This document shows, piece by piece, positions 1 through 64,000 of a DNA stretch of 64,000 nucleotides. A program made the translations under genes and the position numbers. Origin of the DNA: Pseudogymnoascus verrucosus (Eukaryota); the NCBI GenBank assembly GCA_001662655.1, contig KV460241.1; one strand, 5' to 3'. Positions within the stretch are counted from its first letter, which is position 1; each line of letters starts with the position of its first letter. The notes under the pieces were generated by a model. It worked only from the letters and a program-made list of their open reading frames with translations. It had not been told where the DNA came from and made no database searches.

Positions 1-1477
1 CTCTGTGCCTGGTGGCATATGCCGTTTTACTGACTGTGTGCTCATCTCATGATCATCAATGAGCTGGGCATGATGGATCGGATTGCTCGGCGTGAAATGG
101 CTGAGCTGAGTGATCCATCCCACTCATTTACGAGAACAGACATATACGCCCAAAATCGCATTGGACAACCACAACAATCCCCGTCTGTGCTAGAGTACTA
201 TAGACACCGTAAGACTGTAAGACTTGCATGTTTTAGCACATACGAGCTCCATGAACCCTACTAGCACCCCGCTCTGAAGGAGTTGGCATTGGCGTACATT
301 CGCCGGTCCAATCTTTTCGTTTGTTTGCGTCTGCCGAGCCGAGAGACACCTGGCTGGCACTTCTCCCGGTCCTCTCTATCTCCCCCCTCCGTGCCTCCCG
401 TCGTCCTTCCAACATCCACCACCCCATCCCACACCCCTCAATGCATGCAGGCAGTCTCCGCCTTGGGACGAAACTACCTGTTTCACCACCCACCCAATTG
501 TCCGCGCGCCAACCAGAGAATATTCTGCAGCACCGGCCACAGCATCTTATTTATTTATTTTAGGAAATCCCGCGGAAACCGTGGTGTGTGTGTCATTACG
601 ATGTGGCTGCATTTTGATGTTTTGTGGTCCCCCAACCAAGACACCGTTCTCATCTGTGTCTCTACAGCACGCGGCGAAATGCCTAATGCTTTGCTTGTTT
701 TCTTTCTGTTTTCAAACCTCAGAGACATGCATGGACACATACTGTAGACAGGTGACTCCGAGACGTCATCGATGCTGCAGCTTGTCTCTGCTTGTCCTCT
801 GTCACTCAGCATCAAGTGCTTACCCAATGCTTTTCCGCGCTGTCTAGTTGATGTTGCTGCTGCACCTTGTTCCACAATAAGCCGCCTGTGACCTGGTATA
901 GCTCTAGCAACTTCCGAACCCGTCTTACTTATTTTTATATTGATAATTCTGAGCCGCCATGCCTCATTGACTTGGCAGCCATCCATCCCCCACAGCCTAT
1001 CTATCCCTTGTCTCATCCACTTCCACGAAGCCACACAACGCCTCACAGGCTCCCACCCCCATTTTATTTCAGGTTCTGTTCCAGTGGGGAAAAACACGTT
1101 TGTCGTGTATGCCGCTACCTACCCACTGCCACTTGTACGCGTGGAAGAACCGGGGACAGTGCGCAGAACGATACGACCATACTACCATACCAAGCCCTAC
1201 TATCCTTCGCCAGCCGTGTGCGAGCCTTCTGATATGTACCTGGTTCATCCCCGCTGATCCATCCCTAGCCAAGCATTTCGTCCCGATCTTGCAAGGTCTC
1301 ACTACTAACCCAGGCGCGGATTTTGTAGTGCAGATCGGTCAGAGGGCAACACACCTTGACCAGGTCTCTCGTCCTTCCTGACTTCCTCTTCTTCAAGACG
1401 AAGTGAATTTCGTTTTCCAAAACCACATTCGTTTCGTTGTATCACAATCTTTGCTTGTTTTTGCAACATAGGGCATC

Positions 1478-4400
1478 ATGGCTCCTCCATTGCTGCAGCT
1501 GGGTTCACTCTCGCTTTTGCTACTCTCGGCAGTAAGTTCTTCTCCCGGTGGTATCACTGATGCACGGCGCGCGCATGCACCGTCGTAAACAGCGTCGACT
1601 ATGTGCGCGTTGACCGACGGAAGCTTTTATAATAACATTTGGGAATTCAGGTCACACCTTCGCTCGCCGCTTCAGTCAATACTGCGAGTTTGCCAACCAA
1701 CTGGTCCTACAAAGGATGTTACGTGTATGTGTTTGCCCTGTGCTCGTCCCGAGTCTCCCGCATTCAAGGGATACTAATTCTAACAACCTCCTTCCTATAG
1801 CGATAGTGTAGCAGCCCGTGTCCTCAGCGGATCTGCCTACAATTCGGACACACAGACCGAAGAGGCCTGCGCATCATACTGTGACACGAAAGGCTTCAAG
1901 TACGCCGGTGTTGAGTATGGCGTGGAATGCTGTAAGTCCCCGTCGCACTTGAACCCTCCTTACGCACGCCAAGCCATTGAGTCTCAGAATATTGTTCTCT
2001 GCGCGGGACAACGCGGTGCAACAGCGTTCAGAGTGCTAACGAGGCTTGATAGACTGTGGCAATACCCTCACTTCTGCCCTCGGTGCTGAGACCGACTGTG
2101 CTATGACCTGCGGTGGCGACGCGAACGAGCTGTGTGGCGGTCCTAACAGGATGAATGTCTTTGAGAACACCGCCATCTCCGCATCCACTCCAGTTACCAC
2201 GCCCGTTCCCGCCAACACCAATGTTGCTGTCGCAGGCTGGACAGCTGGCGGTTGCTACACGGATACTGTAGCTGCCCGAAGCCTTCCACAAGGCGTGCCC
2301 GTTGCCGGAAATGCGCCCATGACTGTTGAGCTCTGCCTGGCAGCATGTCAAGCAGCTGGATATAAGATTGCTGGCGTCGAATATGCGAGCCAGTGCTACT
2401 GCGGCAACGCATTTGCTAATGGCGGTGCCCTCGCCCCCGATGGGAATGCACTGTGCAACATGCCATGTGATGGTAATGCGGCAGAGATGTGCGGAGGCCC
2501 GGATCGTCTCAATGTATTCTTCTTTGGAGACTCTAGTAACACAGGAACCGGTACGACTACGGCCCCTCCGGTTACCACCCCCCTTCCCTCCACCAGCGCT
2601 GTTGCTGTCGCTGGCTGGACAGCTGGCGGTTGCTACACGGATACTGTCGCCGCCCGGAGCCTTCCACAAGGCGTGCCCGTTGCCGGAAATGCGCCCATGA
2701 CCGTCGAGCTCTGCCTGGCAGCTTGTCAAGCAGCTGGGTACAAGATTGCTGGCGTCGAATACGCGAGCCAGTGCTACTGCGGCAATGCATTTGCAAATGG
2801 CGGTGCCCTCGCCCCCGATGGAAACGCGCTGTGCAACATGCCGTGCGACGGCAATAAGGCAGAGATGTGCGGAGGCCCGGATCGACTCAATGTGTTCTTC
2901 TACTCAGGCTCTGGTTCCACCACTGTAAGTGGAACTGGTACTGGAACCGGTACGACCACGGCCCCTCCAACTAACACTCAGCCCGCTGGATCTGGAACCG
3001 CAACTAAACTCCCCGCAGGATGGTCCTATAAAGGTTGCTGGGTCGACAATAACCAGGGCCGTATCATGAACGGACCCCAGGCGGACCTAACCACAATGAC
3101 GATCGAATCCTGTATCGCAACCTGCGTCGCCGCCGGATACGCCATCGCCGGACTCCAGTATTCCTCCCAATGCTTCTGTGACAACCTACTCAAGAACTCG
3201 GCCACCCTGGCTGCGGTCGATACCATGTGCTCCACGCCATGTTCCGGCTCCTCCGTCGAGATCTGCGGCGGCGGCAACCTGGACAGCGTCTACGCCTCCC
3301 GCGACATCGAGGTCATCGGGCCGGCCGCCCCCCAAAAGAGTGCACTCCCTGGACTCTGGCAATACAAGGGCTGCCTCATGGACCAGGACCCCAAGTCTCT
3401 CCCGGAGAAGATCGTCTACACTGGAACTAACACTCCCAACAAGTGCTTGAAGGCATGCTCTGATTACGGTTACAACGCTGCTGGTATGGAGTACGGTGAG
3501 GAGTGCTACTGTGGTGATAAGAGTGATCCTTCCAAGCAAGGAGCTAAACTCGTCGCCGAGTCTGACTGCTCCACTCCCTGCCCCGGTGACGCCCGCTACC
3601 TCTGCGGTGCTGGTAACAGACTCTCCTACTACGAATGGGTTGGTGCACCAATTCAGAATTACGGATTCCCCCAGGGTGCCGCAGCTGGCGAGTATGTTCT
3701 CCTCGGCACGGCCCCCGTCATCGCCCTGATTACCACCCAAGGTCTTAACGGCAAGGTTACCTTTGTCGAGAAGTCTGGCACGTCTACTACTCCTGGCTCA
3801 ACTGGTGCTTACGAGTGGGATCCCTCTACCAACACTTTCCGTACTATGCACGTCAAGACCGATGTCTTCTGCTCTGCTGGTCTCGTTCTCCCTGACAAGG
3901 TTGGTCGCCAAATCAACATTGGTGGCTGGTCCGGTGACTCTACTTACGGTATCCGTCTGTACTGGCCCGATGGATCCCCAGGCAAGCCATCCGTCAACGA
4001 CTGGCAAGAGAACTACCAGGAGCTGGCTCTGCAGAATGGTCGCTGGTACCCTAGTGCTATGGTCATGGCTAACGGCTCCATTCTCGTCGTTGGTGGTGAG
4101 AACGGATCCAACGGCCCACCCGTGCCAACTCTTGAGCTGCTTCCTCGTGCCGGTGGCACCCTCTACATGGAGTGGCTCCAGCGCACCGATCCATACAACT
4201 TGTATCCCTTCCTCGCTGTCCTGCCTTCCGGCGGTATCTTCGTGGCGTACTACAACGAGGCTATCATCCTGGATGAGAAGACCTTCGCCACCCAGAAGAA
4301 GCTCCCCAACATCCCCGGCGCAGTCAACAACCCTCTCGGCGGCCGCACCTACCCTCTCGAGGGAACCATGGTTCTCCTACCCCAACACGCTCCGTACACC

Positions 4401-5195
4401 GATCCCCTCGGCGTCCTGATCTGCGGTGGCTCCACCCCCTACGGCGGCTTCGCCATCGATAACTGCGTTTCCACCGTCCCCGAGGCCACGAACCCAACCT
4501 GGGTCATCGAGAAGATGCCCTCCAAGCGCGTCATGTCCTGCATCTGCGCCCTGCCCGACGGAACCTACCTGATCCTGAACGGCGCCCACGTCGGCGTCGC
4601 CGGTTTCGGATTGGCCTCTGACCCCAACCACAACGCTCTTCTGTACGACCCAAGCAAGCCTATCAACTCGCGTATCAGCATCATGGCGAATACTACCATT
4701 GACCGCTTCTACCACTCTGAGGCTATCTTGCTTCAAGATGGCCGCGTCCTCGTCACGGGTTCTGACCCGGAGACCGATGGCCTGCAGCAGGAATACCGCA
4801 TTGAGGCTTTCATCCCACCTTACCTCAAGACCGGTCGCCCAGTTCCTTCTTACACAATCACCAACAAGGACTGGAAGTACGGCGCCACCATCACGGTGAC
4901 CGTCACTCTTCCATCTGGAGGCGTGCCCAAGTTCTCCCTCATGGGCGCCGAGAGCAGCACCCACGGTAACTCTATGGGTCAGCGTACCATCTTCCCGGCG
5001 TTCAAGTGTACCGGCAACACCTGTACCATTACGGCGCCGCCGAATGCACATGTTTCCCCACCTGGATGGCACCAGTTGTTCCTCCTCGAGGGCGGCGTGC
5101 CAAGTAAGAGTCAGTACGTGAGAATCGGTGGTGATCCCGGTAACTTGGGCGCCTGGCCCAAGTTGTCGGATTTCAACGTGCCCGGTTCTGGTTAA
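1478..5195 (+). CDS. Secreted WSC-domain copper radical oxidase (glyoxal oxidase, CAZy AA5_1), five WSC domains; 3 introns at the 5' end (~1532-1650, ~1725-1800, ~1932-2052)
   Basis: Signal peptide MAPPLLQLGSLSLLLLSA. Repeated WSC motifs (GCY.D...C...C....Y..AGVEY..QCYCGN). Catalytic-domain motifs VFCSAG, RWYPS, RFYHSEA, STHGNSMGQR. Long exon is ORF 2046..5195. Confidence 0.93.
2223..2900 (+). repeat. Intragenic tandem duplication of one WSC domain (period 378 bp; copies start at ~2223 and ~2601)
   Basis: Both copies encode VAVAGWTAGGCYTDTVAARSLPQG...GGPDRLNVFF with one visible amino-acid difference (A/K) and several synonymous differences. Confidence 0.95.
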
Positions 5196-6310
5196 ATCTA
5201 GATACCTTGGGTAGGTGTGAAAGGAGGGGATGAGTTTGGGGATTTTTGAGATTTGGTTTTAAGTTGTTGGCTTGGATTGGATAAGGGGATGAATGGAAGG
5301 GGAATTCTTTGATGTGTGCGCTGTGAGTTTTCTCTTTATTACGAATTTTTAGAGTATTCAAAAGTGGAAAGATGGAATGGGAGACTGGGGGAGAAACATC
5401 AGAAACTATAGGATGCCTACTTCACGGGGTGGGGATATATCCCTTTTTTACATAGACGGACAGATGAACACACACTTATGTGAGGGGTTGGGGGTTGCGA
5501 TATATTACAGCTCTCTACGAGCATGGAAGGGATTAATTGTTGGGTTGCGGGTGCTTGTTGTAGTTAGTTAGTTCTTAATTATATAATTAGACTGATGAAG
5601 GTGTTTATGGGTTGCTGTTCTGCCAATCCTCCCTTTACCCCGTGAAGGGAGGATTAGCAGAACGACACCCATGAATACTAACAATAGTCGAGAACCTTCA
5701 GGAGTAATTCTCGTGCACCCTGGAAATTGAACGTGAAACCGTCTGTTCGTATACAGTCGTAGGATTAGCAGGTTGCTCATAAATCCAAATATAGCTGTCA
5801 ATGACAATTCCCAGTCGTGTCCATGCTATTTTCAGTCTTTCCCAGGCAGCAAAATTAAACTTTGATAATCCGCGTCGCCCACACATGTCCACTTTGGCGC
5901 CAAGTGTCCACACAACCACCACTGACCGCCGACCCAATGCAGCGACGACCACCACACGTGGATTGATATACCATCAGCACGTCTTATGGACAGGTCCGCG
6001 GAATCCAGTGACATCGCGTTTCAAGTTTCAATCTTTGTAATCTTTGTAATAACGACACGTTTCCAGTGCATATACGAGAACTTCGGTCTGTACGAGACAT
6101 CTGGATAATCGGTGTTGCCTAATCAATCCATTGACTCGATTACAAATGCCGTCCACATCCGCATCCGCATCCACATCCACATAACTAAGACACGCCTCAG
6201 CCTTCGGATGCTGTGACGGCTGACACAGCATAAACCATCACCAAAGTTATAATCTGATCTAACAAATACATACATTCATTTTTCCTGGCTACGCCCACCC
6301 ACCCATCAAA

Positions 6311-8181
6311 ATGGACTGGCCCTACCACATCAACACCACCCTCACTACCTCTCAAAAGCTCCTCCGCCGCCAAACCATCGACCGCTACGGCCTCTACGCG
6401 CATCTCTCCCCCCTCCTCCCCATCGCCTTGTACTGGCTATACGTCCTCTTCAAATGGGTCGTACGGGCGCGCCAGACGAGGGGCGAGTATGCGGCTGTGC
6501 CGGGGTCGCCGCATGTGAAGAGGGAGGCGAGGACGGCGGCGGGGAGGGCGGCGAGGTGGTGGAGGGGGGGGTTGTGGTGGGTTGGGGGGAGGGGTGAGGA
6601 GCAGGAGAGGGTGGTGCATCAGTTGGCGGGGTTGGTGTGGGCGGTTTGGTTGGGGGGGTTGGCGGTGCATGGGACGGGTGATGGTGAGTTGAAAGCGTTT
6701 TCTTGAGTCTTTTTATTGAGTGGAGGGGGGCGGATGGGCGGAAGGGGAGGTTGTTTATGTTCTGCTTTGCGGGGGTGTTGGATTGGAAGTTCAAGTCTAA
6801 TACTTCTGTTTTTATCATCTGTTCCTATATTTTTCTTTCCAATCGTCCATGGTATTCTTCGTCTTGAAGCTAAGACCTCGCAGATTACCTCCACCTCACC
6901 AAACGATTCGGAATGATCGCAGCATCCCAGCTGCCCATACTGTACCTCCTCATGATGAAGAACCGCTACTCCCCACTCCGTTACCTCCTCCGCGCCTCCC
7001 ACGAAGAGCTCAACCCCTACCACCGCATCCTCGGCCAAATCATCGTCACCCTCTTCAGCCTCCACGCCGGCTTCTACCTCAACTTCTTCATCCGCGCCAA
7101 CCTCGTCAAGAACCTCTTCACCCGCCCCGTCCCATCACTAGGTCTACTCTCCATCATCTTCATCCTAACCCTCTACATCACCAGCATCAAAACCATTCGC
7201 ACCTACAGCTACCGCATCTTCTACGCAACCCACTTCACCATCAGCCTCCTCCTCGCCCCAATCCTCTTCTTCCACGCTGCCCCCGTCCGCCTCTATCTCA
7301 TCGAGACCCTCGTATTCGTCCTCTTCAACCTTCTCACCCGCCGCCTAACCTCCTTCCTCGCCCCCTCCACAATCACCGCCCTCCCCCAAACCACCCTCCT
7401 CAAACTCAACATCCCCATCCCCCCCTCCCACCGCCGCCTCTACGCAAACTCCGCAGGACAACACGTCTACCTCTCCATCCCACCCCCCAGTCAACCCTCC
7501 ACCGGAGCCGCAATCCTAAATCTCTGCTCAAACCCCTACACCATCTCCTCCATCGCCCCCGACACCAAATCCCTAACCCTGATCGCGCGCTCTCTCTCCG
7601 GCCCAACCTCCGCGCGCCTCCTTGAACTCGCTGAGCTCTGGAAAGCCCGCCCGCCTTTGCGCATCGAGGGGCCGTATGGCGGTTCTACCCGGTTTCCCGA
7701 TTTCGCTAGCGAGTTTGACCGGGTCTTACTAGTTGCCGGAGGGGTGGGAGGGACGTTTGTACTACCGCTTTATCAGCGCGTGAGGACGGAGATGGAGAGG
7801 AGGGGTTTGAACACGGAGAGGGTTGTTATGGTGTGGTCTGTTCGGAGCGCAGCGGAGGTGGAGTGGGCGGCTGAGGCGGTGGGGGAGGTAGCGAGTGGGG
7901 TTGAGATTGTGGTTACGAGGGAGGAAGAGGAGAGGGGGTCTGTGGATGGGGGTGGGGGGGTTGAGATGTTAGATTTGGCGGAGGAGGGGGGGAGAAGGAA
8001 GAGGGGACGGGTGGATGTTGGGGGGGTTGTGGATGGGGTGTTTAGGAGGGGGGAGGGGGAGAGGGTTGCGGTTATTGTGTGTGGACCGGGGGGGATGGCG
8101 AGGGAGGTCAGGACGGCGGTGGGGAGGTGGGTGGGGAAGGGGAGGGATGTGTGGTTCCATGAGGAAGGGTTTGGGTTTTGA
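6311..8181 (+). CDS. Ferric reductase-like transmembrane oxidoreductase; intron ~6684-6883
   Basis: ASQLP..YLL, heme-ligand-like HR.LG..H and YATHF..FFH helices, FAD-site-like NPYTISS, IEGPYGG, LLVAGGVGGTF, VIVCGP, C-terminal HEEGFGF. Confidence 0.88.
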
Positions 8182-8269
8182 GTCGCTGTAAAATTTCATG
8201 TTTAAACTTAGATTCTCTATATACACACAGTTACTTTTCCGAGGCCAGGTCTTCTAATCTGTGACCAAC

Positions 8270-9398
8270 CTACGCCTTCCACTCCAACGACCACGTCTCC
8301 TCACCAGCCCTAAACGGCATAATCTCCAAATCTCCCTCTCCCCTCAGCATATCCGCCACCTTCGACGCACCCCTCTTCAGCACAATCTTCTCCCCATTCG
8401 CCTCAACCCCATAAAACTTCCTTCCATACCCACCCAAGAACCCCTCAATACCCTCGACCGTCACCTCCTCCTCCTTCAACAACCCCTTTCCAACAGCGCC
8501 CACAAAAGCCTCAAGAACCAACTGCGTCGCCTCTCCCTGCGTAAAGCACCCCGCGGCGGGCTTCCCCCTCATCTCCTTCGCTGACAGCGCATGAGGCGCT
8601 GAATCAGAGCCGAAGAAGAACTTCTCTCCCCCTGCCGCAGCAGCACTAAGCAGTGCCTTTCGGTCCGCCGGGAGCTTAGCAACAGGCTTGCAGAAGTGGT
8701 GCGCGTTGCCGACCACCTCATCGATGGTAAGGTACAAGTGGTGCGCCGTGATAGTCGCCGCAACGGTAGGCCCGCACGCCTTGACTGCCTCGATGGCCGC
8801 AGCGGTTGTGCAGTGCTCGAGGATGATGCGGAGGCGGGGGAAGGCCTCATGCAGGGTGCGGAGGGTGGGGAGGAACTTCTCCTCGGCGGAGAGGACGGTG
8901 ATGGATGAGTCTGCGGTGGAGGGGAGCTCGCCGTGGAGGTTGAGGATCATGTTGTGCGATTCCATGGCAGCGAAGACAGGGTAGAAGACGCTGTAGTCTA
9001 CGACGCCGGCGGAGGAGTTTGTGGTCACGCCTGCGGGGTAGGATTTCACGTTCTTGATGCCGGCGGCGGCGGCTTCGGCGATGGTGGCGGGGGTGACGTC
9101 GGGGTGGAGGTAGAGAGACATGAGGAACTGGACTTTTGGCTCCAGGGCTTGGAGGCTTGCTTGGTACTGGAGGGCGTGGGCGACTGTCGTGATCGGAGGA
9201 ACAAGGTTAGGCTAGTATATAGTTAGTGGAGGAATCTTGGACAGAGAGGGAGGAGGTAAGTACCATAACCATCACGCAGTTTACTCCGCCAGCTCTAATA
9301 CTGGGAACGACGAGGTTCTTGGTGGCGCCGTCGCGGAGATGGACATGCATATCCGCCGAAGCGGGCAACTCCAGGGTCTGGAGCTTTTCGAAGACCAT
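8270..9398 (-). CDS. URA4: Dihydroorotase (homodimeric type); intron ~9208-9263
   Basis: DMHVHLRDG, VMVM|PNLVPP, VKSYPAGVTTNS, NLHGE, LEHCTT, TITAHHL, FCKPVAK, FFGSDSAPH. Confidence 0.95.
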
Positions 9399-9792
9399 TT
9401 TGGCTAGAATTGGAATGAAAGAAGTGGAGGTGATGCTGAGAAGCGCTGGGATGAGAGTGATATAATCGGAATATATATTTTAAGTTTCGGGACCCCGCGG
9501 TTGACGCTGAATTGGGTCGGGCGGTCAGTGGGGTAACTTTCCATCAACCGGACTATTGTTCCTCCCCTACCGAGTCAGGACCAGGAACTAGCAAGGGACC
9601 CCATGCACCAAAAGTTTACCATCCGTCAGAAACGTTACAAACCACGAACATATCTCTGTCGTTTGGCAGAGAACCTCACTTCAGTCTTTCCTTCAGGTCG
9701 CCAGCGATGTTTACTGTACTATAGATTGATTTCCTCTTTTATTTCAACTTTCACTTCCACAATAGACAGCGTCAGCTCCGCAACCCGCCAGG

Positions 9793-10871
9793 ATGAACAC
9801 CATGGCCTCGCGCGCCCTGCGCACCTCCTCGCACCTCCAGCATAACTCACCACTCGCCAGCATCTTCCTCCAGCACATCAACACCTCAATCCCCCTCAGC
9901 CAGCGCCACACCTCTCGCACCTACTCAACCGATACCACTGAGTCCCTCACGACGGAAAAACCCCGCAACAACCGCCTCAACCCGCCCACCTCAACGCTCC
10001 CCCCACCCCTCGTCATTCCCCCGAAGAACCCCGACCAATCCTTCTTCCGCACCCTCTTCAACCAAGGAAAAGGCTACCTCACCTTCTACAAAACCGGCGC
10101 CCAAGCCATCTTCACCAACCTCTCCCTCTCGCGCGCCCCGCAAGAGCTCGTCGATAAGAAATACAACGGCGCCGTCTACGAAGCCGTTCGCGACCGCAAC
10201 TTCAGCCGCGCGGATTACCAGCTCCTCCTCCGCTCGTGGCACGACATCAAGCGCCTTCCTGTCTTCGGACTGATCTTTATCGTCTGCGGGGAATTCACCC
10301 CGCTCATCGTCTTCGCCGTCTCCAGCGTCGTGCCGTACACATGTCGCGTCCCGCGCCAGATCGAGGCGGATCGCGAGAAGGTCGAGGCAAGACGCAAGAC
10401 CTCGTTCCGTAACTTGACAATGGCGTTCACGCCGGGGAAGGAGCTGGAGAGGGAACAGCTGCTGCATATCTCGTGGTCGTTGGGCTTGTCGAGCAAGAAT
10501 TGGGATCATATTGGTGGCACACCGATGACGCTGTTGAAGGGGCGCGTGGCGAGGCATGTTGAGTATCTGCAGACGGATGATAGGTTGATTAGACGCGATG
10601 GGGTGTTGGGTGATTTGGAGACGGAGGAGGTTGCGATTGCGTGCGCGCAGCGCGGGATTGATGTTGTTGGGCGTAGTGAGGAGCATTTGAGGGAGATGTT
10701 GGAGGGATGGATGGCGGCGAGTAAGAAAACGCCTGTGGAGAAGCTGCTGCTGACGAGGTAAGTTTCTTCTTGCTGCAAGGAGAACTGGGTTGAGAGAAAT
10801 GAAGATCTATTGCTAACTGTTCACCTCATAGACCGAATGTCTGGCCAGTGCCAGCGAAGAAGGACAACTGA
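9793..10871 (+). CDS. LETM1-like (ribosome-binding domain) mitochondrial protein; intron ~10758-10831
   Basis: Presequence-like N-terminus; YLTFYKTG, RSWHDIKRLPVFGLIFIVCGEFTPL, YLQTDDRLIRRDG, ACAQRGI. Confidence 0.8.
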
Positions 10872-11362
10872 TTTCCAAGCACAACGGACACATTACGGTA
10901 TTTGGGCATTAACGGCATCCACTCTGATTTTTGGGACATCTGTATTATCATCTACTACATCAGCCGCGATATCCCATCTCTATGTACACTAAAGCCATCC
11001 CGCACGGAGGCGTTCAGGAAGATAGACGAGCTCATCCGCTCAATTGAGCGGAGGGAACGAACAAAATAAGAGAGCTCAGAAAGGGCAACTCTATGTAGAA
11101 CACCATATCCAGCTCAGATATATTTAATGTACCATAAGCTATAGCTCCCAATGCACCTCAATGCACCCGATTCTAGACCGTCAACGTGATATAATTGATG
11201 CTATCTGCATCCCCTTCCCTTTCCCTTAGCTCTTTCTCCCCCTCATTTGTCGATTTCGTACATACATACTCATTACATAGCCACCTTGCAAACGCATAAC
11301 CCCCCGCTAAAGCCGTAAACCGATACGGCACCCATCAAACGCAACCCCACTCTTCATCCGTC

Positions 11363-14045
11363 TCATTGCCTAAACCTCGCCAACTGCGCCATAATATTCT
11401 GCACATCCTCTGCGCTCTGACCTCCCTGCATCTGTCCCTGTGCCTGCTGTCCCAACCCCGCCGCGCCAAGAAGAGCGCCCAAATTCTGTGTCGCGCTTTG
11501 GGGCGGGTACTGAGCCTGTTGTTGGGATGGGTATTGTTGCTGTTGTTGCTGCGGCTGTTGAGCAGATTTTCCCATCAGACCTCCTAGGATACCAGCCAGG
11601 TCTACCTGCCCATTGCCCTGGTTCTGCTGCTGCTGTTGTGGCGTTGGGGATTGGATGGGTGCATTCAGTGTCCCGAGCAGCTTCTGCAGAGTCGCGTTGT
11701 CGAGCTGGCCGACGATACTCCCAAGGTTAGGAGTTGCTTGTGCAGCCGGGGCTCCGTATTGTTGACCAGCCTGTTGTCCATACGCCGGTGCAGCTTGGGC
11801 CGGAGCAGTAAGTTGTTTTTGCTTCTCACGGATCACCAGCTCCGCTGCAATACGGGGCTCCAGGTCTTCATACTCATCGAAACGGACATTATCCGCGCCC
11901 CGCGTACGATCAAAGACCTGCAGCGGTATCCTGCTCGTTTGCTGCGCCTTGTGCGTCAATTTGACAACAGCAAGAACACCTTCCAGAATCTGTCGGCGGA
12001 CGACGACATCCACGGGTAAGCGTGCGCTGAGGAACATGACTTCGCTCTTTAAACCACGACCACGGATTTCACCCTCGACCCAGCTAATGAAGTTGCGGTC
12101 GAGCTCTTCGAGGAGGATGATCTGCACCTCCGGGACGTCGCGGGTATCACGACGCGGGATGCCCAGCGCAGCATCTTCGTCCATTTCGCGACGCCGAGGG
12201 CTGGGACTCCTCTCGCGGTAGCGTCCGCCGTCTCTACGGTCGTAGACAGGGGAACGAGACCGGGTGTGCCGGCCATCGTGGCCACCATAGCTATCTCGCC
12301 CGCGATTTTGGCCGTACTCATCGCGGCCGCCACGGAACCCACCACGTTGTGGCGAGGGAGACCTGAGGGCTCGGTAGTCCTCACGTCCACGTGTGGCAGC
12401 GCCGCGGTGGTCGCCTTCGCGGGGCGAGGCGACAGCTCGTCCATCGTACCGATCGTAGCCCTGGGGTTGGTTCCGGCCTTGTCCTCCACGGCCACCTCCG
12501 CCGCCTCTTTGATGCTCCGGGGATCGCGAGCGGCGTTGGGTAGCAGGTTGCGCTTGTCCAGGTCCAGCCTGTCGGGTGTTCTTCTGGGGTTTGGAGATCT
12601 CGAGGTCTGTTGAAGTTAGTATGGATTCATGACAAAGTGGTGGCAGTATGAGACTTACGCATCTTCCTCCCTCTGATTTCCTGGCCCTGTTCGCGCTGGA
12701 GGGCGGCATGACAAGACTTGATGTCGTGGAATTGGACGAATCCATAGGCCTGCTTGATAGATACCTGTGCCAGCCTGCCAAACTTGTGAAAGATGTAGAA
12801 TATATCACGCTTCGTAACCTTCTCTGTTGGCAAATTACCTGTACGTGGTCAGCAAGGTGATAAATAAGTAGAAGAGCCACATAACATACCTATGAATAAC
12901 CTTGATCCCGCAGGGAACCTGTCCCATAAGCCTTCGGAGACATACATCCGCTCATCGGCCAAGAATTTATCATACAGGCTTTGGACATCAGCGCCCCACT
13001 GGATTTCACCTGCGTCTTCAGCATCACCAGCCTCGACGGAAGTCTGGGCTCTGTCTTGCTTGGGGTGAGGGGGGAGTGTAGACGACGGAGGAGCTGGCAA
13101 TGATGAAGGGGCATTGAAGGAGGCAGCTGGGGGTGGGGGGAGGATGTTTCTAGCATCGGCCTTTGTTCCTGGCGCACCAGAAGAAATAAGGGGCATAGGC
13201 ATTCCCGGCGCTCTGTATGCGGTAGAGCCTGGTGGGACAGCAAAGCTGGGGCCGGCATGGTATTTGCGGATGTCATCTTGAGAAGCATACGCCGGGTGCA
13301 TGGCAGGCTTTTGCAGGACTTGCGGGCGTGGAGGGAGGCTTGAGTGAGAAGGGAGAGTTGAGGGCCCGGTTGGTCCGGGTGGCCCCGGTGGGAAGGTTGG
13401 AGAGCTAACAGTGGTTGCGGTGGGTGTGCCATTTGCGGAGGTGGCATTGATTTCAGCATTGGCCGTGATGTTATCAAGCAGCTGCTGAATGTCTATCTCG
13501 CCTTTGGCAATACTCTCATAGGAATGGGCTGGAGGGGCTTGAGATTGGGCCTGGGTTGTCTCAGACATCGCGGGGTCGGAACCGCCATCAACAGCAGCAG
13601 CTAGAGGAGCAGGCTCAGAAGAAGTCGTAGGAGGGGAGGTAATGGGGTTAAGGGAGGAATTGTCGATGGGCTCCGTAGTGGTATTGGTGATGGAAGGGAT
13701 GGTGTCGATGGGGGAAGGAGCGGTCTCAGAGCCTGATAATGGAGCAGGCGCTGACTGAACAACTTCATGTTGATCGACAGCCTCGCTTGAATCTTCTGGA
13801 CTATTTGAATCCGCCTCGCCATCAGACTCAAAGGTCATCGCATAATCATCGTCGACCTCGCCTCCTGCCTGTGCTCCTGGCGCAGCAGCGTTGCTTTGCT
13901 CTGGTTTATCCTCCTCTTCATATGGATCCGAGAAGTTACTCGCCGCGTCGCTTGTATCATTATCATCATCCGCCGTCGCATTTGAATTCGTAGGAAGATT
14001 GTCGGTGGGCGCGTCTGTCGATGACGCGGTATGGGTGGATGTCAT
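11363..14045 (-). CDS. RRM-containing nuclear RNA-binding protein (Nab3-like) with Arg-rich region and Q-rich tail; 2 introns near 12.6 and 12.85 kb
   Basis: FPAGSRLFIG|NLPTEKVTKRDIFYIFHKFGRLAQVSIKQAYGFVQF RRM spanning spliced exons; C-terminal VQNIMAQLARFRQ. Confidence 0.82.
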
Positions 14046-14999
14046 ATTGAAAATAGGGTCGATCTGGTTCTGGAGGACTGGGAGATTCGATGGGATTGAG
14101 GGGTGAGATGGGACGGGAGAGACTGGAGTGGTTGGGTTGGTATGGAATTTGGGCGCGTCCCAAATCATAAATCCAGAGGGTCGGGGCAATCTGCCTCGCG
14201 ACTCGCACTGCTATAGTGATGGTGGGGGGGTTGTTGATGGAACGGCAGAAGAATCAAGGATTGATTTCCGGCTGGAGGGGTGGAGGCGAAGGAAGGGAGA
14301 AGGGATTAGAGGTGGAAATGGAGGAGGATAAATAGATTGTTGGATTGAGTCGTGGATCGGAGATGTAGAGAACAAATGTCGAAATGGGTTTGCTTGCTTA
14401 GCTACGTGGATGTGGGTGCGGAGGTGGAAGAAGGCATTCTAATAAATCAGATTCACTCTTTCACGCTGGGCGGGGGATCTGGGGATCTCTTGCGGGTGGC
14501 GTTGGTGACGGTATGGCGCTTGCTAAGGTGCCGGTTTGGCGTGTGTAGGTTTGCAGGGCAGATGAAGTCGAGTTTGGAGGTTTGGGGGATGGGGAGATGG
14601 TGGAAATGGAGATGGAGATGGGGATGAATTGAAAATAGACGCGATGTTGAAGAGACTTGAGGTGAAGTCATGTATGTTGCTTGCGCCAGAAAGCTTAGTC
14701 AGCCGCCTAAGCCACATCCTTACGAATCACGTGCAACCTATGGACTCTGGTCAAACCGATATCAGTCACCTCTCACATCTACCGCTAGCAATTGTCATAT
14801 AACTTCCAGATGACAGGTTCCTGGTTGCATCATATCAGATCTTTATTACATTAAGAACGGAAAAAAGATCCTGGTAAGAGTTACTCTCGTGGGACCCTGA
14901 GAATATCAACCCCTGCCCTCCTGCATCTTTGATAAGCCGTCTCATCGACCACCACAAAGAGATCAAAGAGGATGAAAGACTCGGGACTTCGAGTCCTAA

Positions 15000-15757
15000 A
15001 TGCCCCACCTATGCAGCCGCCGAATGCAGAAAACCATTATGTCCCGTCACATTAGACTATTTGCTATACCACGCCCCGTGGTACAACAACCCCAACAACT
15101 CGTCTTGAGTTTGCCAATCCGCCAGTTTGCAACCCCATCACGCAACGGATCCGGCTCAGAATCACCCTATTCAGACGAGGAATACGCGGCTGCTCGGGAA
15201 TGGGCCTCAACATTCAAGCCGGGCTCATTACCACGAGACCTGGCACAAACACGATTTGACCGGTCATCAGGCAAGGGCGGGCAGCATGTGAACAAGTAAT
15301 ACCCCTCAAGCAATCATCTTCTAATTGAGAAACCCTAACGCCTTCCAGGACAAATTCAAAGGCCACGAGTGCGTGGCAGATCAAGTCAATAGCGCCATAT
15401 GTGCCGGCAATGGTGACCAAGGAGCTGCGTGCGTCGCGGTACTACTCTAAGAACTCTGATTGCCTCACCATTGCCTCCCAGGAAGGTCGCGTGCAGCGCG
15501 ATAATGAGGATAATTGCCATGAGAAGCTCTATGAACATATTGCGGATATCGCCAAGCGAATCATTCCGGGTGAGACGTCGGAGGCTGCGAAGGCAAAGGC
15601 AGCAAAACAGTAAGTATAGTAATCAAAAATGCAACGAACAAGTTGATAGCTGACAGTCGTTCGCAGAAAGAAAATTGGAAATGCCATCCGTTTGCAATCC
15701 AAGAAGGAGCACAGCATGAAGAAGCAATCCAGGAGCAGCAAAGGGGGAGATTATTAG
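15000..15757 (+). CDS. Mitochondrial peptidyl-tRNA hydrolase / release-factor family protein (ICT1/Pth4-like); 2 introns
   Basis: FDRSSGKGGQHVNK|TNSKAT with GGQ motif; basic C-terminal tail RLQSKKEHSMKKQSR. Confidence 0.88.
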
Positions 15758-16279
15758 GACGGCAGAGTCGTCGCGAACTGCCACATCTCGCAAATGATAA
15801 AGAGACATGCATGTCCACCGGGCCTAGGCTGTGGTAGGCTCGAAAGAAGTAATGGCCAACTGATAATTTGGATATCATAGTTGGAAGTGGGCCTTGGAGT
15901 CTGCCGTCGCGGGCAGATTTACACTGTAAGAAAGTCGGCGAATCAACGCAAGGCAGTCCGTCGATGAACGAGAATTTTAAGCAGAATCAAATGTAAATAA
16001 TAGATACAAGTATGATAATTATATAGATACCCATATCATAGTACGGAATGAAAATAATCCGATTGCTCTTTCCATAGTAATCATTCCAAGTGCTCCGCAG
16101 CATCCATGTAGTTCGAAGTATGTGTATCATTAGAATCAGGAAATGGTAGTGTCGATTGGTATTAGCAAGTAGCGGCGTTCAAGATATGTGTACCAGTAAA
16201 TGAGAGATTATGCTTCATTCACTGTCTCTAAATAAACTTCAACTAGCCATCCCCATCCCCATCCCCAAGAATGCCTAAA

Positions 16280-17470
16280 TTACAGGTTTGGCAGCCTCAT
16301 AACAGTATCCGTCACCTTGTTATCACCGCCCAACTGCCCAGCGCCCAGAATAAGCAAGTAGTCTGGGTCATCCATGACCAGCAAGCTCCTCGTATACGCA
16401 CTCTCCTGAGGCGTCTTATGCATGACCCACGCATCCTTATCACCCGCCTTGGTATTGACGAAGACCTCAGAGTGGCTCGCAGCACTCACAACAATAGTCC
16501 CATTCTTCCCCCCCGACGGGCTCCAAACAACGTACGGCGACCCCGTCGGCACGACGCCACCCGCGTTAATCACCATCTCCTCCGCCTCATCGAATTTCCT
16601 CGGGTCCGCAGCAATCTTATAGTACACGGGGAACCACCCGCTGTTAGCGGGATTATAGCCGCCGCCAAACTCATACAGCATGAGGTAATCGCCGTTGCGC
16701 AGGCGCGCGACGGTCGTCATCCCAGGGCGATTATCGTACGTAGCAGACGAGGCATCATCGACCGGCGGGCCCCAGTTCACGAGGTCCGAAGTGACCTGAT
16801 GCGACAGCTTTTGGCCATGTTCCGGGTCCCGCTGATCGGCGTAGTAGGCGATGAGCTCGTTCTTGTGGACGAGGAGGAAGGGTTCCCAGACGGGTGTCTC
16901 GCCGTTGTTGGGGATGCCGCGGCCGCCGGAGGCGACGCTGGAGACGAAGGTCCAGGTCTTGCCGGAGTCGCGGGAGGCGTAGATGTCGATCTTGGTTTTG
17001 CTGAGGTCGGTGGGGAGGGAGTTGCCGGCGCAGAGGATGGTGCCTTTTTTGAAGGTGCCGATGGCGCGGGGGAGGACGTAGAGGAAGGGCTGGTAGCGGA
17101 GGCCCCAGCCGTTTACGGTGTCTTTGACGGTGGAAAATTGGGCCCAGGTCTTGCCTTTGTCGGTGCTTTTGTAGATGGGGTAGTGGACAATTGGTGGCTC
17201 GGGAGAGTAGTTTTCCCTGGAGCGTGTTAGTTGAGGTTTTTACTAGGAAGGCATTGGGCTTTACCAAGTCGCGAGCAGAGTTCCATCCTCGAGTTGGGCG
17301 GTACGACCATAGAGAGTCTTTGGAGTGTTGTAATCCCGAGGCGGAACGAAGATTGTCTGCTGGGAGAATTCCGTAACAGCACACTTCTTAGGACCTGCTC
17401 CTGCTGGAGGTGCAGCATACGTGGAAGTGATGGACAAGGCCCACGCCAAACATGTGGCGATGCCGCGCAT
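16280..17470 (-). CDS. Secreted GH93-like exo-alpha-1,5-L-arabinanase (BNR/Asp-box propeller); intron ~17217-17264
   Basis: Signal peptide; LLATW|ENYSPEPP, STDKGKTW and SRDSGKTW Asp-boxes, GLRYQPFLY, PVWEPFL, RPGMTTVARL, GSPYVVW, AYTRSL. Confidence 0.88.
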
Positions 17471-18300
17471 TATGAGATTCTTGCTTCAAAGCTAATCCGT
17501 TGATGGGAATGAGACGATGGCAGAGAGTGCTGATCTTTCAATTTTATGGGTATGTGATGATCTTTATATACTCTTTTCCTAGCTAATTACCTTTATAATT
17601 ATCCCTGTGCAATAACAATGGAGGTCTGGGAGCTAAGAGAAATAACTAACCAACTTCATCATTACGTCCACGATAAACCGTACATAGAGAGGGGTAACTC
17701 ATAGTATCATCCCGCTATGGGGCCAATTTGATATCCATGAGGTGAATAAGTCCTCCAATATCGCGTTATAACCAACAAACAAACCGTGCCTTTGGACCTC
17801 CGAGGTCTGGTCCCGGTCGATCACGGCGTGTCCCCCCACATTCCCCAGGTATTCCCCGCCATTTTTGGTTGGCTTCGATTCTTCTTTCCACAACGTTATT
17901 CTGTGATTGGTGCATACTCCAGGAAAGTATCCCACGGTCGCGCGGTGGTGGCGGTGCAGGTGAATATATGCGGTGGTGGCGGTGCGGATGAATATATAAA
18001 GTGATATTTCGGAGGAGATTCTGCCGAATGCCCTGCCGGAGAATTAAGAACCCGGAAACATTGGCATCTATTTCGCCATTAGCAGACGTAAAGTCGGAGT
18101 CCGCTCTCTCGACCACCAGTATATAACCACCCACCATACGCTCATATCTTATGGTCATCACAGCCCTACTGCCCATGGTGTGTGCTGAATAGCCATGTGT
18201 AAATCAGCAGCTCCTTCAAACCCAATGTCACAGATACGACATGCAAAGAGTGCAGGTCTAAGCCAGTCGGTGCTTTGCTAAGCGTATCGAACGGCGCCGT

Positions 18301-18765
18301 GTTGATACAGAACACGTCAGTGAAAGGCAAAAGAAGCCTTACATAGACCTGGTCAGCTGCCTCAAAAAGATCAATGGGAGGTCATTTCTTAGTCTTGGTA
18401 GGTATCTTGTCTTTAAATCATGGCAGCCTTCACTCGCTATTGCTCTGCTTGGTTTAATGTGGTGTAAAGTTGCCACCCGCGAACAGGACCGGCCTGTCAC
18501 TGAAAGCAGTCGAAGAGTCAAGATGAAGGTGCGTCTCGCCGTACCCTAGCTTTGCTAACCGTCGTGGCTCGGATTTAGTGGAGGCTAGCTCCTGCAAAGC
18601 TAATGTCTTCTCATCCGTTCCAAGGAGAACAATAAGACTCGGTTGTTGCGAGTCGCCGAAAGGCAGGTCGGAGAGCAAGTTTTGAGGGCGATCGGAAGTA
18701 GTAAGCGAAACCTCACTGTCTCGTACACTGGGGCTAAACCAGTAGCTGTGATGACAGGATTTCAT
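18301..18765 (-). pseudogene. Frameshifted, truncated remnant resembling the N-terminus of large fungal patatin-like phospholipase proteins
   Basis: MKSCHHSYW...DRPQNLL...QQPSLIVLLG...HLHLDSSTAFSDRPVLFAGG, then in shifted frames GCHDLKTR and ADQVYVRLLLPFTDVFCI. The family is recognised from memory; no patatin catalytic domain is present. Confidence 0.55.
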
Positions 18766-19121
18766 TATAATAGCAGGCCAGCTGCAGTGAACGGTTTGAA
18801 TGGAGTGACTCGGGACGGAATGTCATTATACGTATAGCCACGAGGCTAGTCGAAGGGTCGAAATGACTCAATGATCTAGCTAGATTTATCCTGCCTCTTA
18901 GCCTGTAGCCTGAAGGGTTTCATTAAACTAAAAACAGGGCTATATCTAGCTTACGGAAAACACAGGCGGATATAGAGGTAAAAGTAGCTATCATAACGCA
19001 ATTCTATCGACTTCCACCTAAGCTCTCCTTCATACAATCCTTCTTCCTCACGAAATCCTGACTTTTCAATTATTATACTCTCCTTTTGCTTTGTTAAAGA
19101 TACTATCGCTTCAATCTGTTA

Positions 19122-19275
19122 CAGTAGAAGGCGAATTGGGTGTCGCGGGATTTTTAGTTAACTTTATTTGTGAGACTGCGGGGTAGGCCTGTGGCTTGTT
19201 GTGGCTTGCAGATACGTGTACTCTGGAGGTACCGAGAGAGGTACGTACCGAGGGAGGTAGAATTGGCGGCTCACC
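19122..19275 (+). repeat. Left terminal inverted repeat
   Basis: Reverse complement of 26544-26671; extra 26 bp at 19216-19241; preceded by TA at 19120-19121. Confidence 0.95.
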
Positions 19276-19477
19276 CAAAAGACTAGCAAAGCTGGCTTTC
19301 CTTACTCCCCCCATCCCAACCTTCGTCCAAAACCCACCAGAGTCAGCGCTCTTGTGTCAGCGCTTTGTGCAAAATACTTGATTGATTAATAGATTGATCA
19401 ACTCTTTATCAAGTACAGGAAGTTAGAGGGATGTTTGAAGCGATAAATTTACAAAAACCACTAAACCCAGACTCATT

Positions 19478-20636
19478 CTACGCCATATTCATTTGACTTT
19501 CATAGTTGCTTCCAAATATCATGTCATCCATTTGATCGGACATGTCATGATTCAGCATTCTTAGTCTAATCGCCCCGTCCGCAAACTTTGACCTGTCTTG
19601 CATTTGCACAGTTTCGAGAACATCGCCATGTACCGAGAGCTCCTTCTCAGCCACAGGCGATGATTGTGGCATGTTTTGCAGGTGTTGTTGTCTCACGTAA
19701 TACGCTGCGAGGTCAATTGCATGGCCTGGCCCCAAAGAACCGCCTCCACCAGATCCTACGGAAAATTGCGAACCCTTGAGGAATATGGGCGATTCGATTT
19801 GGAAGTCGGTATAAATAGGAGAAGGCATCGAACCGGTTGTGTCCAAAAACGGGCTACTTCGATAAGATGCTTCCTCGCAAAATAATAGCTCTTCAGCATT
19901 TGCAACCTGCCGTTTCTGGGTGCAGTCCTTCGAGAGGATTGAGTGATCGCTCTCACTGTTCTTGCTCGATCTGTGCGCCCCAGCGCTGGAGAACTCAATT
20001 CGGCACAGTATTCTGCTTTTTCTGTGAATTCATATGGCAGATGTCGTGAAGGCGGAATGCAATCAAGCTTTGAAACTATATCATGAATTACAGGTTGCCC
20101 TCTGTCGTTCAATTGTGGTTCCCCAAATTCCCATGATTCGTTGTCGCGGATCATAGTATAAAGCTTTTGGACAGAAGCAATTAGGGCGCATTGGGTGTTT
20201 TCTAGAACTTCAGCATATCTAGTGAATGTGCATTAATACAGATGTATAGCTCAAACAGACTAAGGTAGTGCTCATCCAGGAGGTAATTGCTTAAAGCCGT
20301 TATTTTTCCTGCTCCCAGCTATGCACACCAGCCCATCATCTTTACACCGTTTACAAGGTATTTACAAGGAAACTCTCCATCACACTTCTAAAAGTTTCAG
20401 TGACCGGTAGGAGTAAACTGATAACATCTAGTGTATACCTTCGTCTTCTTCATCCTACACCTTCCGCATGCTTTCCATACTCACTTTTGTCTTTTATTCG
20501 TTGCAACAGCATTATGTTTAAGTAATGAAGCAGTACTCTTCGCAGATAGACTCCGAGGTTTTGAAGTCTTGGGAAGTTTTCTTGATACATGCGAGCTGTG
20601 ACCGTTCTCAATCACAGGCGTAGAAAAGTCGGACAT
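19478..20636 (-). pseudogene. Zn(II)2Cys6 transcription factor pseudogene (cargo)
   Basis: RQK*VWKACGRCRMKKTK|CDGEFPC.RCKDDGLVC...|YAEVLENTQCALIASVQKLYTMIRDNESWEFGEPQLNDRGQPVIHDI. Lesions: TGA at 20481-20483, an 11-bp duplication-insertion at 20350-20369, a splice donor reading ATGAGC instead of GTGAGC, and a further 3' frameshift. Confidence 0.85.
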
Positions 20637-21192
20637 GGTATGAATAGTAATAGGCTATCAGAAAATCGTGTTGGAGGAGAGTAGAGAGGCTGAAGTACCA
20701 TTTATCAGAGCCGAGTTCAACGGGAATACAGCGCTCACCTACTCGAAGTGTGCGGCAGTTATATGTCATCATCAGGATAGTTTACTGTTCGATAGTTCGA
20801 GCCTCCCAAAAGAGGACTGGAATGTTGTCCAATGACGAACTTATTACGTCATTGTAACAAAGTTTACTCATCTGCTTAGAGAAAGTCTATGCTGCGTTAA
20901 GATGTAAGCCGGGTATTTCAACAAGCTCGGGATCGTCTCGCACGAGAGGTGTGGATCTTATCGCTAGGCACCGCGCGACTTGGGCATCCCGTGGTAGCGT
21001 GTGTTAGGAAGATATAGGTTACCAAGCTTCGATTCGGTATGAACACCTAGAACATCGAATATGGGAAATGAGGCTAGATGTCAAGGTTAGCAGAGGCAAG
21101 CTGTGTAGAATAGTTCTATACATAACAGTCCCGAACGTACCGTCGTTGCATGTTCCCCTTTCCAATCCTTTGCACTAGAACTGAGCTAAATT

Positions 21193-22678
21193 ATGTTTCC
21201 CAGCAGCGAAAATAATATCCGACCAGATATTTTTTTTGAGGTTCAGTCTCCTGGGCGCTGTAATATTGCCACATCCTTAGATCACTCATTGCCTGCCCCT
21301 CCTATTTTTACTGGACGCCAACTGAGAGGAACTCTAATCGTCTCTCATGGCGAGAGCCAAGAGCATGATTTCGATTATGTGCAGCTTACCCTTCAAGGTA
21401 TGGAGCGTGGATTTTGCCTGTATTGACACTGAAAAGACTAATGATAGTTTAGGAGAAGTGCATGTTAGGCTCGCAAGCCGTGTTCACTGCGAAGCTAAGA
21501 AGCCTGTGGGTATCTTTCGTTTCTGCTGATTAACCACGGCAAAGTCACTGACTAAATGAACCGAAGGTTATTTTCATGTCATGCGTCAAATTGGCAAATG
21601 AATTCCAACGGGTCAATCTTGGAAATCCTCATATTGTGACATATCAAACTGGGTTTTTCTTCGATGTTCCAGACTCTACAATATTGCCATTAGAATATGG
21701 AAACGACATCCCGCAAAGATTGCCACCTTCGATGTGCGTTGTCAAATCTGATTTCATATCTGCAGCCACTACAGAAAGTTATAATGGCGGCTCACTCGCT
21801 GGCACCTGCGATGTTTCGTACAGAATCGTGGCTCGCGTCTTCGCAGGCGGACGATTAAAATGCAACACGAGTCGAGAGATAGTATTAATTCCGGTCGAAG
21901 ATATACCGCCCCCACTAGACCCCGAAGATTTCGGGAAGGAATATCGACTTGTCGCAGCAACATCCTTGAGACAGTCATGGAGGTCAAGAAAAAGCGTGAC
22001 AATAGTTGTATCGTCTATGGAGCCTCGGCCTCTCATATTTCCTAAGTGCGAAGGTGGGTGCGAGAGTACCGACGTTCTGCTCCAGCTCAAAACTGAGGGA
22101 TTGTTGGACGGAAGTAGTGAGAGAGCCTTCATAGAGACCCAACTGACTGACTGCGAGGTTCGGATGTATCTCCAAGCGGTAACATATTTTTCAAAATACG
22201 AGCAAGTTGCAGCCATGTCAATAATAGAGGCGCAGCAGTCTCCATTTGTTATGTTAAAGAAGACAAGGTATCCACCAAACACGAAAAAGTTGCGCCTCGA
22301 CAGGTGGCGAAAAGGACGTGAGATAGCATGTAAGCCTGCTTTTGCCCACAACAATTTTTCAAAGACCGCGTGTATAGCTCAAAACTTACATCTGACTAAC
22401 TTAATGCAGCTGGGCTGTTCGAATGGGAAACAACGGTTTCAGTGAGTGCCATGCTTCCTTGGAGCTTCTCTCATCTCCCTTCATTCTTCACTGCCTTAGC
22501 AGCGAGAAGATATGCGTTTGATGTACAGATAACGTTTGGACATTGGCCTAGCATCAATGCGTTTCATAAGCCGATAAAACTTCGGATTCCACTGCAGATA
22601 GTCCATTTTGCAGTTGGGAAGCTCCCGGGTCGCTCTCAGGAAGAAGATGATCTGGAAGCTCCAGTATATGTATCATAA
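21193..22678 (+). CDS. Arrestin-like fold hypothetical protein (cargo); 3 introns; appears intact
   Basis: PPIFTGRQLRGTLIV...VQLTLQG|EV, FFFDVPD...LPPSM...CDVSYRIVARV, PSFFTALAARRY...LRIPLQIVH, C-terminal APVYVS. Exons join in frame with GT/AG boundaries. Confidence 0.6.
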
Positions 22679-22852
22679 CAAGGAATTGGATTTTTGATAG
22701 TAAATAAAATGCAGATTGCAGTGAAACCTAAATTAGACTCGCGCTCATATAAGCACAATAAAGACACAGGAATTTGAGTTGTGTATCAAATTGCTAACTA
22801 GCTACATATCATATAGAGGAGTAATTCCTATTGCAGTTACGCAAAAGGATAC

Positions 22853-24595
22853 TTATTTGTAAAGATCTCGGTGCTCAGCCTTGATCAAGTCGGCAGCCTT
22901 CTCGCCGATCATGTAGACTGAGTTCTGGATGCGACAGTCGGGGATGACAGGGATGATCGAAGCATCCGCAACACGAAGGTTCTTGATTCCGTGAACCTTA
23001 AGCTTAGGGTCAACAGCCCCTTGCTTGATGTCTTTGGAGAGACGGACAGTACCGCAAGGATGGAAAGCAGTCTGGCAGCGATCAAGCACAGCTCTATGCA
23101 TCTCCTCATCTGACTGTAGAGGCATTTGCCAGGGGTACTCGTCTTCAACGAGGTCCTTGAACCCATCTCCCTTGGTGAGGACATCGTAAGTGAACCTGAT
23201 GCCCTCACGCATGGCGATGATGTCAAGATCATTTGCGAAGAAGTTCAGGTTGATGTTGGGCTGCTCGAAGGGGTCGGCACTGTTGAGCTTCACCTCTCCG
23301 GGGTCGGAGATAGGGCGGACAAGGTCGACGACTACAGTGACGTGGTCGCCCTTAGGTGGAGTGGGATAGTGCCACTGGAATGCGCTGCCGAACATGCAGA
23401 CGAAGTCGAGCTCGAAGTGAGGCTGACCCTGCGGTGAGAAGGGATCAACTCCGCCATTAGCGGCCTTGGCCTTCTTGTAGGCGGCGTCCTTGTTAAGATA
23501 CTTGTCGATACGGGGAAAGCCCACAAGCTCTAGGAGACCGGAGCCAACAGGACCAGAGTGATCTTTCTTGTACTGGGAAACAACCTTGTCATTCTTAGGA
23601 CCCTTACGCAAGAGGATGTCGTCCATGCCAAAGCCATCCTTGACCCGCAAGACAAATGGGACACCAGGATGGTCAAGCAAGTGCTGGCCAATGTGTTCAG
23701 AGTCGACAATAGCGTCAATGCCGTGACGAGCCAACTCACGCTTAGGGCCAATACCACTGAGCATGAGCAGCTTAGGGCTCTCAAAGACACCCTGGGAGAG
23801 GATGACTTCGCGGGAGGCGTAGAAGTCGAGCTCCTTTCCGGAGCTGGAAATAATGGTCACGCCTTTGCAGGTGCGGTCGGCTTCATCAATGATGAGGCGC
23901 TTAGAATGATGCTCGGCTAGAACAGTTATATTGGGCTTGTTCTTCAAGAAAAGGTAGCTGCCAGAGCGGACTCCCTTGTAGATGGTGTCGGCACAGTGGG
24001 TGAGGCCGTTAATCTCGCCATCGTAGATGTTTGAAGTCTGGGGCTCGCCTGTAGACTTCCAGGCCTTCGTGACAGCTTCTCGAAATGGTGCCATATCGTC
24101 GATGAGCTCGGCGTGGGAAATGTGGATAGGACCACCGCCACCAATCTTCTTCAATTCGGGATTGTAAAGTTTAGCGTCATCATGATAGGAGGCGCTCTTG
24201 CGGAGGTATGGAACGAGGGGGTCCCACGTCCATTCCTTTCCACCGTACTCCTCCCATAAATCAAAGGTTGGCTTGCAGCCTGGGACCCAGGTGAAGTAGT
24301 TCAGGGAGGAACTGCCACCCAGTGCTTTGCCACGGGTGTTAGGCTTATCAATGCGCTCATAATCGTCACGCTTGACAAACGTGGTCTTGTAGGCCCAGTC
24401 ATGCTAGCTATTGCGGAGATCCATTGCGTTAGAAGGAATGGTAATCAAATCAACCTCTTCTGGATTCCCGACACCAGCCTCAACGACTAGGACGGTGACA
24501 TTAGGGTTCTCAGCAAGACGGCCGGCCACAGTGTTACCTGCAGTGCCGCCGCCAACGACAATAAAGTCAAAATGAGCTCCGTTGGTAGCTGCCAT
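22853..24595 (-). pseudogene. GMC oxidoreductase (AA3 family), intronless, interrupted by a single in-frame TAG at 24404-24406 (cargo)
   Basis: FDFIVVGGGTAG FAD motif, RG.ALGGSSSLN, SPKLLMLSGIG, AFHPCGT, VDPKLKVHGIKNLRVADASIIP, VYMIGEKAAD. The frame is continuous across DLRNS*HDWAYKT. Confidence 0.9.
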
Positions 24596-25278
24596 CGTGA
24601 TCAATCCTATAATTCCAACTTTCGGCAATATACGATGAGCAATGGTGGTGCGAAGGCTGGCGGCGGATGTATGTTCTCTTATACGTCCATACTTTTACTA
24701 TTTTGGAAGCTCGGCACATAATACGTATAGGTGACGATAGAATTAACTGACGCGGACCTACTTGACGACATCAAATCTCACGCTCTCTTTGAGAGAGTTA
24801 GATAATACTTTCACATCGAGAGTATAGCACTATGCTCTTCCCGCGTAGGTATTTACGATTGCATAGTATTAATGTAATCGTAGCTACCGAAATAATGGCA
24901 TAGCTCATTAGCCGACCGAGTTTTAGAAAGTATAACTTTGCAACTTAACTTATCTACGTCAGAGACGATAAGTTAGTCCTACCTAACAACGTCTCGGGCG
25001 AGAACGCAAAGTGCCGCCAAATATCAAACGAATAACGATGCTAAACACGCCATATGACATAATTCATATCCCCTACTATCACTGACATCGTTGCTGATTG
25101 ATCGGCTAGCTTGGCTCTACGCGCGATAGAATTCGTACGAATGGAAATGTCTAACGACTCGAACATAAAGCGACATATTCTCAGGCCGGTCCGAATATCT
25201 ACTCCGAAGCCCTCCAGCTCCTATAAATTTATTTTGGTTACTAAGAAATCATCAAAAAAATATCACACGTAAAGCAAA

Positions 25279-25614
25279 ATGTCAGACAAAATACCAATTT
25301 ACACGCTCGCTGAAGGTTAGGAGTCGTAGAAGTTGGATGGGCTCAAGCCAAGGAGGCATATCTAACATACCCAGGATGCCCTATTGCATCGTCGAGCACT
25401 GCGCAGACTTTTCGCTCTAGAAGCACGCCTGCCTCCTCCACTAAATCTCTCGCCCTCTTACAAGACACTCAGCTCATCGAGACCCTCGCTCATTTTTCCC
25501 GTGAGAGGATTCCAGAGCGTGTTGTTCACGCCCGCGCCGTTGGGGCCTGGGGCGAATTCGAGGTCACCAAGGATATTTCAACCCTCACCAGCGCCAAGTT
25601 CTTGAATGGAGTTG
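25279..25614 (+). pseudogene. Catalase 5' fragment (~90 codons, intron 25316-25374), truncated (cargo)
   Basis: [19 protein letters not shown]...[53 protein letters not shown] includes the catalase active-site His signature; similarity stops abruptly. Confidence 0.9.
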
Positions 25615-25933
25615 TCTTACCAGTTATATACGATCACATTATTACTACGTCTCGGCTTGTTAGTTCACGAACCCATAGGTCAATAAGGTAGTGAGTGGGG
25701 TTAATTGGACTAATTTAGTCTTATTTGCTGCACAAACTAAATACAGTTCATTCACCAAGACAGAGACAATAGCATCGAACTCGGGAGGCACAGTGTGATT
25801 CGCAAAATTCTCAGATAATAAGCATTCTCGCCTAAGTTGGCACATGAAGTTGCTGTTCCACATATGATGTTCTCATCCCCGTAAGGTTCGGCAATAGTAG
25901 AGTTACTCTCCAAAATACCCGGCATATAATTAT

Positions 25934-26244
25934 CTACATCAAACCTCCATACTCATCACCTTCTTTTTCCATTTTCTTATCCTCCTTGAGGTAGTCTTTG
26001 AACTCCTGTTTGTCCTTATTGATGTCACCTTCTAGCTTGCCGATCTCATTCTCATTCTTCTGTAGCTCCTTGGCATCGGCTGGATGACTCTCGTTTCCCT
26101 GCTGCCTGTTCTCCTGAGGGTGTTTATGATGGAAAAGCTTGTGGATAATCCCCTCTTTGCGTGTTGTGTGCGGTGCTAGTGACAACAAGTTAACACCATA
26201 TACTAATGGGTCCCGAACCGTGATAGAGACCAACTTTCTGCCAT
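25934..26244 (-). CDS. Small hydrophilic charged protein of unknown function (cargo); one intron
   Basis: MAE|TPHTTRKEGIIHKLFHHKHPQ...DYLKEDKKMEKEGDEYGGLM; intron GTTGGT...CACTAG. Confidence 0.65.
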
Positions 26245-26543
26245 AATGAGTTTGTAACCCTTTAAAGTAATGTCCGTGTCTAGACAACTAGGGCAAAATA
26301 TGACTTAATACTTTGACTGTTGAACTGACTCCTGACAGACAATAGAACGGAGCGGCTCACGTCTTATAGAACGGTAAAAAGGCGGGGAAGGAGAATATCC
26401 CTTACGTCATGCCAGTCTCTGCTACACACGTGAAGTGTTTACTTGTCGAGATCAAGGTTAGTGGGCGAGTACTCGCTTCACTACTTTCTCGTGCGAGAGA
26501 ACGGGCTCTGGAAACGGTTGGGAGGTCTAGAGGCCAGTTATGA

Positions 26544-26671
26544 GGTGAGCCGCCAATTATACCTCCCTCGGTACGTAGTATCTGCAAGCCACAACAAGCC
26601 ATAGGCCTACCCCGTAGTCTCGCAAATAAAGTTAACTAAAAATCCCGCGACACCCAATTCGACTTCTACTG
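26544..26671 (-). repeat. Right terminal inverted repeat
   Basis: Reverse complement matches 19122-19275; followed by TA at 26672-26673. Confidence 0.95.
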
Positions 26672-26675
26672 TATC

Positions 26676-27005
26676 ATGGTAGCTAAGGTTACTGTTACTT
26701 CTAAGTAAGTTTTCTTTTTTCTCTATTAGTAATAACTATAGCTAACATTCGATAGAGAGCAGAAGTTGAGTAAGAAAGATGTAGAGACTATGTTTGATAA
26801 GACACTCTATTCGAAAATTGCAGAAAATGATAATCGCAGCTGGACTGTATCATTTGAGAATAACGACTACTTGAAGTTCGCCATGAAGTGTGTAAAGAGC
26901 GATGCGGGAGCTGATTGGTTTCGAGCTTGCTACTTTAAAGAGGAGTATGCTATGAGTTTGTTCAAACGAATTATAACATCAGCGAAGAATCGGCTTCGAT
27001 ACTAG
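26676..27005 (+). CDS. Small hypothetical protein (92 aa); intron 26705-26755
   Basis: ATG exon MVAKVTVTSK, GTAAGT donor, GCTAAC branch site and TAG acceptor splice in frame to ORF 26766..27005. Confidence 0.6.
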
Positions 27006-28032
27006 CATCTCACAAAGAGCAAATAAACATATAGCCTACCTTCCCTATTTCTTTGTTACAGTAGACACAATAGTTGATTTAAAGAGGATATAATAAATGC
27101 AACCTTGATATAAACCATATTAGAACCCAGGTCTGTTATGATATGTTACTAGTAGCGCTTTATCACAAATATAAATTGCCAAATAGAACTAAATACATAT
27201 AACTATCAGTTCCTGCTGATCTAGGTTATGCTTGCAAGCAAGGAGAAATTCACAAGTAAACACGAGAAAAAGCAAGTCAACGAGTAGATCTAAATAAAAT
27301 TGAAGGAGATAAAGTAAAAATCACAGAAAAAAACATCAAGTGACTGTAAGTTACTGTAGCAATGCTGCTCGCACTCAGTACTTAGAGCTTTTTAGGGCTC
27401 CACTCATCATCGGTGGACGGTTTTGCACATGGTCATTTCCGCACCGCCGGGCTCTGTCACGCTTTTTACCTTTGTCATAGACCTGCCAGCTGTCCTGCTC
27501 CCATCCCTGCCTGCGGTCCTCTCCCTGGTTCTGCCCCCGCCCCTGCCTTAGCTTGGACAATCAAGATATGAGCTTGAGATTTGGCCGTGGCGCTTCTTAT
27601 CATATCTTTGTTCTGCGCAAGGTTGACAGCCTTACCCTTGCGTTTTGTCCAATTTGCTCGCCTTTTGCCTCGGCGACCTTGAGCTTCTTTATCTACTTCT
27701 TCCTCGATGGCGGGGGCTCTAACGGTTGTTAATTCTATATTCTGTTCTCGCTAAGTTTGGCCGCGGGTTTTCTGTTTCTGGAGCCAGTTTTGTGCTGGTC
27801 CTCGTTTGTATGAGGTTCACCGTAGTCTTATAGCTTCCAAGACGTGTAGTCATACAAAGGCAGATTTATAGTGAAGCCTAGGCTTGAGAAAATACACAGA
27901 TCCCATATATAAATTCTTAATCGTTGTAATCCATTCCAATGATCTAACCCTCCCATTTACCCCCTTAAACGCCGTAACTCCACATGCTAGAAATATACAG
28001 CATTTACATCATCTCCATCTCTATTTTTCACC

Positions 28033-29348
28033 TCAAAGACCACTCCACTCCAGCTTCCTCAACGTAACCTCCAACACCGTCTTAATCCCTTCATCCAACC
28101 CCTCAACAGCCAAAACCTTCTCCACCCACGCCGCCGTCTTCTTCGCCAACGCCCCCTTAACCCTCACCTTCTCCTTCCCCTCCCCTAACCTCGCCAGCGC
28201 CACTCCGAGAGCCCCCGGAAAGTCCGCTGTCAACGGGCTTACGCCCACAAGCGGCATACGAACATAGCAATCCCACGTCGCGGCCTCAGTAGGGAACCGC
28301 TCCATCATCACATCCAACACATGCTGCAGCACCTTCGGCAGACACGAAACTTGCGTGAAGACCGTGAACATATCAAAGAAATGCTGCGCCGCCTCCGCGC
28401 TAAAGAACGCCTGCTTGGCCGCATCATCAAAGATAGCGAGCGGGATCGCGCCCTGCAGCGCGGGGGTATTCATCGGGTCCTGCTTCGCCTCTCCGTCCAC
28501 CTTGACGCCCTCCATCGCGCTCTGTCCCAGACTCTGCGCCTTGAATTCCGGGAATTTAATCTCATCCCCCTCGAACCCCTGCGTCTCCTCCTCCACCTCC
28601 TTCTCCTCCACCGCCTTCACAGCCGGCGCATCTAATCCCAGAACTCTCCTCCTCGCCGCGATCTTGGCAAGGAAAATCATCTCCAACTTCGCGTACTGAA
28701 CCCACATCTCAGGCCCCTGATTACAAAACCTCGCACCCCTCTGCAAAAAGCTCCTCGCCTCCCCCATATCGCTTTCCTCCAACGCACATCTCGCCGCATA
28801 CACCCACAACCCGGGCACCGTACAATGCAACCTCAGCGCCGCCGTGAGGATGACCTTGAATTTGCTCGTCGCGCCAGCAGTTCGCGCGTACTCGAGGTAT
28901 GTCATCCATAGCCCCAGGTCGCCGGGGTGCTTGCGCGTGCCGCGCCCGAAGATGGCGAGGACGCGCGCTTGACCGGTGTGTGAGGAGGAGGACTTGATGC
29001 GGAGGCGTTGGCAGCGCGAGGCGCGGAGACGCTCGAGGTTGGATTCCCAGGCGGCGTAGCGGGCGAAGGTGGGGGGGGGGCAGCCGCGGGCGAGGAGGAG
29101 ATGTTCGAAGTCGGAGCGCTTTTTGACGAGGGAGCGGATTTCGTCCTGGAGGGGGGAGGAGGTTAGTTGGGTTTGGTGGAAGGAGAGAGGGAGGTTGTAG
29201 GAAGTGGGGGTGTTGGGTGTAAAATGTGCTGTGCTGGTTGTGTCCTGGGTGTACGCACCTTGGTGAAGATCTTCTTCTCTTCGAATTCGCGCAGTTGTGG
29301 AACCGCCTGTTCCATATAGAAGCGCACCTTATCACTTGCGCCCGCCAT
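28033..29348 (-). CDS. UTP6: U3 snoRNA-associated protein 6 (HAT repeats); intron ~29147-29258
   Basis: MAGASDKVRFYMEQAVPQLREFEEKKIFTK|DEIRSLVKKRSDFEH; ARSFLQRGARF; WVQYAKLEM. Confidence 0.92.
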
Positions 29349-30447
29349 TGTCGAACGTGAGGGAAAGTGGTGGTCTTGAGGTGGTGGTTGTTGAGTTGCT
29401 CTTTCCTGTCCTGTCCAGAAAGTGTAGCAGTATCTATCTTATCCAGCAGTCAACTAAACTTTTTAGCGTATATTCGACAAAATGCCTTCGAAAATGTCAC
29501 ATCGGCGGGCGGTGAGGCATAAAATGTTTAAGTTCTGCCACAGCCACTAAGACACGTACGGCGAACGGAACATCGGCTACCCAGCGATCAAATAGCGGGA
29601 TTAAAGTGGATTAGGGCGTGAGAGGACATGGGGGGACTGGCGTGGTTGCTTGCGGGTGCTGGGGCCACTTTAGCACTTTTAGGCACTTTTAGGCACTTTA
29701 GAGTGGTGTAAGAGGCAGCCAAACACGCCCCTCTAGCCCTTTAGCCCTCTAAACTCCTCTAAAACTCCTCCGATACGACAATCAAATCAACGGCACTGGA
29801 CAATGGACACCCCAGTAACTGCTGCTAGTAGTATAGTTAGATAGTTCCCTAGTAGAGACAGCAGCTAAGCCCCCCAGTCATGACCGCCGACGCCACCGGA
29901 GCACTCGGCTTTACGAACGATTTGTTACTACTAACAGCAGGTAACAGCCCAGGTACTCGTCGTTTAATGATCGTTTAATGATCGTTCAACGTCCGTAATG
30001 ACCGAGCTTGTGTTGTTACTGTTGTTGGTGTACTTACCTTGCTGCATGTACGAGACAGGCAGGTACTTATGTCTACCACCTTACTAACAGCCAAGGTGAA
30101 AGTCGACCGGTTATATTTCCCTCCCTGCTCTCTCCACCTCCCCTCCCTCCACCTTGCTTGTGCCTACTTGTGCCTACTTGTGCCTAGCCAAACCAAGAAC
30201 ACACTAACCTCGAACCTATTCCCATGCGCCTATGACCTTCCCCGCTGCCAGCCGATTCCCCCTTCCTTCGTGATACCTCCCTCAACTCAAACCTTTCCTT
30301 TCTACATATACTCCACGCTCGTTTGTTTACCCCCGGATGGGAACCCCAGCCATTGTGTTCTTGTCTCGGTTTGCGATTGTATGATTTGGTTTCTCCCAAG
30401 GGTTTAACTCCATACTTGCACCCTCAATTGAGTCCTGCATGAATGAG

Positions 30448-33400
30448 ATGGCGCCCAAGACAAAGGACGGTGACGTCTTGTTGGCGTTCTCGGGGAAGTG
30501 GGTTACTTGGGCTCACACCTTCACAGCTTATGGTGAGTCGCCCAGCCCACGCGAAACGAAACACGCAGCAGCTCGACAGCTCGTATCCAGCGATCCAGCA
30601 GATAGATTGATCGGAGAGAGAGAGAGCGAGCTCTAGCTGACAGGTGACACGCGCAGCTGCTTTTATCAGCGCATTGATCGTTGGGGTCTCGCTGCATTAT
30701 CATAAGATTGTCACGAACGAGCACTATGGGTACCCACACGAGTGGTTTCCCTCTGTGTCTGCGACGATCGGGGACCGCTACCCTGAACGCTCGTTCTTCA
30801 TGTTCTTCATTGCCATCACATCAGGTATGAGTCCATCCGGTGCTTTCCGCCGTCAAAATCAGGTACAATCGCAGCTAACAGCCAGGCCCACAGGCCCGAG
30901 ATTCGCCCTCGTCGGACTATGGTACCTACTCACAGCGCGCCCAGGGCAGAAGCTTGCCAAGTACGTGGCGATCGTCGGCATCTTTCGAACTATAACCTGC
31001 GGCGGTTGGACGTATGTCACCTCGACCGATGACCACGACTGGCACGACATCTTCATGATCTCATACCTTGTTGCGACCCTCCCGTGGACGCTAGGATGCT
31101 TGGCGCTGAGCCCGCCGAACCCAACATCTATCAAATACAGGAAAATATTCGGGGGCGCCTTCTTCGCGACGATCGTGCCGCTGGTTTACTTTTTCATTCA
31201 GCACAAGGTCCACAAAGTTGCAGGAGGTATGTCGCCGGCGTGGTTTTTGATTGTTCGGTTTTTGAATTTTTTTGACATGTGATACTGACATTTCTCATCA
31301 GCTTACACCACATACGCCTTCTTCGAGTGGTCTCTTGTTCTGTTGGATGTGGCTTTTGACGCCGTCACGATGCTAGATTTTGAGGCGTTCGAAGTTGTCA
31401 TTAAAGATGTCACAGGGGCGAGCAAGGGGTACGTTGAATGGCTTCTTCCCAAGTAGCAATAGACGAGATTTCCAAGGCATGTCATGCCGTCTTAATGATC
31501 AAAGTTCTAAACTGTTTTCTGTGCAGACAACCCAGGAAGGATAGTGGCGTCGAGATGCAGTAGGTTGGCCCCGGTCTGTGGGTGAAAAATGTTTACTAAA
31601 ACGTGCCTTAGTAAGGATAAGCCTGTCGTTCAAGTGCTGAACCAGTCTTTCCTTTGGAGCGACGCGATTGATGCTGCTGCGGAAGTCTATCATGGCGTAA
31701 GTTGATATTGCATTCTGCATAAAGTTGGTACTAATACTCTGTAGTTTGTCTTCTGGTCCATGTTGACCTCCCTCGGACTCTGTGTCTGGTGTAAGTTCTC
31801 CCAACAAACCACCCTTTCATAAGCTAACAAAACCCAGACTTCCCCCTCTGGAACATGGGCATCTCCGGCTACGAAATTCTCGTAATGGTAACCGTCACCC
31901 CCTTCCTCCTCTCCAACCGCACCGTCCGCCGCCACGTCCTCTCCAACCTCCGCCTCACCCACCTCCTCTCCCTCTCCGGGCTCGTAGCCTACAAGCTCGA
32001 ACTCCCGGAGCTCCGCCTCTTCGCCGTCGGCCTCGGCGTCGCCCTCTCCTGCCTCGCCTGGTCCGCAACCTGGTCCACCACCGCCTTCCAGCCCGTGCAA
32101 CTCGAGACTAAAATCACAGCCTGGACACTCGGTCTCATCCTCCACAGCGTCGTCAAGTTCGCGTGGCAAACTAGTAATCCCATCTGGCCCATCGTGCATG
32201 ACTCGAATGGGGGGTACAACTTCACCGGCCTCGTTCTCGCTGTCCTCGCCGTCCTGCGCACTACTAGCAATGGCAATAAAGGCACTTCCTCCCCAGTGGA
32301 GCGCAAGCAGCAGGGCTCCTCCGTCCTAGCCGCCTTCGGGATCGGAGGTCTCTTCTTCGCCCTCCACTCCCTCCTCTCAGACTCCAGCACAATGATCCTC
32401 TGGGTCTGGACCGGATTCCCCGTCCGCGGCCCCCTCGCCGCCCCCCACGGCGCCGTCACCATCGCAGCCATGTGCGCCGGCCTAGTGCTAGGCCTCTTCT
32501 ACCCCCTCCTCGCGCGCAGCTGGACATTCTACGGACTCGGCTGCATCGGCGCCGCTCTCCTCACCTTACGCGCCGATTGGACAGGCTACAGCGGCGCGCT
32601 CCTCCTAACAGTCTACCTCCTCGCCTTCTCCGTCCCCATGATCGGAGCAGCAGCCAAGCGCAACCCAGCTACGGTGTTCGGCCTGGGCTTTCTGGTATAC
32701 AACTTCGTCGTCCTCTTCCACGTCTGGGTCGTCGCCTACGCCTTCGTCCCCGGTGGCCCACTGGTGAGGGAACGCACGGATTGGGTCATGAGCACCACAA
32801 TGCTCTTTATCGGCTGCGGCGTCTTCACCATCTCTTCCTCTGTCAGCGCTGCGAAATCCCCCTCCTACACACCCCCCGCTCCCCGACAACGCGCACACAC
32901 CCTCTCCCTCGTCGGCGTCATCCAGCTCCTGGCGGTATGCGTCGCGTACATCCGCTTCCCAACCTTCGACTACACGCCCTACCACGCGCCCTCCAAGCTC
33001 ATCACCGCCGGAATCTGGACCGTCCACTTCTCCCTCGACAACGACATGTGGTCCTCGGAGTACCGGATGCGCGACGCGCTGCGGGACCTCGAGCTCGATG
33101 TCGTGGGGCTGCTGGAGTCGGACCTGCAGCGCGTTATCATGGGGAATCGCGACACGACGCAGTTTCTCGCCGAGGAGCTGGGGATGTATGTTGATTATGG
33201 GCCTGGACCGGATAAGCATACGTGGGGCGCGGCGCTGTTGAGTAAGTTCCCCATTGTGGAGAGTGAGCACCACCTCCTCCCTAGTCCGGTGGGGGAGCTG
33301 GCGCCGGCGATTAAGGCGACGCTGGATGTGTATGGGACGTTGGTGGATGTTTTTGTGTTTCATAGTGGGCAGGAGGAGGATGAGGAGGATAGGAGGCTGC

Positions 33401-33825
33401 AATCTGAGTATTTGGCGGAGTTGATGGGGAAGAGTGACCGGCCCGCGATTCTGCTGGCGTATCTGGTGACGAAGCCGTTGGAGGGGAATTATAACACGTA
33501 TGTCTCGGAGGAGTCGGGGATGAAGGATATCGATGAGAGTGATTGGGATAGGTGGTGTGAGTATATCCTGTATAAGAACCTGAGGAGGGTGGGGTATGCG
33601 CGCGTGTCGAGGGGGACGATTACGGATACGGAGATTCAGGTCGGGAAGTTCCTAGTGGGCCAGACAGAAGGAGGTGGATGGGAGGGGAGGGGAGGCTGGG
33701 CTGGAGGGGAGATGGTGGGTGGATCAGAAGTGCAGAGGGGGTGGAGGTTTCCGGAGACGTTTGAGGGGGAGGGGGTGAGGGGGCATAAGTATCATGTTTT
33801 CGAGGAACCGAGGTATTGGGTTTAG
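30448..33825 (+). CDS. CWH43: GPI-anchor ceramide remodelase (Frag1/PGAP2-like N-terminus plus DNase I-like C-terminus); multiple introns
   Basis: HEWFPSVSATIGDRYPERS, TSTDDHDWHD, FHVWVVAYAFVPGGPLVRERTD, GLLESDLQR, FHSGQEED, DRWCEYILY, ITDTEIQVGKF. Confidence 0.95.
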
Positions 33826-36800
33826 GGGGAAAGGGGGAAGAGGGTAATGGATGGGGGATGGTGGTGAGGAGAGGGTTCGTGGGGAGGAGTGAAGTGGTGA
33901 GGGGAGTAATGGGGGTGATGGGAAGGGAGGAGTGGATGGGGGGATGTGGTAATGGAAGTGCGTGTGGGTTTGGCTTGGTGTTAATGGGGGGTGGGAAAGG
34001 GGATGATTGGGAAGGATGGAATGGATGGGATGGGATGGGATGGGATGGATGGGATGGAACCGGAGTGAATATTTGAAATGAGATGATGATGTATAAGAAG
34101 GGAGTCAGTCAAAAGTGGTCTTGGTGAAATCTGAGAGTGACGGTGCTGTGTTGTGCTGTCCATGCAGGCAAATAAGAGGGGGAATACTGAAGTATGAAGG
34201 GGAGATAGGAGATGAAGGGGGGGTATTTAGACGTGCTAGATAGCAACTACATACTATCCCCTCATACCTAACGTCTTTTAGAGGTTATGAGAGTTAGTAA
34301 TTAGGAGTAAGCGGTGCGAGCGTATTTTCCACTCGAAGTGAGAAAACAACACCCACGTGACATTATCACGTGACACATATCCAAGCCACCAACCTGCAAA
34401 CCATACGCACACCACAGCCGCAGTTATTTAAACTTATATTTTGACAGCCCTCATACATGACGTCTTCCACTCCTAAGCCTCACTCCCAGCCTACCTCACA
34501 GCTCACATCTAATATCCCATCCATCCCGGACGTACAACCCCACGCTCTACCCAACTCTGCCCTGCCTCGCTGCACTGCACTGCGACACACACGTACGCGG
34601 CGGCCTCGCGTTCACCTCCCGCTTGTAGTTTTTATGCGTGGATGGGAAATTACATTTGGGGGCTTGTGGGGGAAGGATCTGGTATTGTTGGTTGGGAGGT
34701 GTGTGTGGCTTGGTGCTTGGCGTTTCATGTCTTGGCGGCGGCGTACAGTAGTCAGCGGAGGTTGTGCTTCACGGGCACAGCACGGTACGGTAGAGGTAGA
34801 GTACGTTGTGAGGTATAGTGGCGGAGGGAGCGGGGTGGAGCGGGGTGGGATGTTCTACTGTATGTAAGACCCTAATTACTGATTTTTTAAATCCGGCTAT
34901 GAGGAGGGAGTGGGAAAAGTTGACAGGTGACAGATGACGGCAGTGAGAGGGAGTGAAAGATCGATATTTGAGGCTTAGCAAGCTCCCATGGCACCAACAG
35001 CGAGGTCTACATACAGTACAGTAATATCGAGAAGCGGCACGGCATCTGCATCTCAAAAAACCACTGACGTATCCCTCCCTCGGCATTCACTCACTCACAT
35101 CATCCCTCCCTCGCTTCCACAACCACGAGCGGGAGGTCTATAGCTTGGTGGGAAGGAAGAGGCGAGTCTTCTCCCTTTACTGGTGTACCACAGATGAGTG
35201 TCTAAGATCACGAGTCTAGACTACCGGAGAACTCGGATGAGGCTGCATACATACTGTGCATGTGTGTTTTGGTGGGGTTGGATAATCGGCTTTTTGCGGT
35301 ATCGTGCATGTGTCTATGCTGCAGTGGGTAGCGGCATCAGTGTCAGTACTGGTGTGGTAAGTGTTAGAAATGTCAGTTGTGAGTACATCACCCAGTCGTG
35401 GCGTCAGCTAACTAGACGGTCTACCCTCCCTGCCGTGCGAGCTTCCTCCTGCGGGATCTGATCTCGCATGCTCATGTCCCTCCCATCGTCTCCTCCGGCA
35501 TTCCGTCATGACCGACGGGTATCTGCTATTTTTTTATGGGGTTTTATGCGGGGTTTATGCGGACACGTGACGTGCATAACTGAAAAGAAGAAATATTTTC
35601 TTTTTCGCGTACTCGCTCGTATAGCGTATACACGCATCGGAGGCGTTTGGGGAGGATCCACCCCGAGGAGTGGTAGACGCGGGAGGGACGGTTGGTGGTC
35701 ATGGCAGATGTGTATGTCCGGATACCTCGGAGGAGGAGAGGTGAAAGGGTAAGAGGAGGGTGAGATGCGGTTAGTAAGTGAAGAAAAGTGTTAGGAGGGT
35801 GAGGAAAGTTAAACTTTGTGATTGATCAGCGCGAGACAGCTGGATGAGGGTTGTGGGTTGCATGGACAGGACAGCTCGGATTATGTGGTCTCACGTGCTC
35901 ACAATGTCTCTGGTCGTGCCGTCATCGTCATCGTCATCCCCCTTTTCCCTTTATTTCGTCCCTTGGGTTCCTGTCAGAAAAATAATAAAAAATCCCCAAT
36001 AACCATAATCTCACCACTTACAATTATAAACCCCGTCATCATTCTGTAAGCAAATCCACCGCTTACACCCATCTCCAATCTCTGCAAAATTCCTTCCCAC
36101 CACCGAGATGATGCGCGAGGGAAGCTATCCATCCTCCTCTCTCCTCGGCTCCACCATAAAACCCGACCGCCCGACCATCTAATCTCCCACCCCCACCACT
36201 AATTGGCCGCCCTTCCACCCACCGCCACGCCTACGCGCTCTAGACATACGCGCTAAGCCAACGGCCCGCTCGGAGGTTCAGTTTTTTTCTTTGCCAGCTT
36301 TTTCTCTGCGCGTCGGTGGCTTGTTCGGGTTTCGCTTGGGGGGGTGGTCTTATTCGTCGGGGTTACGGGGGCTTACGGAGTTTTGTACATTGTTTATGCA
36401 TGGTGATTCGGGTTGCTCGGCGGACGGCGTGCGGTGTATGGTGGTGGAGAGCGGCGCATGCTCCATGTTTCGATGTGCAGTGTGATCGGCTCTGCTCTTG
36501 TGCGCGGTGTCGTGTGTCTTGGTCTTGTCGTCTGGATGGCTGGACGGTTGGGTGATACAGGGAGGAGGGAGGGAGTCCATTGTACTCCCTTCGCTGCCTG
36601 TTATCCGGCTGGACGAACTGGTGATGTGGTATTCAATCAGTGACTGTCTATATCATTGTACTATACAAACTGCTGCTTACTCACTTACTACTACTACTAC
36701 TGCTGATTCACAGCATGACAGCTGAGATGGGTGTGAAATTGGCTGACAGACTGCCTGGGCCTAAGAGTTGCCTGTGGTCCCCTGAGGAAGAACAAGAGCA

Positions 36801-37695
36801 ACCTGCTTGGTCTTGCTGCCCGTTATTCTAATAAAACTGTTATCCCAGAATAATGTACATCTCCTATACCCTTGCCCCCTGCTCACCACACGCATCCTCC
36901 CACGTACCGCCCACGTACCATACGCGTATCCGTACTCGAAATCTGCTGCGAACGCCCCCCGTGTCTTCCGTCCTCCGTGTCTCTCCTTGCCGCTGTGCTA
37001 CTGAACGGTACAGGCGTAACTTCTTTGTTCACTCTTGGCCCCATACTACACCATGTACCGATACTCCACCCACCACTCAAATTTCACTAACTAGCCCTGC
37101 AAAAAATGAAGATCGGCCACCCGTCTAGTTTTTGTGAAAGAGAGAAGAATGAGCACACTACCACTAACCACTACTAGTCCACTAATCTACTAATCCTCAC
37201 TCCTATCCATCCTATCCAACCCACTAAAATATCCCACTAACCCACTCTTCTACCCTACCGACCGTCCTAACGCCGCCTCCTACGCCTTCACCCGCCCACG
37301 CACGCCCAGACGCACCGACCCAAGAACGCGCACGCACCGACCTTCCTACATTACCGCCTTGAACCCTCCCCCCCATATACCCATAACTCCTACTACTACC
37401 CACTCCCAATCCTCAAAGTATCTCCGTCCCCGTCCGTACCTCTAATCTCTCCCCTTTTGATCTTCACTTTTGATCTTTCACTTCGCTGCCTCTCCTCTCT
37501 TCCTACTACACCTACACACCTACAACTACCGCCGCACACCCTCGAGAAGAGCCCATCTTCAACCTCACGCTTTCCACTCTCGGTCTGCCACAGCCACCCT
37601 CTCTCTCTTCCTCCTCCTTCTCTTTGGGCATCGACGACCTCCAACAACCTCCCCAACTCCTCCTCCCAACGGCTCGGGCGGAAACCACTCCCTCG

Positions 37696-39088
37696 ATGTC
37701 CGTCCACTCCTCCTCCGGGTCCTCGTCACCCACCTTCACCAAGCCCAAGCTCCCCTTCGGTTGGCCCTCCTACATACTCACCAACCCCATCCCGCGCCGC
37801 TACCGCCGCCGTCTGCGCTCGAAGCTGCACGCGCGCCAGTCCCCCGCCTCAGCACTCTCCTCCATCGAGACCTCCTTCTCGCCGTATGTCACGCTGCACA
37901 AGCTGCAGAAGCGGAGGTGGAACCTCTATGATGCGCAGAACATCTTCTTGGTCATAATATTGCTCTTCTCGGCGGCGATTACGCCGTCGGCGCCCATAAT
38001 TAAGGCGGGCATTATATTGCTAGCTCTTATTGCGGCGGTTATTCCTATTACAAGCCAATTCCTCATTCCGGCACTGCCAGTGTTGACCTGGGTCATCTTC
38101 TTCTTCGCCGCTCGGTAAGCCCTGCCCTCCTCCCCCTTTCAACCCCCCCACCCCCAGCAGCAAGCAGCTAACCCCCCCCAGCTTCATCCCCAGCGAAGCC
38201 CGCCCCGGCATCTGGGTGCGCGTCCTCCCCGCCCTCGAAAACATCCTCTACGGCGCCAATCTCTCCAACATCCTCTCCGCACACCAACACGTCGTCCTCG
38301 ACGTCCTCGCCTGGTTCCCCTACGGCATCGTGCACTTCGGCGGCCCCGCCGTGGCAGCATTCATCTTCTTCATCTTTGCCGCCCCGGGCACCCTGCCCAT
38401 CTACGGCCGCTCCTTCGGCTACGTCAACCTCACGGGTGTCATCATCCAGGTCCTCCTCCCCTGCGCGGCGCCCTGGTACGAGAATCGCCATGGTCTCGCG
38501 CCGGCGAATTACGGGATGCCTGGATCCCCTGCTGGGTTGGCGAGGATCGATGCATTGTTTGGGGTGGATCTTTATTCGACGAACTTCACGAATGCGCCGG
38601 TTGTCTTTGGTGCGTTCCCTTCGCTGCACGCGGGGAATGCGGTCATTGTCATGCTGTTCATGTCCTACTGCTTCCCCCGCTTCAAGCCCTTCTTCGCATT
38701 CTACGTAATGTGGCTGTGGTGGGCCACCATGTACCTCTCCCACCACTACGCCGTCGACTTGGTCGCCGGCTCCATGATCTCCGGCGTCGTCTTCTACATC
38801 GCGCGCGCGAACTTCCTGCCGCGCCGCCAGGCGGACAAGTCGACGAGGTGGGACTACGATTATGTCGAGATTGGCGAGGTGGCGGGCGGGGAGCAGGAAT
38901 ACGATCTTGCGGAGCTTGGATACAGGCAGAGGCTCCTGGTGGATGAGTGGTCGGTGGGAGGCGTGAGCAGCGAGGAGAGCGGGAGCGCGAGTCCGGATGA
39001 TGGGGGGAGTTTGTGGGAGGGGGAGACGCTGGGGGGGAGGGAGTCGACGGATAGGGAGAGTTTGGCTGAGATTGTGTTGGTGAGGTAG
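37696..39088 (+). CDS. AUR1: Inositol phosphorylceramide synthase (aureobasidin A target); intron 38115-38181
   Basis: IWVRVLPALENILYGANLSNILS, YG.VHFG.P, APWYE, GSPAGLARID, FGAFPSLHAG, WATMYLSHHYAVDL, RWDYDY. The start codon is uncertain. Confidence 0.93.
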
Positions 39089-39711
39089 TGAGATTTACTG
39101 CCTTTGCTGCACGATTTTGGAAGCACTCTACCGACCATCACGAACTCGAGAGAGATTTGGCATACAACCCATACCACCTCACCTCAACACTCCCGATACT
39201 CACGAAACCTACATTCCACACTCTTAAACGACCCGCAAACGAAACGCAATACTTCACAACCTACAAATTTTATCCCACCACCACACAAAAACCTTTTTAC
39301 CAACCTTCAATAATACCAACCTTTTTAATCAACCAAATTTATTTCGAACACAACGGCGTCTGAGAAACGGAGAGCAGGAGAAGCGGAGAGCAAGCGGAGG
39401 AGTCAGGCATACATGCATAACGGCGTTTTTCACACCAATCGATTTCCACTTTGCGGACAATCGATTGGGGATGGCGGGCAGGAGGGGATAATAAGGGATG
39501 GGCGATAGTAATCACATACAATAATGATGCGCCACATGGCGCGGGGGCCCGGGGAGGGGGGGTGAAAATGAAACGGTCGCTACAGGCTGCTGGGGGATGG
39601 ATGTATAGAACACTCGCTTTGTGTGTATAGAAAGGCGGGGATGAGCATGGGGAGAGACAGTCTTGGCTGGTCCCGAGATGAGATGCTTGGAATGGAGATA
39701 TTACTCACTCA

Positions 39712-39820
39712 CTACTTGATTGAATGCTTGGTGATTGCTTGGTGACTGCTTGGTGACTGCTTGGTGACTGCTTGTGACTGCTCCATGATTGCTTGGTGAT
39801 TGCTTGGTAATTGCTTGACT
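39712..39820. repeat. 11-bp minisatellite (TGCTTGGTGAC)n, about 9 degenerate copies
   Basis: Directly visible tandem units. Confidence 0.9.
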
Positions 39821-40123
39821 ATTTCATTGACTACTCTACCCGGAGAATCTGAAAACGTGGGATATGAGTATAGAGTGACAGACAAATAGATACAGCGGGA
39901 TCGGTTCAATCCAGTTAAGCAATCAATTCAATTCAACTTTCAACTCAGCTATCCATCCCCTCCGCTACAAGAATGGGTATTTGCATATGCCATCACACAT
40001 CACATCATTTATTTCATTTTCCCCCTCCCCCCTCTCTTTTCCCCCTTCCCCTTCCCCCTCTCCCACCCTCTCGTCCTTTCTCCCCCCCTCCCCCATGACC
40101 CCAGAGTCTCAGGGCGTAGCCCC

Positions 40124-41455
40124 TCACCTCCCCTGCCACAACCCCCGACTAGCCTCCCTAATCCTCTCCTCCTGCTTCTCAATCTCCGCACCACTCTGCC
40201 CCTGCCCACTCCGTCTCGTCAACAGCCCCGCCCCCGCCTTCGTCGGCTCCTCCGTCGTATCCATCTTCACATCCCCCTCCGCATCTCTCCCCCCTCCCTC
40301 CCGGTCGGGATACGTCTCAACCCCCTCATCATTCAGCGCAGCCTTCCTCGCAATCGCCGCCAACGCCGGCCCCGCGCCTCCAGTGTTAGAATCCGGCGTA
40401 GCGTCAGAAGATGAATTCCCCGCCGCCGCCCTCTCAGGCTCCCCACTCCTCGCCCCATCCATATGCCCCGACCCCTCCCTCAACTTATTAATCGCCCTCA
40501 CCGTATCAATCGCAGCATGCAGCGTGCGTCTCGCATTAAAGTTCTTCCTAACAGTCGGCAGCAAATCGCTCTGTCCCTCCTGTTCCTCTTGTGGCCTCGC
40601 CGCCAAGAACGGATGCGCGAGTGCTTCTTGTGCGGTTGGACGAGCAGACGGATCGACGGTGAGGCAGCGGGATACAAAGTCTTTTGCGGAGTCGGAGACG
40701 CCGCGCCAGAAGGCGAGGGGCTCGAAGCGGTAGTCTGCTATGAGGATGGCTTGCATTTCTTCGAGGTTGGAGTCCCGGTCGAAGGGGGTGTAGCCACAGA
40801 GTAAGAAATAAGTAATGACGCCGATGGCCCAGACGTCGACGGGTTTGCCGTGCCCTGCTTTCTTGAAGATTTCAGGCGCCATGTAACCTGGTGTTCCGCA
40901 CGTGGTTGTCAGGACGTGGAAGTGCTCGTCGTCCATGATTCTTGAGAGGCCAAAATCGGCAATGAGTAAATCGGCGTTGTCTTCAGGGGTGCGGAAGAGG
41001 AGGTTCTCCGGCTTGAGATCCCGATGCACGATGCCGTGGGCGTGGAGGTAAGCGACAGCAGAGAGGGTAGCGAGGATCAGAGACGCGGCGTCGGATTCGT
41101 AGTAATTCCCCTTACGGCAAATGCGGTCGAAGAGTTCGCCGCCGAGCGCGAGGTCAGTGACGAGGTAGAGGTTGTTCTGCGTCTCGAAGTAGTCGACCAG
41201 CGTGAGGATGTTACGGTGGCCCATGGAGACGCGCTTGAGGACTGCAATTTCGTTGCGCACCATGTGTTCGCGCCCGGCCATGAGGCGCTTGTTGATTACT
41301 TTGGCGGCGTAGTAGCGTCCGGTGTCGATGTGAACGCATTCTTTGACGACGGAATACGAGCCGGCGCCCAACGTCTTGCCGGTCTTGTAGTGGCACGGCT
41401 GGACCTTGGGAGGGGTGCGCGACGCTGACGTGGGGTAGGGGGCGTCGTAGCTCAT
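40124..41455 (-). CDS. Ca2+/calmodulin-dependent protein kinase (CmkB-like), single ORF
   Basis: LGAGSYSVV, YAAKVI, HRDLKPEN, DFGLS, TTCGTPGYMAPE, CaM-binding-like FNARRTLHAAIDTVRAINKL. Confidence 0.93.
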   Translation of the reverse strand: MSYDAPYPTSASRTPPKVQPCHYKTGKTLGAGSYSVVKECVHIDTGRYYAAKVINKRLMAGREHMVRNEIAVLKRVSMGHRNILTLVDYFETQNNLYLVTDLALGGELFDRICRKGNYYESDAASLILATLSAVAYLHAHGIVHRDLKPENLLFRTPEDNADLLIADFGLSRIMDDEHFHVLTTTCGTPGYMAPEIFKKAGHGKPVDVWAIGVITYFLLCGYTPFDRDSNLEEMQAILIADYRFEPLAFWRGVSDSAKDFVSRCLTVDPSARPTAQEALAHPFLAARPQEEQEGQSDLLPTVRKNFNARRTLHAAIDTVRAINKLREGSGHMDGARSGEPERAAAGNSSSDATPDSNTGGAGPALAAIARKAALNDEGVETYPDREGGGRDAEGDVKMDTTEEPTKAGAGLLTRRSGQGQSGAEIEKQEERIREASRGLWQGR

Positions 41456-42084
41456 CGTCGCATGTGCTGGGTGTTGTGTATGTGGTGGACGAGGAGAGGA
41501 GAGGTGGAGGAGATGTTTCGAGGTCGAGGAGTTGGAGTTGTTGGAGGTGGTGGAGAGGGGCGGTGGTGGTTATCAAGGCGAGGGCGGTGGGCGATAAGGA
41601 TGTGTAAGTGAGGGGTCCAGAGCGAGTCGAGTCGAGTCGTCGTGCTAGCTGAGTACGTACTGTCCTAAACCTCTCTCTAGTGGATTCGCACAAACAATAC
41701 CAAGGAATAAGAGGACGTCGCACGATCCGGTTCGCGATGGAGGTTATAGGGCTGAGATGTGCGAACGACTATTGAGGGACAAAGAGGGGACTTTGCGCGC
41801 GGCGCGGGGAAATGGATATATATTGCGCGTTCACGTTTTTTTTCAGCCGCTCCTTAACGTACTTATGGCACTCTGCATTAGCAGCTGCTGTTTGGGGTGC
41901 CATGATTCGTGCCTGCTGAGTAATTGGAGGTAGGGGTGCTGCCAATTATGGTGCTCGTATGAGATTCCAGAGCCAGGGTCGCGGAAGGGCGGGGAGGTGA
42001 AATTAAGGGATTTTGTAGTGGGATTGTTAGAATGAGTACTATTTCTTGCTATATTATTTGCATTCTCGGCGCCAAACTGACTAC

Positions 42085-43690
42085 GGTAGTAATTGTAAAC
42101 GTTTATAAAACGGTTAGAATGAAGCCGTAGAGGGCATATTGTAGATCAGCGCAAAATGGGCTATAAAACTCGACATATGCGCCAAAACTGTGTATATACA
42201 GAACACGGTTGACATCGTGGATTTGCGCAAAATCAGCTATAAGTACAGAATTTAGTGCTAAATCCTACTATATGGCGTAAATCGTTTATAAAACACTTAC
42301 GAGGCCTTTTGCAGATCAACTCAATACAGCTTAATACGGATGACATCGTAGAGTTGGCGCAAACCACGCCTCGAAAACTGATATTAGCGCCAAACCGAAA
42401 CGTAAATAGACCACCATCGATATCGTAGAATTGCGCAAAAGAGTGCAATAAAATTGAAATCTGCGCTGTAATCTTAGATGTGTTTGTTAAACGTTTATAA
42501 TGCTTGTTACGGAGCACATCGTAGCTTTGGCGCAAATGAAGCTTTAAAACTGATATCTGCACCAAAATGAAGAGTAAACAGAACACGGTCGACATCGTAG
42601 ACTTGCGCAGAATAGACTATTAGATTGTAAAACTGCGCTAAAACAGAATATATGCAGGATGCGTTCGTAATATATTCGTAATGCATTATGAGGTCTGGTG
42701 CAGCAGACAGGCACTGCCAAAGCTGTATATGAATATATAGCATAGAGGAATGAATTTGCGGGACCAACGTAGGTCTAACGCAAGTCTAACGCAGATCTAA
42801 CGCACAGGCTGCACGCGCAGACAGAATCGTAGTTTGAGTAAGATGGGCAGATGAGCTCAAAATACGAAAGGAGTAGTGAAAACGGACCTAATAGGGGCAG
42901 GAAACGGACCCGTTACGGAGCACATCGTATATTTGCGCAAAACAGGCAATTAAATCCGAAATCTGTGCTAAATCAAAGAGCGGAGCGAAAGCAACGGTAA
43001 GAGCAAAGGCAAAATCAAGAGGAAGAGCAACGGTGAAAGCAAGGGCAAGACAACGGTAAAAGTAGCACAATACCAACCACAAAGACAATGGTAAAGTAAG
43101 AGAAGAGCAACGGCAACGACAACGGCACAACCAAGGAGAGGGCAATGGTAAAAGTAACGGCAAAAAAAAAGGAAGGGCAAAGGCAGAGTAAGAAGAGTAA
43201 GCAAAGGAAGGGCAACAGCAAAAGTCAACGGCAAAGCAATAGCAAAATCAATGGTAACAGCAACGGCAAGCAACGGCAAAAACAAGAGGAAAAGCAAGAT
43301 TAGACCGTGTTTAAACCTAGATCAAACCATTAAAGCTGTATTCGCGCAGGATAGACTACAAAACCCGACATTTGCTCCAAAACGTAAGATTGTAAATTTG
43401 AAGAGCAGATATTTGCGCAGAATAGAGATAGTAAGTGGAACACTGCGCAAAAAGGGCTGGCCGGTATTCCAAGCTGGTATTCCGAGTAGTCTAAGCAAAA
43501 CAAGCATATCATCGACAATTGCGTTAAATCGACTATGGAAGCTGAAATCTGCGCTAAAGCAGATAGATTGTAAAGTTGAAGAGCAAATATACGCGCAGAA
43601 TAGAACCATAGATAGAAAAGGTGCGCAGAACAGTCCGTCCGGTATTCCATACAGCTGGTATTCCAAAAGCAATCTTGCGTAGAATAGAGT
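42085..43690. repeat. Degenerate higher-order repeat (~170-210-bp units built from short TGCGC(A/T)AAA-type subunits) with a central purine-rich low-complexity tract (~42970-43300)
   Basis: Recurring CAGAACACGGT.GACATCGT.GA.TTGCGCA at ~42199, ~42407 and ~42579; TTACGGAGCACATCGTA at ~42507 and ~42913; a 178-bp-period pair at ~43388 and ~43566. Confidence 0.75.
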
Positions 43691-43861
43691 AGAAAATAGG
43701 AAAAGTGCGTCGGAACCCAAAAGATGTGTTTATGTTTCATTTCAAAGCTACACGGAATACTGTAGCAGGTATAAGTATGAGAAGGCATACCCTTCTCCTT
43801 TAAGCAGAACCACATCACTCCAATCTCCACAATTTCTCCAAAACTAAAAAGAAAAGAAAAA

Positions 43862-44292
43862 ATGCTCTCCCACCTCTTCACCGTCTCCATCCTCGCCTTG
43901 TCTGTCGTTGTTTCCGCCACTGCGGTGCCAGCAGTAGACGAGGTAGGAATATGGCGGTTGTGTTGTAAGATCATTTTCAGCTGATGTGCGACATATCTAG
44001 ACCGCGGACGCCATCGTCAAGCGTGCGTGCCAGCCCGCGTGCTGCGATCTCCTCGTTCAAGTGAGACCTCCTCCCACGCTCCGAACCCTAACATCTTCTC
44101 AACTTTGAATAGTCACACGACGGCACTCTTGATGGCGTCCAATGCGAACGTGGCGGAATTGACTGTCCTTTCTCTGGTCAACTAACGGCCTGCTGCGAGT
44201 CATTTACGGTACGTCTTTGCCCGTCACTACGCATGTAAAGTGGTCTAACATGCACGTAGTTGTCGACAAACGCCCACAAATGCACCTTATAG
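43862..44292 (+). CDS. Hydrophobin-like small secreted 8-cysteine protein (89 aa; exons 43862-43942, 44001-44060, 44113-44208, 44260-44292)
   Basis: MLSHLFTVSILALSVVVSATAVPAVDE|TADAIVKRACQPACCDLLVQ|SHDGTLDGVQCERGGIDCPFSGQLTACCESFT|LSTNAHKCTL*; C-CC-C-C-CC-C pattern; canonical introns. Confidence 0.85.
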
Positions 44293-44901
44293 GCATACGT
44301 ACCACGGATCGGTATGGTTCTAGCGGGTGATAAGTAGCGCACGAGCATTGCACTCTAGTATATCAGGCAAATGAGACTGCGCCTTCTCGGCATTGGAGTT
44401 CGCTGTCTGCGGTTTGACAATTCAGATGGCGTTCTTTTTCTTCACAAGCGGTAGTCTCCTAAGACGTACTAGAGCGCAATGGCATTCAAAGTGATATCCG
44501 ACTGTTCTTTTATGCTTGACAATGTGAAGCCACCGACCCAGCCACCATCCTCTCCCGCTGTCTGCACAGACTCTCTTAGCTACTAAGGATCGCTTTCCAC
44601 CAAGACGCCTTTATTGTCTACCACGGCCCATTACTTCCAAAACTAGGTCTGTATAGATGGGGAATGGATCAGCCGGGGGTGATCTCCTGATCGCCGAGGG
44701 TCGCAGAGATTGCTGGAGGTCGCCAAGGTTCGCTCCAGGTCGGTAAGGATCTCTGGCGTTTTGCTAGGAGCTGTGGGTGTTTAGAGAGGTGATTTCTCAT
44801 GGCTGCTGAGGGCTGTGGCCGCTCAGAGGTGGCTACGAGGCTTACCTACGAGGCTTAGTCAGCTGATCCGTGGTGGGTAGTCTGTGGCAGGACACCGCTC
44901 A

Positions 44902-45176
44902 AGTACAAATCACAAGAAACTGGAAACGGGATGCGACGTAGAAATGTACTACTACAGCTGTGGCAGTACGAATGCAAGAAACTGGAGACGGAATACGACG
45001 TAGAATTGTACTACTACAGCCGTGGCAGTACAAACTCAAGAAACTAGAAAGGGGATAAGTAGAAATGTACTATTGCAGCTGTGGCAGTACGAATGACAAG
45101 AAACTGGAAACGGAATGCGACGTAGAAATGTACTACTACAGCTGTGGCAGTACAAATAACAAGAAACCGAAAACGA
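44902..45176. repeat. ~62-bp minisatellite, 4 full copies plus a partial copy
   Basis: Unit approximately AGTAC.AAT.ACAAGAAACTGGAAACGG.ATGCGACGTAGAAATGTACTACTACAGCTGTGGC, head-to-tail. Confidence 0.93.
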
Positions 45177-45853
45177 TTAAAGGCCGCGTTGGTCAGGGTG
45201 AAGAGGGCGCCTCGGTTTCAAGAAACAGAATATGGGGCAGGACTCCACCACTATAGATTGGACACTCCGATTCTACTGCTGGAAAACAAGAAACAGAATA
45301 TCGGGCAGTAAAATCTAGTGAAACAGTATAGCTGTCTCCGAGTGTCGGGAAGAGTTCAGTAGTACGATTCTCCTTTGTTGACAGCGAAGAAAATCAACCA
45401 CTAAGCCTCACGCAACACCAGCCTTAATAGTAATGGTTTGAGTTTATCGATCCATCAATCGAGATACAACAATAGCTGTTTTACAACTAGAAACCTACAT
45501 GGCTAATAGTCCTCCTAAGAGCTATAACGGCTTATTACTATTATAAAGAGCTTAGTAGTATAGAAGGCATAGTTATTAAAGGGTGTAAATTAAGGCTGTA
45601 ACTATAAATGCATTTATATGCCACTATACGTTTTTAGCTATAGTAAGGCTAACTAGGAGGATCTATTAGGTAAGGCTATGTAGTATGGAGGGGGGAGAGG
45701 GCTAAGCGTTACATAATAAGGGTACCTGTAGAAACTATGCACTTCGCTTCCTCTCGTGTCCTAAACGCGCATTTCGCTTCCTCCAACCTCGAGCGAAAGC
45801 GAAAAATAGTTTGGTCACAACGATTATATTCCGAAATCCCGCATCTAATCCCC

Positions 45854-47763
45854 TCACCAGTGTCGCTGCCCCTGCGCCAACCCTGGCGAAAACTCCTTCC
45901 CGACCTCCGACTCACCCTTACTACTCTCCCAAACGCGCCACCAATCCCACAACCGCCCCGCCTCCTCGCACATCCTCACATCCCCTCTCTCAGCCCTCTC
46001 TCTTAATTCGCTCGTGACGAATGCCAAGACATCATGCCCCAAGTCTCCATCCTTCAATAGGCACGGTCGATCCCGGACAATCGCAACAGTACGATCAATA
46101 ACATACGCCGCTAGCAAGGTATTAGCTTCCAGACTACCTGCTGTAAGAGTGCCCATATTCAGGCCCAAGTCAAAGCAAGCAGCTACGATGTTTGCATTTA
46201 GGATGTAGAGATTTAGTTCCTGGGAGCTGGAAACCAGGATAAAGATGGCGAGGAGGATGCCGGATTGAATGCCTGGGAGAGAATCCCATTTTCCAGTGCC
46301 GTAGGATTTGATGCCCAGGTAGAAGTAGTGCTGAGCAAGCAGAGGTGGTTGCGAACATCGTTGTGAAAGAATGAAGGATGAGATGGCCCATGCGAAAAGT
46401 CCGCTGCTCCTTTTTCCAGGTTGTGAAGGTGTCAAATGGGAGTCGTTTACTGAAGGGCAATCCTGCATGGCTTGTGGTGGCAAAATTGAGAATAGGGGTT
46501 GGATGACTTCATAGAACGTGCGGTTGTAGAGGTAGCCTTTAGTTTGGTTTTGGATAGATACCCCACAGGTGCCATCTTCCAGCGAGAGTGTCTGACTTTG
46601 CATAGACTCTGTGAAATGCATCCGTTGAAGACTAGGAGTTGAAATGGCCTTGGTAGTTTCGTAGAAGAGCTCACTAAGGTCTTGTTCCGGCCAACCAGAT
46701 TGCTGGCCTATAGGAAAGACATCCGATGTTGCCCTACGACGTGAATTCTTACCTTCGCCATATATATCAAAATCGTGGCTGAGCGAGTTCATTGAAGAAC
46801 GTCTGGAATGTGATGGTAGGCTCTGGTTTGTGACGGAAAGGTTGTCGCAGTCAGACACGTAACTTGGTGCTATGATTGAGGGTGTGGAGAGACCGCTCCA
46901 TGAACTAACACTTAGTTCTGGTAGGCAAAACAAAGGCAGGTCCGTATCTGGCCCGTTGAATTGAGACAAAGTGGGAGATTGAGGTCGGAATCCATCCCAT
47001 GAAGTTATTTCGATCTGGGGAATTTCCAGAGTGAGTTGCGACGGATTAATAGGTAGCCTGTGGCGCTCTTGGGGACGCAGCGACGCTAGGAAATCACCTT
47101 GCATAGATGTTTCGCTAGGACAAAGAGATATCGCCCTTGGGCGTCCGTGATTTCTGTGTTCGTTCTGATTAGGGGTTGGCTCCGCTGAGAACGGCGCTGT
47201 AGACCAAGGTGGTACATCGCTAGGACTGAAATGCTCTGGTACGCTTGGAGTCGCACTTGGTGGATGGCTCCATGCCAGAAAACTTTGAGAATATTCGCTC
47301 AGAACGGATGGAAAGTCGTCTAATTTCGGCTCATGGAAACCGGGCGAAGAAGGTGTCTGTAGTGTCAGCCTAGGCGGCTCCAACCTTCCTGGTGATTGTG
47401 ATGGTCTAGCTGCTGGACTGGATATGAATTCTTGTGCCAGTCCTGGCATGCTCACATCAGCAATATGATTGTTTGGGTTGGTGTGTATCGCAACAAGCTT
47501 CTCTTCCAGACATCTAATTCTATCCTCTAGAGCGCTGAATTCAAAGTCAGCATGATGGGTCCTAGTCGAATGTGAACAAGACACGAAAGAACCCACGCCT
47601 GCTGTTGTTCTTCCCTCTTTTCTGCTGAATCTTGAAATTTACATACGACGCGCATCCTTGTGCACTGCTCGCAAGGAAAGAACTCGTCACATTTAATCTT
47701 CCTCCTCCTGCAGCGCTCACAAGCCTTTGCCGCCATTTGGCGAGGTGGTTTCCTAGTCGCCAT
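45854..47763 (-). CDS. Zn(II)2Cys6 transcription factor; intron ~47536-47596
   Basis: ACERCRRRKIKCDEFFPCEQCTRMRVVC, coiled-coil ALEDRIRCLEEKL, fungal TF-domain-like CFDLGLN...AYVIDRTVAIVRDRPCLL. Confidence 0.88.
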
Positions 47764-48321
47764 TTCTTTATTGTATATCCTCTAGTCTCTAGTCGTGAAT
47801 CCGCTGCGATTCGATCCAGATCCAATTGAGCTAGGTCTCTTAGCCCCTTTCGGTTTCATTTAAAAGATAGTTAGACTCACATGTTTCCAAAAAGCACGGC
47901 CACGCAAATACTGCAATCCCCTTACTTACTTCCCCGACCCAAGGAGCCGACACGCTCAATTCCCCGATTATCCCAGAAGAAGGACTGCTAGAAAGTATTC
48001 AGTCTCGTCCATCCAGCAGCCACCCACACAATCTGAATCCTCGCTCTATAGCCTTCCTAGTGTCGATTCAGCTGCTACATTCTCTCTTCATAGGCTTTGA
48101 AGGAATCCCTGAGGGTTTTCCTGGAAATGGAGGATTGGTCTGATGGACTCCAATTGTGGTGCAGAAAATTGACACTTCCATTTCATTCATTCCAGCTACT
48201 CACGATGCGCATGAGCCCTGGCATATATTCTTCCGGATGTGCGACAAAGGCAGACAGGCTTCGGAGACCAGCCTCAGAATGAAGCGGGGTCACGTTGGGG
48301 CTGTGCCTGTCTTGGTTTACG

Positions 48322-48485
48322 GATACAGAACTTGGCACCTCTCAGTTGCTGCGATTGTGGGCTGTCCCGCACTCTCCACTCAACCAACTGTCGACGGAAC
48401 ATGATACAGAACTTGGCACTTCTCACTTGTTGCGAGCGCTAGCCGTCTCGCTATCTCCACTCAACCAACTGTCAACCGAACATGA
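48322..48485. repeat. 81-bp tandem duplication (2 diverged copies)
   Basis: GATACAGAACTTGGCAC...TCTCCACTCAACCAACTGTC.AC.GAACAT starts at 48322 and 48403. Confidence 0.9.
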
Positions 48486-49275
48486 GTGCACTGCCTCAAT
48501 TGACTTCTACTTCTATGTACCCACTCCTCTCTTTCCTCTCCAACCATTAACCTCGAGAACAATACGGAACTAAGATTACCCGTCGCGCATACCAACACGC
48601 AAAGGCGGGCATCCCCTCCCACTAACACCGCCGTCCTAGAATCAAATTAGCGGCAAGCGGGGGTGGTGGAGTAAACTTAGTTATCCACCACCCGCTCGCT
48701 TGGCTAAGAGACACAGTCCCGAATTTTGCCATTGCTCATCCCGATGCCCAGATTATATCATGCCAGGCAAGAACTGCTGAACTATACTTCGCATTAGATA
48801 GGCAGCCTTGTCATATATTCACGGGGACTGGCCAATCACATAATTTTGAAAGAATTTGGTGCCGTATTTGCACCATGCAATTCTTTGTAGGCGCCGCCCT
48901 AGTCTGCCCTCAAAGGTTCGAATGGGGCATTTAGCTTTGAGCACAGGCCTACAGGCCTACAGACCTGGGGTAAATCCTTGTTCAACAAGCACCGCTCAAT
49001 TATAATTAAGTTGATGCCCCGGAAAGAACACCGAGTTCCGCTGCCAATGTGATATAAATTTTGAAGCAATTTACAGTATCTTGCCATGTACAGCCTATCC
49101 TCAACTCTAGGGACTTCCCGTGTCTATCTCCCGAGAATCATCTAATCCTCCTATATCCTCTAAATAAAACTATTCAACCTAACTATAAGACTCATCTCGA
49201 GTGCGGGGCCAGTGAACACTGCACTCGACACCATCATAACCTCTCCTATCTCGCCGTGAAGAAGCTCAGCACCGT

Positions 49276-51440
49276 CTACGCCCCAATTTTAGGATTCTTA
49301 TCTCCCCTATAAGTCAACCCTGTTATCCCTACATTCTCCACATGCATTCCACTCTCATCCTTCTCAAGCACTTTGCCTTCAAGATCGGTGATACTCGGGG
49401 CGCCGAATAATTCGTCCATCTCATCTAGGGTCTTGCCTTTAGTCTCTGGAATGAAGAAATAGGCCCAGAAACCCATAAGCACCATAAGTGTCCCGAAGAA
49501 CATGTAGGTGCCATAGCCGAGGGAGGTGATCTGTAGAATGTGTGTTAGTGGGATGAATGGTAATGAAGGTAAGTAGGATCGGGAGATGGAGACGTGCAAG
49601 GAATAATAAGAGGGAGGAATTTACCATATATGGAGTTGTACGGGAGATAACGAAAGACCATAGCCATTGGTCAGCAGTCTATATGTCCGTATTAGATCGT
49701 TGAAAATTTGTAGTAGAAAGGTACGAGAACTTACGGTGAGAGCCACACAAAGCAATCTAATATCATGAGGGAAGATTTCAGAGCAGTAGACCCAGGTGAT
49801 ACCTGTTTATCGTTACACGTTCGCAATTTTGACATCTTTCAAGCACAGAACCAACTCGATCTAAAAAATAGAAAAAGGGTGAGAGCACATACCTTGCCAA
49901 GTCGCGCAATAAATAAACCCATAAAGATACACACACACCATCGCTATGTACCCAGCAGCACTCTGTGACACATGGCCGGAAGCAGCTGCAGTCGCTGGGT
50001 CGGCTTTGAATACATAGCCGCCAATGTACCACATTGGGAGGGAGCCGATGAAGGCACCGTAGATAAGACCGTTGCGGCGGCCGACTCGCTCAACGAGATA
50101 TATTGACTGTGGGTTAGATATTAGTGACTATCGCAGTTTGGAGGCGGTACGTGACATACGAAGACAACCATGCCTAAGGTTTTGGCAACACCGTAAAATC
50201 CTGTTGCAAAAAGCTTGGTATCGGTTCCTGTGATGCCGAGAGTTTCGAAGATACGGGGAGAATAGTACGTGATAATATTAACACCGGTGAGGTTCTGGAA
50301 GGCCATGAGCAGCAATCCGATGACAATGCGATTCCTCGTTCCTTTTTCAAACAAGCGCTTGAACATATATTTCTTGCTCATCTTTCCGCCACCTGGGGGC
50401 ATTCCAATCAATGCTTGAGCGCGAATACTAGCCATTTCATCACGGATATATTCGTCATCGGTGGAGAGATTTCGGATCCAACACAATGTCTCCTTGGCCT
50501 TCTCCCAGTCGTCTTGCATCGCATACCAACGGGGTGATTCGGGGCACCAAAAAATGCCGATAAAGAGGAGGGCTCCAGGAACAAGCTGAAGGGCTAATGG
50601 AATAATCCATTGGGTTTTGGTAGAATCACTGATGGTTTGGTTGACGGCATAATTGATCCAAAAGCCACACATGCCTCCGGCTCTATGAGCATTGTTAGTG
50701 GCATACGGATAATGTAGAAGGGAAGACATACTGAGACAGGATTTCAAATATACCGACCAAACGACCCCGTATAGAGGGTGGTGAGGTCTCGGCGATATAG
50801 ACCGGGACGAGAAGGGAGACGGAGCCGATACCGAGGCCAGCAATGGCCCGACCTGCAATGATCAATTCGATTTTACCATTCGAGGCAGTCTGAAAGGTCA
50901 GCTTCTAGTTGCATGATTATTAATGCGACAGTTACCATAAGTATTCCTCCAAGCAAGAAGATTAAACTCGCGAATATGATAGCCTTTTTGCGACCAAACT
51001 TCTCACCAAGAGGGAATGTGAGGAGGGCACCTAAAATGGTATTAGGACGATTCACTTTCTAAGAGTACCATTACTCCATACCGAAGAATGTCCCAGCCTG
51101 GAACGTGGAAACAATGTTTCCCTGAAGCGTATCCCGTTGGTGCTGAGTTGCTTTGTTAAGGCCAAAATCCCTCTTGAAGGAATCCAGAGCCACCGCATAA
51201 TTATAAGCCTGGAACTCTAGAGACGAGAGTTATTCAACTTACTTGTACCACCTATAACAGATGTATCGTAACCCACTGCAATGCACGTCAATCACACCTA
51301 CAAAGACCAAGGTGGAAGGAAGGTAAGAGTCACATACTAGCAACGGAACCCATAGACGCAATAATAGCGATCATATGAATCCTCCAATTCCTCACCGCAG
51401 GCGGATCATCGGTATTGTTGGCATGTAAAGCGAAACCCAT
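49276..51440 (-). CDS. MFS sugar-porter family transporter (quinate permease-like), many introns; one splice acceptor is non-canonical
   Basis: [26 protein letters not shown]...[74 protein letters not shown]. Confidence 0.88.
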
Positions 51441-52339
51441 CTTCGTCGACTTCAGAACTGATAGTGGTTTTGGGACGGGCAAGTTCAAGATGCTCTTGGC
51501 ACTAGAAAAAGAAAATGGCAGCGCGAATATGTACCAAGGCGTGTTGAGAGATGTAGCAGTCACCAATAATGCACGCGACAACCCATCATTTATAGAACAT
51601 AGCTGAGGGGTTATTGTTTAGTTTTAGCAAGTGTCTACCCCACCCCACTCCATCATTTTCCACGTTTGTTGAGGTGAAATCCGGGGTGAAATCCGGGGTA
51701 GGAGGAGGGGAAGGATGAGAATTGCGGTAGATGGTACGATGGAGGAAGTGCTAGGGCACAGGGGGTGTGGGGATGTGGGGATGTAGGGGTGTAGGGATTG
51801 AGGGATGTAGGCAAGGACAAAAGCGGAGTAGGAGCTGCGTGGAAGCGCAGCAAACCGTCAACTAACAGCGGCAACGCTCTACACCAAGGAAAACGGAACC
51901 TCGTGGCATTTTTTTGTGGGGATCTCTGCCGCCATAGAGTACCTAGGGTGCCTCTGTAGCGTCCTTTGATCTTTCCAAGATAAAGTCAGGACCCTAAAGT
52001 GAGGGGTTTTCAAATTTGTACTACGACAAACGACTCTAGAGGTAGTCTATACGGAAGATCGATAGAGACTGGATGTAATGGATAATTACATAATATGTTC
52101 TGGTCACATGACACGTCTATAAGACCCAGTGCACATCGATTTTGTTGTGTTGTTTATGTCTGCGGTGTAAGCTGCTGTCGAAAAAGAAACTGTGCCCTGT
52201 CAATCTTCGAGGCAAATGGCGGAGTGTACCGGAACTTTCACCTGGCACGAAAACCTTATTTGCGCCAGATTCGTCCTTAGCTTATAGAATACCCTGCCGT
52301 GGCAGCCACCTGCATAAAGAAGTCGCCGTGGCAGAAAAA

Positions 52340-52489
52340 TCGGAGAACGCCAGGTACAGAAAGTGGGGAACGGAGTTGCTCCGCGCTTAGCTGGACTCGA
52401 CTCGAACGTTTCGTTAGGAGTTAGCGCGGCTGGGAAGTCGGAGAACGCAGGGAAAAGAAAGTGGGAACGGAGTTGCTCCGCGCTTGGCT
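52340..52489. repeat. ~52-bp direct repeat (2 copies), each containing the inverted motif CGGAGTTGCTCCG
   Basis: TCGGAGAACGC...AGAAAGTGGG(G)AACGGAGTTGCTCCGCGCTT.GCT at ~52340 and ~52438. Confidence 0.9.
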
Positions 52490-52717
52490 AGTAACATCTC
52501 AAGGGTTTCGTTGCTCCTAGTTGGGAAAGCTTTAGGCGGTGGCTGGCGATCATGGAGTACTCCGTGGCGTGTGCTGTACTATGTTGCGTGTACGGCACGG
52601 AGCAAGGCTAATACCCATCTGAGCCTTACTTCCTGGCCGACGTTGTCGGCATCCAAGCCAATCCGACCAAGCTTTCACGGGGCCTAATCTTCTCAGATGT
52701 GAGGATTTTGATTTCTG

Positions 52718-52726
52718 CACAGCCTC
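52718..52726 (-). promoter_or_regulatory. Candidate calcineurin/Crz1 response element (GAGGCTGTG) about 100 bp upstream of the Ca2+-ATPase ATG
   Basis: CACAGCCTC on the + strand; PMC1 orthologues are established Crz1 targets. Confidence 0.5.
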
Positions 52727-52825
52727 CATGTTGGCTCTTATATACCAACAGCCTGAGGGCTTATGCCTTCCTGATCATTCTGCTTCGCATCATCATCCCT
52801 TACTTGCTTATCTCAGGAAGACAAG

Positions 52826-55800
52826 ATGCTATCAGTACCAAAATTACAGGTGCGCAATCAAGTGAGTCGCAAGTCTTTTTCTACTGAAAACACCTGGTTT
52901 TTTCTAACAGATCTTTAGGAGGGTAGTGCAGACACAGACGAGATATCCCTCACAACAACACGGCATTCTCGGTCTGCATCAGCCGTATCCGGCTCATCCT
53001 TCCTCAGCCTTCCCGCAACGCCTAGCGGAGTTAGCAATGCCTCAACATTAGCATTTGAAAACATCGAAAATGCATTACAACCTGACCTAGGCACTGAGCA
53101 AGACTTTAAAGTCGACGACAACTGCTTCGCATACAGTCCAGGACAGTTGAATAAACTATTGAATCCAAAATCCCTCCCGGCCTTTGTTGCCCTCGGCGGC
53201 CTTTCCGGCCTAGCGCAGGGTTTAAGAACGGATATATACGCCGGATTAAGTGCCGATGAGACTTGCCTCGAAGGAAAGGTTTCTTTCGAAGAGGCTGTGG
53301 GCTATCGATCAAAGGTTCGCGATTACGGGGATTCGTCATCATCACAAGCAGTTGCTGTTCGCGGAAGTTCTTCGGATCCGTTTTACGACCGCGTCAGAGT
53401 TTACGGCCAGAACAAGATTCCAGGGAAGAAGGCTACTCCATTATGGAAACTCATGTGGATCGCATACAACGACGCGGTACTACTGCTGCTGACTGCGGCT
53501 GCAGTTATCAGTTTGGCACTTGGGTTATACGAAACGTTTGGTGCGAAGCACGAACCTGGAGCCCCTGCACCTGTCGACTGGGTTGAGGGTGTGGCAATCT
53601 GCGTTGCGATTGTTATCGTTGTGATGGTTGGAAGTCTGAATGATTGGCAGAAGGAGCGCGCGTTCGTTAAGTTGAATGCGAAGAAAGATGATAGGGAGGT
53701 GAAGGTCGTTCGCTCTGGGAGATCATTCATGGCCAACGTTCACGATATCTTGGCAGGAGACGTTCTCCACCTCGAAGTAAGATTCCTTGGATCTCACAAC
53801 TAGAATTCAACTAACTCCTCCCAGCCTGGAGATATGATTCCCGTGGACGGCATCTTCATTAGTGGCCACAATGTCAAGTGCGACGAATCATCTGCTACAG
53901 GAGAATCGGATCAGATCAAGAAGACAGGGGGCGAGCAAGTCATGAGGCTATTGGAAAATGGCCACACGGACATGAAAAATTTGGATCCATTTATTATCTC
54001 CGGAGCCAAGGTTCTAGAAGGTGTCGGCACTTATCTCGTTACTTCAGTCGGGCCCAACTCCAGTTTTGGCAAGATTATGATCTCTATGAGAACTGATCCC
54101 GAGACCACCCCTCTTCAAGTCAAGCTCAACGGCCTCGCCACTGCCATTGCTAAACTTGGCTCTGCCGCCGCCGCTCTCTTGTTCTTCGTTCTCCTGTTCC
54201 GATTCTGTGCCGGCCTACCAGAGGACAGTCGCCCAGCTCCCGAGAAAGCTTCAACTTTCATGGATATTCTCATTGTCGCCATCACGGTTATTGTTGTGGC
54301 AGTTCCAGAAGGTCTTCCTCTTGCCGTCACTCTCGCTCTAGCATTCGCAACTACTCGTCTTCTGAAGGAGAACAACTTGGTCAGAATTTTGAAGTCTTGT
54401 GAGGTCATGGGAAATGCCACTACAATTTGCTCCGACAAGACTGGTACTCTCACAACCAACAGAATGACAGTCGTTGCTGGCCTTTTCGGTAAAAACGAAA
54501 GCTTCGAGAACAATGAATGCGCACAATTTGTTCAAGTAGTTTCTAAGGATATGAAGGGATTCCTCATAAAATCCATCGCGATTAACTCCACTGCTTTCGA
54601 AAGTCAAGGTGACAGTGATGAAGGATTCATTGGCTCAAAAACAGAAGTCGCCCTCCTCGAATTTGCCAAGGTTCATCTCGGAATGGACTCATTGTCCAAT
54701 GAACGCGCCAACGCCGAAGTGGTTCAATTTTTTCCATTTGATTCCTCCAAGAAGTGTATGGGTGCGGTCATTAAGATTCCAAAGCAAGGTTATCGAATGT
54801 TTGTCAAGGGTGCTTCTGAGATCCTTCTCAAAGAATGTGCTTCTATTACCGATGTCAAAACTGGAGAATTATTGAATATCACATCTAAGATGCGAGAAGA
54901 GATTGAATCCACAATTTCGTCTTATGCAAAGAAGTCTCTCCGCACAATTGGTCTATGCTACAGAGATTTCCCATCCTGGCCTCCAGCTGGCACTAAAACA
55001 CCAGCCGATCCTCACTCCGCTGAATTTAAACCCGTTCTCAAGGATATGATCCTCAATGGTGTCGTCGGTATCATGGATCCAGTCCGTGATGGTGTCCCAG
55101 ACGCCGTCGCCAAGTGCCAACTCGCTGGTGTCAAAGTCCGTATGGTAACAGGTGATAATATTGAAACCGCACGTGCCATCGCCGTCGACTGTGGTATTCT
55201 CCGGAATGAGGACGAGATCATCATGGAAGGCCCTGATTTCCGCAAACTCAACGACGATGAACTACTCAATATTTTACCACGTCTTGCTGTCCTTGCCCGT
55301 TCATCTCCCACGGATAAACAGGTCCTTGTTCAGAAGCTTAAGGCTTTAGGCGATACTGTGGCCGTTACTGGTGATGGAACTAATGATGGTCCTGCACTTA
55401 AGGCTGCCGATGTTGGCTTTTCCATGGGTATTTCTGGCACTGAAGTTGCTAAGGAGGCCTCTTCTATCGTTCTTATGGATGACAACTTTGCCTCTATCGT
55501 CAAGGCCCTGATGTGGGGCCGCGCTGTCAACGACGCCGTCAGCAAGTTCCTCCAGGTAAGTTGCACAGCTCTCTTTCTTGATTTTAACTGACCATCTCGT
55601 CTCATAGTTCCAAATCACCGTAAACATTACTGCGGTACTTCTGACTTTTGTCTCTGCTGTCTCCAGTCCAGACATGACTTCCGTCTTAACGGCCGTTCAG
55701 CTCCTATGGGTCAACTTGATCATGGATACATTCGCCGCCCTCGCCCTCGCCACTGACCCACCCACCCTGGATATCCTCGACCGCAAGCCTGCCGGAAAGA

Positions 55801-56459
55801 AGGCACCTTTGATTACCATCAATATGTGGAAAATGATCATTGGCCAAGCCATCTTCCAACTGACAGTCACATTCATCCTCTACTTTGCCGGCGAGAAAAT
55901 CCTCGGGTACGACACTACTGATCCACAGAAGAAGCTGGAACTTTCCACAATGGTGTTTAATACCTTTGTCTGGATGCAAATCTTTAACGAATTTAACAAC
56001 AGACGTCTGGACAACAAACTTAACATCTTCGCCGGTATCCAGCGCAACTACTTCTTCATCGGCATCAACTGCATCATGGTCGGGGCCCAAATTGCAATCG
56101 TTTTTGTCGGCGGACAGGCCTTCAACATCACGCCTATTGATGGTATCCAATGGGCTATTTGCATCGTTCTTGCCGCGCTCAGTTTGCCGATGGCGGTGCT
56201 AATCAGGTTCTTCCCGGACCCGTGGTTTGCGACGTTTGCGAAGGTTATCTGCGGCCCATTCGCCGTTGCATACAGAGCTTGTCGTCGTGTTTGGGGGGGA
56301 TTGAAGGCCAAGCTGCCAAGGAGAACTAAGAACCGTGAGATGGAGACGGGTGACCAGCAGGGAGAAGAGAGAGAAGAAAGCGGTAATGACGTCGAGACTG
56401 TTCCTGAGATTGTTGTTGCTAGGGAGAAGGACTTGGAGATGGGTGCTAATAGAGTCTAA
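52826..56459 (+). CDS. PMC1: P-type IIB Ca2+-transporting ATPase (vacuolar PMC1-like); introns ~52850-52918, ~53777-53824, ~55556-55607
   Basis: DESSATGES, VAVPEGLPLAVT, ICSDKTGTLT, KGASE, MVTGDN, VTGDGTNDGPALK, QLLWVNLIMDT. Confidence 0.93.
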
Positions 56460-57544
56460 TGGGTTTTCTTGTGATTACTCGGTTTTTTTTGTTATTGTTA
56501 TAGAACTAGAAAAAAAAGAATGGGGGATAATAGAGGCATGGCGTTTTACAAGTATTATAGCATTATAGTACAGGTCCAGTTGATGTTTCTTTTAGGTCTC
56601 CTTTTAGCTAGACTTTCCTACTAAGTTTCAATTTATTCCCTAATAAACCTGACCCTGTTTAAGTTGACGCGCGTTTACACGCCGATGCTGATTAAATACA
56701 TGGATCTCGTTGGTCTAAGGAAGCTGATATAAGATACTAAGTCTATGCCACAGTGTGGTTTTGACGAAGATCAGGGTATGGTTGATGGTTTACTGCTGAC
56801 ATTTGAAAGGTCTAAGTTAGGAAGCGTTGATGAATTGATCGCGTGACAAGCGGCTGAATCGTAGTTGTTGTAAACTAGTACTATCAGCCAAAGAACAACG
56901 CGTAGGGGACCATAAGGGCTTTCAGTCCAACCTAGTCAGACATTACCTTCTTTTCTTCTCTTAGCCTCTAATAGCCTTTACTCTACCCGCAGACCATAGC
57001 AATAAAGGATATTAAAACGACTATTTAAGTGCCTAAGGTGGCGGAAACGGTGCCTAAAATATAGATAGGCTTCTTTGAAAATAGTGAGCAGTAGATCAAC
57101 ATATGTCGCGACTGTCGTTTAGGGAATTTGCAACAACAGTCCCTACATATTATGTAGAAGTCATATGTTGTTACCTTTAAGTTATGCCTCAAGTATTTAT
57201 CTCGTCTACAGTAATTGATAAAAACGTTATTTTTATCAACTGAGGCTCGACTACTTGCTATAGTATCTGTAAATACCTATTTTACCTGTAGAAGATTCCG
57301 ATTTTATAAAGCCTGATCTTAGCCCCACTGCATGAGTGTCATTGGCTGACTTATGCTAATATGGGGGGTTCCAAAGAGCGCGACTGACGCCAGTGCGGTT
57401 TAAATTTTTAGCTAATTATCTAAGAGGAGACTGCTCTCGCTGGGTGCTCGTCGAGGGATGGGTTCGGGTAAGTGTCGGCGTCAGGCTTTCTCTTCGTTGA
57501 GCTGGTGTTTTGAGTCGAATGGTGTTTACTGTAGTTTTCACCGT

Positions 57545-57815
57545 GCTGTCGTCTTGGGCCGACTGGCGTTTTAAGGAGACTTTTGTTTTCCCGGTGTATT
57601 CCTAGACTTATGAGTGGGCTGTCGTTTTGAGCCGCCTGGTGTTTTACCATGGTTTTGACCATGCCGTCGTTTTGGGCAGACTATCGCTTTGGGCCGACTG
57701 GTGTTTTCCTGGGGTTTTTCCTCTGTTTGGTTTAACCAGGCAGGCGCTTTGAGAGGACTAGTGTTTTCCTGGTGATTCCTTGGATTTATCCAGACTGGGC
57801 ATTTTGGCCGAGTAA
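57545..57815. repeat. Degenerate short repeats of GTCGTTTTGGGCCGACTGGTGTTTT type
   Basis: Variants at ~57548, ~57621, ~57666, ~57684 and ~57798. Confidence 0.65.
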
Positions 57816-58183
57816 ACTAGCTATTAGAAGACCGTTGGGCCTGGTTGACACCGTTGAAACAGGTGGTTATATCCATAGTGTGCTCACCTGAACGAATATC
57901 CAACCCCTGAGTTTCCATCGAGCTTTCCGGATACCCCACATCTCACACCCACTGATCACAATCACGAACACAAGCACAAATCACACATCACCATCACCAA
58001 CAAAGACAAGACACATTCCGAACCAAATCCTCATAGATATTTACGTAAAGCTCATAAGCTCATAAACTACGTACCAGCAAGCTGGACCATATCTTTATCC
58101 CCCACCCCACAATTCAAAAACGCCATTCCCATGCCCACCACCACACTTTAAATTTCTTATTTCCTATCACACCCACCACCCAT

Positions 58184-59599
58184 CTATTTCGCCACCGCAG
58201 CACTCAGCACCTGTGTCCTGAAGAAGCCACCCTTAGTCCTCTCAATGACCTGCTGATACACGCTGCTCGGCGGGTGGTTCATCACAACCGTGCCCTCCTT
58301 ATAATCGATCTTGGCATCAACACGCGTATCACGAATGAGGTTAACGATCCACTTCTCGCCCTCGTCCTGGTCGAGCCCCAGACGCGCCGAGAGGTCCTTA
58401 ATATCAATCCTCTGATGAATCTTGCAGTAGCTCTCCGAGATCAGGTGGCGCGCGGCCTCCACAAACGCATCGGACGCAGCGACGAGGAAGAAGTCCCCGC
58501 GAAGTACCTCCTCCGCCTCGATGAGCTTGCGCTGGGCCTCCTCGAAGTCAAAGTCCACGTACAGCGCCTTGATGAAGTCGGTGACCGGGTCGCTGTACTC
58601 GTACGTCTCCTGCTTGACGATGCGGATGATGTCCTTGAGCTGCTTCTGGTACTGGCCCGTGTTGCGCGTGCGGCTGCGGTTGGTGATGACCGCTGCGGCG
58701 AGGTAGCGGAGGACCCAGGGGCAGGCGGTCTGGATGGTGTTGATGAAGGGCGCGGAGAAGAAGAGGTCGCAGATTGTGTCGCGCGCGGGCTCGTAGTTGA
58801 AGAAGGGGAAGAGAGCCCAGTGGATTAGCCACGCGCGGTGGTTGAGCTGCGCGAGCGGGTTGGCGAAGAGCTTGGTGTCGATGGAGTCTTTGACTTTGGT
58901 GACTTCCTCCATGGCGGACTCCCAGTTGGTGGTCAGGATCTCGGAGGCGAGCTTTCCCCAAGTGGCGGCGGAGACCTTGGTCTCGTCGGTGGAGAGGACA
59001 CGGAACTGGTAGAGCAGCTCGGCGGCGGCACCGTAGTTACCACAGCTGTACTGGAAGTTACCGAAGTCGTAAAGCACGTCGACCATCTCGGGGGTGACCT
59101 ATTATCGACGCGTTAGCAAGTCCATCCATCCAAAACTCGTCGACGAAAAAAATTATGTCGCGGGGCCAAAAACACATACCTCATGCTCCTTCTTCAAGTA
59201 CTCCAAGTTAGCCACCTTATCCGCCCTCAAATTCGTAATAACATCCTCCCTCCCCAACAAATCCGTAATCGCCGCCGACTCCTGCTCAAACTGATCCAAC
59301 CTCTCCAGCACGGCCTGCCTCTTCGCGCCAAACTCCTTCGGCGGCTCCGCCACATCGTTGATCTCAGTATACAAGCTCGCCACATAATCCGTCATATTCG
59401 TCGTCTTCAACAACTCGTACTTCGCCCTCGTGATCTCCTGGCTATCCTCCTCATCCTCCTGCTGCTCGGCCACGAACTGTAGTAGGGGGAAAATAAGATG
59501 GCGATCCAGGTGCGTGATCAGCTTGGGAAGAAGGTTGTTCTCCTCGCTGATCTGCTCAGCTGTCTTGGCTGGCGCAGGCGCGCTCGCTGTGTCCGCCAT
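58184..59599 (-). CDS. INT6: Eukaryotic translation initiation factor 3 subunit E; intron 59099-59179
   Basis: [39 protein letters not shown] domain [25 protein letters not shown]. Confidence 0.95.
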
Positions 59600-59878
59600 G
59601 ATTGCGGTTTTTTGCGAGTTTTCTTGACGTGGTGGTTGAGGTAGACCTTGGCCGGGGGGAGGTCGTCGTGCGTGGGGTGAGGAAGTGGATGGGAAAGATT
59701 GTGTGCGCCAAGACTTTGCGGATTAAGCGTGGTCCCGAAAAACTGGCGCTAAGCCTTTTCGGGTGCAGCGTCGCGAAATGTAACGACGGAAAGTTGAGCG
59801 AGCGAGCTGGGGATAGTTACGAGAAGGGTGAATAAACGCAGCGAGCAGCAACAGTCACTCATTTTTTTGATATTCACA

Positions 59879-60393
59879 ATGGCACTCGCATCCCTCCGCC
59901 CAGCGGCATACATGTCCTTCCTCCGCCCCCTCGCCCTCCCCCGCGCCGCAACCCTCACGCGCTTCCTCTCCACCAGCCCTGCCGTCCAATCCAGCACCGA
60001 AGCCACGACCACGACCTCCTCCTCCACGACCTCCTCCCAGAGCCTCGAGTACCGCGTCTCTCGCACTCCCTCGGCACAGCTACCCATCTACCTCCTCGCT
60101 AAGCGCGGCGGGAACCTGAAGCAGACGAGGGTGAAGAAGATTGAGGGGAATATTGCGCAGTTGAGGGAGGATCTGAAGGTTGCGTTGGGGATTGAGGAGG
60201 ATAGGGAGATTCAGGTGAATCATTTGACGAGGCATATTATTGTTAAGGTATGTTTTTGGCCGTTGCTGGTTTCCTTGTTCTGTGGGAGTAAAGGAGGGGG
60301 GGGTTGAATTGGATCTGGGAGCATGGCTAACATTTTGAATAGGGACACCGCAAACCGGAGGTTGCCAAGTTTCTGGAGGAGCATAAGTTTTAA
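59879..60393 (+). CDS. IMG2: Mitochondrial large-subunit ribosomal protein mL49; intron 60248-60342
   Basis: YRVSRTPSAQLPIYLLAKRGGNLKQTRVKKIEGNI...HIIVK|GHRKPEVAKFLEEHKF. Confidence 0.9.
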
Positions 60394-61217
60394 GAGAAGG
60401 ACAGAGAGAGGAGTCATAGAGTGAGAGAGTGAGGGGGGGAGAGAGAGGAGGAGGAAGAACTGTATTACAAAAATGGAGTGTATATTATAAGGCCATCATC
60501 ACGAGCAGTTTACCAGCGCATATATGTATAAAAAGCCAGAGAAAGAATCAAACCAGATCAGACCATTCAATCTCACCATCGTGAAAACCCCCCCCCAACA
60601 TCCAAACATAAAAAAGGACATCACCAGATACCTCGAAGCAGCACCAGCCCACTTCCTCCTCCACAAAGATCAACTCTTACGTGCGAGACTTCGCAGCCTG
60701 CGCCACCGCCGCCAGCCAGTTGCCGGGGATAAACCAAACTGAACCATGCGTCTCGGCCACGGCATTCGAGAGGAGACAGGTGAGAAGAAAGTAGCAACAG
60801 CGACAGCGACAACAGCACTCCCATCGGTGAGAAGACAGCAGCAGCGACAACAGCACTCAACCAGCAGCAAGAACCTCCCATCGACAACAACACCCACCGC
60901 CAACAACAGCACCCACCAAGCACCCCAACAACACCCCCCCCCCCAAGTCCCACAGCTTCAAAGACATCCCTCTACTAGTCCCGGATGCATTCGTAAATGG
61001 TGATGATGCTAAACCCAACTTCAGAGATCCCACGCGCGATTGGGCTGTTCATGCTATCATGGGTGGGTTATATAGAAGACGTTCACTACGCATAGTCATA
61101 GTTCAATCACACACACAAAGACTCAACATCATGCAAAGTAAACTATAAAAAATTCATCAAAACCATCTTCATTCACAAAAACATCTATATACAACCCTTC
61201 TCCCCCCCCCCCCCTCC

Positions 61218-61298
61218 NNNNNNNNNNNNNNNNNNNNNNNNNNNNNNNNNNNNNNNNNNNNNNNNNNNNNNNNNNNNNNNNNNNNNNNNNNNNNNNNN
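61218..61298. other. Assembly gap (N run) flanked by poly-C
   Basis: Run of n characters. Confidence 1.
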
Positions 61299-61586
61299 CC
61301 CCCCTTCCATTCCATACAATTGTACAAAAAAACATCCATCAAAAAGAAAAGTCCCCCCCCAAGCTAAACAAAAAAACGAACTCAGTATGCGTCCGTTTTC
61401 TCCTCTCCTTCTCTGGTCGCTGTTGTTATTGATTGATTGTTGTTATTGTTATCGGTTGTTGTTCAAAAGCGGGTTTCGCATGCTAAAAGCTCAAGATATC
61501 GCATATATCGCACCACAAGATAACTTTCGAATTTCGAATTTCGCTCCTCTCAAGATGATTATAACAAAAAAAAACGCCGCCAAACT

Positions 61587-64000
61587 TCATATTGCGCGTC
61601 CGCCAGGGGGTGGTGGTGACTCCATGCATCCATCTATGGCAAAACAGCTCTCCCCCCCCACCTTTCCCACCCCTCTGCCCGCCCCCACCCCCCCCACCAA
61701 CACCCNNNNNNNNNNNNNNNNNNNNNNNNNNNNNNNNNNNNNNNNNNNNNNNNNNNNNNNNNNAATCATCCCCTCCGCCATCCCCCTCATCCCCCTTCCC
61801 ACCCCCTCCATTCCCCCCTCCCCACCCTCCACCTCCACATCCCTCGCCTTCTCATACAACCTTCTTAAGACCGTAATCCCACTAAGCGTAATATGCAACA
61901 ACGCCTCATCATCCGCACTCCTCCCCGCCGCCGCCGCGCCCTGCTGCCCACCCCTCGCACCCGGCGGCGGCGGCACGCTCGACGGCGGCTCCGTCGATAG
62001 GACCGTGATCAACCTCAACAGGCTCTGCGCGAACCCATCTTCAGACGTGAGCCAGGACCGCGCGATGGGGACTTCGGGGCCGGGAACAAGGCCGGAGATG
62101 ATCTCCGCTGCGAGCATGCCTTGCATCAAGTGGGGTTTCCGCGCGTCGACGACGGCCATCATGCCCGCGCGTCCCGAATCGTGTTTATGTCCCGGGATGG
62201 GCGAGATAGCCAGGGCGAAGGATTTCGTCAGGAGCTCGTACGGCGGAGACGACGTGACGTCCGACGCGAAGATCTTCTTATAGAACGTGCGATTCGGCTC
62301 GTCCCTCGCGAGGAGCTTGGCCCAGCTATCGACTGCGGGGGCGAGGTAGCGGTGGATGGCCGGGTCGTAGGGGGAGAAGATGACTTTATCCGATCCCGGG
62401 TTGACGGGGGGCGGGCAGGGGGAGAAGGCGAGGAGGAAGTGGAGGAGGCAGAGGGCTTGCTCTTTGCCGGGGATCTCGACGGCTTGGGCGAGGTTGGAGA
62501 AGAAGATTATGAGGTCCTTCATCAGGTCGAGCGTGTTGGAGTGGGTGCGGAGGAGCATGTTGCGCGTGCCGAGGTAGCGGACCACGGTGCAGAGGAAGGT
62601 GATGACGGGTTTATCGGCGAGGAGGGGGTGGTTGGTCTCGTAGAAGGAGAGGTTGCGCAGGATGGTCGTGATGCAGATTAGGCGCTCCACGGAACGGTCT
62701 AGTTCGTACTCCACGGTTCCGAAGAGAGGGACGTCTTGTAATCCTTCTCGCTCGAGTCGGCAGCCGCGAGCAACGTCTTCGTATGAGCTGATTAGCATTA
62801 CATCAGACACCTCCGCGGCATTCTCTGCGAGCAACTCGACTTGTTCCTCAGCACAGTCGACAATACTCTCAACAAGATCTCCACAAGCCCTCAGATCAAG
62901 CTGAACCCTCGGCTCCACCGAGACAGTCACCAGCGTATCCAGAGCCAAACGCACTTCCGAGTGAATCCCAGATTGTAGACTCATCGTCAGTGCATGAATA
63001 TCAATAACTCCCAATTCAGGAACACTAGGCACATTCGGCCTCAGATTAACCAGATCAATGCACAGATTCTCCAACGCCTCAGGATTTACACCTCCCCAAG
63101 TAGTCAGCGGGCGCGTCCTCGGCTCATATGCTGACGATTTCGGCTTCTTCTCTTCGATTTGGATCTCGTGAGTAGACTGAAGTGTCATGCTGCCAGGTTT
63201 GCTCAGTGGCGTTGGAGACGATACCGCGAAGGGCGCGCCATTTTGCATCGGCGTGCCCTCGTTACTCCGCGACATTGCCCGCGCGTGTGCTTGTGCATTT
63301 TGCTGCGCTTGGTTTGGCATCTGCGGTGTCGAGAAGCCATTTACAGCTACCTGCTGTCCCTGTTGAGGCATCTGTTTAACGGGTGTCTGGAGGGCCTGTT
63401 GCTGCATTCCAATAGGCGGTGACTGTTGACCCATATGTTGCTGCTGAGCCTGTCGGTTCATAAACTGCTGTTGCTGCTGTTGTTGCTGCTGCTGCTGCTG
63501 AGCCATCTGACTCTGCATGCTAAGCTGCTTCGTCGGCGACATTTGAGGATGGCCAGCCATATTCGCATTCTGCTGCATCATAGCCTTCTGGCGCTGCTGG
63601 GAGGCAAACGCGTCTTCAAACATCATAAGATTCCTCTCGTAATGTCCCTTGATCTGCGCTGGCGCGCTTGGCATCTGGATCGGGTTGAACTGTAGAGTTT
63701 GGGCTACCTGTGGCCACAAACCTTGCTGGTGAACCTTTCTGTATCCTCCATACTTTGTGACAGCCATGTATAGCATGACAAGATTGATAGTCCTATCACC
63801 AACAATCGGGTTTACGTCGAGAGGTTGTCCCTTCGATTGCATGAACTGCGAAAGATTCCGCATAAACTGCTCAGGATTATTCGGTCGAGGCACAGCCGAC
63901 TGTTGAGGCCGCATCCCTTGAGGAAACTGGCCATTAGGGCCGCCAGGCATCTGTGGCTTCACCATCGCGTTCGGATTCTGCGGCATACCCTGCATCCGCG
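61587..64000 (-). CDS. SWI1: ARID-domain SWI/SNF subunit (Swi1/Sol1-like); 5' end outside the window; 3' end uncertain because of the N gap at 61706-61763
   Basis: ARID-like INLVMLYMAVTKYGGYRKV...WPQVAQTL...YERNL; poly-Q; LGVIDIHALTMSLQSGIHSEVRLALDTL; TTILRNLSFYETN. Confidence 0.85.
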   Translation of the reverse strand, partial: RMQGMPQNPNAMVKPQMPGGPNGQFPQGMRPQQSAVPRPNNPEQFMRNLSQFMQSKGQPLDVNPIVGDRTINLVMLYMAVTKYGGYRKVHQQGLWPQVAQTLQFNPIQMPSAPAQIKGHYERNLMMFEDAFASQQRQKAMMQQNANMAGHPQMSPTKQLSMQSQMAQQQQQQQQQQQQFMNRQAQQQHMGQQSPPIGMQQQALQTPVKQMPQQGQQVAVNGFSTPQMPNQAQQNAQAHARAMSRSNEGTPMQNGAPFAVSSPTPLSKPGSMTLQSTHEIQIEEKKPKSSAYEPRTRPLTTWGGVNPEALENLCIDLVNLRPNVPSVPELGVIDIHALTMSLQSGIHSEVRLALDTLVTVSVEPRVQLDLRACGDLVESIVDCAEEQVELLAENAAEVSDVMLISSYEDVARGCRLEREGLQDVPLFGTVEYELDRSVERLICITTILRNLSFYETNHPLLADKPVITFLCTVVRYLGTRNMLLRTHSNTLDLMKDLIIFFSNLAQAVEIPGKEQALCLLHFLLAFSPCPPPVNPGSDKVIFSPYDPAIHRYLAPAVDSWAKLLARDEPNRTFYKKIFASDVTSSPPYELLTKSFALAISPIPGHKHDSGRAGMMAVVDARKPHLMQGMLAAEIISGLVPGPEVPIARSWLTSEDGFAQSLLRLITVLSTEPPSSVPPPPGARGGQQGAAAAGRSADDEALLHITLSGITVLRRLYEKARDVEVEGGEGGMEGVGRGMRGMAEGMIXXXXXXXXXXXXXXXXXXXXVLVGGVGAGRGVGKVGGESCFAIDGCMESPPPPGGRAI

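What the first reader, a model, noticed from the sequence alone, without database searches (positions are those of the whole stretch)
19120..26673. 7.5-kb gene-carrying TIR element with Tc1/mariner-type ends (a fungal 'pack' transposon)
Seen: 19122-19275 and 26544-26671 are inverted copies (128 aligned bp, 5 mismatches, one 26-bp indel). Both start CAGTAGAAG, each is flanked directly by TA, and similarity ends at the TA. Between them are five cellular genes or gene fragments and no transposase. Known: TA duplication with CAGT termini is typical of Tc1/mariner elements (Tc1, impala), which are usually 1-2 kb. Gene capture is best known from plant Pack-MULEs and, in fungi, from tyrosine-recombinase Starships, which lack long TIRs. 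Inference: this is a non-autonomous, multi-gene-carrying Tc1/mariner derivative mobilised in trans, an unusual vehicle for moving a gene cluster in a fungus.
Basis: partly seen in the sequence, partly recalled or inferred. Interest (0 to 1): 0.92.

Follow-up and report, generated by a model that had tools for sequence, protein, structure and literature searches.

The report
Gene-carrying Tc1-type transposon in a fungus
A 7.5-kb stretch bounded by inverted repeats and TA duplications is a transposase-less member of a real Tc1-type transposon family that has picked up host genes, a known but rarely documented way for fungal genes to be moved.

Summary
19122-19275 and 26544-26671 are inverted copies (128 aligned bp, 5 mismatches, one 26-bp indel). 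Each starts CAGTAGAAG and abuts TA.

The ends belong to a real transposon family:
- A metagenome scan gave 38 loci. 38 of 39 non-duplicate ends follow TA, and 5 pairs are complete TA-flanked elements of 2.8-5.6 kb.
- One member starts a DDE_3 transposase just inside the repeat. Its full-length relative is a 362-aa DD34E Tc1-type enzyme.
- The window element has no transposase trace.

Verified cargo is a GMC oxidoreductase with one in-frame stop, a catalase 5' fragment and one intact gene of an unnamed family. Two further ORFs are unverified.

A near-identical relative has the same insertion. A more distant relative has contigs that join the two flanks with 307 letters where 306-308 are expected without the element. 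It also holds the repeat-cargo-repeat unit at about 93% identity.

"Five genes" and "gene cluster" are overstated, and fungal precedents exist. Side finding: 4 of 5 complete family members carry HET-domain genes.

The parts
19120..19121 (.). TA flanking the left end (one copy of the presumed target-site duplication)
   Evidence: 38 of 39 family ends in non-duplicate metagenome loci are also preceded by TA.
19122..19275 (+). Left terminal inverted repeat, 154 bp, terminus CAGTAGAAGGCGAATTGGGTGTCGC. It holds a 26-bp stretch (19216-19241) that the right arm lacks.
   Evidence: The first 48-100 bp match family ends in 38 metagenome loci.
19478..20232 (-). Two overlapping ORFs (183 and 158 aa) of unknown nature. 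Unverified as a gene.
   Evidence: No Pfam family. No usable Atlas hit.
21552..22445 (+). Cargo gene of an unnamed fungal protein family. It looks intact: from its Met at residue 9 it is colinear with residues 1-282 of a 284-aa relative.
   Evidence: 80 relatives at E <= 0.001, 13 of them at E <= 1e-30. The best is 70% identical over query 9-295. No Pfam family in it or in 6 of 6 relatives scanned.
22853..24595 (-). GMC oxidoreductase (580 codons) interrupted by one in-frame TAG at 24406-24404. A recent pseudogene in this genome.
   Evidence: Pfam GMC_oxred_N and GMC_oxred_C. Sequence read. 7 of 9 cluster relatives have Lys at the stop and the other 2 lack the position. 97.4% identical to a 580-aa Pseudogymnoascus record; 100% over 563 aa to a P. 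verrucosus record whose gene model skips the stop.
25422..25610 (+). Catalase 5' fragment only (profile positions 13-75 of 383), divergent from the GMC gene.
   Evidence: Pfam Catalase, 2.2e-22. No catalase hit in any ORF of 40 aa or more between 25600 and 26544. A paralogous contig in the same genome links the GMC 5' part and the catalase 5' part in the same order, with 1451 instead of 777 letters between them.
25934..26287 (-). 117-aa Lys/Glu-rich ORF. Unverified as a gene.
   Evidence: No Pfam family.
26544..26671 (-). Right terminal inverted repeat, 128 bp
26672..26673 (.). TA flanking the right end (second copy of the presumed duplication)

Best explanation
19122-26671 is one non-autonomous DNA transposon of a Tc1-type (DD34E, DDE_3) family, inserted at a TA in non-coding DNA between a BNR-repeat gene and UTP6. 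By protein identity the host is a Pseudogymnoascus-like fungus.

Structure (shown): its interior is not a transposase gene. It is about 7.3 kb of duplicated host DNA: one intact gene of unknown function, a GMC oxidoreductase and the first part of the neighbouring catalase gene. Both 128-154-bp arms are copies of the same end of the parent element, the end that lies next to the transposase gene in three other family members.

Mechanism (inferred): a family transposase made elsewhere binds the conserved terminal ~25-48 bp of both arms, cuts the whole unit out and pastes it into a TA, duplicating the TA.

Origin of the cargo (inferred): it was acquired earlier, either by template switching during repair of an excision gap or by filling of a short two-armed derivative.

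Current activity is doubtful. No second contig covers the stretches where only the unit's own contig was laid. The element is long for this superfamily. The only named family transposase record from the same genus in the list is a 161-aa fragment.
For: 1. Structure: exact TA|CAGT...ACTG|TA boundaries and 96% identical arms, with only two termini in 64 kb.

2. The family is real and uses TA:
- 38 loci came from a metagenome scan.
- 38 of 39 ends in the 31 non-duplicate loci are preceded by TA.
- 5 of 5 paired elements (2792-5553 bp) have TA on both sides.

3. Transposase:
- L034:1033-1845 starts 36 bp inside the end and hits DDE_3.
- It is 96% identical to P0134 (362 aa; DDE_3 at 3.4e-29, above the cut-off). 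In P0134 the second Asp and the Glu are 34 residues apart.
- Full-length but stop-riddled copies lie in L004 and L023.

4. Non-autonomy: no hit better than E = 1.5 for four family transposases anywhere in the window.

5. Insertion as one unit:
- Run X2 (about 99% identical) bridges both junctions.
- In run X4 one contig joins 18903 to 26762 with 307 letters between, against 306-308 expected if exactly the element is missing. A second contig joins 19020 to 26893.
- X4 also holds 19217-24604 at about 92-94% identity on contigs that start inside the left arm and end in an inverted arm (joint 19275/26498, opposite strands).

6. The two arms share one inner boundary. Both are of the long-match end type. 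In L034, L023 and L027 that type is the transposase-proximal end, and in L023 and L027 the opposite end is of the other type (L034 is cut before its other end).

7. Host origin of the cargo: paralogous contigs in the same genome at about 83-87% identity for the GMC gene and for the GMC-catalase junction.
Against: - The letters at the empty site were not seen. The 307 letters did not align at 80% likeness, so a single TA there is inferred from length only.
- The X4 contigs that carry the flank do not match the window further out. The 'flank' may itself be a repeated sequence, and these would then be related rather than orthologous empty sites. A further copy holding the element in X4 cannot be excluded.
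- Where the unit sits in X4 is unknown, because contigs break in the repeat.
- No second copy of the unit was seen in X1, X2 or X4, so amplification, the usual hallmark of a mobile family member, is missing.
- No intact transposase was shown in this genome, which was not available.
- No RNA data.
Confidence: 0.75

Rival explanations
1. The unit was built in place and never moved as a whole. A short two-armed (foldback or MITE-like) derivative of the family inserted at this TA. About 7.3 kb of duplicated host DNA was later placed between its arms by repair or recombination.
For: Both arms are copies of the same end with the same inner boundary, as expected for a short palindromic derivative. 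No second contig covers the stretches where only the unit's own contig was laid, in X1, X2 or X4. X7 has 3 contigs that share the arm up to 19276 and then differ (table 7).
Against: Run X4 has the same arms and cargo at about 93% identity, while both of its flank-like contigs lack arms and cargo together. That requires the filled unit to have reached another place or another genome. The cargo would have to enter exactly between the arms without disturbing either.
Confidence: 0.1
2. The unit is real, but it travelled between lineages or loci as a passenger of a larger event (introgression, horizontal transfer of a bigger block, or ectopic recombination between repeated flank sequence). It was not cut and pasted by a transposase.
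For: The sequence immediately around the element (about 18384-19121 and 26674-26953) occurs in X4 on contigs that do not otherwise match the window. One soil-metagenome contig joins 18304 to 27549 with 7 letters between. Together these hint that a larger block of 9.2 kb may be variable. ToxhAT moved with up to about 63-80 kb of flanking DNA (PMC6737239, passages read).
Against: In X4 the missing stretch fits the element's own boundaries to within one or two letters. TA lies on both sides. The tool itself warns that metagenome joints at under 95% likeness often come from other organisms or repeats.
Confidence: 0.08
3. Two independent insertions of truncated family members happen to flank resident chromosomal genes in inverted orientation.
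For: The terminus is multi-copy. Contigs with unlike sequence before 19120 number 4 in X1, 4 in X2, 6 in X4 and 28 in X7. Summed contig depth at 19205 is several-fold that of the flanks (the tool cautions that this is not a copy number).
Against: - Neither arm has a partner end of its own within the 64 kb, even at 7 mismatches in 25.
- The two arms are each other's closest relatives over 128 bp and stop at the same inner base, whereas other family ends match only 39-100 bp.
- The cargo is not resident: arms and cargo are absent together from the flank contigs of X4.
- The neighbouring genes are housekeeping genes.
Confidence: 0.04

Closest known systems
Tc1/mariner element with a sequestered ORF in Pyrenophora tritici-repentis (Manning et al. 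2013, PMC3538342; passages read)
   Same: Fungal Tc1/mariner-superfamily element with a host-derived ORF between its TIRs. It is called transduplication there.
   Different: That family keeps its transposase ('both coding regions'), carries one ORF and has 46 copies. The window element has no transposase, carries about 7.3 kb with at least three host-derived pieces, and was seen as a single copy.
ToxhAT, the 14.3-kb TIR-bounded element carrying ToxA in wheat pathogens (McDonald et al. 2019, PMC6737239; abstract and passages read)
   Same: Fungal class II element defined by TIRs (74 bp, about 92% identical). It has several passenger genes and is shared between species at high identity.
   Different: It is hAT-associated and includes a hAT-like transposase gene and a nested Tc1 transposase. 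No target-site duplication was found at any copy. It is linked to virulence. The window element has clean TA flanks, Tc1-type ends and no transposase.
Pack-MULEs and other Pack-type plant transposons (definition of transduplication as quoted in PMC3538342; the rest recalled)
   Same: Non-autonomous TIR elements whose interior is captured host genes or gene fragments, mobilised in trans. Fragments and pseudogenes are typical cargo.
   Different: They belong to the Mutator superfamily, have 9-11-bp duplications (recalled), usually carry short fragments and occur in many copies.
Starships (giant fungal cargo elements; 10.1101/2021.12.13.472469, abstract in search listing only)
   Same: Fungal mobile elements that carry accessory genes.
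   Different: Starships are moved by a tyrosine recombinase 'captain' and are tens to hundreds of kb (recalled). Neither feature is present here.
impala / mimp of Fusarium (recalled, not tested)
   Same: Tc1/mariner-type ends beginning CAGT with TA duplication, and non-autonomous derivatives mobilised in trans.
   Different: mimps are about 200 bp and carry nothing. No sequence comparison was made here.

Membership tests
Tc1/mariner superfamily, Tc1-like DD34E group (non-autonomous member) | TA target-site duplication | tested here: met
   TA abuts both ends. 38 of 39 family ends in 31 non-duplicate loci follow TA. A single TA at the empty site was not read.
Tc1/mariner superfamily, Tc1-like DD34E group (non-autonomous member) | Terminal inverted repeats shared with elements that encode the transposase | tested here: met
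   The window termini match the end of L034 (85% over 87-92 bp) and of L023 (84% over 100-102 bp). Both lead into the transposase gene.
Tc1/mariner superfamily, Tc1-like DD34E group (non-autonomous member) | Family transposase with DDE_3 catalytic domain and DD34E spacing | tested here: met
   P0134: DDE_3 at 3.4e-29 (102 bits, cut-off 28.6), plus a weak HTH_33 hit. Counting in the sequence printed gives 34 residues between the second Asp and the Glu. This was shown in relatives, not in the window.
Tc1/mariner superfamily, Tc1-like DD34E group (non-autonomous member) | Excision or insertion polymorphism | tested here: inconclusive
   An X4 contig joins the flanks with 307 letters against 306-308 expected, but the letters were not seen and orthology of that site is uncertain.
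Pack-type (transduplicating) TIR element | Interior made of host genes or gene fragments, with no transposase | tested here: met
   GMC oxidoreductase, a catalase fragment and a gene of an unnamed family. No transposase.
Pack-type (transduplicating) TIR element | Parental copies of the captured genes elsewhere in the genome | tested here: met
   Paralogous contigs in X1 and X2: 22910-24121 with 210 differences in 1212, and a contig linking 24095-24595 to 25373-25532. Whether these are the actual donors is not known.
Pack-type (transduplicating) TIR element | Several copies of the cargo-bearing element in one genome | tested here: not met
   Where only the unit's own contig was laid (for example 19806-20339), summed contig depth is close to that of the single-copy flanks: 219.6 against 178.8 in X1 and 52.7 against 52.7 in X2. 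The higher bins are those where paralogue contigs were laid as well. The tool cautions that depth is not a copy number.
Starship | Tyrosine-recombinase 'captain' (DUF3435) gene at one end | tested here: not met
   No such Pfam hit in any ORF of 45-70 aa or more within 19276-26544, nor in ORFs of 110 aa or more in the rest of the window. The defining feature itself is recalled.
Composite of two complete elements | Each flanking module has two ends of its own | tested here: not met
   Only two terminus-like 25-mers in the window at up to 7 substitutions.

The most novel reading that the evidence does not exclude
The window element is one face of a Tc1-type transposon family that serves as a small cut-and-paste chassis for passenger genes in soil ascomycetes.

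In the family's complete copies the passenger is almost always a HET-domain cell-death or allorecognition gene:
- 4 of 5 paired elements carry one, as does L038, where only one end was found.
- The HET genes fall into at least two unrelated groups.
- In L004 the HET gene is intact at 51% G+C, beside a transposase ruined at 32% G+C.

NLR-type genes (NACHT-WD40, patatin-WD40) sit directly inside several single ends.

If so, this family repeatedly swaps cargo. It would spread incompatibility or immune genes, and here metabolic genes, within and perhaps between species. That would make it a miniature, transposase-driven counterpart of Starships. The HET gene may also help the element persist.
Probability: 0.25. 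Interest if true: 0.8.

Novelty: new variant of a known kind. Interest (0 to 1): 0.6.

Why it matters
Cargo-carrying mobile elements are now seen as a main route by which fungi gain and exchange accessory genes. The well-documented vehicles are giant Starships and a few hAT-type elements.

This case shows, with clean TA flanks and an identified transposase family, that an ordinary Tc1-type element can lose its transposase and carry more than 7 kb of host genes. It also shows that the same unit exists in a second, more distant relative whose flank-like contigs lack it.

It gives a concrete, small and testable system: 154-bp ends plus a 362-aa transposase type, suitable for asking how large a cargo such elements move in fungi.

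The HET-gene cargo in the same family points to a possible link between simple DNA transposons and the turnover of fungal cell-death and allorecognition genes. Two full-text searches found no paper on this. One paper notes only that NLR genes lie near transposable elements (PMC13449251, passages read).

Tried and rejected
- Own-genome search: no genome is held for this window. Copy number, other cargoes and an intact transposase in this genome could not be checked directly.
- Earlier findings of the scan: none for this genome.
- Protein Atlas for the two unexplained ORFs: no usable hit for 21552-22445, and only a 0.75 chance-level hit for 19478-20029.
- Pfam on 47 small ORFs in the cargo and flanks: 0 of 47 with a family at E <= 0.05. 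The ORFs at 19478-20232 and 25934-26287 therefore stay unverified, and the flank sequence could not be named.
- Parts of the laid stretch without cover in X4 (15000-17135 and 27816-31000). It was tempting to read these as a genome background far more diverged than the ~93% identical cargo, that is, horizontal transfer. A hole in contig cover proves nothing, so this is not used.
- X7 metagenome joint 18304 to 27549 with 7 letters between. It may mean that a 9.2-kb block including the element is absent in a soil relative. The tool warns about such joints at under 95% likeness. No inverted repeat lies at those places.
- Reading the two kinds of family ends as a strict left/right asymmetry was rejected. 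L004 and L008 have the short-match type next to the transposase. Only the narrower statement is kept: in L034, L023 and L027 the long-match type is transposase-proximal, and in L023 and L027 the opposite end differs.
- Starship, two complete elements and a pair of MITEs: rejected (see the membership tests).
- L031, with two outward-facing ends that share identical 8-bp flanks, looks like a palindromic assembly and was set aside.
- Supplementary figures of PMC3538342 (Figure S5, the Tc1/mariner case) were not opened. Details of that element may narrow or widen the difference from this one.

Full report
**1. The observation**

Both ends were read directly. On the + strand the left boundary is ...CTGT TA|CAGTAGAAGG... 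with TA at 19120-19121. The right boundary is the mirror ...CTTCTACTG|TA TCATGG... with TA at 26672-26673.

The repeat finder returns two inverted pairs:
- arms 19117-19215 / 26578-26676, 99 nt, 95% complementary;
- arms 19242-19275 / 26544-26577, 34 nt, 97% complementary.

Similarity ends at the TA outside and at the same inner base (...GGCGGCTCACC) in both arms.

Chance does not explain this. The 28-nt terminus with up to 3 mismatches occurs twice in the window and in none of 100 shuffles. The terminal 25-mer with up to 7 substitutions has no third occurrence in 64 kb.

**2. Setting**

ORFs of 110 aa or more across the window are ordinary core genes: a WSC/glyoxal oxidase, ferric reductase, UTP6, Frag1, PGAP2IP, a protein kinase, a P-type ATPase, eIF3e, Img2 and an ARID protein. 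There is no transposase among them.

The element lies in non-coding DNA between a BNR-repeat gene (16280-17485, - strand) and UTP6 (28033-29328, - strand). With the element removed in silico, no ORF longer than 45 codons spans the junction.

No whole genome is held for the window. The closest named protein records are from Pseudogymnoascus. One cargo protein is 100% identical over 563 residues to a P. verrucosus record.

**3. The ends belong to a real Tc1-type family**

A scan of metagenome contigs with the terminal 25-mer gave 38 loci. Seven of them are near-identical duplicates of others. In the 31 non-duplicate loci, 38 of 39 ends are preceded by TA.

Five loci hold a pair of inward-facing ends with TA on both sides:

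| Locus | Coordinates | Length |
|---|---|---|
| L004 | 10001-15553 | 5553 bp |
| L021 | 2106-5200 | 3095 bp |
| L023 | 775-5093 | 4319 bp |
| L027 | 654-3445 | 2792 bp |
| L036 | 2074-5950 | 3877 bp |

Evidence for the transposase:
- In L034 an ORF opens 36 bp inside the end, runs off the contig after 271 codons and hits DDE_3.
- That ORF is 96% identical to P0134, a 362-aa protein with DDE_3 at 3.4e-29, above Pfam's cut-off.
- In P0134's sequence as printed, the second catalytic Asp (VMDNASWH) and the Glu (NPIEEFF) are 34 residues apart. That is the DD34E signature of Tc1-like enzymes.
- tblastn with P0134 finds full-length copies in L004 (residues 25-357) and L023 (23-362). It finds N-terminal remnants in L027/L020/L024, L008/L026, L038 and L009.
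- The L004 and L023 copies are riddled with stops.

So the family has autonomous-type members, decayed members and internally deleted members.

**4. The window copy**

It shares only its ends with those loci: 39-48 bp with most, and 85-102 bp with six non-duplicate ends. None of four family transposases gives a tblastn hit better than E = 1.5 anywhere in the window.

The six long-match ends include those of L034, L023 (5093) and L027 (3445), which lie next to the 5' end of the transposase gene. The opposite ends of L023 and L027 are of the short-match type.

The window element therefore carries two copies of the same, transposase-proximal end, cut at the same inner base. This points to an origin from a short two-armed derivative, or from duplication of one end. 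It argues against two independent truncations. This asymmetry is not universal in the family: L004 and L008 have the other end type beside the transposase.

**5. Cargo**

- **GMC oxidoreductase (24595 to 22853, - strand).** It has 580 codons, with GMC_oxred_N and GMC_oxred_C hits. It is broken by a single in-frame TAG at 24406-24404. Of 9 relatives from its 90% cluster, 7 have Lys at that position and 2 lack it. One of those 2 is a 563-aa gene model, identical to the window, that skips the stop. The best intact relative is 97.4% identical, and outside the cluster identities fall to 84% or less.
- **Catalase fragment (25422-25610, + strand, divergent from the GMC gene).** It covers only profile positions 13-75 of 383. 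Nothing catalase-like follows.
- **Gene of an unnamed family (21552-22445, + strand).** It has 80 relatives at E <= 0.001. It is colinear with residues 1-282 of a 284-aa relative, and has no Pfam domain. It looks intact.
- **ORFs at 19478-20232 and 25934-26287.** No detectable relatives.

The cargo has diverged paralogues in the same genome. One X1 contig matches 22910-24121 with 210 differences in 1212. Another links 24095-24595 to 25373-25532 with 1451 instead of 777 letters between. GMC and the catalase start therefore came, or descend, as one block from a locus with the same divergent gene pair.

"Five genes" and "gene cluster" are thus overstated. What is verified is one intact gene, one fresh pseudogene and one fragment.

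**6. Was it inserted as one unit?**

One run search and one laying of four runs on 15000-31000 gave the following.

- **X1** is probably the source and is not independent.
- **X2** is another organism label, about 99% identical. It bridges both junctions: one contig covers 15000-21950 and one covers 25504-31000. The structure is therefore not an assembly artefact, and a very close relative shares the insertion.
- **X4** is a third organism label.
  - One contig matches 18384-18903 and then 26762-26953, with 307 letters between. If exactly the element and one TA were missing, 306 letters would be expected.
  - A second contig joins 19020 to 26893.
  - The same run holds 19217-22606 and 22580-24604 at about 92-94% identity. 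These contigs start inside the left arm and end in an inverted arm (joint 19275/26498 on opposite strands).

Arms and cargo therefore travel together, and they are absent together from the flank sequence.

Limits of this evidence:
- The 307 letters were not shown and did not align at 80% likeness.
- The X4 flank contigs do not match the window further out, so the flank may itself be repeated and these may be related rather than orthologous empty sites.
- Contigs break in the repeat, so the unit's location in X4 is unknown.

The terminus is multi-copy. Contigs with unlike sequence before 19120 number 4 (X1), 4 (X2), 6 (X4) and 28 (X7). Where only the unit's own contig was laid (for example 19806-20339), depth is close to that of the flanks; the higher bins are those where paralogue contigs were also laid. 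The tool cautions that depth is not a copy number.

**7. Mechanism**

Shown:
- TA flanks;
- family ends shared with transposase-encoding members;
- no transposase in the window element;
- host-derived interior;
- the same insertion in a close relative;
- a length-consistent empty site, plus a separate copy of the unit, in a more distant relative.

Inferred:
- A DD34E transposase supplied in trans binds the conserved terminal ~25-48 bp of both arms and moves the whole 7.55 kb by cut-and-paste into TA.
- The cargo was captured before that, by template switching during gap repair or by filling of a two-armed derivative.

Present-day activity is doubtful for three reasons. No second copy of the unit was seen. 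The element is long for a superfamily whose activity falls with cargo size (general knowledge; the abstract of PMC1635535 says transposons show diminished activity above 8 kb). The only named family transposase record from the same genus in the list is a 161-aa fragment (P0231).

I put 0.75 on "one Tc1-type non-autonomous element inserted as a unit". The rivals are:
- built in place, 0.10;
- moved as part of a larger block, 0.08;
- two independent insertions, 0.04.

**8. Comparison with what is known**

Transduplication by DNA transposons in fungi was first reported in Pyrenophora tritici-repentis. [quoted passage not shown]

ToxhAT is a 14.3-kb unit with 74-bp TIRs that are about 92% identical. 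It has eight ORFs, including a hAT-like transposase and a nested Tc1 transposase, and no target-site duplication at any copy (PMC6737239, passages read).

The window element works like a Pack-type element. It is a member of the Tc1-like group by its ends and TA. It differs from both fungal precedents in three ways: it has no transposase, it has clean TA flanks, and it has several kb of multi-gene cargo.

It is not a Starship. There is no tyrosine recombinase, and it is only 7.5 kb.

Hence: a new variant of a known kind, of moderate interest.

**9. Side finding**

- 4 of 5 paired family elements contain a HET-domain ORF: L004 (814 aa), L036 (760 aa), L021 (429 aa) and L023 (198 + 389 aa). L038 has one (583 aa) between its one detected end and a transposase remnant.
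- The HET proteins fall into at least two groups. L036, L038 and L023 are 27-41% identical to each other. L004 matches none of them and only weakly matches L021.
- In L004 the HET ORF is open at 51.4% G+C, while the transposase beside it has many stops at 31.6% G+C.
- NLR-type ORFs lie just inside single ends in L022 (NACHT_N, NACHT, WD40), L009 (patatin, WD40), L015 and L006. A second end was not found for these, so they may lie outside an element.

Two full-text searches found no paper describing HET genes inside Tc1-type elements. [quoted passage not shown]

Noticed in passing
L004:10274-12715, L036:3097-5376, L021:2684-3970, L023:1302-3065, L038:7096-8844: HET-domain ORFs lie inside 4 of 5 TA-flanked paired elements of the same TIR family, and in L038 between its one detected end and a transposase remnant. 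The HET proteins fall into at least two unrelated groups.
   Followed up: partly
L022:6084-11129, L009:7690-9574, L015:4901-6571, L006:3763-4386: NLR-type ORFs (NACHT_N/NACHT/WD40; patatin/WD40) lie directly inward of single family ends. No second end was found, so it is open whether they are cargo.
   Followed up: no
L004:14374-15372 versus L004:10274-12715: Within one TIR-bounded element the transposase is AT-rich (31.6% G+C) with many stops, while the HET ORF is open at 51.4% G+C. This is as if repeat-induced point mutation hit only the repeated part.
   Followed up: partly
window 24404-24406: There is a single in-frame TAG in an otherwise intact 580-codon GMC oxidoreductase. 7 of 9 relatives have Lys there. 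A public 563-aa gene model identical to the window avoids the stop.
   Followed up: yes
window 18305-27548: One soil-metagenome contig (run X7) joins 18304 to 27549 with 7 letters between. In run X4 the sequence just around the element occurs on contigs that do not match the window further out. The element may sit inside another variable or repeated block of about 1.7 kb.
   Followed up: partly
window 22910-25532: A paralogous locus in the same genome (about 83-87% identical contigs) has the GMC gene and the catalase start in the same divergent arrangement, with a longer spacer (1451 against 777 letters). It is a likely source or sister of the cargo.
   Followed up: partly
L023:3200-3703: An ORF with the HTH_ABP1_N domain (a pogo/CENP-B-type DNA-binding domain) lies inside the L023 element. 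It is probably a fragment of a second transposon family nested in it.
   Followed up: no
L031:2196-2220 and 4106-4130: Two outward-facing family ends have identical 8-bp flanks. This is a palindromic arrangement that may be an assembly artefact.
   Followed up: no
window 17942-17997: A 28-bp unit is repeated twice in tandem (93% identical) in the intergenic DNA left of the element.
   Followed up: no
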